Positions 1 through 64,000 of a stretch of DNA of 64,000 nucleotides are shown piece after piece. This stretch comes from Rhynchopus sp. YZ270_cl-10. Its lineage: Eukaryota. The stretch lies in the NCBI GenBank assembly GCA_964035575.1, contig OZ037842.1, forward strand, positions 992,001-1,056,000. Reading direction: 5' to 3'. The notes below the pieces were generated by a model, which did not search any database, had not been told where the DNA came from, and saw only the letters and a list, made by a program, of their open reading frames with translations. Position 1 is the stretch's first letter, and each line of letters begins with the position of its first letter. Both the position numbers and the translations under genes were made by a program.

Positions 1-326
1 AAAGGGGCAGCACACAGATGGTTCATTGTAATGTTTTTCCACAGAACAGACTCGTGTCTCGCAAACTAGAAAACGCAAATGACTAAAAATTGTTGAAAGG
101 AAAATGGACGAACATAACAGTGTGGTATACAAAAGGGACTATAATTTTTTTTTTCTTGTGACCGACCGTTCTTGCGCAAGTCTCTTGTCTGGACTTTTGG
201 GTGGAAGGGATTGTGGAGGTGTGGCGGACCGCGACTTCATTCCCAAGCCTCCGACGTGGTTTTTCCGAGGAACAAACAGTACGACATTGCTGATTATCTT
301 CTTTTTTCTCTCTTTTTTTTTTTTTA

Positions 327-1419
327 TTCCACTGGGAAATAAAGTATACGAAGGATTTGGCACTTTTAGCGGGATTCTTTTTAATGATAATTTCACGCAG
401 TTTTTTTATCGCGAATTTATAACCCGCTCATTGAACTTTATTTCACGCGTTTTTCACTTTTTTTCACAGCAATTCCTTCAGAGCGGGATTTTATTTTTGT
501 TTTTTTCACGCTAAAACAGGGGTTTTATTTGGCGATAACTTCACGCTAAATTTTGGTACATCCTGCACCACCACCCGCCTAAAAATTGAAAATTTCGAAT
601 TTTTTTTGCCCTTTTCCCATTTTTTTTCTGACACATGCAACATGCCGAAGGATGTAAGACGCAAACGGTCCTCCGACAGGAGATGGACAAGCACTACAGT
701 GGTTTTGCTGAAGGACTAGCATTGTCGACACCGTACGTCCGTGAATGGGACCGCTTTTTAAGGAATTCATTGGCAAGCCTGACGGTAAGCCCACGGAAGC
801 CGACTTCGTTTCGTATATAGTGTATCTCCGTGACGATCTCACTATCAAGACGAAGGACACACCACCCCCTTTACTTCATTGTGAGGAAGGTGGTGGCTGG
901 CATGATATTCTGTGATGGGCGGGGATCTTCTGAATGTGTCTCGCTCTTGCACGACAGCCATTTCCTGACCTCCCGCTAGCACCCGAGGGGACACTGAGGT
1001 GGCGAGAGGTCGGGATGTAGCTTTGTGTACCGTTGAGGCAGCTTTCCAAACCCGACCACACGCTGCGCTACGCGCTATGCGTACACGTGGTGTGGGCTTT
1101 TTAGGCTACATACTGTACGCGCTACACACAAAATGCCGTTGTTGTGTGTGTAAAAACGTGGGTTGCGTGGTACTGCATGGGGTCACACGTGCACCACCCT
1201 GTGGCTCACACATGGTTCTGCCACTCCAAAAATGCGTATCCCACCCCACATACCAGGGTATGGGCCAATTCACCAGTTTTTTGCAGGTTCCCAGCGAGCA
1301 AAAGCTAGCGGGAGGGTAATAAGAGCTACCTGGAGGGACACATTCTCGTTAGTTATTGCACAATAAATGAGTCCCGCTAAAAGTGCCAAATCCTTTCGTA
1401 TACTTTATTTCCCGTGAAA
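327..1419. mobile_element. Non-autonomous TIR element, TA-flanked (Tc1/mariner-like)
   Basis: The arm GGGAAATAAAGTATACGAAGGATTTGGCACTTTTAGCGGGA (334-374) is the near-perfect reverse complement of 1372-1413. TA at 325-326 and 1420-1421. The interior has no recognisable transposase. Confidence 0.6.
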
Positions 1420-1429
1420 TAAAATTACG

Positions 1430-1595
1430 TATTCACCTCCTTTTAGCGGATTATTTTGCGATACTTCACTTATTTTTTTCCCAGGCTCGTGCACTCAATT
1501 TGCCTCGCTTCGCTCGGCAAATTAAGTAGCCCTCGCCTGGGAAAAAAATGCGTGAAGTTATCGCAAAATAAAACCCCGCTAAAAGGAGGTGAATA
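1430..1595. mobile_element. MITE, about 165 bp, TA-flanked
   Basis: TATTCACCTCCTTTTAGCGG ... CCGCTAAAAGGAGGTGAATA is a perfect 20-bp inverted repeat with further imperfect pairing inside. Shares TTTTAGCGG with the adjacent element. Confidence 0.7.
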
Positions 1596-1598
1596 AAT

Positions 1599-1640
<42 letters not shown>

Positions 1641-1871
1641 TGAGGAGAAAACCAAAACGGAAATGAAGCTTGCGAAATGAGAGTGGAGGTTATTATGTTT
1701 TATTCTCCCCATTACCACCACTTCGCAGAAAAAACCCTTTTTTCGTTCGCGAGTTTGTTTTGCGTCTTCCTCAATTTACAAACTTTTTTTCCCACCCACC
1801 CTCCAACAAAAAAGTTTTATCAAAGTTTCAAAAAGAAATAAGAAGGAACGTGTGCTGAATGACTATCCGAG

Positions 1872-2190
1872 ACACCACCCCTGGATCAGACATCCTTGTT
1901 ATGAGTACCTGGGAGCCCTCTTGAGGGTGAGGCACCACCCTTGGATCTGTTATCTGGGTTATGAGTACCTTGGGTCTGTTATTGCTGGCATGAGTACACC
2001 TTCGATTTTTGTCTCTCTCTCCCCATTTTTACTCTCGCATATTCTGTGCTTGCGGAACCCTCTTGATGGGCGATGCAGACCAACCTTGGCTTGGTTTTTC
2101 CTTGGCATGAGCACAGGGTATGGTACGCTTGCGGAACCCTCTTGATGGGCGATGCAAACCAACCTTGGCTTGGTTTTTCCTTGGCATGAG
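1872..2190. repeat. Local tandem duplications
   Basis: GCTTGCGGAACCCTCTTGATGGGCGATGCA..CCTTGGCATGAG occurs twice (~2049-2110, ~2127-2189). CACCACCC..GGATC..TTATGAGTACCT occurs twice (~1873-1910, ~1933-1970). Confidence 0.75.
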
Positions 2191-3537
2191 TGTACACATT
2201 GGGTCTTTTTAAGGTACTTTTCTTCAAAAATTAATAAATAAAAATCCTGTGTGACTCCCGGTATCACTTGTGATACAGTTTTCATGGATCGACATGAAAA
2301 GGGAGCACGCAGGTGGTTCCGTGCTGGTCTTTCCACAGAACCGACACGTGGGGCGTGTCTCCCAAACAACAAAAAAGTAAATGAATAAAAAAGGTTGAAA
2401 GCAAAAAGGAAGAACAAAACAATGTGGTTTACAAAAGGGACTATACAATGTAAATCAAGGTACTTGACAATAGGAAATAGAAACGACGGAAGGTGCGTGC
2501 CCGCCAGCTTGTGTTTTCTCCCTCATTATTTTTTCTCTATCATACAACACACTTCAGCGAAAAAACACAACAAGCTTGCGGAGCGATAAACGAAAAAGTT
2601 GTTTTTCATTGTTTTCTTTTTATTCAGAACCGGAAGTTAGTTTCTATTTTTTTTTCAATTTCTTTATTTTTTCCGCCGTCTCTGTATGTCTTACAGTTTT
2701 GTCACTTTATGAAATGAAGGAGGAAATAGAAACAAAGCATTTTGAACACACTCGCGGTTCTAGGGACGAACCGCGCTGCAGAGCCACTCCTCACCAAACA
2801 GGTCGAGGTGTGTGCGTTTCACCACAAATCTTACACAACCTCTAAAATGTCCCGGGCAGACATGAGTTTGGACGCTGTCAAGTGGGAGGAGATAAAAGCG
2901 TGTGTGCGTTTCACAACAACATCTCCCATGGGTTTTATCGTGTGATGAGTTTTAAGTTTCTATTTTCGCGCATTTTCCCCCGTCTTGCAAGTGAGTGTGA
3001 TGTCCGCGTAGGATTCCCCCTCTATGTAAGGAGTCACCGAAGACATTACGGTTACTGCTGAGCTTGTCCCAGGTCAGCTGGTGGAGGTGGAGGTTCCCTC
3101 ACCCTTTTTACTCATGGATAAGACGATAACACTTTCTCTGTTAAAATTTTTTATTAATTTTATTTTCCCGTTCTACTTTCCCTCTCCCTGTTACCCTTTC
3201 TTCATAGTTACTCGTTACGAAGACGAATCACTTTCACTGGATCCACCCACCCCCACTTCACTTGTAATTTCTCTTGTCATTTGTCTGTCCCCTGGGTTCC
3301 GCCGTGTGTGGTATTCAACCCCCTACCCCCTCGACACCCCAAGAGTTTCTTCTGGCGCTGTGTGGGGAAACCAAGTTTCACTAGACGTTTTTCTGCTCCC
3401 CTCAATTTTGTTTTCGCTGTACTGCACGTTTTGTCTAGTACTCAAATAGCCCCCTCCCTACCACTATCCCCTCCACTGCCCCACTCACGCATCCATTGTC
3501 CCATTCCACCACCCACTATGATAAAACAGGAGGAGTA

Positions 3538-5736
3538 ATGAATTACAATGATGACTATGGCTTTGACCAGGATGAACGTGAGGATACATCCAGAAGTGAG
3601 GTGAGCGCCACCAGTTCTGTCCCGCTACGCATCCAGTCCGGGAGCTGGACGAAGGCGCGTCCATCATCTACAGGACAGACGGCACCTACACACGCAACCC
3701 TCACCTCGGATGCCGACCGCCGTTCTGAAGGCAGTCCTGAGGATACGCAGCCCATGCGTGCGGCAGAAGGTCTTGAGCGGTTCCGCCACGTGACAACGCC
3801 CCCCCGCGATACGAGTAGGGCTGAGAGCAAAGAGGATAAGATACCATGGTCCCCTGGGGGACAGTCCCCGGGTTTCTTTCCGGCGCTGGAATCGCATGGG
3901 GAGTGCACGCACTCGCCGAACATCACACCGCTTGCAAAACGGCGCCAGGGACGCACAGGAGATGAGATGCACAGGGATGGAGAAATGTACTCTTCCCGAC
4001 GGAAGGAGAAGGAGCAGTTCTTGACATCTGGATTATTCCAGCCGGACACGAGCCTTGAAGGATCGCGCTTCTCGTCGAGGATGTACAAGATGAAACCTGT
4101 TGATCCGGTGTTCACACGATTGTATGAGAGTCGGAACAAAACAAACCTGCAAGAAAAGGTTGCCATGCGACTGCGTGAGGAAAGTGCGGAGTGCCGACAA
4201 CCCGTCATCTGTGCGAGCAGTGCGAACCTTGTTCCTGAACGTTCTGCAGAGATGCGTCTGCACTGGAATGAAGAGAAGAAGCGACGACTCATAGAGCTGC
4301 GCGAGCACGAGCAGCAGCGGGAGACGTCTGGGATGCAGTCGCCCTCTCTCAACCCCAACTCTTTGGCCCTTGCAAACCGCAACCGACGAGGGCGTGTGGA
4401 GGATCGCCTCATCAGCTTCGGTAACAAGATCAAGACAGAGCGCCTTGAGACAGAAATACATGAAAGGATAAAGAACCGCGAAGAGGCGAACCCACACATC
4501 TCTGCACACGCAGCTATGTCTGCTAGCTGCGGCCCTGCACATGAACGTCTTTATGCGATGCACCGCCACCGCGACAGCCGCATTCACGAGCGGGGCCCAG
4601 AGGAGTCAAATGACGATGCCTGTACCTTCACACCGTCGATCTCGAGACGCTCGCACGTTCTTGCTGGAGGTGACCTGCCGAAGCACGAGAAAGTAGAAGA
4701 CCGCCTCCTCCGCCACGGACAGGAGCACAGGCAGCGCTGCGAGGAGAAGCAAGACCTCGTCAAGAAGGTGGATCAGGAGTCGCGCAAGCAGCAGGTTGGC
4801 CCGCTCTCCCGCCTTCTAAACGACATTGCTGAGCGATCTGGGTCTGCCTCACGCTCGCGCTACACAGACCCTATTGGCGTGGACAACGAAAAGACTGCTG
4901 CTGTGATTGCTCAGAAACACAACAAAGAGCTTGCCTTCAAGCCGTACATCGGCATCAACAGCCAAGAGCTCGACAGGCAGATGCACGGCGACAAGAAGCT
5001 CACCTGGGACCAGCGCATCGGGAACCTTTACTACAAAGAGCAAGAGAAGGAGAACAAGCTGCAACGTTTGCGCGGTCTTCAAGAGGAGGAGGAAGCGTTG
5101 CGCTGCCGTGCCAGCCTCGTCGCAGCAGAACGCAAGGCCGACCTCTCGCGCGAAATGGAGCTTGCAAAGATGGGTGGCGGCCTGCACGCAAGGAACAAAG
5201 CTTGGAAGCAACGTCTTGAGAACAAACGGCGCTGGGGGAAGCACCACAAGGAAGAGGAGGAGGTGCGCGAGTGCACATTCAGGCCTACCATCAACAGAAG
5301 CTCGTCTCTGAAGCGCTCCAGCTCGCTCTCGCAAGCACCACAACACCCGAACGGGAGGACCAACTTGCAGCAGTCCAGCTATGCTGCTTCGCCCTTTTCT
5401 GCAGCTCCGCTTGTGACGGAACGTACTGAGGCCTTTGTATCGCCCGTGTCACCAGTGTCGCCCGTAGCACACATGCCTGCACAGGACTTCGTAGTGCAGG
5501 AGATGGAGATTGAGGCCGCCCGACACCAGGCCATTGCACAACACCTCCACGAAACCTTGGTGGCCACGTCGCCTGGGCACTCCGTGCTGTTGTCCCCTGC
5601 GAAAGGCGGGCGAGCCCTTTCGCTGGGCTCTGAGTTTTCTGAAGTCCATGAAGAAAACCCAGACAGGCAAGATCTCCTCCGGCAGTTTGAGGCACATCGG
5701 TCTATTATGGAGGTTGAGGCTGGGCGTCGCATGTAA
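3538..5736 (+). CDS. Hypothetical basic/coiled-coil protein with repeated C-x-F-x-P-x-I motifs, possibly cytoskeletal or microtubule-associated
   Basis: Long ORF with coding-like composition. First in-frame ATG at 3538 follows a pyrimidine tract and CAG. Motifs CTFTPSIS, AFKPYIG, ECTFRPTIN and repeated ERLY/EDRL. Function is inference. Confidence 0.8.
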   Translation: MNYNDDYGFDQDEREDTSRSEVSATSSVPLRIQSGSWTKARPSSTGQTAPTHATLTSDADRRSEGSPEDTQPMRAAEGLERFRHVTTPPRDTSRAESKEDKIPWSPGGQSPGFFPALESHGECTHSPNITPLAKRRQGRTGDEMHRDGEMYSSRRKEKEQFLTSGLFQPDTSLEGSRFSSRMYKMKPVDPVFTRLYESRNKTNLQEKVAMRLREESAECRQPVICASSANLVPERSAEMRLHWNEEKKRRLIELREHEQQRETSGMQSPSLNPNSLALANRNRRGRVEDRLISFGNKIKTERLETEIHERIKNREEANPHISAHAAMSASCGPAHERLYAMHRHRDSRIHERGPEESNDDACTFTPSISRRSHVLAGGDLPKHEKVEDRLLRHGQEHRQRCEEKQDLVKKVDQESRKQQVGPLSRLLNDIAERSGSASRSRYTDPIGVDNEKTAAVIAQKHNKELAFKPYIGINSQELDRQMHGDKKLTWDQRIGNLYYKEQEKENKLQRLRGLQEEEEALRCRASLVAAERKADLSREMELAKMGGGLHARNKAWKQRLENKRRWGKHHKEEEEVRECTFRPTINRSSSLKRSSSLSQAPQHPNGRTNLQQSSYAASPFSAAPLVTERTEAFVSPVSPVSPVAHMPAQDFVVQEMEIEAARHQAIAQHLHETLVATSPGHSVLLSPAKGGRALSLGSEFSEVHEENPDRQDLLRQFEAHRSIMEVEAGRRM

Positions 5737-6775
5737 TTCCCAGAGATGTCGCTGGCAGGGTACCGGAATATTAGTGCCTGAAAAACCTGAAGGAAAAAAA
5801 AGAACTAATTTTGAGGAAACCAACGATGCCCCTCACGCTAGAATTTCTCAAAATCCCGAGGAAAGAATCAAAGGAAACGAGGGCGAGGACAAAAAAAGGT
5901 AGCATTTAGAGAGCCCTTGCAGGCTATTAGAACGTTCCCATATCACCGTGTGTTGAAAAAAAATACAGGTTTTTTATTTTTATCTTTTTAAATAGAGTCA
6001 TAGCATCGCGACTTCGGGGGGGAGGGTTGGGGAGGGTTTGTTAGATGATGTTTACTGTTAGCGTAGTGGAGTTGTTATGAAATGCGTTTATTATGATATT
6101 AGAGCAGTGTTAAACCTACCCTCGTTCCCGATTTTTTTTTTCTCTCTTTTTTCTTTTCTTTTTTGAAAAGCGAAGATACATCTATTCAAAAAAAGTAGGG
6201 CAAAAAGAAAAGTATCAAATCTCTATCTTTGTTCAAGACTATTGGGTGGTATTGAATACAGAACCAACCTCTTGGTGGGCGATTGTCGATACAACAATGA
6301 GAAAAATAGAAAATAATAAAAAAAGCGCTAGTAGAACCGAGTTCTGAAGACCTTTTATGATTCCGACACAGATTTGCTGCAGGCAAAGTTCCTTTAAAAA
6401 AAAATTAAGAAGAAGAAGAGAAAAAAAATACAGTTGTCCTTCGTTGCACATAGATTTATAGCCAGATGGACGACATCTCAGGGAGCTATACACCCCCCTT
6501 TCCCCCCCTCCATTTGTGATCCACAACACCCCCCCCTAGATCGATCCGTTACCTTCGTTTCTGTACCTTTTTTTTTTTCCACTTCCCCCCCTCCTCTTCA
6601 CATGTTTTCCTTATATCTCCTCATTTTACTCTCCCTTATTCCCGTCCTCATTGTTGAAAAAAAAAAAAAAAAAACGTGTTTAGGGGGGTTTTTTACATTA
6701 CCATCTTTCCCTCCTCTCCCTCTTTCAACCACATTCAGTACACATAGCGGCGGTGAAACCGAAAAAAAAAAAAGA

Positions 6776-7261
6776 ATGTCTGGGGAATGGTCGGCAGATG
6801 CGACTGCGAAGTCTAAGGTAGATTCCGCGTTGAGCACACGCACAGCTGTGGCGCAGTTGTATTGTAATCAGAAGAAATTGCAGGCTGATGCTGCATTAAT
6901 TGAAGTAGATGTTGTGAACGTGCGAGTGTTGATGCGGAAGTATGGTGCTGAGAACTTTGTCGACGGCGAAGCTAGCATGCTCGAAGAAGGGGAACGTCTT
7001 CGTCGTAAGCTCGCAAAGGTGTCAACACACATTGAAAGCATGGAGGACAACTTCACTGCCAACGTTACTTATGCTGCCGCACTCCACGACGTACGTCGCA
7101 CAACGTCCCCTGCCCGCATGGCCACCCGCAGTACCTCCCCACCACCAGTCTCCGAAGCACCCCTCCCCGGCGATATACACATCTCCCACAGAATGCCAAC
7201 AGTCTCAGACTCCCGCATCCTCTCCAATTCTGCGGCGTTTATGTCGCAGCAGAAATATTGA
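6776..7261 (+). CDS. Hypothetical protein, about 161 aa, coiled-coil
   Basis: Coding-like composition from ATG 6776. The upstream part of the tracked ORF is polypyrimidine/poly-A sequence. Confidence 0.7.
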   Translation: MSGEWSADATAKSKVDSALSTRTAVAQLYCNQKKLQADAALIEVDVVNVRVLMRKYGAENFVDGEASMLEEGERLRRKLAKVSTHIESMEDNFTANVTYAAALHDVRRTTSPARMATRSTSPPPVSEAPLPGDIHISHRMPTVSDSRILSNSAAFMSQQKY

Positions 7262-7423
7262 GTTTAGTAGTAGGTTCGCCGTTCGGCCGTTCGGCTTAGA
7301 GATTTTTAGTTTTGTTAATGTAAACTTAATAGAGTTCAGTTGAAAAGAAAAAAAAGATAGAACCTTTTTTCAGTGTATTCAAATTCCCTCTACCCACCAA
7401 CAGATTGTGAAGGATGCGTACCA

Positions 7424-8425
7424 ATGGGAGGCCTCTCTGTCCACGTGTCAGGGAGCGTCCGCGAGGTGGACGCCTCATGTGAGTTGCACCTGCGTTTGTG
7501 GAAGGTGCCGTTCTTTTGGAAAGAGCGTGAGGTGGCGAGTTTGCTGCAGGAGGGCATTGTTGGCCTGCAGCATGTCAAAGTGACGCTGTTCCGCGATATT
7601 CGGACGAGTGTGAAGGCACGCAGGCATGACGTGGGGGGGTACACGAAGGTGCACTGTGCGGGGACGGCATTAGCCGTGGGACGTGCTGCTGTGGACACTG
7701 CCCTGCAGTTCACCGTGCGCACACAGGACATGTCGTTGCACGGGACGTTCACAGCAGAGGTGTCGACGCAGGAGGAGGTGCCCTTCTCATCTCCACAGAC
7801 ACCTGTCCCGACTCTGGCCTGCTGTGCGTACACCGTCGCACAGTCACAGCTGCGGCAGCTAGGGGTAGAAGTGCTGCTCGAGCTGATCGCCTCTGCAGTG
7901 CCGTCAGCGCGTGATTTGATCAGCATGATCTGCTTGGGAGCCCGCCCTGCAAAACACAGCCTCCCAAGGGGTGTGCATGCGACCATGTACATGCTGGAGT
8001 GCCGTGACGGCGACACTGCGCTTGCTGTGCAGAACTTTCTGCACGACAGCAGAACCCACCCGGCGCCGGTGGGGGGGCTTGCGGCAGCACCGGTCCTGCA
8101 CACAGCAGAGTTCACAAAGGGGAAGGCGGGGTCCACTGTGTACAAGGCACTGTTCGTGCCGCAGAGGCTTCACAGACTGGAGCAGAGCTTGTGGCCTGCG
8201 TACGTGCACGAGAAGCGTCAGGAAAGCCTGCACGTTACGCAGACCCTGCTCCAAGGCGCAACGGACAGGCTTCTAGTAGGGGAGGTGCCAGTCATACCCC
8301 CTTTCATCATGGACCTAATCATACACGCCGCAAGCCTTGCAGCAGGGGCGTTGCAAGAGGAGGACAGCACGTACGCCTTGATGGGTGCTGTTGCATGCGC
8401 AACATATTTAGGTCACATCGGATAA
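7424..8425 (+). CDS. Hypothetical protein, possible divergent RRM at the N-terminus
   Basis: GC-rich 333-codon ORF from ATG 7424. LRLWKVPFFWKEREVASLL resembles RRM beta1-alpha1 (weak). Confidence 0.7.
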   Translation: MGGLSVHVSGSVREVDASCELHLRLWKVPFFWKEREVASLLQEGIVGLQHVKVTLFRDIRTSVKARRHDVGGYTKVHCAGTALAVGRAAVDTALQFTVRTQDMSLHGTFTAEVSTQEEVPFSSPQTPVPTLACCAYTVAQSQLRQLGVEVLLELIASAVPSARDLISMICLGARPAKHSLPRGVHATMYMLECRDGDTALAVQNFLHDSRTHPAPVGGLAAAPVLHTAEFTKGKAGSTVYKALFVPQRLHRLEQSLWPAYVHEKRQESLHVTQTLLQGATDRLLVGEVPVIPPFIMDLIIHAASLAAGALQEEDSTYALMGAVACATYLGHIG

Positions 8426-8836
8426 TATTGACTGCGAAAAAAAAAGATAAATTCTAACTTTTGAAACTTCTGGGTGGTGGGCACAAACTACAATAGCGTT
8501 TCTAGCAACGGTGTGCGTATTATTCTTTCAAAAAAAAATAAGACACACCAACAGTGCTGTTGTTCAGAAGGCAACGGTCACCCTATTAAAAAAAGCTCTC
8601 TGTTTCCCCCCTTCGTTTCTGCTCTTTTACCCTTTCTTTTTTCCGTTTCTTTTTTACAAGATGAACACAACCACCTACAGGATGGAATAGCTAATCGGCT
8701 GGGGACACGAACGATAATATTCCCTTCGCACACCAAGGGAATATAAGGGGACAGTGGGTCGGAAAGGGTGAGGGAGTGTTTTGTGCCTGGTAGAAGGTGA
8801 AGGTGTTCCGACGATTCAAAACCATAAATATAAACT

Positions 8837-10571
8837 ATGTCAGACAAACCTATGCTTGTTGTGGATGTGGGGACGGTGAATACCCGTGTCGGTATGTTTT
8901 CCCCACTTTCTCTTTCTGAAGACCCTCTAAAACCCCCAATGTGGACCTACGAAACTTCAGTGTTTTACACTATCCGTTCCCCTTTTATTTTTGAGAATTT
9001 TGTTGTTGTAATTTTCTTTTCTTTACGCCACTCTTAGGGATGAGGTGTTGTCTGTAAGTATCCTAGCCTTGCATGACACTGAGTACACCTCCTCTTGGTG
9101 ATTGATTGCCAATACAGCAGAAAATGGCTCCTTATTATTTATTTTTGTTCGTATGTCGCACTCACCCCCCGCTCCCAGGATTAAACACGAGTTCCGTCCC
9201 CGAAAGCGTATTTCCTACAGTCGTGGCAGAGCTGAAGACAGAGGTATAGTTGCTTATTTCACTTTCCGGATTGTGAGATTTAATTGTCCCTCGAAGGCGG
9301 TTTTGCTTTGTCTTTTTTGAATTGTGCGAATTCTTCATATTTTGTGCGGATAGGAAAATCAGCGAAAGCGTCAGAAATAGACTGCACTATTTTTCTTTTT
9401 TCTATTTTCTCCTGGCGTGAACACTTGAAATACACCCCCTTTTTTTGCACAGTATAATGACAACGCGATGCAAGGTGTTGAGAAAAAGGAGTTCTATATT
9501 GGGAATGAGGTCAGCTCGAAGCGTGCGTTGCTTCGCGAGCGCTCCCCGGTGGAGATGGGGAATATCGACTTTGAGATACGCGACTCACGCGAGGACTTGA
9601 TCCGCATTCTGAAACATGGGGCTGAACGTGTCGGTGCACCACTATCGCGTCTTGTGTACATTGAGCCCACCCACGTCACCAAAACCAACCGCGAAAAGCT
9701 TGCGGACCTGCTGTTCTCTACGAAGCTTGTTGAGGAGCTGTGGCTTGTGTCGGCACCCCCTCTTGCGTTGTTTGCCTCGGGAAGGACAACAGGGTGTGCA
9801 GTGGAGGCAGGTGAAAGCAACGTCACGGTTGTCCCCGTTCTCGAAGGGCACCCTGTTGCCCGCCAGAAGTGGGGTGTCAGCGAGCTGTCCGGGCACACGG
9901 TGACAACAGAGCTAGACGCGTTATTGAAGAAGAACGACCGCCTTGTTGGGCGCCAGATGCTGAAGCAGCACATCCTCCGGTCGGTGAAGGAGCAGCACTG
10001 CTACTGCAGTCTCAACAGACGCGACGACGAGCACCAGGCAGAGACGGACCCAGACAGCCTCACACGCATCTACGAGCTTCCTGACGGCAACCGCCTCTGC
10101 GTCGGTGAGGAGCGCTTCCGATGTGGTGAGGTGCTCTTCACACCAACCCTGCAGCGTGTAAACGGGCCCAAGGTGCGCGGCATCCACCTCACAACTGTCA
10201 AGGCAATCACGTCGTGCCACGAAAAGCTCCAAGCGAAAATGTTCCAGAACGTTGTCCCCTTCGGCGGGATGTCTCTCATGCACTGCTTCCGCTCGCGATT
10301 ACAACAAGAACTCAATCTCTGGCTGACAGAGTCGCCTGAGGGTTTGGAGGCGAAAAAGAACTACAAATTCACAAAGCCCCTTCAGCTTGTAGGGAATGAC
10401 GGGTTCAGCTTGAACTCCACTGTCTGTCTGCAGGCGTGGAAGGGGGCTAGCATCATGTCGCAGTTGTCTGCCTTTGAATCAATGAAGATCACTGCGACGG
10501 ACATGAAAGAGAACGGGGCCGCGTATATTCACCGGAAACAGATGGTTGCAGCTGTGAAGGACAAGCCATAG
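8837..10571 (+). CDS. Divergent actin-related protein, 3 exons
   Basis: Exons 8837-8891, 9179-9243, 9453-10571 join in frame (412 aa). Actin motifs LVVDVGTVNTRVG, SVFPTVV, YIGNE, NREKL, LALFASGRTTG, VVPVLEG, YELPDG, ERFRCGEVLF, GGMSL, AWKGASI. Confidence 0.9.
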
Positions 10572-10981
10572 AAAGGAGGGGCGGGGGTGGGTCTTTGTTC
10601 TGTTTTTTCTTCTCTTCTGTGCTATTTTCCCTATGCCCTTGACCTAGCTTCCCACACCACGGACCAGCTTTTTTAAAGCTTTTTGTCTGCTTTTTTCTGT
10701 CTCTTCTCATTGCGTTGTTTTCACCGTTTCTTTTGGAGGAAACGTTGTGGCTGTTTTTTCAGCATTGTGCCTGTATTTAAGAGGTGTCTGCCTGTTATCC
10801 AACTTCACTTCCTTTAAAAAGCACACAACAAAGGCACATTCAACGCAGATACAGCAACAGCGGAAAATGACAAAAGTGAAAATGCCCCCTCCCCTCCTCA
10901 TCGTTACCTTGCATCACCTCACCTCACCTCACCCACTCCACCCCACCCCACCTTATCCTGCAGACTGCAACGTGCCACACG

Positions 10982-12418
10982 ATGGACGACACAGCATCTC
11001 TCAAAGACGATGCCATGCTGGCAAGCAAATGGGGCGCACCATATCGTGGGGTCAGTGCAGATGGGCTTTCGAGCATTGCGGACGATTACGCGGGGATGCC
11101 GGACGTGCCCCCAACGTACGTACCCCCAGCGTATGTGCCCCCAGCGTACGTTCCGCCGCCCGGTCCCATGGCGAGCCACGCTGCCCTGTCGGGTGCGCTC
11201 TCTGGCTACGGCGACTCGCTCAGCTCGTACGCACTGCCCAGCGACCCTGCAATGCTGCAAGGGCTAATCTCGCAACTCCAGTCGCGTTTCCCAAGCATCC
11301 AGATTCCCCACGAGTTGAGGGAGGACATCCCGCCCCCAAGCATGCTGCAGCCACATCCACATCCACCCCTGCCCAACCAGCATATGACAGAAGAGTCCCT
11401 CCGGGTCCTGTCGACGCTGCACCCACCTGTCATGTCTGCAGTGCGTCTTGAGTCGTCGGTGGACCTGAACAGCCCTGTCCGCTTCCGCCCCTCAACCAGC
11501 CCTGTGCGCGACCCAGTGGCGACAGCGCGTGTCCTGCACGACTCCAACGCAGCAAAGGCACTGCTCTTCAACCCAGTTATCCCCGAGGTGCCAATCCCGC
11601 CCACCCCGCAGCTCCCACCCGCATATGTCCCAGAGGTGCAGCAGAAGGTGGAGGAGGTGCCCCCCTCGCGCAGGGAGATGTTCTACGACCAGCTGGGGAG
11701 GCAGCTCACGTCGCTGCTGCTGGAGGCAGGGACACCGTTGCCACGCTTCCCTGTTGCGCCGGACCAGGCAGACACCACGGCGCAGACGCACCTGACGGGA
11801 GAGGGCGGGGTGGGGGGCCACGGCGAAGACAACACCGGAAACGCGTCGTCGCTGACCAAAGCACGCTCCGCAGCAGAGATGTTCCTCAAGGACTACTACG
11901 AACACAAACGAGCCTTGGGCGATGCAGAACGCAAACTCAACACCTCCGAAAACGAGAACCTCGCACTGCGTTCGCAGCTGGACCTCTCCATGGTGAAGAT
12001 GATTGGCGCGCAGAAGGAGGTCGACAAGTACTCCTCTTACTTCAATATGAGCCGCGGTGGGCCCAATGCGCCTGGTGAAGAAGGTAGTCAAGTGAAGGCC
12101 CTGCTCAAGAAGATGCAAGAAATGAGTCTTTCGATACAAAAGGCTGAGGAGGAGAAGTTGCGTCTCATACGGGAGGAGGAGAAACGTATACAAGACGCTG
12201 TGAAGCGCGCTGTGGCGGCGCGTGAGGAGGAAATGTTCAAGATGAAGTCACAGCTGAAGGAGAAGAAAAAGGTGATCAAGGACATGAAGCTGATGCTGCA
12301 TTCATACCTTGCGAACAAGGACCCATCAAGCACCGAGCCTAATATGGCCTTCCTCGACCTCATCTCACACACAGACAACCACGGCGCCGCCACCCTCAGC
12401 ATGGCCACTGCGTTGTAA
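10982..12418 (+). CDS. Hypothetical proline-rich protein with C-terminal coiled coil
   Basis: 478-aa ORF with YVPP repeats and an E/K-rich heptad C-terminus. CAG acceptor-like site just upstream. Confidence 0.8.
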   Translation: MDDTASLKDDAMLASKWGAPYRGVSADGLSSIADDYAGMPDVPPTYVPPAYVPPAYVPPPGPMASHAALSGALSGYGDSLSSYALPSDPAMLQGLISQLQSRFPSIQIPHELREDIPPPSMLQPHPHPPLPNQHMTEESLRVLSTLHPPVMSAVRLESSVDLNSPVRFRPSTSPVRDPVATARVLHDSNAAKALLFNPVIPEVPIPPTPQLPPAYVPEVQQKVEEVPPSRREMFYDQLGRQLTSLLLEAGTPLPRFPVAPDQADTTAQTHLTGEGGVGGHGEDNTGNASSLTKARSAAEMFLKDYYEHKRALGDAERKLNTSENENLALRSQLDLSMVKMIGAQKEVDKYSSYFNMSRGGPNAPGEEGSQVKALLKKMQEMSLSIQKAEEEKLRLIREEEKRIQDAVKRAVAAREEEMFKMKSQLKEKKKVIKDMKLMLHSYLANKDPSSTEPNMAFLDLISHTDNHGAATLSMATAL

Positions 12419-12606
12419 TCCACGACCTTCATTCGGATGATCAGATGATAATTTATGCACGCTGAGATCTTACAAGATTTCTTCCTCCCCTCATGTACTT
12501 AGATGTTATGTATTTTTTATTCCCCATGTAGAAAAAAAGAGACACCTTATTTGACATTTCATACACTGTTTAACACCATTGCAACCAGGTTTCATTTACA
12601 CTTAAT

Positions 12607-13011
12607 ATGCCTGCTGTGACGCGTACGAGTGGACCTGGGAGGAGTTATTATTATTTGGTGAGGAGGGCGGATGGGAGTATGTCCACAGAGGGCCCTGTCA
12701 CGTTTACACAGATGGGGGTTGCTGCGAGGGCAAGAGAGGTGCATGAGTGGACGTTGTTTGCCACTGAGGAGACGGATCAATGGAAGGTGATGGGTGACAA
12801 CCCTGAGCTCTACGCGCAACTGATCCGCGATCCATCAGAGCATGTCGGGACTTTGAAACGGATGCGAACAGGTAGCAGCAGTGGTAGTGGTGGCACAGCA
12901 GCACACCCAAAGCTCACCCACGCCTCATCAGACCCAGCCTTTGAACGCAGCGACGTTAAATCCGCAGTCCTCCTCCGAAAAGCACTCAGCTCAGCTTCCA
13001 TGAAAAGTTGA
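12607..13011 (+). CDS. Small protein with GYF_2 (DUF4339)-like domain
   Basis: YYYL...EGPVTFTQM...TLFATEETDQWKVMGDNPEL matches the GYF_2 pattern (WYY..GP.S..EL..TLVW..G...W......EL) by eye. Confidence 0.65.
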   Translation: MPAVTRTSGPGRSYYYLVRRADGSMSTEGPVTFTQMGVAARAREVHEWTLFATEETDQWKVMGDNPELYAQLIRDPSEHVGTLKRMRTGSSSGSGGTAAHPKLTHASSDPAFERSDVKSAVLLRKALSSASMKS

Positions 13012-13172
13012 AGGCTTCCTGAAAATTCTTGCTTGTTTTCTAACCCATTTTGGATCTTAATATTGCTGGAATAACGAACTAAACTCTCCCCATTTTTTAA
13101 AGAGAAAACAGAGAAATAATCACTATTCATCAAAGGAGAGAATTAATTCTTGTACACAAAAAGCAGAAAAAA

Positions 13173-13663
13173 ATGTCTGAATTTGGAGACCGTCCAGCAA
13201 ACCTTATTAAGGCGTTTGCAGTGTTTGATGTCGATGGGTCTGGGACGGTGCCGGTGGATGTGTTGCGTATTGTGCTGACAAGGTATCCTCATTGTGCACG
13301 ACTCGCTCTTTTTTACCATTGTGCAAAACCATACAGCTGATGCTGTACATGAGGCTTAGGTTCATCCTGCGAAACTATTATCTTGCCAACTTTGAGCATG
13401 TGGCAGATCATCTCATGCTTTCACTTCTGTTAACTTGAAAATACCTATAGGGGGTGGTACGGTAATAACTGTAATAATAGGTCCCCTTTAGATTTATAAC
13501 TTTTCCATTCCCACTCACTCATCTACAACCCTGCACCCTTTACAGCCTTGGCGATAAATTGACCACCGAGGAAATGGATGAACTCGTCTCTGAAGCCGAC
13601 GTGCACGGAGAAGGCACAGTGCAATATGAGCCCTTTGTAAAAAACATTGTGTTTGGTGCGTGA
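13173..13663 (+). CDS. Two-EF-hand calmodulin-like protein (75 aa), 2 exons; absent from the ORF track
   Basis: Exons 13173-13282 and 13546-13663 (GTATCC...TACAG) give [75 protein letters not shown], which resembles the calmodulin C-lobe. Confidence 0.88.
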
Positions 13664-13955
13664 CCAGTCCCCTATCGCATCCCTCATGCTTCCCACCCTT
13701 CTTTCCCTGTGTGTTGTGCAATTTATATAGAAAGAGGTTAGAAATACCACAAATGCTCCCCCTATGTTTTTCCTGTATTCAACTCAGGCAACCTGTTTGC
13801 TATGTACTGTATCGTCTGTCATTTTTGTGAGTTGATTGGTGTGTCCTGCAGTTCAGCAGTTTCTCCTGCAGTGTTGTGTTGGTTCCCTATGCCACCCACT
13901 CACTTTCCCTATGCACCCACACTCACCCACCTATCCAGGTAAATAAAACAACATC

Positions 13956-15578
13956 ATGCGTGTGATCCCCGCTGTCTGTGCGGCCCTGCTGGCCACATCC
14001 GCCTTCGCCGTCCCCCACGAGACCATCCGCTCCCCTGCAGGATGGACCAAGGGAGAGGTGACCGGGTCTGACCTCCAGTTCACCGTTGCCCTGAAGCACT
14101 CCACCGCCCAGAGGGAGTGGCTTAAGGAGAACGTCAAGGCCGTGAGCACCCCCGGAAGCAAGCACTACGGCAAGTACATGTCCCTCGAGGATCTGTCCCT
14201 GTGGATGACCGTGTCGCAGGAGACCGTGAACGTTGTGAAGCAGGAGATGGTCGCAGCAGGATTCAACGATGTTGCCCTCCTCCGCAGCAAGGACATGCTC
14301 CAGGCCACCGCCTCCGCCAAGGTTGCATCCGAGTTCTTCAAGACCGAGTTCTGCCTGTGGACCAACGCCGAGCTCAACCTCCGCATCATCCGTGCCTGCG
14401 AGCTCTCGTACGACCTCCCCGCCGCCATGTCCGCCAACGTCGACTTCGTCAGCGGACTTGTCCACTTCCCCTCCCCGCAGGGACCCCACAAGGGTAACCT
14501 TGACGTGACCGTTTCCGCCAGCGACTTCGTCGAGAACATCCGCAAGACCTACAACATGGAAAGCATCAAGGCCTCCTCGGGCAAGAGCACCACCGCCTTC
14601 ACCCAGTTCATCGGACAGATGTACAACGACGCCGACGTTGCCGCTTTCCTGAAGCACTACCTGGAGGGCCAGGAGGGACAGACCGTCGCCAAGAAGGTTG
14701 GACCCACTGAGGAGGGACACGGAACTGAGGCACTTCTGGACGCTGAGTACCTTCTCGGTATGGGCAACGGTGTTGAGACATGGGTGTGGACCAACCAGAA
14801 CAAGAACACCGTCAACAACCAGGAGCCCTGGGCCGAGTTCTTCACGAACGTGTCGAACGACGCGACCGTGCCGAACCTGTTCTCCATCTCCTACGGCGAG
14901 GGTGAGGACACCGTCACCAAGGTCTACATGGACCGTTGCGACCTTGAGCTCCAGAAGGCTGCCGCACGTGGTATCACCATCCTCGCTGCCTCGGGAGACA
15001 ACGGTGCTGGCTGTGGCAAGGGAGGACTCTTCGTTGCCAACTTCCCTGCCTCCCTTCCCCACATCACCTCCGTTGGAGGAACCGAGACCTGCAACGTTGG
15101 GTCGTCCGTGGCAGGGTTCTCGAGCGGTGGGTTCAGCGCGACCTACGCACGCCCGGACTGGCAGAAGGACGCCGTTGAGGAGTTCCTCAAGTCTGCGACA
15201 CTTCCCCCATCCAGCGTGTTCAACTCCACTGGCCGTGCCTACCCTGACGTGTCTGCGTGCGGAGATGTCCAGATCTGCTCCCGCGGCATCTGCGGTCTCC
15301 CGGTTGGCGGAACCTCGTGCGCGTGCCCGATCTTCGGAGGAGTGATGGGCCTTGCCAACGACGCCAGGCTCGCACAGGGCAAGTCTGCACTTGGTTTCCT
15401 TGCCCCCGCACTCTACAAGGCCTGGGCCAACGACAAGACGTCCTTCGACGACGTCACCAGCGGAAGCACCCAGGGCTGCTCTGGACACTCCTGGAAGGCT
15501 CAGTCCGGATGGGACGCCACCTCCGGACTCGGAACACCGAACTTCCGCAACCTCGTGAAGCAGCTCCTCTCCTTCTAG
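13956..15578 (+). CDS. Sedolisin / tripeptidyl-peptidase I-like S53 serine protease with signal peptide and prodomain
   Basis: Signal peptide; prodomain TPGSKHYGKYMS; EALLD (Glu/Asp), SISYG, ASGDNG, SSGGFS, RAYPDVSA, GGTSC (Ser), GWDATSGLGTP. Strong C/G third-position bias. Confidence 0.95.
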   Translation: MRVIPAVCAALLATSAFAVPHETIRSPAGWTKGEVTGSDLQFTVALKHSTAQREWLKENVKAVSTPGSKHYGKYMSLEDLSLWMTVSQETVNVVKQEMVAAGFNDVALLRSKDMLQATASAKVASEFFKTEFCLWTNAELNLRIIRACELSYDLPAAMSANVDFVSGLVHFPSPQGPHKGNLDVTVSASDFVENIRKTYNMESIKASSGKSTTAFTQFIGQMYNDADVAAFLKHYLEGQEGQTVAKKVGPTEEGHGTEALLDAEYLLGMGNGVETWVWTNQNKNTVNNQEPWAEFFTNVSNDATVPNLFSISYGEGEDTVTKVYMDRCDLELQKAAARGITILAASGDNGAGCGKGGLFVANFPASLPHITSVGGTETCNVGSSVAGFSSGGFSATYARPDWQKDAVEEFLKSATLPPSSVFNSTGRAYPDVSACGDVQICSRGICGLPVGGTSCACPIFGGVMGLANDARLAQGKSALGFLAPALYKAWANDKTSFDDVTSGSTQGCSGHSWKAQSGWDATSGLGTPNFRNLVKQLLSF

Positions 15579-16175
15579 AAAGCTACCCCCCTCCCGACTC
15601 CCATATGAAGGAAAAAAAAGCAAAAGAAAAAAAAACCTATTAACGTAATGTGAAGCAAGGCGTGGCATGTAATGTTGTTTGTTTGCATCCAAAAGAAGGG
15701 TGAATTTAAAGGTAACCAAGCATCGTGCTTAGGTTCATCCTCACAAACTTTTCTCTTTCTTTTATTTTGTTTCGGATGTTAGTACTTACTGTTTGTTAAA
15801 GTAGTAAGTATTTGCATTTGCATGTTTTCTTTCACATCTTTTGAAGAAATTTAGAAAGACCTGGGAGGACAGGACTAATTGCCTTCCCGTCTGGAAACAA
15901 AAAAAATCTACAAAAGAACAACGGAAGAAACCTACAAGAAAACTCGCGTGTGTCTCCTATGTATATCCCCCTGTTTCAAAAAAAACAAAAACAAAAAAAA
16001 AAAACGACGTATAACAATTACGGGGTTGATCTGGGGGGTGCTTCCCCCCCCTTCCGCCCCTTATCCACACAAGCCGACGTCTTTTCTCTTTATTTTATTT
16101 TATACCACATTTTTTTTTCCTATTCCCCCCCCGACTAACGACCTTTATTCAAAAAAAAAAAAGAGCAATTTGTTT

Positions 16176-17038
16176 CAGGGAAGTTCCTAAGTGAGACCGA
16201 GAACATGAAATTCTGGATTTTAGTTTTTTTTTCCTTTTTTTTTTTCCTTTTTTCCTTGGGGGGCTTTCTTGTGGTTTCTGGTGGGTGTCACTGTAGGTGA
16301 CACACCACCAGTGTGGTGAAATGGTCGAAACTCTCAAAAGCAAGAGTTTTCAGGGGGCAAGAAAAAAAAATTGACACCAAAATCCTGCACCATCCAGGGC
16401 TGTATCCCCAATTTTTTTTGCCTGCGGCGCCATTTTTCATTTTTTGCTCTGCAAAAAAGGGTTCGTTGGAAGCTAGATTTTTACACCGTACCCAAAATTT
16501 TTTGCCTGCGGCGCCATTTATATTATTTTTTTGCTCCGCAAAAAGAGAAGTGCAAACGCCTCACCGTTCATCGGCGGAAGCACTGGTTCCACGGGTTATC
16601 GAACCCCAGAGAGCTACCACGAGGGAGCGTATATGCAGGCACAAAATCACTGCCCCATCCAAATAATATTCCCAACGTCTTTGGGGATCCCCTTGCATTT
16701 TGCAGCCAAAATGCAACTAGACCAAAGCTGCAAAAAGTTCCGCGCGCGTGTAGCGCGCCCGGATTTGGGACCCCTTTTTGAATTTCGAGGGGCGGTTAAA
16801 GTGGGCCCAGAATCACAGTTCTGACACTCATTTAGCATTGTGAGCAACGTACTAGTTGTCGTAACCAAAATTTGTATCAATCAAGAACTTGTCCATTTTC
16901 TCGAAATGACCCCACTACAGTGAGGGTAGAGCTCGGAAAGCCCGAAAAAGGGCAAAAAACCCCACCCAAAAAAAGGAAAAAAACGGGAACATAAATCCAG
17001 AATTTTGCTGTTTTTTCCGAGAACAAGGGGCAACCCTG
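16176..17038. mobile_element. hAT-like non-autonomous element B, copy 1
   Basis: Termini CAGGG...CCCTG. Perfect 8-bp TSD ATTTGTTT (16168-16175, 17039-17046). Close second copy at 25441-26328. Confidence 0.9.
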
Positions 17039-17123
17039 ATTTGTTTTGCTTCTTCCTTTTCTCCCTCCCCTTCTCTTACCCCCTTACCCCTTCTCACAGA
17101 CTATTTAAAAGAGATCCACGAAG

Positions 17124-17909
17124 ATGGCTGTGGTTATTGCACGCCATGGAGAGAGGTCTGACTATGTTGATCGCGAGGCTTTTGTGAAGTCTACACAGTT
17201 TCAGGAGAGGCCGTGGGATCCTTTGTTGACGGAGACAGGGCGGAAGCAGGCGGGGTTGATGGCTGCACGGGTGCAAAAGGAGTTGGTGGAACGGGATTTC
17301 CCTCCTGTTACTCGGGTGTTCGCATCGCCTTTCATCCGCACCGTGGAGACTGCGGAGGAGGCGTGCAAGGTGCTTGGCATTGACACAATCCATGTCGAAA
17401 ACGGGATGGTCGAGGCGCTCTGTGAGGAGTGGTTCCGCTCCTGGGCGGTGCCCGGTGCAGACACAACCTGGGGTGGTCCCAAGCACTCCCGCTGTGGCGT
17501 CCCGGTCGCCACCTCCGACATTGACCCGCGCGCAATGAAAGGCCCCTCCGCCTGGCTCCTCACACCTGAAGAGCTCAAAGCCCGTGTCTCCCCCCTCGTC
17601 TCTCTGACCTACGAGCCGCACATCTGCTTCCAAGACAACATCACCTGGGAAACCCCCGAAACCATGACCGGCGACACCGCCGCACGCTGCGCAGAGACCG
17701 TCCGAGGTGTCGCCCGGAGATACCCCAACGAGACCGTTCTGTTCCTCTCCCACTCCGGCCCGGCGCAGAATATGTACGCAAAATTGACCGAAGACCCGAA
17801 GATCATCCCATGCGATTACACAGGGGTCTTTATGTTTAAACCGAAGGATGCTGAGCATAAGGAGCCGTATGAGGGGCTCTTGAAAGGCTGCAGTGAGCAC
17901 ATTCGTTGA
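17124..17909 (+). CDS. Histidine phosphatase (phosphoglycerate mutase superfamily)
   Basis: RHGER, DPLLTETGRKQA, FASPFIRTVETA, LFLSHSG. Confidence 0.92.
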   Translation: MAVVIARHGERSDYVDREAFVKSTQFQERPWDPLLTETGRKQAGLMAARVQKELVERDFPPVTRVFASPFIRTVETAEEACKVLGIDTIHVENGMVEALCEEWFRSWAVPGADTTWGGPKHSRCGVPVATSDIDPRAMKGPSAWLLTPEELKARVSPLVSLTYEPHICFQDNITWETPETMTGDTAARCAETVRGVARRYPNETVLFLSHSGPAQNMYAKLTEDPKIIPCDYTGVFMFKPKDAEHKEPYEGLLKGCSEHIR

Positions 17910-18072
17910 TTTGTCTCAAGGTAACTGAACACGAGGCTTGGGTTCACCTTATTAAACTTTTCTTTGTGTCGTACATTCGTGTCGTATTATACAAAACGTA
18001 ATGCTTATCCCCCCCCCCTTATCTTTCACTTTGCATCTCAAACCCCTCCTACTTCCCAACATCTACCTCAGA

Positions 18073-19164
18073 ATGGACATTACACTGATTGATGAGGCTG
18101 GGACGTCTCTTGTATATGAGGTTGACCCGTCAGCTACGTTGCAAAGATTCTCTGAGGAAGTAGCGAAGCTGTTCGGTAAAGATGCTGGAAGCATTCGACT
18201 AATGTACGATGGTGCGGAGCTGGAGTTCGTTGAACAGCTGGAGGCGGGGTCGGAGGTGTGTGTTGAGGTGTCGTATTTGGCGTATCAAGAGCTCCTTCGG
18301 AAGAAGGGGTCTCGATTTGACCAAATGCCGAAGCATGTGCGCAGCGACCACGCCACCGCCCTAGTTGCTCTCCAAATGGATTTGCACTGTCTCCCCAAAG
18401 TCGGCATCTCTCTGCAGACGGATCACCGCTTTCTCGTTGACGCTGTTCGCGTCTCGGTCTACGTCATTCGCTCCAATGCGATGGCAAAAAGCGCAGACCT
18501 CCTCGTCGCCTGCATCGAGGCCAACCCAAGTTGTCTCCGGATCTGCCCCTGGGGGATCCTCACCGACCCCATCATGAAGCGTGTTCTCGCCCTCCGTAGC
18601 GATATGCTTACCTGGCTCCCATCTGCGATGATGAGACACAAATATGTGCAGATGGCAGTGGAGCTGGACGGTCTATCCCTCCGCTACGCCAAACAGGAGT
18701 ACCAAGACGACGCAGACATCGTGGATGCAGCGATCGAACAGAACCCTATGGCACTGCGCTATGCAGGGCGTGTTCTGCGTAGTTCTCTTTCCAGGTTGGT
18801 GATGAAAAAATGTCCAGGGTTTCTGCAGTTTGCGGGGCACGATCTCAGAGATGATCGCGATATTGTGAAAGAAGCAGTTACGTCCGACTCAAGTCTGTTC
18901 AAATTCTGTAGCAAGCGACTCAAGCAAAACACCGAGTTCGTGATTGAGATGATGCAGATCGATGCGAGTCTGTTCAAGCAGGCCTCTGCAAGCGTCAGGT
19001 CTGACCCGCACGTTGTAGAGTTGGCTCTCAAAGCACAGGAAGCGAAGCCGGGCATGCTTCGCTTTGCATGCCCAGTGTGTGGTGCGTCGCGTAGCAGGAC
19101 GGGGTGTTATTTCAATTCAGAGGAGTCGCTTGCGATCCATATGAAAGACGCGCATTCGAAATGA
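18073..19164 (+). CDS. Ubiquitin-like N-terminus + DUF4116-like repeats + C-terminal C2H2-like finger
   Basis: IRLMYDGAEL is ubiquitin-like. Repeats DDADIVDAAIEQNPMALRYA and DDRDIVKEAV. C-terminal CPVC...HMKDAH. Confidence 0.75.
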   Translation: MDITLIDEAGTSLVYEVDPSATLQRFSEEVAKLFGKDAGSIRLMYDGAELEFVEQLEAGSEVCVEVSYLAYQELLRKKGSRFDQMPKHVRSDHATALVALQMDLHCLPKVGISLQTDHRFLVDAVRVSVYVIRSNAMAKSADLLVACIEANPSCLRICPWGILTDPIMKRVLALRSDMLTWLPSAMMRHKYVQMAVELDGLSLRYAKQEYQDDADIVDAAIEQNPMALRYAGRVLRSSLSRLVMKKCPGFLQFAGHDLRDDRDIVKEAVTSDSSLFKFCSKRLKQNTEFVIEMMQIDASLFKQASASVRSDPHVVELALKAQEAKPGMLRFACPVCGASRSRTGCYFNSEESLAIHMKDAHSK

Positions 19165-19960
19165 ATGTCCAATCCGTCACATGAGGAATGCGAACCGGCA
19201 CATCGCCATTGAACCTCCTAACCAATATGTTGCGAAGGTGATCTACACGGTTCCATTCATTGTCTTTTTAGTGCATCTGCAAAAAAGCTGCCATTCTACT
19301 TATACACTATAGTGCGTGCGTCCGTGAGGAATGTATTTTTTGGTTTGTTCTGCTCAAGATGGACAGATGTTTTTATGTGACCAGGACTTATTTCAGATGA
19401 CACACGGGAGGCTTAGTATCATCTCACAATTTTCTCCTTTATTTTTCCTAAATGTGAAGATGTGTGTGGATGAGATAAGACAAAGATTTATCTTTTGTGC
19501 TTTTTTTTCCCCCTCTCTCTGTCTCTCTTTTTCTTTTCTTTTCTTCTCGCCTTAGCCTTTTGCCACTTGTAACTCGACCAATCTACCGTGCCACGTCAGC
19601 TAGATTATAGGTGAAAGTTATGATAGAGGCGAAGCGCTCTGTCTGTAAATAAGACAGGCAACTTGTTCTTGAGACGGCATAATACTTGTTACATATCAAG
19701 GCGTCCTATAAACTTTTCTTTTTTGTTTGCTGAATGGTTTACGAATGCAAAATATGACCCACCGCCCTTATTTCACATCCAAACTCGCCTCTTCCGATAC
19801 CCCAATGTACGTTTCCAACTCACCCTCCGTGCAGGCGTCCCCTCCCCGCCCCACTACACAAACCCTTCCGCCTCTTTTTAAAGGAGGTGTGCTTTCGCCC
19901 CTTTCCCTCTTTTTTATCCACCTAAATTATTCCCCCTGATCCACTTCATATGTTGGTGAG

Positions 19961-21136
19961 ATGAGGGTTCTCTTTTTGTTGGTTTGTGTCTCATATTGCA
20001 CACATGCTGATGATGTGGGGAATGTTGAGGTGGACTACTTTGACAGTGATGACGACAACACGACATCTGCGCCAAAGCACATGTCCACCGTCCCTACCCC
20101 TGCACCTGGCTCAGTTGACCTACGCTGCAGGACGTTCCACTCATGCTCTGTAAACGGCGACTTCCTAGCACGTTGCATCCGTGGTGCTTGCTCATGCAGC
20201 ACAGGGTACAAACCCGCGCACGTCGGTGGCGTGGTTGTCCCCCTCTGCATGCACTCCGAACAGGAGATCGAAAGCATGAACATAGGTGTTCAGTTCCGCC
20301 TCCAATGGGCCTACCTCGACATACAGTCCTTCGATTGGGAGCATTTCGACGAACTCACACAACTAGTGGACAGCATCCTCGGGCAGGTCAAAGGGCGCCT
20401 TGTCATCTCTCTCCGCGGCACCGACATCATCGGGGTTGCGGATGTCTCGGTGATGCAGCTGGAACGGCTTGATTCGTTTGAGAGCTCCCTGCGGGAGGGG
20501 ATGACGGGCACATCGCTGAGTGCGTACTCCTCAAACTTTTCCTCCGCAATCTATGCGGGAGAGGACTGCCCTCCTGTGGTTGGTGTGCTGTATCAGGTCC
20601 CCGACCCGAGCGGTGGATGTGTCCCTACACAGTGCAGTCAGGGGTACTCTTCTTCACAGGCAGGGACGAGATGTGAGTTGACGGAAGACTCACATCCATT
20701 TGTCTCTGCACCGAGGGTAGTGGGGTTTATCGTTGGGTCTTTAGCATTGCTTGTGGTTATTGGCTTTATTTTGACGTGCACCTATCGGAGTAAAGGGAAG
20801 GGAAATATGCAGGGCAACGGTTGCCAGGAGAAGCACACAGAGAACACGCATCTCGACACAACACGTTCAATGGTGTCGCTGTCGTCCTTCACACAGTCGC
20901 AGCCCTCCCCACGGCCTATGGACGTAGTGCTTCCTCCCATCCTCAAGAAAAAGGACTCTGAGATCCGCCCTTCCGCCCCTCTCCCACCTATCGACCCCTC
21001 CACCTCTACCTCGTCACAGCAGACAGAAAGAAGCGCCTCAAAAGCATCTGCACTTCATTTCCACCAAGTCATCGTCGACACCACAAAAGACGAACCCGGT
21101 ACCCCACCCTCAGAACCAGAAGAAGCGAGCATATGA
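19961..21136 (+). CDS. Type I membrane protein with Cys-rich (EGF-like) ectodomain
   Basis: Signal peptide, CIRGACSCSTGY, a single hydrophobic helix VVGFIVGSLALLVVIGFILTC, Ser/Pro-rich tail. Confidence 0.8.
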   Translation: MRVLFLLVCVSYCTHADDVGNVEVDYFDSDDDNTTSAPKHMSTVPTPAPGSVDLRCRTFHSCSVNGDFLARCIRGACSCSTGYKPAHVGGVVVPLCMHSEQEIESMNIGVQFRLQWAYLDIQSFDWEHFDELTQLVDSILGQVKGRLVISLRGTDIIGVADVSVMQLERLDSFESSLREGMTGTSLSAYSSNFSSAIYAGEDCPPVVGVLYQVPDPSGGCVPTQCSQGYSSSQAGTRCELTEDSHPFVSAPRVVGFIVGSLALLVVIGFILTCTYRSKGKGNMQGNGCQEKHTENTHLDTTRSMVSLSSFTQSQPSPRPMDVVLPPILKKKDSEIRPSAPLPPIDPSTSTSSQQTERSASKASALHFHQVIVDTTKDEPGTPPSEPEEASI

Positions 21137-22376
21137 GGTGAGGGGTATTGTATTTTTTTTTTGTATTTTATTGTGAAAAAATGTGTCGGAGTTGTGAAAT
21201 GGGTGACCCTATCCGGGGAGCCCCAGCTCGTTTCAAAATTTTTCTGTTATTTTAGTTCCAACAAATTCAGGCTAAATTTTTTTTTTAGGTTGAGAGGAAG
21301 CTAAAATGATTTTTTTTTTTGCGTTCGAGGGATTGAGTCCCTGATATTTTTTTTCTGAGTCTCTGGTTCGCATAGGGAAAAAGAAAATGTGGGAAAATAC
21401 ACAATTATACACTTGCAAATCAGAATTTAAAAAAAACCCACCGCAACTATTTCCCAACGGAAAGAATTTTCTTTTCCAAAAAAGAAAGAAATAAGGAAAA
21501 CAATGATTTCCTCCTCATCTCCTCCCTCCCCCCCCTCTGCCCCTATTTTTTGTTTTGTTTTTATGTCCTTTCTGTTTTGTTCAGGTCTTGAGTATTTTTG
21601 TTGTTATTCTCATACACCCTTTTCGCCGCCCCCTGCCTGGTAATGTGTCACCTCTCCACGGTCACATAGATCTTTAGTTTCTGACCACAGAAATGAAAAG
21701 ATATTATGGACTCCCTCGACTCGCCATATTGCCTTGCATCGGAGCTATATTTTTGGGTGTGAAAAAAAAAAAAAAAAATGGGGCAAATCAGTGATCACAA
21801 TCATCCTCGGGTGTCTACGCTAATACATCACCGGGTCTTCTTGGGGCAAAACCAGGTCAGGCTAGGCCAAAAACCTCTCGGGTGATCCATCAACTATTTC
21901 TTTGTTCGTAAATGTGCTATCCATCAAAATGATTATTATTATTTTTTGCGTCAGTAACTGACGAAGACCCCCCTTCCTGGGTGAGACCCCCCATGGAATT
22001 CGAATAAACACCCCCTTTTTGAAAAAAAAACCCCCCTTCTCGAATCCCTGTGAAGAACGCACAATACAAGGGTGGGGTGTGACACCTCCACTGGAGGGCG
22101 TGGATCAAGATTTGACCGAATCCTAGAAAAATTCAAAAATTCTATATCGGGCCCGGGCCCTGATTTCAAATGCGAAGGAAAAAAAATACAACCAAAATAA
22201 AAGAAAAATAAAACATCAGTGTTCGTTCCACGCCCGCTTTCAGTCGACCGGAAATAAAGATGTCGACACTACAAATGGCTAAGTTTTTTTTTTCCGGCCT
22301 ACGTCCAGGGAGACGTTTGCATTTTTAACTTTCTCTTTTTTTTTTGGAGAGCTTTTTTTTTTTTTGATGATTTGTC

Positions 22377-22672
22377 CAGGCTCTCCGCTAGGATTTCCGA
22401 TTTTGAAAATATTCTGTTGATGGTCCACGTGGTGGGGTACATGCTTGCGCCGCAGGCGCACGGTACGCAACTTTTTTTTTTACCAACGCCCGATTTTGAC
22501 TTTTTTGGGACGTTTGAGCACTCACCTCTCCATATCTTCTTCTCCTGAGCTTTTTTGACAGGTAGAACGGGTCTGAACCACTTAGCAGAACTTTTTTTTT
22601 TTTCTTTTTTCCCCCATTTTCAAAAAGTTCTGTTGACAATCAACAGAACTTTAGTACCTAGCGGAGTGCCTG
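22377..22672. mobile_element. MITE with CAGGC TIRs
   Basis: CAGGCTCTCCGCTAGG / CCTAGCGGAGTGCCTG (15/16 inverted match). Contains GCGCCGCAGGCGC, the reverse of a motif in elements A and B. Confidence 0.75.
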
Positions 22673-24289
22673 AAATGATTTGTCAAAAAATAATAATTGC
22701 GAAATGAAAATCAAGAAGGATACGATGCACGCTTCAACAGGGGTAGTTCCCAACCGACGTGTGTTTGGTTTCTTTTGAGAATGATTCGATTGTTAAAACA
22801 AACGAACAAATAACAATGTACCAAATATGCTACAAGAGCGGCCTTCGTGTGACCGGATACGTCCGGGAGAACGGGCATGCTTCGTTTTTATTGGCGCCTT
22901 TCTCCGTTAAGGTGTTGTGTATTGAAAAGGAAACTTCGCCCCATTTTTATTGCAGAGTAATGCAAGAAAAGAAATCTTACATAACAGGAATCACCATGGA
23001 GAGCTGCGACAATTACTCCCTCCCCCCCTGAGTCCCCCCTCTCTCCCAGTTTTATTTTAATCAAATGTGCCATGTCCCCAGTATTTTTAGTTATTTTTTT
23101 TTGCGCCCTCTTTTAGGTACACTGACACGAGAGGGCTTTGGTTTTCATCATTGTATAGTGGCTGAAGGTCACAGTTTACATATTTGGAACACATACCACA
23201 GAACCCCTCTTGACCAAAGAAGGGGTGTTCCCTGTAGACGGGAAACTCCGAAAATAAAGTAAAGAGTGATCCCAGATACAAAAAAAAAAAAAACAGTGGA
23301 GATTGCACAACTGTGGCAACACAACCGAGGCAACTACACTATCCCAACAATTTATCAAAAAAGTTACAAAGGCTTCGACCGTTGAATACAGATCTTTATA
23401 CCAGCAGGTATATAAAGTGAGTGTTCGATACAACCAGGGGCTCCGCTACCGTATAAAGTTCTGTTGCATCGCAGAACTCGTTTTTTTTTTTTTTTTAAAT
23501 ACTCCTTACTACTGCTTCTATGACCATCTCTGGGGTTCGATAACCTACACCTCCGCCTGCATCCGGTGTATGGTGTTTAGAGAAGCAGATGCAGTCTTTC
23601 GATTTTTTTTTCTTCATTTCACGAAAATGATAATTATTATGTCAGTATAACGTCAATGCAACCAAGGTTTCTGACAGGAAGCCTTGGTCGGGAAAAGGGG
23701 CACGATGGAGGGAGGGGGGGAGGCGCACTGAAGGTACCCACAACAACCCTTGCTTCGAAGACCAAACCAAAAACACTTCCTACCCTCGCAGGTCTATCTC
23801 TCGTCGAAGGAGCAATGGGGGGTCCCCTGCGTCACCCTCACCCAGATTTCGTGACTAAGCATTGTGCCGCTTAGGTTTTGCTCAACCCCTTTTTGTTCTT
23901 ATCTGTGTGTTTCAACTTTCATTTGTTGTTTTTTTGTTACGCAAAGTAATGTGGAAGTCAGCGACGATGTGTGCCAATGTTTCGCGACCTCCCACCCAAC
24001 CCCACCCTGCCATTCACATCACAAGCCATTTTTCTTCTTGGCTTCGCTCAACGAAAATATATCATTTCTTTCCCGGTTCAGTGAGCAGAGATCAAGCGAA
24101 GATCTAGACTGTTATTGTTTTTTTGTTGTTTTTTGTTTTGCATATCAAAGTTCTCGAAAATAGGAAATGTAACCAAAAGGAAATGCCCACTAACTTGTTA
24201 TGTGTGTTTTCCCCTCTTTCTTTGCACACACAACCCTACAACACTTCAGTGGGTGCGGAAAGGAAAAAAAAAAAAAAATACCTTCCGTC

Positions 24290-25433
24290 CAGGCTTTGCG
24301 CTAATTTTTGGCCCTTGGCCCGGGATTTTTGGATATTTTTGTGGTGCGTTTTTTTTTTTTGCAAACCGGGGTTTCCTTAAGAAAACCAGAGAATCCCATA
24401 TTGCACAGTAAGGGTACTTTAGAGTGTTTTTGTACACACATGTGACCCCACCGTGGAGAGCAATCGGCTCGCGCAATCAAAAGAAAGCAGAGAAAAGGGA
24501 AAAGAAAAAAAGAAAAAAGTTGGGTACCGTGCGCCTGCGGCGCTACCTGTTCCCTACCCTACTTTATTTATAAATATGATGTACTTATGTACAGTGTTCA
24601 TTTTCTTTTGAGTACGACAATGCGCTGCTGAACCGTCTCCACCCTCGCTGCGTGAGAGCGGCACCCCCTCCGAGGCCACAACCATCCTGGTTTTTGTTCT
24701 CACTCTTCTCTGTGGTCACAGAAACCCCATAGCTTCTTCAGTACATTGGTGTTTCCAGTCAAAACACCACAATTTCACGCCAAGTTGGGTTTTCAGACTG
24801 AAAATGACCCTTGTTTACGAGTATGGGTTCATATTTTGTGAAAATTTAAGTCACTGAAATTTTGCCCATTTTTCCGTATATCCCCCACCACAAGCCGGGA
24901 TTGGTTCGGAAATACCACAAAACGACCTCTTGGGCGGAAAAAAAGGAAATTTACGCACTTTTTGAGACCGGCGTTTCCTTACTAAAACCAGAGGAATCTC
25001 ATAGTTCATAGTAAGGGTACTTTAGAGTGTTTTTGTACACACATGTGACCCCACCGCGGAGAGCAATCGGCTCGCGCAATCAAAAGAAAGCAGAGAAAAG
25101 GGAAAAGAAAAAAAGAAAGAAGTTGGGTACCGTGCGCCTGCGGCGCTACCTGTTGCCAACAGCCAGTCAAAAACACCACAATTTCATCTGAATTTGGGTT
25201 TTCAGACTGAAAATGCCCCTTGTTTAGGAGTACGGGTTCATATTTTGTGAAAATTTAAGTCACTAAAATTTTGTCCATTTTCCCGAATATGCCCCACCAC
25301 AGCGCGGGATTGGCTCGGAAATGCCACAAAACACTGTTTTTTCACCCCCAGATGTAACCCTATTTGAGGTGCGTTTTTTTGGGCCCGGAACACGATTTTT
25401 CAGATTTTTTTCCAAAAGTTAGCGCGAAGCCTG
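24290..25433. mobile_element. hAT-like non-autonomous element A with internal duplication
   Basis: TIR CAGGCTTTGCGCTAATTTTT / AAAAGTTAGCGCGAAGCCTG. 8-bp TSD CTTCCGTC (24282-24289, 25434-25441). Internal blocks ~24380-24551 and ~24755-24925 recur at ~24982-25153 and ~25164-25332. Confidence 0.88.
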
Positions 25434-25440
25434 CTTCCGT

Positions 25441-26328
25441 CAGGGAAGTTCCTAAGTGGGACCGAGAACATGAAATTCTGGATTTTAGTTTTTTTTTCCT
25501 TTTTTTTTTTTCCTTTTTTCCTTAGGGGGCTTTGTTGTGGTTTCTGGTGGGTGTCACTGTAGGTGACACACCACCAGTGTGGTGAAATGGTCGAAACTCT
25601 CAAAAGCAAGAGTTTTCAGGGGGCAAGAAAAAAAAAATTGACAACAAAATCCTGCACCGTCCAGGGCTGTACCCCCAATTTATTTTTGCCTGCGGCGCCA
25701 TTTTTCATTTTTTGCTCTGCAAAAAAGTGTTCGTCAGAGGCTAGATTTTTACACCGTACCCAAAATTTTTTGCCTGCGGCGCCATTTATATTATTTTCTG
25801 CTCCGCAAACAGAGAAGTGTAAACGCCTCACCGTTCATCGGCGGAAGCACTGGTTCCACGGGTTATCGAACCCCAGAGAGCACTTCATTGGCATGCACAC
25901 GGTTACCACTAGGGAGCGTGTATGCAGGTACAAAATCACTGCCCCATCCAAATAATATTCCCAACGTCTTCGGGGATCCCCTTGCATTTTGCAGCCAAAA
26001 ATGCAACTAGGCCAAAGCTGCAAAAAGTTCCGCGCGCGTGCAGCGCGCCCGGGTTTGGGACCCCTTTTTGAATTTCGAGGGGCGGTTAAAGTGGGCCCAG
26101 AATCACAGTTCTGACACTCATTTAGCATTGTGAGCAACTCACTAGTGGTCGTAACCAAAATTTGTATCAATCAAGAACTTGTCCATTTTCTCGAAATGAC
26201 CCCACTACAGTGAGGGTAGAGCTCGGAAAGCCTGAAAAAGGGCAAAAAAACCCCACCCAAAAAAGGAAAAAAACGGGAACATAAATCCAGAATTTTGCTG
26301 TTTTTTCCGAGAACAAGGAACAACCCTG
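25441..26328. mobile_element. hAT-like non-autonomous element B, copy 2
   Basis: Near-identical to 16176-17038. CAGGGAAGTTCC / GGAACAACCCTG termini. TSD CCTTCCGT at 24281-24288 and 26329-26336, separated by element A. Confidence 0.9.
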
Positions 26329-28838
26329 CCTTCCGTACAAAAGGCTTCCGATATTGAGTACAGACCCTAGGTTACCCAAGCGGGTCCTTTGGGATTTTTT
26401 GTCGACACAAAACTACTAATTGAACGAATGAAGTTCCATTTTCTCCTTTTCTTTATATTACACAACACGGACATGTGGTATGTCTCTTTTTTTCACAAAA
26501 AAAGAGAGTTTTCCACGGTCCCAATGAGCTTCATCCCTCTCACGCTTTAGGTGACTAAACACCCATTTCTCTTTTATCATTTAACTCTGAATACCACGTA
26601 CCTTTGTGTTCTTAGCAAACTGCATCAAGAAAGCATTGCCACACCCTCCCCACAAACCTCTGGGATCTATCGCCAAATATGAGGTTTTACAACAGAACAA
26701 CAGGAAGGGATGAGGGTTAAGGCACGCTATTTAGCAACGCTTTTTAACGCTATAAACACAGAACCAAGCTTTTGCTTGGGCAAGGTGTTTTTTTTTCTCC
26801 TCTAGGATATTAGCGGCTCGCTTTTGTTTTCCTTCCTCTCACCGCTGTGCGTGGTTTTGGATATTTTGACTTTCACTCTATTTCTATGATTTTTGTTTTC
26901 CTTTCTCGTCTTCTTTGTGTTATTATGTCTGAGTTTTCACTCAATCTGATAGGAACAACTGTGTGTATCAAGGAGCAATTTGACAGAGAAAGGTAGTCTC
27001 TGAAAGTGGCAGTTGTGTGTGTATGTGTGTGTGGGGTCTTTTCTTGACAGATTTTTTTTGTGCAGATCGTGCATAGGGGCACATCCTTTCAAGGCTTTTT
27101 TTACTTCTTAATGCATGAGTTCGACTGAGATGTGTTTTAGCACGTTTCAACTATTCTTTCTTATGGCAGAGGAAGAAACCATGTGTCTAATAATGGCAGT
27201 GGGCACGTGTCTGCTGCCCCATGGTAGTGGTCTAAAGTAAAGAAAAAATCTTCTTTTTTTTGTTTGTTTTTGGCAGCGAAGTCAACCCAATTGCCCACCT
27301 AACCACATCTCTTGCTTGTCATATTTCTCGTTTCGCTGACGGGAAATGTGACCTTTTTATTTCAAAAAAAACACTGGGGTTTCGATAACCTACAGAGTGT
27401 CAGTGCCCGCTGTCCCAGAGGCTTTTGCACCGACAACTTTATTTTGTACCATTTTCGTTTTTTTGCATGACCTTTGCGAAGTGTCTTCTGCGGTTCGATA
27501 GCCAGAGTATTGTTGCGTTCCGTGAAGTCGTTTGCACTCCTTAAAGAAGTCTGCACAAGCGAGACATATTTAACGCCAATTAACAAAGTTATTATTTTGG
27601 TGACTAAGCACCCCCCAAGCTTAGGCTCATCTTACAAAAAAAAACCCTTTTCTCTTATTTTGCAATGCGCATCCTTTCGTGTTTTCTTCCCCTTCCTGTA
27701 CAATATGTGGAAAGGGGGAGATTCCTTTTAGTTGGCGAACCATCTCAATATGTGAGACCAGCTCATCTTTCAATTCTGTATTTTTTATTTTACTTTATTC
27801 CCTCCCCATCCCTTTCTACCAAATTCGAAAAAAAAATTAGTCTGGTGCGTAACATCTTTTTTGCAAACAAAAGATACTGACGTAGGTTTGGACATCCAGT
27901 CCCCGCATTTTATTGTGCTTTCATCCGGATGGCTGGCATCGTACGTGGGTCAGTCGGAGGTGCCTGCATTGATAACTTCACTTTATTTGAAATGTGTGGG
28001 ATAAAATGTGATGAATGAAGCGCATATTTTATTTTTTAAAAAAATTCCTTTTCATAAAGTCCCCTTATCAATACGAAACAGTATTTGAGGTACCTCAGGA
28101 AATGTTGGGCTATATTTCTAAACAAGATATAGTACTGCTTTTATTTGGGATCTTGTTTTTGATATTTGGTACTTTCGTGAGATATGCGCTGGCATATTCC
28201 TCTTCAAGCTTTTGTGTGATTTTTTTTTTGTGCCGTGTAAACCACTCATCCTCGATGTTTTCTATTTTATTTTTATTCGTGTCAAAATTTGTGTAGATAA
28301 AACCTGAGTAGGGCGAAAGTCATTATTTCCCTCTACCCTTTCCTCTTCAAGCTTTAAGTTATTCATACAATTTGCGGACAGGATATTTTTTGAAAGTGTC
28401 ATGTCGTTCGCTCACCCAACCATGCTGCCACAACCACCACCACCCAAACAGGTGAGAGATAATGTGTGTGGAAGCGTTAACGCATCAAACAACAAGAAGG
28501 GGGTGGGAACGACAAATGACACATATTTAAAATGCGATTTTCTTTTTTATTGATCAAGTTGTAATTGAACATCGCAATAAACAAATTTGTGGCCAGAACG
28601 GATTCGGTTTTTAATTTTTTTTTTTTTGGTTTTTTTTTTTTGTCTTTCGGTGACTAAACATGAGGCTAAGGTACCGCTTACCAACCTCTTCCCTTCTCTT
28701 TGAGTACCACCATATGTACAGTAATATTGGTCCTGATCCCGAATCCTTTTCCCCCCACAAATCAGATGTCAGAGACAATACAATCACATTTCTTTTTTTG
28801 AAGGGCGACGGAGCACGAGAGGCTTCGGTTCATCCAAC

Positions 28839-28886
<48 letters not shown>

Positions 28887-28899
28887 TTCGAATTTGTTA

Positions 28900-29153
28900 C
28901 TGGGGGGGGCCGAATAGTAGACCCCCCCTGAATAGTAGACCCCCCCTGTATAATTTTTTTCCCACATTTTACCACAACTACTCAAAACATGAAATCTGTT
29001 GCTTTATTGGACTCATCGGGCATTTTTGTGACCTGGACATGGGGGTCAGAATCCACTTTCGAGCACCTAAAATAGGGTAAAAAAAATTGGAGTCTAAAAT
29101 TTAGGGGGGGTCTACTATTCAAAGGGGGGGTCTACTATTCGACCCCCCCCCAG
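28900..29153. mobile_element. MITE, TA-flanked, long TIRs with internal direct repeats
   Basis: TA|CTGGGGGGGG..GAATAGTAGACCCCCC (x2) ... GGGGGGTCTACTATTC (x2)..CCCCCCCAG|TA. Confidence 0.85.
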
Positions 29154-29533
29154 TAACCACGAATTTTTGTGCAAACACTCCTTCCTCTCCTCCCTCGTCC
29201 TCCCTACTCCCCCCCCACGCGCCTTTCAATACCACAGAAAGAAGAAAGACAAACAAAACGAAAAAGAAAAATTACAGAAAAAACCCCAACCTTTTTCTCA
29301 CTTTTCCCTCTCTCTCCTGGTGTGATTCAGGGTACGGACAACGCATGGGAGAACCACAGAGAACTGCTTTGGGCTTTTATTAAGATTTGTGGAGCACCTT
29401 CGAGAGAACCACGGAATTCGTTTGGTGATCACATCATCTCCATATTTTTCCTCCCCACCCTGCACCTCTCACCACCTCACTACCTCACCACCTCGCCACT
29501 TAGCTACCCTTTGAATACACCTTTCAATTCAAT

Positions 29534-30790
29534 ATGTCTCTGCCCATTATAAAAGTGTGTGACATCCCTAAGGATTGTGCAGAGCCTGTGGATGCGAAGG
29601 CTTTGGAGCAGGCATCGGTGATTGTGAATGACATTCGTTCAGGCGGAGAGGCGAAGGTGCGTGAGTGGGCAGAGCGTTTGAAGGATGTGCCTGAAGGGGG
29701 TGCGTTGTACGCGAGCAAGGCAGAGATGAAGGAGGCGTATGACGAGCTGTCCGAAGGCGTGCAGGAGTTGCTTCAGCGGACTGCGGGGCGCATTCGTGCC
29801 TTTGCCGACAAACAGCGCAACAGCGTGACGGACATGAAGATGCCCATCCCCGGTGGCTTCGCAGGCCACGAAGTCGCCCCCGTGAAGTGTGCAGGCTGCT
29901 ACGCACCAGGCGGCCGGTACCCCCTCCCTTCCTCGGTCCTCATGACAGCGGTCACCGCACGCTCTGCAGGGGTGGAGGAGGTGTGGGTGGCAAGCCCGCG
30001 TCCAAGCAACGTTACGCTTGCAGCTGCGCACGTTGCAGGGGCAGATGGGTTTCTGAGGGTAGGCGGTGCGCAGGCCATCGCATCGCTCGCAGAGGGTGTG
30101 GGGTGCGAGGCTGCCGATGTCATTGTCGGCCCTGGCAACAAATGGGTGACAGCAGCAAAGAGCCTTGTACAGGGGAAGTGCAGTATCGACATGCTTGCAG
30201 GGCCTTCTGAAGTGCTTGTCATCTGCGATGAGACGTGCTGCCCAAAGACCATCGCCGCAGACCTGCTTGCCCAAGCCGAGCACGACACCGACGCACGCCC
30301 AATTCTTCTGTGCACCGATGCAGACACAGCGCACGCGATCATAGCCGAGGTTGACACCCAGCTTGCAGTGCTCCCCACCAAGGACACTGCCGTGGAGGCA
30401 GTCAAGAAGGGGTTCTGTGTTCTCGTCGACACAATTGAGGAAGCAGTCAAGATCAGCGACTCCATCGGGCCAGAGCACCTCGAAATACAGACAAAAGACC
30501 CCGAGAAGGTGGGGCGGTCTTGCTCTAGCTATGGTGGGCTGTTCATTGGCCAGTCTGCGGCTGAGGTGCTGGGCGACTACGGTGCAGGCCCCAACCACGT
30601 TCTCCCGACAGGCGGTACCTCGCGCTACACCGGTGGGCTCTCTGTCTTCAACTTCCTGAGAATTCGTACCTGGATGTCGATTGATTCGAAAGAAGATTCA
30701 CAGCAGTTGGTCAAAGATGCAGTGGAATTGGCAAGATTAGAAGGATTGGAAGGGCACGCCCGTGCAGCTGAGGCAAGGCTGTTGAAGTAG
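29534..30790 (+). CDS. hisD: Histidinol dehydrogenase (monofunctional)
   Basis: YAPGGRYPLPSSVLM, GGAQAIA, GPGNKWV, IDMLAGPSE, DLLAQAEH, PEHLE, GDYGAGPNHVLPT, LARLEGLEGHARA. Confidence 0.96.
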   Translation: MSLPIIKVCDIPKDCAEPVDAKALEQASVIVNDIRSGGEAKVREWAERLKDVPEGGALYASKAEMKEAYDELSEGVQELLQRTAGRIRAFADKQRNSVTDMKMPIPGGFAGHEVAPVKCAGCYAPGGRYPLPSSVLMTAVTARSAGVEEVWVASPRPSNVTLAAAHVAGADGFLRVGGAQAIASLAEGVGCEAADVIVGPGNKWVTAAKSLVQGKCSIDMLAGPSEVLVICDETCCPKTIAADLLAQAEHDTDARPILLCTDADTAHAIIAEVDTQLAVLPTKDTAVEAVKKGFCVLVDTIEEAVKISDSIGPEHLEIQTKDPEKVGRSCSSYGGLFIGQSAAEVLGDYGAGPNHVLPTGGTSRYTGGLSVFNFLRIRTWMSIDSKEDSQQLVKDAVELARLEGLEGHARAAEARLLK

Positions 30791-32256
30791 CCTGAGCAGA
30801 TGCAAATGCAATCTGATTCAAATGTGATCACCAGAAGTGACAACATCAGAAAATATAAAAGAACACCAACGAAGTTGTTATGCTAGATTCTATGTGATGT
30901 GCACACCTTAAAAGAAAAAGAAAAAAATAACGCGCAATGTGAAAGGTTCTGTGCCAGCTGTGTATTATAAAACACAAACGTAGGACGTATTATCTCTACG
31001 TCAACCTCCCTTATTCCACCCCTTTTCCCCGTACGTTTTGCTGCCTCGATTTTCTGTGAATTTTTTGTGTCATTACGAAGCTCAGTTTGATAAACCCGTG
31101 TGAATATGCTGATATGGGATACAACTGACTAAGGGTGATTGTTTTTGTAAACTGCCTTTAGTTTTTACTCATGGAAGCAGGTGGCAACGTGGGGGAAACA
31201 ACGCATCTATGGTTGCATTGTTGTTTTATTATTTTTTGCTTTGCAATTTGTGCCCATCTTCCGTTTTGTTTTATTTTGAAGGGCAGTCAGCGGAAAAATA
31301 AACCCTCGACACAACCTTGTGTACCTAACATTTGAAGGTGACTCAGCGCTTAGATTCATCGAACCTTGCCTTTTTTTTTTCTTTCGATAAACCCGCGGAG
31401 GTTCGGTGCCTGCGTCCACAGAGACGTTTCCACTTACAACTTCCATTTTTTTTTTTTTTTTGTGTGAATGATACCCTGTCAAATTCTTGCAACCATTTGT
31501 GAAGGACCTGTCAAAGGACCTATCGAAGATTTGTCAGCTTTTTGCTAGTGGCTACCATTGAAGCAAACCCTTTTTTAAAGGCGACTAATCACTATGAGGC
31601 TCAGGTTCCTCTTATAAACGTTTTTTGTTTTCGTTTTTTTGTTTATTTTGTGTAGATGTGTGCATGAGAGACATCTTTCAAGTTTTTTTTTTTTGACTAA
31701 ATCCTACGTGCCATCCACTGGAGGCAACAGTGGGACCGAGTACCCCAAAACGTCTTTGATTTTAGTGAAAAAAAAGAGCGAGTGAAAGACACATACCGTC
31801 CCCATTAGATAGCGCTCAGTTGTGAAATAACGAGCTTGGCTGTCCTTCCCTCCCCTTCCCATCCCTATTTCTTTGTACACTAGCCTTTCTGGCAGTGGCA
31901 TGGAAAGGAATGGGAAAACAGCAGTTTATAGAATCGAATCTGTTGTGACAGCAGGACAGTTCGATATCTTTGCGACACTTCCCTACCCCCACCCACCCTC
32001 CCTGTTAGTCTCTTTTCACTCTACCTCTTTTCAAAAAATATTTTCTTCTTTTCTCCTGCCTCTTTCGGCAATTCATTTCTCAAATCCATATTTTTTATAC
32101 CCTCTTTTTCCTCCACCACCCCCTCCCCCTCCCCTTTCCCCCACCACATTTTCAGGAATGAAAAACGAGAGTATGGCTGGTTAGAAGAAGTTTGAAGATA
32201 TTTTAATTACCAAAAAAATTGATAAAACGCAACCAAAACCCATATGGTCTGAGGGG

Positions 32257-33779
32257 ATGACGAGCAGAACTATGCACACCACAGTTACTACGTTGTCTAC
32301 AACTATCATCGGTGTATGTGGGGTGCGGCAGGTGGAGGAGCGACCGGTTTCGCTTCATGTTGTTGTTGAGGTTTGTGGAGAGGTTCGTACGACGAGCCCG
32401 GCGCGCGCTGTACAGCACGCTGCGTCTCATGCCCTGGCTGCAACCTTTGACCACACCACATCCTTTCCTGTGCACGGCGCTGAGGCGGTCACCCTCTCCC
32501 TCTACGGCGGTGCACGCCTTCTTGGCAAAGCCGTCTTCGAAGCAACACCCTCCGGAGCAAACCGCAAACACAACATCCCCTTGCTCGGGTCCGGCGGAGA
32601 GGTGCATATCATCTACTCCCTCGGGGAGGCTACCGTGCACAACAGACGCACCCAAGCAATACGGCCACACTCCGCACTTCGTCGTGGCAGCAGTCGTGGA
32701 CAAAGAAATGAGAGTTTCGACGCCGTCGATGTAGAACCACTGCACGACCCCTGTATAGACCGTGGGCCTGGGGTGTTGAGTATTCATGTGACAGGGTTGC
32801 GGGCGGAGGGTGGGGGTGGAGGGTTGTTCCCCACAATGATGTCAGTGTCGGTTGCGTATGCAGGCTGCGAACGGCATGGGACAGCAGGGACGGTTGGTGG
32901 TGGCAGAAAGCCGAAGGCAGCAAAGAAGCTTGACATGAAGTCCGACTTTGATTTGGTGTACAGCGATGCTGCCCGATATGTGCACTTCACGGTGTGGGGG
33001 AGAGGTGGCGGGGCTACAAGCACCAACACCACAAAGCCACCCTGCCTCTACGAAAAGAAGCAGCTTGGCACCGTACGTTGGCCTCTACGCAACTCTGTAG
33101 GGAAACAAACCGCGACCGCACTCGCAGAAGGGTATGCAGATTGCTTCCCCCCTATTTTTTGATAAAGCAACTTGTTTTCAATTCCAAAAAGATTGGAGGC
33201 AGCGCTGCGGGCAAACAAAACGGATTGAAAAAGACAGAAGGTGGCTTGTTCTTTGGGTACTCAATTATTTTCCGGCTTTGAGTGCAAACAAAAGACCCGA
33301 TCTTTTTTTTAAAGATTTTGGCGTATAAATAGTAAATTACAGCCAGCCAACTTCTTGTTGATGCACTATCGGCTAAGGCGCCAACCTTTCTCATTTACAT
33401 ACCTTTTCTGGGGTTTTTACGATATGGATGAGGTCATCTTACCTTCCCCCTTCCTAACAACACATATTACAGATTTGAGATCACGTTTACCTGCAGCATT
33501 ACGTACCAACGCACGCTTCAGGAGGGTTCTTCAGGGAGGCCTACGTCAGCGTATCCCAAGAAGAGGCTGCAGGCGTTTGACGTAAAGCAGGCGGTTCAAG
33601 TCATGGACGGCGAGACGAACCACCTCCTCGAGCGAGCGGACCGCCCCCTCAGTGCCGACGAGGTTGAGCTGGACTTCGACAAGCAGGACACATCCGTGCA
33701 AGACACAGCCCCCTTCCTCTCGAATATGCTCACACAATGGAATTCGTCTTCGCAGCAGCGACAACGGAGGGAGTGGTGA
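32257..33779 (+). CDS. Hypothetical protein with two C2-like domains, 2 exons
   Basis: Exons 32257-33131 and 33473-33779 (GTATGC...TTACAG) join in frame (..ALAEG|FEITFTC..). Beta-rich segments VTLSLY..LLGKAVF and VHFTVW..LGTVRWPL are C2-like. Confidence 0.72.
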
Positions 33780-34892
33780 AAAGGTGGTACTCATGCGACC
33801 CCAAGCGAGCTGGGATTTGAAAGGATTTGTTTTGAGAAGGGGGATGTGCGTGTTTCCTGCTTGCGTTTTCGTCAAAATCACTGCAACCTTTTCCAAGGTA
33901 AACAGTTGGCGCGTCGCACCCCATACTTACCCCCAACCCTATACACGAGATTTGTATTTATTTTTTTGTCCCTGTGAGGGGGCATTTTTACGATTGCGAC
34001 GAAAGTGTTTGTATTTGAAAAAAAAGCAATATTGCTTAGGTGACCTGAACACGAGGCTTGGGTCATCTTCACCAGCTTTTCTTCGTTTTAACATGCCCCC
34101 CTTTTTTTTGTTTTGTTCTCAAGGGGATGGGCCTTTGCCATTTTCTTTGCAGTCATTCTGTACGGCATACTTGGTAAAGCAAAGTCCACTACCCCTTGCT
34201 CGGCTGTTAATGTTTTCTTTTTTTTATCCTTTTTTGTTTTTGCTCCACCCCCATGATTTATGAAGTGCTACGAAAGAACTGCTGATGCACAAAGAAGAAT
34301 CATCATTGTCCATCAGTAGTTGCTTATCATTGAAGAAAGGCGAGGTACGACCTTACTGAAGCAAGTTTTCTCAAGTTCTGCTTTGGTAAAGGCTATTTTC
34401 TTAAGGTGACTGAACACAGTTGTAGATTCACTTTGCCATCCTTTCTCTCTTGTTCTTTTGCCCGTAAAATATGTGACCCACGGTAATTAGACCCACACTG
34501 CCAAAAATGGGTGCTCATTCGGTTAAGTTGGGTGCTTTTTTGTGTCACCACGTTTTCCCCGATACTTGTTTCCTGTATTTCACAATCTTATGTACGCACT
34601 CCGTGGTACTTCCCGCCACTTTCGCATAATGTGAACCACAACCCCCACACACCATCCCTCTTCCACCCCTAACACCACGTTGTGAACGAAGCCCCCCCAA
34701 AATGCCATAAACGCTGCAAAATAAAACGAATTCTATTTTCTTTTGTACACTTCTGTTGTAGTCCGCAGGGTACTTTCATAATGCTTTCATCCGAGACTGT
34801 CATCGGGCAATCAGAGGTGCCTGCATCAATAACTTCCCTTTTTTTTTTTCTCTACTTACCCCCGCGCTACAGGGTTGTTTTTCCAAAAAATC

Positions 34893-35780
34893 ATGGTTGA
34901 TACGATTGTGAAAAGCGTGAAGGATGATTGTAAAGTAGTGGAGTTTATAAAGGAATGTTGCAGGAGTCTACGGTTTCGCACTGATACGTTGACGACAGCG
35001 TGTGTGTTGTATCATCGGGTGCGGGAGTGTGATGCTGCGGCTGATGGGTTTGAGGTGGCAGCATGTTGTATGTTCATTGCGGGGAAGGTGGAGAATCATT
35101 TTAGAAAGGCGCGGGATGTGGTCAATGTGTGTCATTGGGTGGAGCACGGGGAGGTGCTGGACATAGGGGATACGCTGTTTGATGGGAAGGAGGTGCTCTT
35201 TAACCGTGAGAAGGTGGTGCTGCGTCAGCTCGGATTTGACTGTCGTGTGGCAAAGCCGCATGCCTACCTTTTGCAGTTCGTGCAAGCCTTCTGCACCCCT
35301 GCCCTTGGCGCAAGGTGTGCGCAGCTCGCATGCATCTTCCTCAACGATGCCCTCGCAGCTCCCTTCTGTGCGCACCACCCCGCACCGCTGCTCGCCGCCG
35401 GAGCTCTCCACGCAGCCGAAATCGTTCTCGGGTGCTACTCACAAACTGCAAACCCCCTCTGGCCGTCTTCCATCCCGCTCCCTCTCGAAGAGGTGCGTGC
35501 CGTCTGTTCGAAGTTCTTTCAGCTCTACCACACCAATGTGGACCGTTGCATGTACACAATAACAGAAGACGCGAAAGAGTTCCGAAAGGCGCTCTACAAA
35601 TTAGGTGATGTCTGTGGGGTGTGGGGAGACGACGCAGTGCAGCAGGTGTTGGGGTGTGTCGGGTGGCTTGTAACTGCGGCTGCCGACGGTGCGCTTCTGC
35701 TCGTGGTGGATGTGAATGCAGGGGGTGGGGGTGCAGATGGGTACGTCATCCGCTGGGTGCCGTACCTCTGTGTGTCGTGA
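34893..35780 (+). CDS. Transcription-type cyclin (cyclin K/L/Q-like); 3' end uncertain after ~35604
   Basis: TACVLYHR, CMFIAGKVEN..RKARDVVNV, EKVVLRQLGFD, PHAYLL, FLND. Composition becomes G/T-rich and non-coding-like after 35604. Confidence 0.85.
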   Translation: MVDTIVKSVKDDCKVVEFIKECCRSLRFRTDTLTTACVLYHRVRECDAAADGFEVAACCMFIAGKVENHFRKARDVVNVCHWVEHGEVLDIGDTLFDGKEVLFNREKVVLRQLGFDCRVAKPHAYLLQFVQAFCTPALGARCAQLACIFLNDALAAPFCAHHPAPLLAAGALHAAEIVLGCYSQTANPLWPSSIPLPLEEVRAVCSKFFQLYHTNVDRCMYTITEDAKEFRKALYKLGDVCGVWGDDAVQQVLGCVGWLVTAAADGALLLVVDVNAGGGGADGYVIRWVPYLCVS

Positions 35781-36692
35781 GGGGGGTAGGGTGGGCAGGG
35801 GAGGGTGGCGTTGCAGCCACCCTGACGCTTTCCTGTTTGTACAGATTAGCGTAAAGGAAGGCACAGCAGTGTACAAAAAATGGGTCAGGCATGATAGCAG
35901 CAGTGCAGGTAGGTCTTATATTTGAAATCCTCTCTTTCGAGGGTGCAGCAGCATCAGAACGATTGTGGGTGGGGTGGGGTGCATGGGGTGGGGTGGATGT
36001 TCGTTGATTCAACACCGTTGATTCAGCATGATTTGGAGTCTGGCGAAGCTTGCGAAAGGGGTGATGAGGATCTGTGCTTGAAGAGGGGAGGGTGTGGGAG
36101 GGGAAGGTGTGCTGGTCTTGTGTTGCACGGTGGCAGCAGTGCTGCCCAACAGCCTCGGGTCTCAGCCTGCTGGCGGTGTGCCGTGCTTGGATGGAGCAGT
36201 TCTTGGTGCAGCAACGCTGCAGCATTGGCTGCTCAGTCTCAGTATTGCATGTCGCCCGATGGCGGAAGCACGTTGCATGTGGTGGTGAGGTTTGCTCAGG
36301 TGGGTCTGTTGCAGCGCATGGCACGACCACACGCACATTGGTGCATGTGTGTCTCGCAAGCATGCTTTCAGAAGTTGTGGTCCATCACTCAAGAACAGCA
36401 CTTCCCTCACACGGATGGAGCGTGTCAGGGTGAATGACTGCTGCTTTGCTGAACCAAAGCATACACGGCTGAGTTGGGTGGGGTGGGGTTTGGGAAGGGA
36501 TGTCTGATCTGAGTTGTTGTGCTGAGTGCAATGTGCACGAAGTGTGCAGGTGGTTTGGACGATGAACGTTGAGGGAAGGAGAGAAGAGGAGAGGATGGGA
36601 TGAGATGAGAAGGATGCCAGAGTTGTTAGTTTGTGCGGAGAGTGGGTTGGTAGAGGGGTGGGGTGGGGGAAGACGTGTGCTGAAAGAAGACC

Positions 36693-36975
36693 GTGCAATG
36701 ATGAAATAGAGTTGTGGCGACGGCTGCAGAAGGCTCCGCAGAAGACATGCACCCTACGCAGTCTTTTGGGTAAAGTCCCTCAGTGTTCACAGAGCTGTGC
36801 GCCCCTGCCATCTCCAGAGGAGAGCTGCCGTGTGGCAGTGCCCTTCTTCGTGAAGGTGCGCAGGCAGGTGTGCGTGCTGTCTCTTTGGATCACAGTCATG
36901 GAGCCTGCAATGTGCGCATTGCAACCTCAAGAGGGCTTATTCTCTGCATGCCTGCCTGCACACTCTGCTGAGCAC
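36693..36975 (+). ncRNA. Candidate RNase MRP RNA enclosed by a box C/D terminal motif, copy 1
   Basis: P1 GGCTGCAGA (36722-30)/TCTGCATGCC (36943-52); P2 GCTCCG/TGGAGC; P3 CAGAAGAC/GTCTTTTG; CR-I GGTAAAGTCCCT; CR-IV AGTCA; P19 TGCAATG/CATTGCA; CR-V ACCTCAAGAGGGCTTA; P4 AAG(T)CCCT/AGGGCTT. Box C ATGATGA 36698-704, box D CTGA 36968-71, terminal stem GTGC/GCAC. Confidence 0.8.
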
Positions 36976-37849
36976 ACCACTGATTTGATGAATTTGATGA
37001 AGAACCGCACCTGTGTGCTCACTTGCCGATCATGAGGAGCGCTGTCTGGGTTGGGTGACGTGCGTGATGGGAGGGTGGGTGGCACTACCAGGCTTCAGTG
37101 TTACTGATGCTGCGTGGTGTGCCTTGCTGTCTTAGCCGCTTTGGGTTGCATGCCACACGTTGACGTCAGTCATCGCGTTGGTATCTGTGTGGTGGGGTTA
37201 GCATCTGTGTGCTGTGTGTACAGGGTGCAGTGCGTTTACATCACACTCTGTGTTGTCTCTCTCACTCTCTGTGTATACAAGGGACCTCTTTGTTGTACAT
37301 GGCTTGTCTCCTGCCAAGAACGATCGCCATGTGGCAGGAAAGCAGCTCGGGTCTGTGGCCAGGGTAGTGGCTGGGTTCACCTCAGGTGCAGGGGTTTGAC
37401 TATGTCAATCCTTTTGTTCGCTGGGTGTGTTGTCTGACGCATGAACCATCCCACTCTGAGCTATGCTCAAAGTGACGGGTTCACATTCTGTGCAGAACGA
37501 TGGTTTTCATCCTCACCTTCTGCGGGTTCTTGCTTCAACCTACACTGTACCTTCACATTATTTGAGGGCATCATTTTCGTGTACTTGGTTGCTTCAAGAG
37601 GGTTGGGGTAGGGTGTTGGGTGTGGGGTGTGCCATTGTGCATATTTAACCTCCTTTTTGAGGTTCCGATTCGTTTGGTTTCGCTTCGGTGTGACACAGAC
37701 ATGACTTTCTCTTTGGCCGCATTTCCATTTTTTTGGAATGCCTCCCAACCCCGCTTTATTCCTGCTTGTTTGTTCTTCAATCGAGCGGATGACGTTACTG
37801 TGTGATATGCTACACGACAGACCCTCTTCTTCACTCTCACTAACGCACT

Positions 37850-40800
37850 ATGTCCTTCACACTGCCCCCGCTGCCCTGGGCCATTGACGCCCTTGCCGCC
37901 AAGGGTATCTCCAAGGAGCAGGTGGACTTCCACTACAACAAGCACCACGCTGGATACGTCACCAAGCTCAACGCCGCCGCCGAGGCACGCCCCGAGATCA
38001 AGGACAAGAAGATCGAGGAGCTCATCGTGAACAAGGACGCCACATACAACCTTGCCGCCCAGATCTGGAACCACACCTTCTACTGGAACTGCATGTATGT
38101 GGGGAGGGAGGTGATGGGGTTGGTAGAGGGGTGGGGTGGGGGGGAAGGCGTGTGCTGAAAGAAGACCGTGCAATGATGAAATAGAGTTGTGGCGACGGCT
38201 GCAGAAGGCTCCGCAGAAGACATGCACCCTACGCAGTCTTTTGGGTAAAGTCCCTCAGTGTTCACAGAGCTGTGCGCCCCTGCCATCTCCAGAGGAGAGC
38301 TGCCGTGTGGCAGTGCCCTTCTTCGTGAAGGTGCGCAGGCAGGTGTGCGTGCTGTCTCTTTGGATCACAGTCATGGAGCCTGCAATGTGCGCATTGCAAC
38401 CTCAAGAGGGCTTATTCTCTGCATGCCTGCCTGCACACTCTGCTGAGCACACCTTGATGAACACTGGACACAGTGGTTGATGACATGCTGTCTGTCACAT
38501 GGTCACATTCCTGATGGGTGGGTAGCTCAGGCTCAGGCTCAGGGGTTCGGGTTGGGGTCAAGAAAATAGAAATCATGCTTCTGTCTCAGAAGGCCCTCAT
38601 TTGCACCAACGAGGGTACACTGGTGGCACCCTCCATTTCACAACCACAGTCGTTTTTTCACAAAGCGGGGTTCATTTGGAAACGGTACTGTGCATTGTCC
38701 CATGTGAGCCACGATCCCAGAACGGATTGGCTGTTGCTTCGTTGCATCATCTACATGCGCAGCGTTGGGTAGAAGCGGGTTCCATCTTCCAGTGCTGAAG
38801 ATCATCAACAGCATGAGGGGTAGGGAGAATCTGGCCCGGTCTTAATGGGAAATAGTCAAAGTTGACTCCTAATAGGTGCATTTATTTTTTCCAGAGTCCC
38901 TTTCCCAGGGTCGATTTTCATGAGTGCCGAGCCCGGGTGAGGTAAGAAACACCTTGGGGTTACAGGCCCTTCCAAACATTGTGCGGTTGTTCTGTGTGTG
39001 TTCATTGGTCATGGGATGGCAGGAGGGGTCTCGAGTCTACTCTGCCATTGTCGAGTCTCGCGTGGCTCCTCCAAGCGCCTCCTTCACCCTCGTTACTGCC
39101 TTCTGGGTAAAGTTATGTGATTTTGAGCTCCAGTGCATCTACTGTGTGAAGAACAACCGGGAAACCACAGGTAGGGCATCTCACACGTTGCCTGCGTCAC
39201 ACAGGCAACGGGTGGCAGTAGGTGCGGAAATGAAGGGGGAAGGTGTGCTGCTGCAAAGAGACTGCACTCTTCCCCTGATCTTTCTTGCATTTCTCTGAAC
39301 GAAGAGTGCAACACTTGGGTGGTGCCTCTTGACGTGGCAGTGGAGATGGGCACAGGCGGCTTCATTTTCTCGCACAGTCATCTTTCAAGTTTCCTTCTGC
39401 ACACACCACTGCAGCTGTGGTGCTGCACCACAGCTGAGAGGGCTCTCCGCAACGTAGAGAAAACACTCCAGACAGTTGCCAACAGAGTCAAGCGTCCTCG
39501 TCGTGTTAGGGTGTGGGCCCCTCCTTGACCTTGGTGGACTTCGCAGCAAGCCACTCTAGGATCGTGCTGATCAGGGTCTGGAGCCTTGAGCACTTATGCG
39601 TCCTGATCGAGCGTCCTGCGTGACATCCCCGAAGGACAGTAGTGGTGCACGTCGCTCTGCAGTGGCATGGTGCCATTATGTCATGCGCATGCACGCCGTT
39701 CTTTCTTACTTGAGGCTGGCATCGTACGTGGGTCTGTCAGAGGTTCCTGCACCCATAACTATTCTTCTGAACTCGACCCAAGGTCTTGAGGATTTAAGCT
39801 TGCCACACACGGTTGTCTTCTCACAAGTCTTCGGCGAACTTAGAACAAGGAGCAGAAGTACTTTACACGCCTTTCCCCTGCTCACGCTCATGCACACAGT
39901 GATGCCTTTCTCAGGCACACCATGTCTTGCACACTTATCCATCCTGAGCCCTGCCTTGCCTACCCTGAGGAAAGCAACTTAGGTGCAATGCCTCAGTTTG
40001 TAGCTCCCCCTCCCCTGGCACCTTGCCGTGGTACGGTACACAACAGTGCAAATGTGCTAGAAGTTGTTGCACCACCTTCCGGTGCGAGGGTATCGCCATG
40101 ACAAAGTGGAGTGAAAGGGATTCTTTGAGTGCACAAAGGGTCTAATTTACATTGTTGTAGAAATGAGGGGACAACGTGCAGAAACCAGTTTCTCGGACAG
40201 TGCTGAAAGGATATGCCAAGAGAGCTTGCTCGGGGTTGGGATATAGGCACATAGCATACTAACCGGCAACCCTGTGGCAAAAAGAACTATCGGGTGTGAC
40301 CTCATGTGAGACATACATGGGAGTGGCGCAGGCCACGCTGCACCAGTGCGCAGGAGTTTACTGGTGAGTGATTTCAACCTGGGTTATTGTGTTATTTCAA
40401 AGAGGGGATTGGCTCCAGAACTGCGGATCACACCGCGTTTTCGGATGATGAAAACGGTCAGAATCGAAAAGTTCGTCAAAAAATAAACCCAAAGAAGAAA
40501 ACACATGACAACTTTCTCCGGATAGAAGCAGTTTCAAATTACCCAAGCATTTCAAGGGAAGTGCGGGATCTACATGACATCCTGTACATATGGCAGGAAG
40601 CATCACCTACAAGAAAGCGGGTGGTGAATAGGAAGGTGCTCATCATGCGTGCCTGACCTTCCCGTGAAGGTGATGGGGCGCGACTGTGACTCTTGGTCTG
40701 CCCTTAGGCGTTATGGAGGGGACAAGCGACATGCTGTATAAGCACTCGTTTTTTCGAGCCTCGTTCCAAACCTAACTGGCCCACTCGCTTCCGACACCCA

Positions 40801-42961
40801 CTGCACGTGTATACGCGTTGGGCTGCGGACTGACACTGTTCAGCACCGGAGGGAACTCACCACCCGGCACGTCCAAGGCTCGCGTTGCAACATCAACAAC
40901 CCGTGCAACAGGAAGAAGCTGCACAACATCCTTGGTGGCTTCTGCGTAAAGAACTGTCTTGGCAGGTTTATTTGATGTGAAGTGCACAACTCCAACGGAT
41001 GCCAATAAAAAAACCCACCTTGCATCACTGGGATTCGCACAAATGGGTTTCTTAATGAAATTTATTGTGCGTGAGTACCGCTAAGTGCATAACAAGGAGA
41101 TAAATGCGTGATGTCTGCACGGCACGCGACAAATGCCCGAAGAAGTTCGATGGCAAGGGAAGTAGGAAAAAGTTTGTGCAAAAAGAGGGTGACATCACGT
41201 ACAGTGCCCACTTGGTTGGGTGGTTTGTCGAAAAACTAAAAATGTTCACGTGCTTCGTGTGCGAACATTTCGTGGCTCACCACGCAGTCAATTGTAGTAT
41301 GGGGGAGTACTTCCCCTTATGCACCCAGTATACGCATTCCGGGGAAAATAGCCTGGGTGGCGACATGGAAGCAAGCCAGTGGGGAGTGACGTGTAATGTA
41401 TTTTTTTATCAGATGTAAACCATGAAATGGATGTTGGACTGCATGGTTGGGGTCCACCAGTCATGTACCAAGGTGCACTGTCACGAGAGGGGTTTTGTAT
41501 TTCAAGTCAACTTTTTTCTTTGTTGAGGCATCGATTTTCCAAATATTCCCAACATGAGCCCTCATCGTACAAATGATCGACCACACAATATGTCGACCAC
41601 AACAAAGGTGAACCGTACTTAAGTTGGGGATTTTAGGATTTTTGCCAGCTTGGGTCTGCACGCTCCAACATTTGTACGTTTACGGTATTACAGACACGTC
41701 CAGACATTTTACAGCACTGCCCTTCGGGGCTGGGTACACGGGTGGGGGACCTGTCTTTCACTGATAATAAATGTTATCGTCTTCGTGTGGTTCTTTGTGA
41801 GGGTGTGTGCAGAAACCCCACTATAAAACAGTGTACGCCATAGATACAGAATGCGCATCATGCGCAAATTGTGTAAAAAACACAAATTGTCATGCGCATA
41901 TTTTTTTGTGTTTTTTCTAAGAGAAAAACACAAAATTTTGCGCATTAAAAAAAACAGCAAAAAAATATGCGCATTTAGAAAAACACACAAAATTTTGCGC
42001 GTCATGCGCATTATGCGCATTCTGATGCGCATATTTTTTTGTGTGTTTTTCTAAAATGCGCATGTTTTTTTGTGTTTTTTTGTGTTTTTTGGTATGCGCA
42101 TCACACATATGTGTTATGCGCATACCAAAAAAACACAAAAAGACATGCGCATGAAGAAAAACACAAAAAAATATGCGCATCCACTTTTGTTTTTTTGTAT
42201 GCGCATGACATAAAAAAAACACACAAAAAACATGCGCATAACACAATTATGCGCATTATGCGCATTCTCTAGCTATGGTACGCCTCCTCACCTTTTGGGT
42301 AGCATTAAGTGCACATCTGTCTTTTTTTGACACGGGGTTGGTCAGCCCAGCGTTTCCTCCTACCCAATCCTTGTAAAGGAACACCGGAAGGTTCCATCGT
42401 GAAAACATCAGCATCATAGTCAACCTAGGGGGTGGCACAGCTCCCCCCGGTCGATCACATCTATTTTATGAGGGATCTAAGAACGCAAGGCTTATCCTAC
42501 CAACTAACTTTTCATTGTCTTTTCCCAGAGAATTCAATATTTTCCCCACTTTTACTTGCGTGGGTCGTTTTAGCGTGAAAGGCCTTCTGTTAAACTCTTA
42601 TCTTTTCAAAACCATATTCTTTTTTTGCAGGGCGCCCAACGGTGGAGGTGCCCCGACCGGCGCCATCAAGGACGCGATTGACAGAGACTTCGGATCGTTC
42701 GATGAGATGAAGAAGCAGTTCTCTGCTGCTGCCGCTGGCCACTTCGGAAGCGGATGGGCGTGGCTGGTGAAGGACGGTGACAAGCTGAAGGTGCACCAGA
42801 CCCACGACGCTGGCTGCCCTCTCTCCGAGAACCTGAAGCCCGTGCTGACCTGCGACGTGTGGGAGCACGCCTTCTACATCGACTACCGTAACGACAAGGC
42901 CAAGTACGTCCAGACCTTCTGGGACGCCGTCAACTGGGACTTCGTTAACTCCAACCTGTGA
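37850..42961 (+). CDS. sodB: Iron superoxide dismutase (SODB-like), 2 exons separated by a 4.5-kb intron
   Basis: Exons 37850-38094 and 42631-42961 join as WNCM|APNGGG. Motifs HYNKHH, NLAAQIWNHTFYW, HFGSGWAWL, CDVWEHAFYIDYRN. Confidence 0.96.
38168..38450 (+). ncRNA. Candidate RNase MRP RNA enclosed by a box C/D terminal motif, copy 2 (intronic)
   Basis: Identical by eye to 36693-36975 (offset 1475). Starts 73 nt after the FeSOD intron donor. Confidence 0.8.
41408..41515 (+). repeat. Representative copy of ~110-nt dispersed repeat (family 3)
   Basis: AAACCATGAAATGGAT..TGCATGGTTGGGGTCCACC..TTTGTATTTCAAGTCAA at ~41408, 43927, 61481. Confidence 0.88.
41839..42277. mobile_element. Foldback-like MITE built from ATGCGCAT palindromes
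   Basis: TIR CATAGATACAGAATGCGCAT / ATGCGCATTCTCTAGCTATG. More than 15 TGCGCA units. Flanked by direct repeat GTACGC (41833-38, 42278-83). Confidence 0.82.
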
Positions 42962-44325
42962 GACCTCTCCCTGTTTCGTGTGTTTCCAAACGTCTCTCGG
43001 CTCCCCAATTAAATACCGCGCTTTAGAAATAAGAAGCAAATCTGCATTATAAAGCAATACTTTAGCCAAAAAATAAAGTTCAAAATTTCGAAGAAAAAAA
43101 ACCCCTATTTTAACTGCCTAACCAACAGTCTAACACGGATAGAGAGGCATATTTGCATGCGATCCACCAACCCACCAATCCCACCCCTCGCAAAGATTAA
43201 AAAAAATTGAACACGTGTGTTTTTTTTTGAAGATGTGTGCAGTAGAGGCACATTTTATCTGTCAAATGTTTTTATAATTATTTTCGTGTGGTTTTTTTGT
43301 ATGCCAGAACAGGGTGAGTTTGTGCTTGGATGATGCCTCTAAACAAGGGGTCCATTTAAAAAGATGTCTATGCACATGAGGGATATCCATATTTCAACTT
43401 TTTTAACACATCTCTCCCAAACTTTGTCATATAAATACCACCATTTCAACGTTTCCGTGTTCGTTTCCCCGTTTTTAAAAAAGTTTTTTGAAAACCTTTC
43501 GCTCTTTGGTGAATTGTTTTCATCATATTTTATTTTTTGAGGGCTGTTTTTTTCTTTCCTGTCTTTATGTTCATTGGTCAGTAGTTTATACAGAAAATCA
43601 GCCTCTGATTTTTTTTTGAAGGCAACGTGCGTACGGGGAGGTATTTCCCCACGTTCACCTCAGATGTTTACCATCACCTTTGACAACACAGTCTGCTACC
43701 CGCCCTTTATTTTTGATCTAAAGACAGCAAAAAGAGAAATAGACACCCTTCTCCCCCTCCCCTCCCTCCCCCCCGGCCCCTCCTTTCTCTCTTCAGGGGG
43801 GGTCAACTGGGTAATAAAAAAAGACAAAGTTATTTTCCCCTATGCAAACACTGAGAATATATGGTTCATCCTGTCACCCTATGAATATTATGTATCAGAT
43901 GATGAGTGGAAAGCGGGAGTAGCACATATCAGATATAAACCATGAAATGGATTGTAGGACTGCATGGTTGGGTGTCCACCCCCCCGGTACAGCCGGTCAA
44001 TGTACCGAGGTACGCTATTCACGAGAGGGATTTGTATTTCAAGTCAACTTTCTTTTTCTACCAAACACTTCTCTCTCTTTTTTTCCCCTGTGAATATCAA
44101 TACATCAATGGATAATTCTCATGGATTCTGATAAAGCTGCAGTCCAAATATGTTTGGCGTCCACAAAAAGTCGCCAAATTACCCCCAAAATCCCCAAATC
44201 CGCCAAACTTATTTGGACTACTGTAGTTATGTGTTAGTATTATATGCAGTGCTATAGCCTTGCCACCCCTCTTCACCCTCACCAAGAAGACACATAGCCC
44301 CCTCCCCACTCCCAGAGGTCTCACA

Positions 44326-46950
44326 ATGGACCACGCTGGTGGGCACGGCGCTTATGGCGCACAGACAGCAGCGCCCTCCCCTGGCCTCCTGCGGCACAAA
44401 GTGTCCCTCGAGGATCTTATCACCGCACTTCCTTCGGAAGACCTTAAGCTGACCAGCCCACGGTCCAAGTTGGTATGAGCAAACCCCTCATATGTGCGGA
44501 ACACCACTGCACACCGTTAGTACGAAATATCTTGAACCAAGGGTTTTTCTTCACACTTTTTATTGCATTTTTTTTGTGGGTAAATGATCAGGGTCAGGAT
44601 CGGGATACCACAACTTTGCTTTAACATGAAGTACACATGACGTATTCCCTGCTGTTAGGAGGGGTTTTTCCCTACTATGCTCCAACAGCTTATCAACAGA
44701 ACAGAGTGATACACAGTTCTTGGGTCTCTGCAGACTAAGTTTTCAATACCGCACCTCTATGCAATGTCACGGAATTACCCAACATACAGTTTTCAGGTAA
44801 CCAGCATAGAGGCTGGATGATCTCTGCCAGCTTTTCTGCCATTGTTTTTTAGTGACACCCTCCCCTCCCCCCCACCTTGCAGGTGTGCAAACGCCACGGC
44901 ATCCTCCCGCAAGAATTATACCCCCGCGATGTGCAGTCGTTCTTTGAGACGAGGTGTGTTGTCCCTCCCTCCTTGCTAAGTACAAGATACAAATTAATAG
45001 CAGCGAATTTTTATATGACACTCATTTATGAGACAATTTATGGTTCCGGTTTTGTATTCCAAGACAACTTTTATTGCCGGCCAAGATCGGTTGATCACCG
45101 TTTCACAAAGCGGCACGACAGCGGGTACAACCCAACTCTCCATTTCCCCAAAACCCCCATCTTACTTACACTCCATTCAACCCCGTACAACCACCCTTTC
45201 GCTTCATTAGATCGGACCTGCCTGAGATCGTTCAGAGAAGGTTTGACCATTTTTCAACAAGGCGTTCTGAGAAGCTCAACTTCCTTCTTGAGGAGCGGCG
45301 GCGTCTGGCGGAGGCGGAGTTGCTTATGGCAGAGACGCCGCTGGCTGTGCAGACGACGCACACCGTGCACCAGGCGCCTGCAGTGCAGGCCTATGAGAGC
45401 CCTGTGGACCCACGCATCGAAACTCGCGTGAAGCGTGAGGAGGAACGGATGCAGAAGAACGCGCTTGCTGCGCAGCGTCAGGAAGAGGAGCGGTCGCGTC
45501 GTGAGATGCAGCTTGCGTGGCAAGAGGAGCGCCACCAGAACACAGTGGCGGGGCTCGAGGAGCAGAAGGCTCAAGAGTTCATGCAGGAGGCAGAGCGCAA
45601 GATTGCACGTCGTGAGCACGCCCTCATGATGCAGCGCCAAGTGGAGGAGGACACCCTCAGGAAGAAGGAGCTCCTCCTCGGAAGGGATGAAGAGCGCTTC
45701 CGTGCTGCGGAAGACCGTCGCCTCCAAGACGAAGAGGCACGGCAAAGAAAGCGCGACCAAAAGCAGCAGCGTGCCCTCGAGATCAAACGCAAGAAGGACG
45801 AGCTAGAGATGCTCCGCACATCAAAGATCGAAGGCAAGATCGTTGAGAAGCATGAGCGCAGCACCCCACTGCAGCGCCGTGCAAACCAGACGGTATGCAA
45901 CCCTTCTTAACGCGACGCAAATAAAAGGCGGACATTACGATATAGCAACAAGAAGCAACTGCACATTACCAAATAAAACACCTAACACGACAGGGGAGGG
46001 ACAAACGCTTCGAGAAGGCACGAATGGAAGACGACCGCCGTGAACAGCTCGAATCCAACAGAGAGGCAATGGAGCACCAGAAGATGGCATCCCAGATGAG
46101 TCTTGCGGAGCAGAAGGCGGGGCAGGAGCAGGTATGCGGCATGCAGCATGCACTTAGGGGATAGTTTGCAGGGTAAGTAAATCCTAAAGACTCAAAAATC
46201 AAAAATCAAAATATCAAAATGGAGTGGGTTTTACGATAAATATTGGGCAAACCCGATTCTGACACTACACTTTGTATTCTCTCATTTAGCAAAAAATTAT
46301 TTCACACTTCACTCAACCCCTACAGGAACGTGCTGCAGCAAAGTTCCGCCGAGCACAGGAGGTGCAGCAGCGTGCTAAGGACCTGAGTGAGATGCGCAGA
46401 CTCCAAGCCCTTGCAAAGGTGCAGGAGAAAGAAGCGCGGCAGGCACAGACGCAGGAGGCTGCCAAGCAGCACCAACTGTGGGAGGCCAATGAGAAGCGTC
46501 TGCGTGCCCTCGACGCTCAGGAGGCAGTGGAGCGCCAACGCCGCAAAGACGTCTACGAGAATGAAATGAAGCAGCAGCAGGTGCAGCAGAAGATGCAACG
46601 CATGCTGTATGCACTTTGTGTTTAACCTCACCCCTTTTTTTTAGCTTCCTTTTCTGCGAGGTGCACACTGCCACTTCATTAAGCTCAGCTGATCACTCCT
46701 TTATATAACTGCTTTACGATAAAACATTGGAATGTTACTGAATATTTCCCTCTATTCAATTCTACACAGGGATGTCGAGGAAGTGAAATGGCGTTCTGCG
46801 CAAGACAAACGTGAGCAGCTGGAGGCTGTGCGTGTACAGAACTCCCCTGGAACGCCTCGCATGGCACCGGCTCACTCTCCGCGTGCTGGGACAGGACGGC
46901 GCTCGAGTCTGAGTGCTGCAACCACGCACAGACAGCCGCTCATTCATTGA
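44326..46950 (+). CDS. Coiled-coil protein with N-terminal TSPRS..C..HGI.P.EL motif, 6 exons
   Basis: Exons 44326-44472, 44883-44953, 45211-45892, 45994-46131, 46326-46606, 46770-46950 join in frame through GT-AG introns. E/R/Q-rich helix. Confidence 0.85.
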
Positions 46951-48266
46951 AGCGCTTCATCATATGGTCGGAACCTTGCCCCCGTTGAGCAGGGAGAGTC
47001 TGCCTGGTCTGCACCAACGTTGATTGAACATTCAAACCTGCACTCCACACCACCCACCCACCCACCCCATCCTGTTTCTTCTAGATTGTTAGAAATGTTC
47101 CCAATATTGACGTCTCGTCGTCCACCCCCTGTGTCCAAAAAAGGGCTTAAGAGTTCACCATTTTTTTTTTTTTTTTTTTTTTTTGTGAAGAAAAAGTTTA
47201 TGCAGTCGCTATTTAAAAACGATGTGCTTATGGGGATTTGTACGTATCCTCATACAGCTGTCTTTTTAGTCTCGAAACGCATCAATTGTTTGTACAGAGC
47301 GGTCGTTTTTTTTTGATTTTTTGTCGATATTTTAAAGGAAAAGTTTTTTGTCCAACGTGCTCCCCGCAAAGCAAGGCGTTGTTAGCTCAATGCTTTCGTA
47401 TTATTTGCACTGCGAAGCTTTTCGAAAAGGCTTTTCTCGGATTGATGTAAGAGGACAACGTTACTTTATTATCCACCCCCCCGCAGAGGTGTTTGCAGCT
47501 ATCAATGCTACCACCACGTAGGTTCATATCTTTTAGTCTCGGGAGAGAAAAAAAGGGGGCTAATCTGACCCAAAAAAAAAAGAAATATTTCTTGAGATTG
47601 ATTCCGAATAAAGTGAAGCGCTATATGTTACAGCACCTTCCTCCCCCCTTCCCCCTGCCTTCCAAGTCGAAGGTAAAGAAGCAGCATTTTTTTTTTTTTT
47701 TTTTTTTTGCAACCATTCATTGTTCGCAGCTTCTCATAGATGTACCTGTCCCCGCCCCTTCCCCCATGTGAAAGGATTGCCCCCTATGTGTGTTGTACAG
47801 TTTCCCCTAGCAAAGCAGCGCTGTGATCTCTCAGTGCCGTGCCCCCCCTTCGTGAGACGCCTTTCCCCTAAGTATCACTGTTTTTTTTCTTCTTTTTTTC
47901 TTTTAGTTGGGGTGGTGCATGGCAAAGCAAAAGGGGCGATCCCTCCTATTATCCCCAATTTGTTCCCTGAAAGACAAACAAGCAAGAAAAAAAGACTGAA
48001 TTTTTGTATTCAATGAAAACAGTTTCACTTCTGACCATGGTTTTCCTTTACGCCCCTTCAATTTTTGAGTTGTCACAACAAATATTGGTGAGGTAAAAAC
48101 CCTCCTTAGAGTTTGGAAATTCCAAAATCCACCTTAGTTTTTACCCCTTCGGTGGTTTTACCCCACCGATGTTTGTTGTGTTACTGTATTGCAAACTTTT
48201 CTCTCTTTGTTTTTGGTGATGCTTTTACACACTCACAAATACAGACACGCAAGATAAATATAAATA

Positions 48267-51200
48267 ATGGGTGGAAAGGACAAAGGAGGGAAGGGGAAGG
48301 GGAAAGGGTACTTCGACTCGAAGGGAAAGAAGGATGGGGGCAAAGGGAAGAAGGGGAAGAAGGGTGGTAAGAAGGCGCCGCAGCAGCACTACGGGCACAC
48401 GGAGCCGTTCACGGTGCCTTCGTTGAACGTTGTGCCGACGCCGCCTGGCCCACCTGGACCACCCGGTCCACCTGCACCTCCGGCACCTCCTGCCCCGGGA
48501 CCACCGTCGGCACCAGAGGTGTCGGTGCCTGCCGTCGTGCCTGAGGTGAGCTCACCACCGCCACAGGTGGTGCCTGACGTGACTGTCGACATGACGACGC
48601 TGCCCACTTCGGACACCCCTTCGTCTGCAGTGCTCCCGCCATCGTCTGTGGAACCCAAGCAAGACTCAGACTCTGTTCAGCCCAAGCAAGACTCTGTGCA
48701 GCCTGCGCAGCCCAAGCAAGACTCGGAAGACGTCCCCCTCCTCCACATCTACGACTTGCCCAACACCTGGACCTCAGACGACCTCAGCAAACACTTTGGA
48801 AAGTTCGGCAAGGTCGCTGAAGTCACCCTCGACAACAACATGGGCCGTGTCAAAATGGGCAGTGGCCAAGCAGTCATTGACGCATACAGCTCAGGCTCTA
48901 AAAACGCCCCCCTCAGAATCGAGCTCGAAGACAAAGAACTCGACAGCGGCAAAAAGGGAAAAGGAAAAGACGGCAAAGGGAAAGGAAAGAAGGGTGACAA
49001 AGGAGGGAAAGACTCCAAGGGCAAGGGTGGGAAGAAGGGCAAGCAGAACAACTTCAACACGCCACTCGCACCAGGCCCGCCCATGGCAGGGCTGCCGTTC
49101 TCTGCAGGGATGCAGGTTCCCGAGTTGCAGCCGAACCAGACACTCCCGATGAGCTTGTCCACCCAACCGCTGCTGAACCAGCTGCCGCTCAGCCCGCTTC
49201 CAGGTACAAACCTTGCGACGAGCTTGCCCACAGGCCTGGCCACAAACCTGCCTACAAACCTGCCGACAAACCTGCCCACGAACCTTCCTCTGAACAACAT
49301 GGCAGGGAACAACATGGCAGCACTTCCCACCATCCTGCCAGGCAACCTCAACTTGCCCACCAATGCGAACCCCCTGTCCAACATGCCCAATATGCCCCTC
49401 ACCAACATGCAGTCGCTCCCCCTTCAGGGTCTGCCCAACGCCAACACCAATGCCAACGTCAACGTCAACCTCCCGTCGCGTCTCCCTGACCTGTCCACTG
49501 CACCCCCAGAGGCCCTCAGGATGCTCCTCGACGCCAACCCCAGCGCAGTCCTCCCTGGAAACCTTCCCGTCCCCAATGTCGGCAACCCCGCACCCGCTGT
49601 CGCACCTGCGCAAGACGTCACGTCCGCAGGCACAACTCCTGCAAACCCTCTCGCCGAGATGATGCGCAAGCTCGGCAGCAAAGGCCAAGGTGGCAAAGGA
49701 GGAGGCGCGCCCGCAGTCGCTAACCAGCCCAAGCCTACCGACCTACTCTCACAGATGATGTCATCTGGAGGCTCGAACACGCTCATGGACGTGTTGGTAT
49801 GATATTGATATAATGTTTATTTACCTGATTTATAAATTCGTCACGTCACACCTCACACCTCACTACAGAACTCAAACCAGCAAAACAACAACAACAATGC
49901 CCTGGCACAGCAGGCTAAACAGATGCAGCAGCAACAGCAGCTGCAACAGCAGCAACAGATGCAGCAGCAGCAGCAAGAGTTGCAAAAGCAGCAGGAGGCG
50001 CAGAACCAGCAAAAGATTGAGCTTCAGAAGCAGCAGGCAAGAATAAAGCAGCAGGAGCAGCAGCAACAGCAGCAACAGGCCGCTCTCAAGCAGCAGCAAG
50101 AGGCACTGAAAAAGCAGCAGCAGCAACAACAGCAACAGCACCAGCAGCAGCAGCAGCAGCTCCAACAGCACCAGCAGCTGCTTCAGAAGCAGCAACGTGA
50201 CGCTGCCAACGGCCGTGCAAAGCAGGTACGCAAACACTACTACATTGTCACCAGCGCCAACCACGAGGAGCTTGGACACTCTGTGCGCGCTGACAAGTGG
50301 TACTCCAACGATGCATCCTTTATCCATGCACTTGACAAGAACACACAGGACAACGTTAAGTCCGTTCTGCTGTTCACCGTCGCAAACAGCGGGTATGCAC
50401 ATTCCACACAATCTTAGACTATTTGAACACATCTTTTTGCCTCGTTACATTCATAATGGGAAGTGTGCTGTCTGTGCGGCACTCTCGCATTTTCCCTTTT
50501 CTCCTTCTGGTCCAAATCAATGTTTTCTTCTTTTGTCCCTCTCCTTCATTCTTCACAACTACACCCAGGTACTTCGTGGGCTACGCTGAGGTCTCAGGAC
50601 GTTCCCGCATGCGCAACGAAGGTGATGCGTCCCTCCCGCACTCCTGGAAGATAGTCTTCAGAGTTGGCTGGGCGAAGGTGGGGAGCGTTGAGTTCAGCAG
50701 CGTCCACCGCACCCCTGCTGTGGCTGTGCAGCTGGGCAAGCGATTGGATGACTGCCAGAATGAGGAGGAGGTTCCGACCCAGATTGGTACGCCTTTTTTT
50801 GATTTTTTATTTTGTTTTTAGGTGGTGCAAAACCTTTTATAGATTCCGAAGAAAAAAATCTGCCATCCCACGAAGTCTACAACTCAAACAATATTTTAGG
50901 CATTGCAATATTCCACGACTCAGGCCTTTTCGGGCTGGCATTTTTTCAACAATTTTTCTAACACAACCTTAAAGCAGGTAACACAGAGGGTAAGGTTCAT
51001 TTTACCAACCTTTCTTTTAAATGCTCAACGAATGTGATCAAGGTGACTAATCACGAGAGGCTTAGGGTCATCTTATAAACCTTTCTTTCTTTCAACAGGC
51101 GCCAGTGTGTGTGAACTGATTGACGCTGCCTACGCAAGAAACCAGGAAGGGGGTGGCCAGGAGCCGCAGCAGGCTGCAGCACCTGCACCCCAGCCAACCC

Positions 51201-51328
51201 CCGAGCCTGCAGCGGCAAACCCAGCTGCTGCGAGCCTTGTCGCTGCCATTGCCTCGGGGCAGCTGCCTCCTGCCATGCAGGGCCTCTCCTTTGACCAGTT
51301 GTGCCAGCTCCTGGGCACGCAGAAGTAA
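48267..51328 (+). CDS. RRM + low-complexity (GK, Pro, Asn, polyQ) + C-terminal YTH-domain protein, 4 exons (833 aa)
   Basis: Exons 48267-49796, 49869-50392, 50569-50786, 51099-51328. RRM LHIYDLPNTWTSDDLSKHFGKFGKV. YTH-like YYIVTSANHEEL..KW, VLLFTVANSGYFVGYAEV, SW..FRVGW, EEVPTQIGASVCELID. Confidence 0.85.
51040..51098 (+). repeat. Representative copy of ~45-nt dispersed hairpin repeat (family 1, about 20 full or partial copies)
   Basis: Consensus AAGGTGACTAA(A/G)CACGAGGCTTAGGTTCATCTTA..AACTTTTCT. Copies near 13335, 15709, 17918, 19395, 23851, 27599, 28649, 31578, 34038, 34403, 50975, 51040, 52227, 54011, 57397, 57475, 57536, 58267, 59957. Confidence 0.85.
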
Positions 51329-53112
51329 ATAATGATACACAAAAAAAGGGGAAATGGGGAAGGGGCGTCATAGGGAAATACGACCGCATTTACTCAGAAA
51401 AGTAATGCAATGAACGTACAAATTTAAAAAAAAAAGAATGGGGGGCAAGAGAGAGGTCGGCAGGTTTTGTGAAGGCAAATTGAAGAAAAAAATGTGTCAG
51501 ATTTCACACATATTCACATACTCTGGCGAGGTGTGTTGTCTGTGAGTATGTGGCCGGGTGATGAGTACTGAGCATCCTTTTGTGGAGATTTGTTAATGCA
51601 ACAAGATAAGGTGTGTCATTGAAATGTTATCGGTTTCGCGCGATACTGAGTACAGAACCCACCTGTCTTGGGTGGTAATTTGTCGATACAACAAAAGGAA
51701 AAGAGGGGTGGGTGAAGGGTATTTTTTTTTTTTCTTTTTTTTTTTTTTGGGAGGGTTGTCTGGTTTTGTCAGACGAATGCTACGTTTTCTGAATGTATTT
51801 CCAAGCGGGCTTTTTTTGAGATGAAGACTGCCACTGTGGCCAGTGGGATATAGCTCAAGGTGAGTGTCTGAATCAGACAAATAAGGAATGATGTGTTGTT
51901 TTTTTTTAAAGCGGATCTCCTACTAGGTGTACTGTACTCCTTCTATTTGCTCTCTTTTTATCCTGTGAAGAAAAAGAAAATCGTGGCTGATATCTTGTGA
52001 TAATAGTCTAAAACGGTGTGGCTCATCCCAAATAAAGTGTACTTTTTGTACTTCTTTTGTGCTCATTTTGTGGTGTACTAAGAGGGTTTTGAGCCACACC
52101 ATAAAATCAAACAAAACTTTAAAGTAGAACTGGTACCCCAGAAATCCAAAATACCAAGTACGCAACAACTACTCACTAAGTGCGCAAGAAGTACGCAATA
52201 TGGGGCCGTCAGGAGCACCAAGAACACGACAAAGCACGCGAGGCTTAGGTTATTTAATGCAAAGGTTCTTGTACATTTCATTTTTCCTTGGTTATGCGTT
52301 CGTTATTATTGTGTGCACATTTGTCTAGACTTGCATCTGCACGATAACAAAGCCATCCCTCCACACCCCCTTTGTTTGCACTGTCTTTCGCACAAACAAA
52401 TACCCTTTGTTTTTTGTCTCTTTTTTCAAACCGCCTTTATTTTATTTGCGAAATTCAATACCCCACAAAATGGAGAGAAAAAAAAATGTCATCCGATGTA
52501 CACGTTTTTAGACGTCAACAAAGGATCTTATGTAATTCATTTAAAAAAAAAAAAGGGAAAAGGAAGAAAAAAAAATGGCATAAAAAATGGAACAGAAAAT
52601 TACCAAAAAAAAAAAAAAGTGCAATTAACCCATACCACTAAGTGTATAAAGCAAAAAGCAAAAAAAAAAAAAAAAGGACCTAGATGAACTTTTGTTTTAT
52701 ACACACACCTGCTGGGCAATGTTCCGCACTTAGGAATTACCCATATCCTGCATTCAAAGCACACACCCCTGTCCTTCGTAAGTGTTGTCCATATTTTCAA
52801 GTTTTCTTGCAATTTGTACGATTTTTTTTTTTGCTGTCATTCAAACAACGGGAAACAAGAGGGAACACCTCGTTCGAAGTAGAAAGTGCCTTTTGTTTTG
52901 TTTTGTTTTGTTTGTTATTTAGGTGGTGCTTTTCGTGGACGCACACCGCAAGAGCGAGAGAGACAGGGAGAGTGTGCTGAGAGTTCCTTGTGAAGCCAAT
53001 CAACGCTTCTGCACCAGTTTTTTTAAAACAAAGAAGCTACGCTGGTAGTTGCAGTGAGTCCAAACATCCCCAGATCAGAGACTGTTTTATATATTTTTGT
53101 AGATGTGTTGAA

Positions 53113-53518
53113 CCAGCCTTTTAGCTAAGTCGAGTGTCAATTTGCGCCGGTTTATTTGCAACTAAGGTCGCATTGGTCTGAAGTCCATTTATTTTGTCAA
53201 AAGTGCTCGTAAGAAAAAGACGGAAATATTTTGTGCAGAATGTTCCAAAAACAGCCCTTTTGAGGTGATTCACCAAAAAAAAATTATTTGCACGCTTTTT
53301 TCCCCTGAAAATTTTCAGAAAATTTCCCATATTTAGGAGTAAGCCTGATTTTGCGAAAGTGACCCCACCACGAGTCGCGTTTGGCTCGGAAATGCATCTG
53401 ACCGACTCGGTTTTTGGAATTTTGCGAAAAAAACCCACTTTGGCCACTACCGAAAAAAATCACATGTCGTTTTTTTGGATTTTGCCGAAAAATCACCCAA
53501 AGTTAGCTAAAAGGCTGG
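53113..53518. mobile_element. MITE related to element A
   Basis: Perfect 16-bp TIR CCAGCCTTTTAGCTAA / TTAGCTAAAAGGCTGG. Internal TTGGCTCGGAAATGC shared with element A. Confidence 0.8.
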
Positions 53519-54224
53519 ATGTGCTGTCTGCATGATGGCAGCTGCACTGAACCAACATATGAGATTATTAAAAAGCCTTTCACAAGGTGATTTTTTTAGT
53601 ACTGAGCCCACAGTGGGACGTGTCGATACAACAACAGAAGAGTGGGTAGATGAGGATCATTAGCCAGCCTTCGAGCGACTTTGTGTACAGAACCTTGTCT
53701 TCGGACTGGTGATGTGTAGATACTACAAAAAGGGGACATCGCTGCAACCGCAATCACCATACCATTGAGCAAAAACTGTAATCAGTTTGTTCCCTCCCTC
53801 ACCCTCCCTCACCCATCCACCTTCATCCCACCTCACGCCCCTCTCCTAATACACAGTTCTCTTCTGTGTCCTCCAAGCCAGTTTGTGATACAAATCCAGT
53901 TTCTTACAGAATTTATGCAGAAAACAACAAAATATGCGCAATTTTAAATGCAAAAAAGTGTTTACAATCCCTCACGAAGTCTTTATGCGCTTCACTCTCT
54001 CACTTTTGTTAGGTGACTAAGCATGAGGGCTTAGGTAAACCCTTCTTCTTTTTTTACCTTCTTATCAGCATGCAAAAGTAGCTTCGTGTGTATTGAATAT
54101 ACCCGACATCCAACCTCTCCCCCCTTGGGAGTCGTGAGAATACTGTAAATGACAAATGAAGCGTTCAATACTCCACGGAGAATCAGTGCCCTGCACCCGG
54201 TGTCCGGTGAGGTGTTTGCACTTT

Positions 54225-54266
<42 letters not shown>

Positions 54267-56320
54267 TTACATCGTAATTATAACACGTATTGAACGTGTT
54301 CCCCCATGCCCACCATTTGAACAATGGTTCGATAGTCTACAGCTACACTCGGGGCAGCTTTGGTAGAGGTGGTACAGTGCCTGCATCCACCTTGAGGTGT
54401 CTGCACGTTACCAAGTTCATTTTTTTAACGACTATGTTGGGTGTGTGGCGTGCAGCGTCGAGAGAGAAGAATAGGGAAATCGAACCACACCGGACGGTTA
54501 AGTTCTAACCCTCACCTCTCCCACCAACGTGTTAATCAACCACAATCACAACAAAGTGACAAAACGCTTGTTGTCAAACCTGACAAAGTTAGAATACATT
54601 CGTGTGTGCAAACGGAAAAAGCGATGCATGGGCCATTTTCCGTCTGGGGGTATAAATTGTTGTCCTTTTTTTTTGAGAAGCTCAGAACACTTCATCAGGA
54701 GGCGGGCTGCTGTCGACGAGTGGTGGACAGCCCCGTCCACAGTGGGTACGGTACACCTCAGTGTCTTTTTGCATCTTCTGTTTGCATTTGCATCCGTGAG
54801 GTGTCTGACAATGACCATTTTTTTGTGCACCCCAAAACCAAAGACAAAAGACAAAGTCGTCAGAAATTGTATTCCCTTTGCACCCCTCGCACCCCTCTCG
54901 TTTTGTGCCGTGGCCAGGTCAATACCACCTTCTGTTGTTGGTCGCAAGGTGCTTGTGCTTCATCCGGATGGCTGGCATCGTACGTGGGTCAGTCGGAGGT
55001 GCCTGCATTAATAGCTATTCCCCCCCTTTTTTTTTGAGTGCAAAATCAGGGTCCTACCTTGGTTTTGAAAAAAAGTGCCAAATCTGGGATTTGGGTCAGC
55101 AGGGGTTTTCGGCAAATAAAACCCCGCTTGCGGGACAGGGGTAGTGTTCAGTGCTCAACAACGATGTTGGGACTTTTTCCATTCCTTTTTTTTAACAAAA
55201 ATAATGGGTAAGGGGGAAGCACAATGCAACCGTGTTCGAGGGCAACACGAAACCCCTGAATTTCAGACAAAACTAGAAAGGGCCCCACACCTGATTGATG
55301 GCAGAGAAGGGTCATCAAATTGCCAAAATTGTGGTAAAATTCCCACAAGGGAATCAACTGACAACTGTTTCCAGCACCACTTTTATCACCATTTTAGTGT
55401 GAACGTCTGAAGTCTACGACAGTCTTTTGCGAGAAGAGCGATACTTATTTGATGCATTCCGGCTGCATTCTAACGAAGCCCTCCACGGTTCGATAACCCG
55501 AGGTCTGGTGTCTGCGTCCCTAGAGGCGTTTGCACTTACAACTATATTTGACGCTGCCTGCATCCACGAGGTGTCTGCACATTATCAAATCCACTTTCTT
55601 TCATCTAAATTTACTACGTACCCAAAACCTGCTATCAAACACACCCACACCGAAGCTACCCCTCAGTCTTCTGTAGCACCCCCAACCCCCTAACCCCTAG
55701 TCTCTAACCCTAAATAGGCAATATTCCACGCAGGAATTGATTTCCAACACACACCCACGCCAGAACAGAAGAACTCAGTACACAAAAGGTTTGAGCAAGG
55801 GGGTAAAGGGGCAAACATTGACGTACCGAATGACACAGTCGAATCAGAAGTAGCAATGACCGCTGGAGATCTCTGTACTTTGTCAGGGGGGGTCAACTAA
55901 CACAGGGTTGGTCTGTGTTTCTTGACCCCCTCTGAATTTATTTTACACTATCCTGTCGCCTTTTTTTTTGTCCATTTTACTTTTAAACGGATGCCTCCTG
56001 TCAGAGTTTCCGGAAGAAAATAATAGTATAGTGGAGCTCATCCTCGGGTGTACACTAATACAACTTTTCAAAATAAAAGAAGTAGTGGAGCACATCCATG
56101 GGTGCACATTAACGCACTGTCCCCCCCATCCTAGAGTATCGAATCTAGGGTACTTTTTCCAAAAGGCTACGACCGCGAATTTTCTTCTTCCAGCACAAGA
56201 TGAAATGCTTTATTTTCTCCTGAATTTGAAAGTACATATTTTTTTTTTATATACGAGCGGTTGTGTACCGCCCTCGTTCTCTTACGGTACGGGTAGGTCT
56301 ACTTCGGTTTACTTTTACAT

Positions 56321-56420
56321 CTTCTGTTGTTGGCCGCAGGGTACTTGTGCTTTCATCCAGCTGGCATCGTACGTGGGTCAGCGGGAGGTGCCTGCATCAA
56401 TAACTTCACTTTTTTTTTTG
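56321..56420 (+). repeat. Representative copy of ~100-nt dispersed repeat (family 2)
   Basis: Core GCTGGCATCGTACGTGGGTCAG.GGAGGTGCCTGCAT..ATAAC at ~27913, 34750, 39714, 54929, 56321. Confidence 0.88.
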
Positions 56421-58439
56421 GGGGACGACAATCAAAACTGCTTTGAAGAAGTCTTTCGTTGGACAAAAAACATCAGGATATAGCAAACGACAGCCCAAAT
56501 ATAATAAAGTGTAGCTTGCACATGCAACTACACTGCTTTCGAATGGACCAATAAGGGCTGACGGCCCGATGGTTATGCCTTCTGCACTACAACGGCCGAT
56601 CTGGAGGAGCGCAATGTGAGTGAGCACAGCACGTTTGTTAATGTCTGTTGCAGGCCACACTTTGTCCCGAGCTTGGAGGGTGGTGGTGAACATAGGACAT
56701 CGCAGCTAGGGGTATGGCAGATACAGCCAGGGTGGTGCGTTGGTCATGATAACAGACATCTCTTCCCCCCAGGAAGCGCTGTCTAAAGGTGCTAGTTAAA
56801 GGCCCGTTTTCTTGTTTTTTTTTTGATAAATTGACGACGTGTAGTCACCTCGCTTTTTTTGATAAAACAACTTGTTGTCAATTCTAAAAAGATTGGAGGC
56901 AGCGCTGCAGGGCAAACAAAACGGATTGAAAAAACAGAAGCTTGCTTGTTTTCTTTGAGTACTCAATTAACCACAACAACCGTACTTCAGTTTAACACAT
57001 TTTTTCACCTTTTTGTTTTCCCGGCTTTGAGCGCACAAACAAAAGACCCGATCTTTTTTTTTCGTGTGATCTCCACGCGTTTTTGTTTTTTTAAATACTG
57101 CAACCTACCTGCTAGGCAGCTGCTCCGCTGGTACTGCCTCTTGCTTGATGTTTTGTAAACAAATATTTGCGAGTTGTGCTTTGAGGTCAGGTCATGTGAG
57201 ACACAAAGGGGCTTAGAGTCGTTTCACATTTTTTGTTTTTGTTTTGAATAATCAATCATTGACAAATAGAAATGGAAAACAACGGATGGTGCGTGCCCGC
57301 TTTAGCGGATTTTGGTTCACTAACATATACCTCACTCACATTCATCAGTGAATAAGCGCATATCTTTTGCGGTGCGATAAACAAAAATTTTTTTTGAGGT
57401 GACTAAACACGCGAGGCAATAAGACACACAAAAAAACAAACGACTGATGAATAAACCAAGGAATAATCTAATCAGACTAAACACGCGAGGCTTGAGTTAT
57501 TTGATTAGTTTTTCTCTTTCTCTCAGCAAGTTGTAGGTGACTAAACACGCGAGGATGAGTCTCATCTTACGCACTACGACATTTTGCATCGGGGGTTTTT
57601 AACACTAACAAAACGTTGGGGGACATGCTCAAAAGTTGGTTTATTAGTTATTTGATGTTTGTGTCTGGTGTGCATCAAGAAAAGTGAGGATAATCGTTTG
57701 GTTACATTCGCAAGAGTACGAAGCTTTGACCTATACCCGTTCTTGATTGCAAATAATGCGTGTCCTGACACCCTTCTTCCAACTTTGCTAATGTTTATTT
57801 TCTTTTTTCTTGCCCTTTTCTTCAGGTATTTTTTGTCGTTTTGTTGCCATTATCTTTCGCATCCGTTTCGTGTCGTTTTTTTGTATTGATTATGTCGATA
57901 CACATTTGACACATTTGTTTCACTTTTCCTTCTGTTATGTCTTTTGTGTCTACTTATTAAAAAGCTACACCCTGAGACTGTACAAACTATAGCTTCGATT
58001 GTGTCTGCGAACGCAGGTCTAGGTTTTCGCATGGTATTCTACAAAGTGACTGAGCATGAGACTCCGTATCTTTTTCAACTTTTATCTTTTATGCATGTGA
58101 CCGGTCCTCACACAGGTTACTGATGTGAATAGCTGGTTTTGCCATAAAATAATTCCCACAACGCCCAAAGACCCAGTACTGCCAATGTGATAATATCATT
58201 TTTGCAGGAAAAAAATACGGTAATTCTGGAGCGATCCGTCAAGCGGGCACCTTTGCTCGGGTGTAGGGTGACTAAGTAAGGGCCTAGGCTTCTCTTACCA
58301 ACGTTTCTTTTGACATTGCCGGTATAAAGTACCATCACGTAAATAGAAAAGCCCTCCAAATCATCCACCTTATCCGACTTTCTCTCCCCAACAAACACTT
58401 TGCACCCTGCAGGTGGTCCTCCTTACCTTTTGCAACATA

Positions 58440-59303
58440 ATGCCCCATGACACACGTGCTTCCCCACGATCGCAAGTCGACCCCGAGCTTGTTCCTGCCA
58501 AGAAGCTGACCAGCGAGCAGCTGCAGAAAAGTGTAGAACGCTTGACAGTGTCGCATGAACGAAAGCAGGAGACGGGGTCCTTGCTGAAGCCAAATGTGCT
58601 GAATAAGTCTGACATGAACAACAGCGTTGATAGGCTGTACACTGTGGCGGTGGAGCGCAAGAAGACGGTGATGGCCTCGCTCGAAGCAAAGACGATACCA
58701 CCACCAAACAAGCAGGTTCTTGACAATGAGTCCATGACCAACTCTGTCCAGCGTGTCTACTCGCAAGCCATGCAACACAAAAAGGACGTCGCCGAAAAGC
58801 TCAAAACCAAACACATCTCCGACCCCTGCGCACGCAAGAAGCTGTCCAAAACCGACCAGCAAGCGTGCAACGAGCGGGCCTACACCACACCCCTCCAAAG
58901 GAAGAAGGACACCGAGGACCACCTCGTCGAAAAATACATTTCTGCCACAGTCACGAAGTTCAAGGTATGCTGAAATGGTTTCTGTTTCTTCGTATTATTA
59001 ACAACCATTCCATTGACTTTTGGGGGGGATATTGTGTAGAACCTTGTCTTTTTTTGTGATCACATTCCACCAAGGGGCGTCGGGTGTTTTCGAGTATTTT
59101 ACAATTTGTTTAGGGGCGGGTTTTCACCAAGACCTTAGCTATTGTTGAAACCTCCTCTGAGATAAAACATTTCTTAAGATACGACGATGGGTTTTGGGAA
59201 AGCCCCCACCTCTTAGTTAAGTGTCTTCTATATACCATGCCCACAGGTAATGAACAAAGATCAGTGGAGCGATACTATCGGCCGCTTGACGGCAGCGAAA
59301 TGA
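58440..59303 (+). CDS. Repeat protein with (L)xxxxxxxSVxRL(Y) units, 2 exons
   Basis: Exons 58440-58964 and 59247-59303 (GTATGC...CACAG). The last exon, VMNKDQWSDTIGRLTAAK, continues the repeat pattern. Confidence 0.78.
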
Positions 59304-60029
59304 GAAAAAAATATAGCACTTTTCAACAACATTTTACCCCCCTCTCCTCACGTCAAAAGAGCACGGGGATGTCTTTATTTTTCCTTCTTTCTTTTTGGGA
59401 GTGGGTACTCTGTCAAATGCTGCCTTTAGGTTGCATGATTTTTTTTGCAAAATGTGTGTTTAACAATCCCACCCAAGAGGGGTGCTAACTATCACCGTTG
59501 TTTTGCAACACCCAAAGCGGAAAATGTGCATCCTTTTCCATCAACAATTGATTCTTTTACAAGATATGCCCTGGGCATATTCTAATCACGTTCTTATCCG
59601 CTTTCACCCTCTTTTCATGGTGGTGCCGATTTCCATCAGTGCCCGGTGAACCTTTCCCATATATAACCAAAAAAAAAACCTTCATCCACACAACTTTCGC
59701 TTTCGCGAGCCAAAAAAAAAGACAAAAGAAACCCAGGGGTAACAAGGTCACCGTGCACTTTTATTGCAGTGATCTATAGGTGGAGTAAAAAAACAGGGTT
59801 AAAAAACTGAGATTTTGGGATTTTCAAACCCTCAGGGAGGGGGTATGTTTTTTAAATACCCCATCAGCTGTTTCTTGTATGACTGTATTCAAATCACACA
59901 CCTCTCTATCACAATTTTCTCCAGGCCCGTTGGTACCGAACTGCATTTTTTTAAAAGGGTGACTAAACAGAGACCCATATTTCCTACTTTCTCCCTCTCC
60001 CTCTCCTATTCTCTCCGTTTCTCTTAAAA

Positions 60030-61241
60030 ATGGCGCCAAAAAAAAGGAAAAAGCGTGTCAGGGATGAGGATGATGTTGGCGAGCAGGCGTTGTTGAGGAG
60101 GAAGGGGGTGCATGCGGAGGTTATCCCGCAGTTGGTGCAGAATGCGGATCCTCAGGGGGCGACTTTGGTGTACGACACGGTGATGCGTTTGGCACGACGT
60201 GTGTTGATACGCCCTTACGATGCGAACTACCGATCTGTCGACGTAGAACCCGGTATCCCTGCAGACTACTATCGAAACTACCAACTAGACATGCCCAACG
60301 TACGCACCGTGAGGCTCCCCTTTGCTGTCACCCCGTACGAAGCGCATGCTTTGTACCTGACAGTGCGTTCCCATGCTGTTGCACTGCTCTATTCAAATGT
60401 GATGCCCCCTTCCTTCAGGCCAACAGAAGAGTGGACAACGCTGCTTCTCGCGTATTCTCGGAATGCTCTGCGTGAAGGAAAATCAACTCTTCCTCTGCGA
60501 AATCGTAATGTAATAAAACTCTGGGAAATTGGAGAAAAAGTTTTGACCGCAGCTGGGGCAGTGAAAACAGACGAAGCGATTGTGCTTACACACAAAGCTG
60601 CAGTAGTAATGCGTGCCTTAGGAAGGGTACTCCGGGCAGTCGAACCAAAACGGTTTTCAGTTCATGTTGTTCCAAATCTTGCATTGGAAAATGTGAATGA
60701 GGTGGCACCGTATTCATCACACTGCGATGTTGTTGTTGTAATGGACGTTCAGTTAGAGGCACTAACAGAATTAGCTTCGTTGTTAAATGGAATGCGTTTC
60801 TTTTGTGGTAACATTCAACAGACCGGGGTAGGTATCATTGTTCGAGGCCTTTTCCCCGAAGCGGCGGAGGTGATGAAGGAGACTGTCGGATCCTCTCTTG
60901 TCCTGAGCATCCGGCTGTCCTTGCAGGCACCCCCATTGGTAGTCACGACGCACAACTTTGTTGGATTAGATTCATACCTTCCTCCTGCAGGCATCATATG
61001 TTCAGGCGAGCCTGTCATCGGGGGGGCAAGAGGAGGCTCGCTAATAGCATCTCTTCCCATGGTAGGGGTGCAGGCAATAGGAGACGCCCCCTGCCGTGCG
61101 CTCGGCAGCACCACCGTGCCCATCGTCATCGGTACCCACCCTAGAACCACCTCCAGAAGTAGCCCCACAATGGTACCCCCAATCCTCGATACATTTCGTG
61201 TAGATTATCTGATTGAAGGGTATCCTGAAGGGCATGAATAA
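60030..61241 (+). CDS. Hypothetical protein (403 aa) with basic N-terminal NLS-like motif
   Basis: Uninterrupted ORF after a pyrimidine tract; begins MAPKKRKKRV. No family recognised. Confidence 0.75.
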   Translation: MAPKKRKKRVRDEDDVGEQALLRRKGVHAEVIPQLVQNADPQGATLVYDTVMRLARRVLIRPYDANYRSVDVEPGIPADYYRNYQLDMPNVRTVRLPFAVTPYEAHALYLTVRSHAVALLYSNVMPPSFRPTEEWTTLLLAYSRNALREGKSTLPLRNRNVIKLWEIGEKVLTAAGAVKTDEAIVLTHKAAVVMRALGRVLRAVEPKRFSVHVVPNLALENVNEVAPYSSHCDVVVVMDVQLEALTELASLLNGMRFFCGNIQQTGVGIIVRGLFPEAAEVMKETVGSSLVLSIRLSLQAPPLVVTTHNFVGLDSYLPPAGIICSGEPVIGGARGGSLIASLPMVGVQAIGDAPCRALGSTTVPIVIGTHPRTTSRSSPTMVPPILDTFRVDYLIEGYPEGHE

Positions 61242-61612
61242 AAAGGGGGGAGGAGAAGGAGGAGGAGGGAGGGAGGGGAGGGGAGGGGAGGGGTGAAGCA
61301 AAACCCTAGGGGAAAATATACAAAGTAGAGATGGAGTAGTGGGTCATTTAAAAACTTTCTAAGAATGTGTGATATGCATTTTTTAAGGCCTATCCATATT
61401 TCAATTTTTTTGGTTTTTGGGTACATTATTAAGTCCGATGATGCCTTCTATTCAGTATAGAAAGTGTACGAAATGCTCTTTTCAAATGTAAACCACGAAA
61501 AATGGATATAATTGCATGGTTGGGGTCCACCAGGGTGCTACCAAGGTACACTGTCAAGAGGGCTTTGTATTTCAAGTCAATTTTCTTTCACCGTGGGTGG
61601 GGTTTTTTTTAA

Positions 61613-62781
61613 CCCTTAGCCAACCAAGGCATTTTTAGGTGTGTTTTTTTGTGTTTTGGGGGTCCAGGCTCTCCAAGAGGCAAAATGTGAAGGGCAACGA
61701 CTTTTTGACCGATTCTGGTCGCAATTGAAAGATTTTGAGCAGAACTTTTGACTATTTATGTTTTGGACTTTTTTTGAAAAAAAAATATTTTGTAAAAATC
61801 CAAAATGCTTGGAAAAAAACACCCAAAAATTCGAGAAAATTAGCTCCCGCAGTCCTCTGACGAAATATGTGTGCAAAACCGGAACTCGAAAATGGCGTTA
61901 TTTGAAAGATCGAGAGCAAATGACATCAGTGTATTTTTTGGGCCGGTTGGGGGGGGTCAGTGACCCCCCCCAAATTTTCTCCGGAAATTTGGGCCGGTGG
62001 GGGGGGTCAGTTTTTTCAGCTGGGTTTGAGGTGTTTCCTCGGCGTGGTGTAAAAAGCTATACATTTACACCGTACCCAAAAAATTTTTCGCCTGCGGCGC
62101 CATTTTTTTTTTGTTTTTTTTGCTCCGCAAAAAAATAAAAATATACAGTTCACTATGTTCCCTGGTCGTGCTGAAAAAAAAAATTGGGCAAAAAAACAAA
62201 CTGACCCCCCCCAAACTTAAAATCTGGATTCCTGGATAAGACACTGAATGACATCAATAAAAAAAAAATCGGTCAGAAATATGGAGTAGAAGTTGTATGA
62301 ACAGCTTGAGAGAGGAACAAAAAATAGTGAAAACCAGTGAAAAGCAGTGAAAACAGTCAAAATCAGTCAAAACCAGTGAAAAACAGTGAAAAGGAGGTGA
62401 AAGTCCTGTTGGTGTGAGGGTGGCTGTGTTACGAATGGGAGGTCGTGCGACCCCGCAATTGCTTTATTTTTGCTCATATGTGACAAATAACATATTTTTG
62501 ACATTTTTTGGGGTCTTGGTTGGGCCTTGGGCACCAACCCAAAAACCAGACAATAACATCAACTTTCAGTGTTCGGGGAGGACAATCCCTGGCGCTGCCT
62601 ACCAAATATGTGGTTGTTTTTTTCTCCCGAAAACATGTTTTTTGGAACGTTTCGTGACAAATCTTTTCAACAAAAAAAAAAAAATCGATCAAAAAGTCCA
62701 AAAAAAAATTTTGTTTACTGGTGTTCTTCATAAAATCCCCCAAAAAAACAACCCCTGTACGGGTTGCTGGTTGGCTAAGGG
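61613..62781. mobile_element. piggyBac-like non-autonomous element
   Basis: TTAA|CCCTTAGCCAACCA ... TGGTTGGCTAAGGG|TTAA. Internal ~10-bp AAAACAGTGA tandem array at ~62321-62392. Confidence 0.88.
61927..62246. mobile_element. hAT-like MITE nested in the piggyBac-like element
   Basis: CAGTGT...ACACTG termini. Perfect 8-bp TSD AATGACAT (61919-26, 62247-54). Shares TTTACACCGTACCCAAAA..GCCTGCGGCGCCATTT with element B. Confidence 0.85.
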
Positions 62782-63794
62782 TTAAGGGGATGTGTGTGTT
62801 CATATTCTCAAGTTTTTTCTTTGTGTTACTTCGGCGCAAATAGAAGAAACGGGGGGGTTTTTTTAAACGAAAACGGTCTGCCTAAGATGGTATCTTATTA
62901 GAAAAAAAAATATACAATGTCCATACATTCAGCGTTATATTAAATGAAATAACGTTATCATTTGACATAATCTTCCCATCTATGTGTGCTACCCTTTATC
63001 TCCTAGCTTCCTTTTATGGGGTTTCCTTCTTGCGAAGCCCTCTGAATAAAAGGTCAATAAACAAACACAAACGAAACCACCATTAAATATGGTCGCAAGA
63101 TTTTTTTTTTAAGAGCCAAAAAAACATTGCTCCGCAACAGAATTTTTATACGATAGCGTCGGGGCTGTATTAAGCAAGAGATAGGACCCATCTTACCAAC
63201 CTTTTTCTCCTTTTTTTCCCCTCGGCAACACATTGTTGGAATTAGTGTACTCAGCACCTGGTTGCAGGCCGTCACTTTTTTCCTCCATATTTCTAGCACC
63301 CAACGTGTGTTTGCAAAGCAAACGAACAAATAAAATGTACCGCCAAAAAACGAACGTCCGACAGATCATAACTATTCCAACATTTGTTTTCTATTCTGCC
63401 TTCGACAACAACAACGATACTATCCGCAAAACATGCACAGGCGACTGCACAATTTTAAAAAAGCCCCCCTTTTTAGATTTAAATTTCTACTTTACCCCCC
63501 AACCACACACCACCCCTCATACCGGAACGGATACAAACAAAACAGCACCATTCTTTCACTTTCTGAGCTGTTAGCGCTGAGCGCACTGGACCCCCCTATT
63601 CCATCCCAGCTTCCTTTAACATCTTCTGGTGTAAGCTGCAGTACTACCAACATGCGTTAGGCCTTCTCTTTGCGCAAACTGCCTTGAGGTAATTGCATCA
63701 TACTGCAAGCCTCACGAACGCAGTGTCCTCTCTCTCTCTCTCTCTCTTTCTCCTCTCCCTTCATCCTCCATGCAGCGTGGGATAGACAAATGCA

Positions 63795-64000
63795 ATGCTT
63801 CGTGCAGCGAACCCCCTTCTGCGGTGCCCCTATGCGATATTAGGCATTGCAAAAGGGGACGACGTGGCTGCGAAAACACGCTTTCGAGAGTTAGCTTTGA
63901 AGCACCACCCTGACCGGGGTGGGGACGAGCAAACCTTCATCCGCGTCAAACAGGCCTATGAGTCGATAGTCACAGGAGTTCCCACGATTGTCCCCACTGC
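63795..64000 (+). CDS. DnaJ/J-domain protein, runs off the window end; MLR-type presequence
   Basis: MLRAANPLLRCPYAILGIAKGDDVAAKTRFRELALKHHPDRGGDEQTFIRVKQAYESI, containing the HPD motif. Confidence 0.9.
   Translation, partial: MLRAANPLLRCPYAILGIAKGDDVAAKTRFRELALKHHPDRGGDEQTFIRVKQAYESIVTGVPTIVPT

What the first reader, a model, noticed from the sequence alone, without database searches (positions are those of the whole stretch)
36693..36975. RNase MRP RNA core in an apparently non-coding G/T-rich region
Seen in sequence, in the order expected for the RNase P/MRP catalytic domain: P1 5' GGCTGCAGA, AG linker, P2 5' GCTCCG, P3 hairpin CAGAAGAC..GTCTTTTG, CR-I GGTAAAGTCCCT, then GTGTTCA/TGGATCAC closing a multi-hairpin second domain, CR-IV AGTCA, P2 3' TGGAGC, P19 TGCAATG-tgcg-CATTGCA, CR-V ACCTCAAGAGGGCTTA-TTC and P1 3' TCTGCATGCC. 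The P4 pseudoknot AAG(T)CCCT/AGGGCTT has the bulged U. Established (recalled): human MRP has GAAAGUCCCC/GGGGCUCAUUC while RNase P has GGUCUGAG/UUCAGAC, so this is MRP-type with one compensatory change (C-G to U-A). Caveats: P3 is very short and lacks the usual large internal loop, and the only GARAR candidate (GAGAG 36820-24) is not clearly in P8. From memory, euglenozoan MRP RNAs long escaped detection and were reported only recently, so presence alone may not be new.
Basis: partly seen in the sequence, partly recalled or inferred. Interest (0 to 1): 0.85.

Follow-up and report, generated by a model that had tools for sequence, protein, structure and literature searches.

The report
RNase MRP RNA with snoRNA ends
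A diplonemid protist carries two identical copies of an RNase MRP-type RNA gene framed by box C/D snoRNA motifs, one inside an intron of a superoxide dismutase gene, so this RNA, which probably cuts ribosomal RNA precursors, is likely made and protected like a snoRNA, as its trypanosome counterpart appears to be.

Summary
The MRP core is real: Rfam RF00030 matches 36721-36952 over the full model (37.4 bits, E 7e-9, below the 50-bit cut-off). The host is a diplonemid. (1) The 283-nt unit is closed by a canonical box C/D kink-turn, found at only 2 places in 64 kb. (2) A second, identical copy lies at 38168-38450. (3) That copy sits in a 4.5-kb intron of an Fe-SOD gene, joined across in an RNA-like contig, beside a C/D snoRNA candidate. 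No Pol III terminator or TATA is nearby. T. brucei TB10Cs1C2 is labelled both MRP and C/D snoRNA and shares the boxes, the U-A P4 pair and the short P3, so C/D-framed MRP is not new. A 2021 paper on euglenozoan MRP was unreadable here and may cover Diplonema. GARAR-P8 and the P3 internal loop are not met. Expression and catalysis are untested. This scan noted intronic MRP RNAs in other genomes before, but no C/D-framed one. Interest 0.5.

The parts
36693..36975 (+). Copy 1: predicted 283-nt box C/D-capped RNase MRP RNA
   Evidence: Rfam RF00030 36721-36952; C/D frame; fold
36693..36704 (+). Terminal stem 5' arm (36693-36696), 3-nt kink-turn bulge (36697-36699) and box C AUGAUGA (36698-36704)
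36968..36975 (+). Box D CUGA (36968-36971) and terminal stem 3' arm (36972-36975); the only CUGA in the RNA
36709..36730 (+). Extended P1, 5' strand; pairs with 36943-36965 and brings boxes C and D together
   Evidence: duplex of 36705-36730 with 36943-36967 = -26.2 kcal/mol
36733..36768 (+). P2 5' strand (36733-36737) and short P3 hairpin (36739-36768) without the large internal loop; contains a T4 run at 36764
36769..36780 (+). CR-I / P4 5' strand with bulged U36776
36781..36893 (+). Domain 2 (specificity domain): predicted long stem with a three-hairpin head; a P5 plus P8-like alternative fold is 14 kcal/mol less stable
36894..36942 (+). CR-IV (36894-36899), P2 3' strand (36900-36904), P19 (36906-36923), CR-V / P4 3' strand (36924-36942)
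38168..38450 (+). Copy 2, identical to copy 1 (box C 38173-38179, box D 38443-38446); begins 73 nt into the SOD intron
   Evidence: identical block 36674-36978 = 38149-38453, 305 bp
37850..38094 (+). Fe/Mn-SOD gene, exon 1 (host of copy 2)
   Evidence: Pfam Sod_Fe_N, E 2.7e-22
38095..42630 (+). 4536-nt GT..AG intron of the SOD gene
   Evidence: A contig of run X2 joins 38094 to 42631 with 1 difference; the joined frame is intact
42631..42961 (+). Fe/Mn-SOD gene, exon 2
   Evidence: Pfam Sod_Fe_C, E 4.3e-41
38454..38514 (+). Candidate 61-nt box C/D snoRNA directly behind copy 2; target unknown
   Evidence: the only hit of a relaxed short C/D scan over 35850-42630; no Rfam family
36985..37107 (+). 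Weaker candidate C/D snoRNA behind copy 1 (C-like boxes at 36985 and 36994, C'-like 37032, D 37104, external 6-bp stem 36975-36980/37114-37119)
   Evidence: read from sequence; no Rfam family

Best explanation
This is a diplonemid RNase MRP RNA gene, present in two identical copies and framed by box C and box D, that is likely processed and stabilised like a C/D snoRNA and likely serves as the catalytic RNA for pre-rRNA (ITS1) cleavage. Shown: the MRP core, the canonical C/D kink-turn frame on an extended P1, the duplication, copy 2 inside the SOD intron, and no nearby Pol III terminator or TATA. Inferred steps: (1) the RNA is transcribed by Pol II as part of the intron (copy 2) or of the polycistronic precursor (copy 1); (2) Snu13 binds the kink-turn and recruits Nop56/Nop58/fibrillarin, which stop exonuclease trimming at about 36693 and 36975 and target the RNA to the nucleolus; (3) with at least Pop4/Pop5-type subunits, the P4/CR-IV/CR-V centre cuts single-stranded pre-rRNA. 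The RNA is probably not a methylation guide, since the bases before box D are paired in P1 and there is no C'/D' pair.
For: Full-length Rfam RF00030 match. Six-nucleotide CR-IV with A1, G2, A7. The canonical C/D frame occurs at 2 places in 64 kb on both strands, both being the MRP copies; rough joint chance about 4e-6. The identical block ends 3 nt after the terminal stem. First downstream T4 is 437 nt (copy 1) and 203 nt (copy 2) away, there is an internal T4, and no TATA in 100 nt upstream. By contrast, 7 of 7 complete control MRP loci from metagenomes have a TATA, a T4 within 14-17 nt of CR-V, and no C or D box (several are near-identical, so not independent). The SOD intron is bridged by an RNA-like contig. 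T. brucei TB10Cs1C2 is labelled MRP (PMC3273796 supplement) and C/D snoRNA (PMC6411936 Table S2). By eye it shows box C, a helix right behind it, P2, a 33-nt P2-to-P4 segment (34 here), AAAGTCCCT, a six-nt CR-IV, AAGAGGGCTTA and a distal box D. Trypanosome telomerase RNA also uses the C/D pathway (PMC4993307). POP5 (D. papillatum, S. specki, R. humris) and POP4 (D. papillatum) appear as automatic KEGG labels in PMC10161547's supplement.
Against: The score is below Rfam's gathering cut-off (37.4 vs 50). There is no GARAR pentaloop on P8 and no large P3 internal loop. A 3-bp P5 adjacent to P4 appears only in a fold 12-14 kcal/mol above the best one. No diplonemid orthologue could be aligned, so there is no covariation for the C/D frame within diplonemids. 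Two substitutions in a diverged contig (36717, 36745) break predicted pairs unless partner changes were among the rows not shown. POP1, RPP30, RPP25, RPP20 and RPP38 KEGG ids were not found in that supplement, which lists only gains, losses and expansions. A 2025 paper states that a trypanosomal RNase MRP orthologue could not be identified (PMC12702573).
Confidence: 0.72

Rival explanations
1. An MRP-derived C/D snoRNA that no longer cuts but acts as a scaffold or chaperone in pre-rRNA processing, like U3 or U14.
For: GARAR-P8 and the P3 protein-binding loop are missing. Kinetoplastids reportedly lack P/MRP proteins (recalled from the abstract of Alm Rosenblad 2021, not readable here).
Against: P4 with its bulged U, CR-IV and CR-V are kept and match T. 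brucei closely. POP4 and POP5 labels exist for diplonemids.
Confidence: 0.13
2. An ordinary, separately transcribed (Pol III) MRP RNA of about 232 nt; the C/D-like frame is incidental or vestigial.
For: Pol III transcription is the rule in animals (PMC4287351). The Rfam model fits 36721-36952 without the flanks.
Against: Perfect kink-turn geometry with chance about 4e-6; no terminator or TATA and an internal T4; intronic position; the T. brucei counterpart is typed as C/D.
Confidence: 0.08
3. The duplication is an assembly artefact, or one or both copies are inert or mobile-repeat copies.
For: The copies are 100% identical over 305 bp. The whole genome was not available to count copies.
Against: The flanks differ, including a 2-nt indel in the shared G-tract. 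A contig of run X5 runs from copy 1's unique upstream DNA into the RNA, and another runs from SOD exon 1 into the shared G-tract. There are only 2 copies and no degenerate fragments in 64 kb.
Confidence: 0.04
4. A divergent nuclear RNase P RNA.
For: Same Rfam clan, and only the best clan hit is reported, so the RNase P score was not seen. GARAR is absent.
Against: CR-IV has six nucleotides, not eight. The MRP model wins the clan overlap. Core motifs are identical to the T. brucei RNA labelled MRP.
Confidence: 0.03

Closest known systems
T. brucei TB10Cs1C2 (MRP), 520 nt (PMC3273796 supplement; typed C/D snoRNA in PMC6411936 Table S2)
   Same: Box C, a helix directly behind it, short P3, AAAGTCCCT / AAGAGGGCTTA P4 with the U-A pair, six-nt CR-IV, distal box D, and snoRNA neighbours (compared by eye).
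   Different: Here 283 nt, with a canonical 4-bp terminal stem, a full P19, and two copies, one in a cis-spliced intron of a protein-coding gene. T. brucei has a P8-like hairpin with a GUGAG loop; none is clear here.
Canonical RNase MRP RNA (Rfam RF00030; human RMRP, yeast NME1)
   Same: P1-P2-P3-P4-CR-IV-P19-CR-V catalytic domain; six-nt CR-IV.
   Different: C/D cap, no Pol III signals, no large P3 internal loop, no GARAR pentaloop.
Euglenozoan MRP RNAs of Alm Rosenblad, Lopez and Samuelsson 2021 (PMC8677039; only the citation was seen, content recalled)
   Same: Recalled to report MRP RNA in Euglena, Diplonema and kinetoplastids.
   Different: I could not check whether it describes C/D boxes or intronic copies in diplonemids.
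Flagellate telomerase RNA using the box C/D pathway (review PMC4993307), and intronic RNase P RNA of insects and crustaceans (PMC4287351)
   Same: A functional RNP RNA moved into a Pol II or snoRNA biogenesis route.
   Different: Different RNAs; no C/D cap is mentioned for insect P RNA in the passages read.

Membership tests
RNase MRP RNA | Match to covariance model RF00030 | tested here: inconclusive
   Full-length, E 7e-9, but 37.4 bits is below the gathering score of 50
RNase MRP RNA | P4 pseudoknot from CR-I and CR-V with bulged U | tested here: met
   7 of 7 pairs around U36776
RNase MRP RNA | Six-nucleotide CR-IV with A1, G2, A7 (eight in RNase P) | tested here: met
   AGUCAU 36894-36899
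RNase MRP RNA | 3-bp P5 immediately adjacent to P4 | tested here: inconclusive
   Possible (36781-36783/36877-36879), and two substitutions in a diverged contig stay pairable, but this fold is 12-14 kcal/mol above the best fold, where the stem starts 2 nt later
RNase MRP RNA | P8 GARAR pentaloop | tested here: not met
   The only GARAR is at 36820, inside another hairpin; the best P8 candidate has a GAGC tetraloop
RNase MRP RNA | P3 with a large internal loop (Pop6/Pop7 site; recalled) | tested here: not met
   30-nt hairpin with at most a small bulge; T. brucei is similarly short
RNase MRP RNA | Protein subunits Pop1, Pop4, Pop5, Rpp30 in the organism | not testable with these tools
   No genome held; POP4 and POP5 labels in related diplonemids only
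RNase MRP RNA | Cleavage of pre-rRNA ITS1 | not testable with these tools
   Needs experiment
Box C/D RNA | 5' RUGAUGA and 3' CUGA forming a kink-turn with a terminal stem | tested here: met
   4 Watson-Crick pairs, 3-nt bulge, exact consensus
Box C/D methylation guide | Free antisense element before D or D', and internal C'/D' | tested here: not met
   One C-like and one CUGA motif only; bases before D are paired in extended P1
Box C/D RNA | Binding of Snu13/Nop56/Nop58/fibrillarin | not testable with these tools
   Needs experiment
Nuclear RNase P RNA | Eight-nucleotide CR-IV | tested here: not met
   Six nucleotides

The most novel reading that the evidence does not exclude
In the common ancestor of diplonemids and kinetoplastids, RNase MRP became a hybrid snoRNP-ribozyme. 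The box C/D core proteins took over end protection, nucleolar targeting and part of the scaffolding from the P3-binding subunits. This let the P3 loop and GARAR decay, let the gene move into introns and snoRNA clusters, and in kinetoplastids let the Pop proteins be lost. The compact diplonemid RNA would be the intermediate state.
Probability: 0.3. Interest if true: 0.8.

Novelty: new variant of a known kind. Interest (0 to 1): 0.5.

Why it matters
Whether trypanosomes have a working RNase MRP is still stated both ways in print (PMC6411936 says a homologue exists, PMC12702573 says none could be identified). This compact RNA is recognisable by Rfam and shares both its core motifs and its C/D frame with TB10Cs1C2. 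That supports TB10Cs1C2 as a true MRP orthologue and suggests the C/D cap predates the split of diplonemids and kinetoplastids. It gives a direct test of how MRP could work with few or no Pop proteins. It also shows that C/D-framed sequences in euglenozoan snoRNA catalogues can hide a ribozyme core.

Tried and rejected
Orthologue hunting gave no diplonemid sequence. The metagenome scan returned 35 loci. By inspection, 8 of 35 looked like MRP genes of other eukaryotes; 7 complete ones were given to Rfam and all 7 passed, and one truncated locus (L025) was left out. The other 27 looked like chance matches and were not tested further. A stricter pattern found 0 in viral contigs and 0 in prokaryote genomes. 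No whole genome is held. The run search listed no holder on record as RNA. Run X1 has one 250-nt contig identical to 38196-38445, but its library type is a guess and contigs cannot show RNA ends, so I do not count it as expression evidence. A closer read-laying on the RNA alone was not obtained, so the full list of differences in the diverged X5 contig, including box C, stays open. Rfam found no family for flanking candidates; miRNA-family hits at 41850-42320 are low-complexity palindromes far below their cut-offs. Sliding folds found no other strongly structured segment in 35900-37300 or 38440-39000; 120-nt windows were also weak on the MRP itself, so this test has low power. No tRNA genes. 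Paper searches that found no description of a C/D-framed or intronic diplonemid MRP. The library lacks the 2021 RNA Biology paper; I did not read Liang 2005 or Barth 2008.

Full report
Observation. Rfam RNase_MRP matches 36721-36952 over the whole model at 37.4 bits, E 7.1e-9, below the curated cut-off of 50. The weak part of the alignment is domain 2; the catalytic domain aligns with high posterior values. The 283-nt strand folds better than 200 of 200 shuffles (z -2.9).

Host. Histidinol dehydrogenase from the window has as closest named relatives Rhynchopus humris (cluster of the 76% hit), Lacrimia lanifica (74%), Diplonema ambulator (71%) and D. japonicum (69%). The organism is therefore a diplonemid. 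No whole genome is held.

Box C/D frame. The finding's own ends are the ends of a kink-turn: a 4-bp Watson-Crick stem (36693-36696/36972-36975), a 3-nt bulge, box C AUGAUGA (36698) and box D CUGA (36968). An extended P1 (36709-36730/36943-36965; -26.2 kcal/mol for the slightly longer duplex) brings the boxes together. A scan for this exact geometry with boxes 40-300 nt apart finds 2 sites in 64 kb on both strands, and they are the two MRP copies. A rough joint chance from window frequencies is 4e-6. There is no C'/D' pair and the bases before box D are paired, so a methylation-guide role is unlikely.

Second copy and context. A second Rfam hit lies at 38196-38427. The block 36674-36978 is identical to 38149-38453 (305 bp) and stops 3 nt after the terminal stem. 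No further or degenerate copies are in the window. Copy 2 begins 73 nt into a GT..AG intron (38095-42630) of an Fe/Mn-SOD gene. The exons carry Sod_Fe_N and Sod_Fe_C and join to an intact frame. A contig of run X2 (guessed to be RNA) bridges 38094 to 42631 with one difference, while contigs of X5 run across both exon-intron borders. A 61-nt C/D candidate follows copy 2 directly (38454-38514), and a weaker one follows copy 1. Copy 1 lies between a cyclin gene and SOD; whether it is in a 3'-UTR intron (candidate GT at about 35909, AG at about 37223) or in the intergenic part of a polycistronic precursor is untested.

Transcription signals. Neither copy has a TATA within 100 nt upstream. The first downstream T4 is 437 nt (copy 1) or 203 nt (copy 2) away, and the RNA itself contains a T4. 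Seven of seven complete MRP loci from metagenomes (Rfam 72.6-93.7 bits; several near-identical) show a TATA, a T4 within 14-17 nt of CR-V, and no C or D box. That matches the Pol III rule reported for animals (PMC4287351, passages). This favours snoRNA-like processing from a Pol II precursor; it is an inference.

Comparison with trypanosomes. The supplement of PMC3273796 (search hit and part 6 of 9 of file 2; file 1 not searchable) labels TB10Cs1C2 as MRP, 520 nt, in a snoRNA cluster, and Table S2 of PMC6411936 types it as a C/D snoRNA. By eye, that sequence has box C, a helix immediately behind it, a 6-bp P2, 33 nt between P2 and AAAGTCCCT (34 here), a six-nt CR-IV, AAGAGGGCTTA (identical here), and a CTGA about 535 nt from box C. 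So the U-A pair in P4, the short P3 and the C/D frame are shared. This was not an alignment run by a tool. Passages in PMC6411936, PMC3091756 and PMC6562600 accept a T. brucei MRP, whereas PMC12702573 says none could be identified. A review passage reports C/D biogenesis for flagellate telomerase RNA (PMC4993307). Alm Rosenblad et al. 2021 was seen only as a citation (not held). I recall that it reports MRP RNA in Euglena, Diplonema and kinetoplastids and no subunits in kinetoplastids, and I cannot say whether it mentions C/D boxes.

Membership. Using section 9 of PMC13184271 (its supplements had no euglenozoan names): the six-nt CR-IV is met, P4 is met, an adjacent P5 is inconclusive, and GARAR-P8 is not met. 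The best fold of domain 2 is a long rod with three apical hairpins (-106.9 kcal/mol). A human-like P5 plus P8 arrangement with a GAGC loop is possible at -92.7. In a diverged contig of run X5 I tested the eight listed substitutions that fall inside the RNA (one search hides 32 rows). Two next to P4 stay pairable in the human-like fold and are unpaired in the rod. Three improve an apical P3 helix from 3 of 5 to 5 of 5 pairs, although one of them breaks a pair of the best-fold register. Two others break predicted pairs unless hidden changes compensate, and one is unpaired. That contig may be a paralogue, an allele or a related organism. I therefore file the RNA as an MRP orthologue with a divergent periphery; the failed features are also weak or altered in T. 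brucei. Automatic KEGG labels give POP5 in three diplonemids and POP4 in D. papillatum (PMC10161547 supplement rows; the main text had no match). Other subunits were not found in that partial table.

Mechanism. Most likely the RNA is cut out of a Pol II precursor, capped by the C/D core proteins at the kink-turn, carried to the nucleolus, and used with a reduced set of Pop proteins to cleave pre-rRNA ITS1, the known MRP role (PMC6411936 passage). The anatomy and genomic context are shown; expression, protein binding and cleavage are inferred. That P3 normally binds Pop6/Pop7 and helps nucleolar targeting is recalled knowledge, and it motivates the idea that the C/D cap replaces it.

Novelty and verdict. 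Euglenozoan MRP and a C/D-typed T. brucei MRP are in print. In ten paper searches I found no description of a compact, canonically C/D-capped, intron-hosted diplonemid MRP, but the most relevant paper was unavailable. Earlier notes of this scan report intronic MRP RNAs in a green alga and in Bonamia (unchecked) and nothing C/D-framed. Verdict: real; new variant of a known kind; interest 0.5.

Noticed in passing
window 38454-38514 (+): Candidate 61-nt box C/D snoRNA packed directly behind MRP copy 2; its 5' stem overlaps the end of the duplicated block. No Rfam family; target not tested for lack of rRNA sequence.
   Followed up: partly
window 36985-37107 (+): Weaker C/D snoRNA candidate behind copy 1, with an external 6-bp stem. 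A joint in run X5 links 38560 to 37030, hinting at another arrangement of this cluster elsewhere.
   Followed up: partly
window 34893-35849 (+): Cyclin gene (Pfam Cyclin_N). The raw ORF seems to read into a G-rich intron (35605-35844); splicing would end the protein at 238 aa. No RNA support was obtained.
   Followed up: partly
window 41850-42270: Array of ATGCGCAT-centred palindromes with A/T tracts inside the SOD intron; gives spurious miRNA-family hits and may be a non-autonomous transposon remnant.
   Followed up: no
window about 41390-41525, 39714-39751, 34814-34844: Short stretches hit by very many contigs in run X5, i.e. dispersed high-copy repeats; related copies at 44027 and 45047.
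   Followed up: no
window 35605-36670 and 38095-38145: G-rich tracts follow the proven SOD 5' splice site and the predicted cyclin one, and precede both MRP copies; possibly an intron or snoRNA-processing signal in this organism.
   Followed up: no
L006, L008, L010, L011, L023, L024, L031: Canonical RNase MRP genes (72.6-93.7 bits) with TATA and T4 signals in metagenome contigs, from unidentified eukaryotes; used only as controls.
   Followed up: partly
window 29534-30790 (+): Intronless histidinol dehydrogenase whose next-closest relatives after diplonemids are cryptophyte and ochrophyte proteins (about 63%).
   Followed up: no

Follow-up and report, generated by a model that had tools for sequence, protein, structure and literature searches.

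An RNase MRP RNA closed by a box C/D motif in a diplonemid, with a similar layout in Trypanosoma brucei

Introduction

RNase MRP, an enzyme with a part in rRNA cleavage, is nearly universal in eukaryotes. Its canonical RNA (Rfam RF00030; human RMRP, yeast NME1) contains helices P1–P4 and P19 and the conserved regions CR-I, CR-IV, and CR-V, with a CR-IV of six nucleotides in RNase MRP and eight in RNase P. The diplonemid RNA described here has the same elements, with a shortened P3 and P8 region, whereas canonical RNase MRP RNAs end at P1 and are without C/D boxes in the descriptions consulted. In the animals and the alga covered by excerpts of two surveys, MRP RNA is made by Pol III (PMC4287351, PMC7671301). 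A relative that does not follow this rule is the intronic RNase P RNA of insects and crustaceans, a P/MRP-family RNA that lacks Pol III signals and lies in an intron transcribed by Pol II. In contrast to the present case, it is an RNase P RNA, and the excerpt that describes it names no C/D cap and leaves end protection open (PMC4287351).

Box C/D snoRNAs, including U3, have a terminal k-turn formed by RUGAUGA and CUGA and are encoded in introns or polycistrons (PMC7277114, in part). As set out in section 2.1 of that review, Snu13 attaches to the C/D k-turn, Nop56, Nop58, and fibrillarin are brought in through stem II, and nucleolar localization requires the C/D pairing. The ends of polycistronic or intronic snoRNAs are finished through exonuclease trimming, according to the excerpts consulted. 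The diplonemid RNA has this terminal k-turn and differs in that it has neither a C'/D' pair nor a free guide, its interior being an RNase MRP core. The telomerase RNA of trypanosomatids, which belong to the same phylum, is likewise made through the box C/D biogenesis pathway, with Nop58 and Snu13 bound to it; its 5' end is trans-spliced, whereas in the diplonemid a ribozyme-type core has both its ends closed by the boxes (PMC4993307, in part).

An MRP RNA that lies in a snoRNA cluster and bears a C/D name is already on record in trypanosomes, and the feature reported here is partly foreshadowed by it. The first descriptions of this T. brucei RNA are reportedly those of Liang 2005 and Barth 2008. 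Alm Rosenblad 2021 is said to have found the MRP RNA throughout Euglenozoa but, in kinetoplastids, not its proteins. In the tables consulted the T. brucei RNA is TB10Cs1C2 (MRP), 520 nt long and located in snoRNA cluster TB10Cs1 (PMC3273796), and Table S2 of PMC6411936 lists its type as "C/D snoRNA". The snoRNA genes of trypanosomes are transcribed polycistronically (PMC3273796, in part). Two other assignments for the T. brucei MRP RNA, TB11Cs2C2 and a 270-nt RNA of the SLA1 locus, were discarded as wrong, since these are a 92-nt snoRNA and snR30. According to the excerpt of a 2025 paper, trypanosomal RNase MRP orthologues could not be identified (PMC12702573), and the protein make-up of RNase MRP is described as unclear in some groups (PMC9849065, in part).

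Results

An RNase MRP RNA in a diplonemid

The window, i.e. the whole 64,000-nt stretch of DNA that was analyzed, comes from a diplonemid, a marine protist. A peptidase encoded at 13956-15578 has as its best named relatives an entry labeled "Rhum" (56%), which we take to be Rhynchopus humris, and Diplonema papillatum (45%). Elsewhere in the window, a histidinol dehydrogenase (29534-30790) has cryptophyte and stramenopile proteins as its nearest named relatives (~63%), and an 830-nt element occurs twice (16175-17007 and 25440-26297, identity 88-97%), with its GCCTGCGGCGCC motif found again at 62072.

The RNA of interest lies on the + strand, as do its second copy and the Fe-SOD exons and intron described below, with a predicted mature, C/D-capped form of 283 nt at 36693-36975 (copy 1). 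Rfam gave no matches in the window at the gathering threshold. At a relaxed threshold, RF00030 was the best family for both copies and matched at full length (model positions 1-266) at 36721-36952 and 38196-38427, scoring 37.4 bits against a gathering threshold of 50 (E 3.8e-8 with 7 kb searched and 1.7e-9 with 311 nt searched). Within this core, P1 is formed by 36722-36729 and 36944-36952 and P2 by 36733-36737 and 36900-36904. CR-I (36768-36781) supplies the 5' strand of the P4 pseudoknot and CR-V (36924-36943) the 3' strand; the pseudoknot can form by pairing of AAG-T-CCCTC (36773-36781) with GAGGG-CTT (36931-36938). CR-IV (AGTCAT, 36894-36899) stands directly before the 3' strand of P2, and its six nucleotides point to RNase MRP rather than RNase P. 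P3 is short (36740-36767), with a 7-bp stem and a 14-nt loop. In a test for the GARAR motif of P8, the hairpin after P4 had the loop GAGC or AGAGCT, and a GAGAG was present at 36820, off the usual place. The stretch 36693-36975 is a diplonemid RNase MRP RNA and belongs with the MRP family rather than with the guide snoRNAs.

Control MRP genes were obtained by searching metagenome contigs with a CR-IV/CR-V pattern, which returned eight loci. One of these (L002) had no Rfam match and was rejected as an MRP locus. The other seven (L001 and L003-L008) are MRP genes of the Pol III type, apparently from one unrelated organism; they are slightly different genes, with P3 in two lengths. Compared to the control RNAs, the diplonemid P3 is without the long second helix and the region after P4 (P8) is 19 nt shorter. 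The control RNAs end at P1, all seven are followed by oligo-T, and none of the seven has a box D within 120 nt. A TATA-like box was found in all six control genes that have upstream sequence. An MRP RNA that ends at P1, with oligo-T after it and no box D, as in the controls, is the ordinary state.

A k-turn with boxes C and D closes the RNA

Outside P1, the diplonemid RNA continues into an irregular helix with a 5' arm at 36705-36721 and a 3' arm at 36953-36967. Beyond it lie box C (ATGATGA, 36698-36704), which is an exact RUGAUGA, and box D (CTGA, 36968-36971), the sole CTGA of the RNA. The ends are joined by a terminal stem (k-turn stem I) of GTGC (36693-36696) and GCAC (36972-36975). A36697 sits between GTGC and box C, and 36697-36699 form the 3-nt bulge. 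The sequence-only reading had described P1 as extending into an irregular helix that ends in GTGC-A-ATGATGA and CTGA-GCAC, with canonical boxes in k-turn geometry and a 4-bp terminal stem. This description is exact to the base and applies equally to copy 2, offset by 1475 nt. In both copies, the boxes are exact and near the predicted ends, and the k-turn shows the 4-bp stem, the 3-nt bulge, tandem G-A pairs, a U-U pair, and a G-C pair.

No sign of a guide function was found. A C'/D' pair was looked for within the RNA, which contains no internal CTGA and one weak C-like word at 36850. There is no free guide of at least 10 nt before box D, its place being taken by the 3' strand of the P1 extension, which is paired within the RNA. 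When this region was compared to nine rDNA loci, which were those of other eukaryotes and not of a diplonemid, the best match was 7 nt, low among 221 background CTGA sites. Since the bases 5' of box D are paired and a C'/D' pair is absent, the boxes would act as a tag for biogenesis and localization rather than as part of a methylation guide.

The strength of the motif was assessed by counts and by folding. The window has 20 RTGATGA sites on its two strands, and only the two MRP copies among them combine a CTGA 50-320 nt away with an in-register 4-bp stem. The P1 extension appears in the minimum-energy fold with a z of -2.5 (4 of 200 shuffles were as good). The arms outside the Rfam P1 pair at -13.2 kcal/mol, and 51 of 2000 shuffles of this outer extension alone were as good; when P1 is included, 0 of 2000 were. 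Pair probabilities of the extension were 0.84-0.96 in the 283-nt RNA, 0.44-0.49 with 5 nt of flank added, and at most 0.06 in freely folded 460-nt precursors, in which flanking sequence competes with the extension and the terminal stem. The statistical weight therefore lies with the boxes; the helix is a good one, but it does not dominate when the precursor is naked.

These numbers bear on the possibility that the boxes are present by chance, or derive from neighboring snoRNAs, and that the MRP RNA ends at P1. Box C-like words do occur just downstream of the copies (36985, 36994, 37032, and 38454), and the 51 shuffles mentioned above would fit such an origin for the outer helix. However, only 6 of 2,000,000 random pairs of 40-nt flanks gave a box C, a box D, and four Watson-Crick pairs in this layout, the core is flanked by box C on its 5' side and box D on its 3' side without a further CTGA in between, and the layout in T. 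brucei, read by eye from the printed locus, is the same. We consider this possibility extremely improbable.

Two copies, one in a spliced intron

Most of the long ORFs of the window are on the + strand, including all eight with Pfam matches among the 12 scanned. Copy 1 lies within this run of genes, between a cyclin ORF and the gene for an Fe-superoxide dismutase (Fe-SOD). Fe-SOD exon 1 (37850-38094; Sod_Fe_N, E 6e-23) and exon 2 (42631-42961; motifs FGSGW and DVWEHA) are separated by an intron of 4536 nt (38095-42630, GTATGT...GCAG), which hosts copy 2 (38168-38450). One contig of run X6, which was guessed to be RNA, contains the exon 1-exon 2 junction, with one difference in exon 1, and thus indicates that the intron is spliced. 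The junction of exon 1 with the leader of copy 2 is backed by DNA-type contigs of runs X1 and X4. Copy 2 starts 73 nt past the 5' splice site, with 4.2 kb left to the 3' site. In mammals, C/D RNAs usually have another position within their host introns, a point against the model discussed below.

Some repeats were also noted in this part of the window. The Fe-SOD intron contains an AT-rich inverted repeat with many ATGCGCAT words at 41876-42196, possibly a small mobile element. A dispersed short repeat of 35-58 nt is found at 34800-34850, immediately ahead of the pyrimidine tract that precedes the cyclin ORF, with relatives at 27920-27977, 39703-39760, 54959-55016, and 56348-56405. Its contig depth is 16,000-20,000 compared to ~90 nearby, and it seems to be very abundant in the genome.

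Copy 2 is identical to copy 1 over 36693-36978. The identity had been said to stop 3 nt after the terminal stem. This is correct for the gapless part, which spans 36674-36978, but 8 further bases match after a 6-nt gap. On the 5' side, the copies have a G-rich leader of ~49 nt in common (36644-36692; 38117-38167 in copy 2); since the shared sequence reaches 36644, the stem is not their boundary there. A further copy in run X5 has a different upstream sequence. Its leader is replaced, and the shared sequence begins only at 36692, one base before the stem. A shared contig of run X1 likewise starts at 36692; it covers 36692-36894 at a depth of 648, compared to 83-96 for the long flanking contigs, although depth is no copy number. 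Joints from 38560 to 37030 and from 36517 to 38112 represent arrangements that are absent from this assembly. The genome seems to hold more MRP copies.

Additional sequences related to the locus were seen in the sequencing runs, of which seven out of nine (X1 and X3-X8) were compared; X8 gave no contigs here, from which nothing follows. An MRP-like copy in runs X3 and X4 diverges from copy 1 by 10 substitutions and an insertion across 36685-36782; 36690-36710 is unchanged, and 36711-36782 has eight of the substitutions and the one insertion. This copy may be a pseudogene and was not counted as evidence of conservation. One X4 contig parts from the MRP sequence at 36892 and may represent a truncated pseudogene. 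The blocks after the two copies (37030-37211 and 38451-38560) have raised depth and are joined together in runs X1 and X4. Each contains a C/D-like candidate, at 37032-37107 and 38454-38514. No antisense match above background was found for these candidates in the rDNA of other eukaryotes (23 and 9 loci); the best matches were 11 and 12 nt, and the 12-nt match falls in a spacer. The MRP RNA may sit in a repeated cluster of small RNAs, as it does in T. brucei.

Transcription signals at the two copies

The absence of an oligo-T Pol III terminator after either copy was borne out, with longest T runs of 3 (copy 1) and 2 (copy 2) within 100 nt of the stem and no run of four T within 200 nt downstream. 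No TATA box, B box, or tRNA gene was found near the copies. Inside the RNA there is a run of four T at 36764. In the shared leader, loose matches to what we take to be the A-box consensus were found at 36648 and 38121.

Another possible explanation for the locus is that Pol III transcribes the RNA together with a leader that can be removed, the boxes serve for nucleolar retention, and the intronic position of copy 2 is incidental. The A-box-like words could be part of such a promoter, the leader was duplicated together with the gene, and Pol III is the enzyme named for MRP RNA in the surveyed animals and alga. However, the words belong to low-complexity, G-rich sequence, the X5 copy is without the leader, and the lack of a B box, a tRNA gene, and a terminator is accompanied by the four internal T at 36764. 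We therefore regard transcription by Pol III as very unlikely.

The T. brucei MRP RNA has the same box layout

The T. brucei locus was taken as printed in supplement 2 of PMC3273796, and its boxes and helices were read by eye. An identical ATGATGA precedes the MRP core and a CTGA follows it, with 536 nt from box to box. The boxes are joined to the core by nested helices of 4, 4, 5, 3, and 9 bp. The helix sequence is wholly different from that of the diplonemid, yet box D stands opposite box C, and an A-G opposition follows stem II as in the diplonemid. CR-I (AAAGTCCCTC) and CR-V (GAGGGCTT) are identical in the two species. By eye, the terminal stem is only 2 bp, and an internal CTGA is also present. 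The likeness thus comprises the CR-I and CR-V words, the boxes around the core, and a long irregular joining helix, and in the printed material no Pol III-type gene of its own is evident for the T. brucei RNA, which has a C/D name and class label. The two differ in length (~536 nt box to box compared to 274 in the diplonemid) and in location, the T. brucei gene being in a snoRNA cluster and diplonemid copy 2 in the intron of a protein gene.

The C/D label alone proves little for TB10Cs1C2, since the same table of PMC3273796 also gives a C name to snR30 (TB11Cs2C3). The label of TB10Cs1C2 may be inherited from its first prediction.

Whether the boxes flank P1 in other euglenozoans had been named as a check on the motif. 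They do in T. brucei, as read by eye, but pattern scans of metagenome contigs, viral contigs, and prokaryote genomes returned no second diplonemid or euglenid MRP RNA. The CR-I/CR-IV/CR-V pattern had 0 loci in viral contigs and one in prokaryote genomes (L009), which was rejected as an orthologue because it had no MRP match. As a separate observation, 23 contigs in genomes filed as prokaryotic (L010-L032) contain a eukaryotic 18S primer site; all six that were scanned hold eukaryotic rRNA genes, which is probably bin contamination. A conserved protein-binding motif would be expected to give this pattern, in which two distant lineages keep identical boxes while the helix that bears them is rewritten. 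From these two species, one of them read by eye, the cap is likely ancestral to kinetoplastids and diplonemids.

The ends of the RNA were considered next to a second reading of the boxes, in which they act on the precursor only and later trimming back to the inner P1 leaves the enzyme with an ordinary MRP RNA. For T. brucei, the published entry of 520 nt begins 37 nt ahead of box C and breaks off with 49 nt still to go to box D. It therefore leaves out box D, as this reading would have it, but it includes box C, and its reported size comes near the 536 nt measured from box to box. From run X7, which was guessed to be RNA, the sole piece of 4.2 kb is a 250-nt contig (38196-38445) that starts at the inner P1, a weak point in favor of trimming, but reaches 18 nt beyond P1 into box D. 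Contigs cannot show ends, and this one favors neither the full cap nor the trimmed form. Overall, trimming to the inner P1 seems distinctly unlikely to us.

A single bound protein is another way to account for the motif. In this case, the k-turn would bind one L7Ae-family protein (Snu13 or Rpp38/Pop3) that stabilizes the ends, and no full C/D particle would form. RNase MRP has a subunit of its own, RPP38, which is akin to L7Ae, and the RNA is without a C'/D' pair. The k-turn loop and G-A pairs suffice for Snu13, as stated in the excerpt of PMC7277114. However, the consensus is retained in full by both species, down to the U-U and G-C pairs of stem II, which are needed by Nop56/58 and fibrillarin and not by Snu13 (PMC7277114, in part). 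We judge binding of one such protein alone to be unlikely.

Discussion

The T. brucei boxes, the snoRNA cluster and C/D class of that RNA, the spliced Fe-SOD intron, and the lack of Pol III signals together support a Pol II precursor. The sequence-only reading of a C/D-capped MRP RNA from Pol II precursors has in this way gained independent support from the T. brucei boxes, the splicing, and the missing signals. At a probability of about 0.7, we propose that long Pol II transcripts are the source from which the MRP RNA is excised, and that the core proteins of C/D snoRNPs then hold and protect it.

Under this model, the RNA would originate from the Fe-SOD intron or from an intergenic part of a polycistron. 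Exonucleases would trim the precursor as far as the Snu13-bound k-turn. Stem II would next allow Nop58/Nop56 and fibrillarin to load, and the loaded proteins would set the ends near 36693 and 36975. Through the C/D proteins the particle would be retained in the nucleolus, the site at which its MRP core would cleave pre-rRNA within ITS1, and the boxes would serve as a tag for both biogenesis and localization.

The cap had also been suggested to offset the reduced P3. No support was found for such compensation; the T. brucei cap is on an RNA about twice as long, and there is thus no reason to link the cap with a short P3.

The feature is less new than first thought, since the trypanosome RNA already bears a C/D name and class label. 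In the literature searched, we found no statement of a terminal k-turn for an MRP RNA and no diplonemid case, which does not establish their absence from print. A possible precedent in Giardia did not appear in the excerpt of PMC3228867.

A further step would be that RNase MRP of diplonemids and kinetoplastids is a hybrid, with a ribozyme core set in a box C/D snoRNA and with Snu13, Nop56/58, and fibrillarin as permanent subunits that replace part of the Pop set in assembly, end protection, and nucleolar delivery. We offer this tentatively and think it somewhat unlikely; none of the literature searched puts it forward. If true, it would explain why the usual MRP proteins are not found in trypanosomes.

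The conserved C/D cap has several consequences. It predicts that the RNA co-purifies with Snu13 or Nop58, either of which could serve as a tag for isolating the enzyme and cataloging its proteins, and it predicts corrected ends for the trypanosome MRP RNA. It also provides a search motif for MRP genes that score under the Rfam threshold. Routing through the C/D pathway fits genomes that are transcribed in Pol II polycistrons, and RNase MRP would, with the telomerase RNA, be a second catalytic particle of the phylum to be routed this way.
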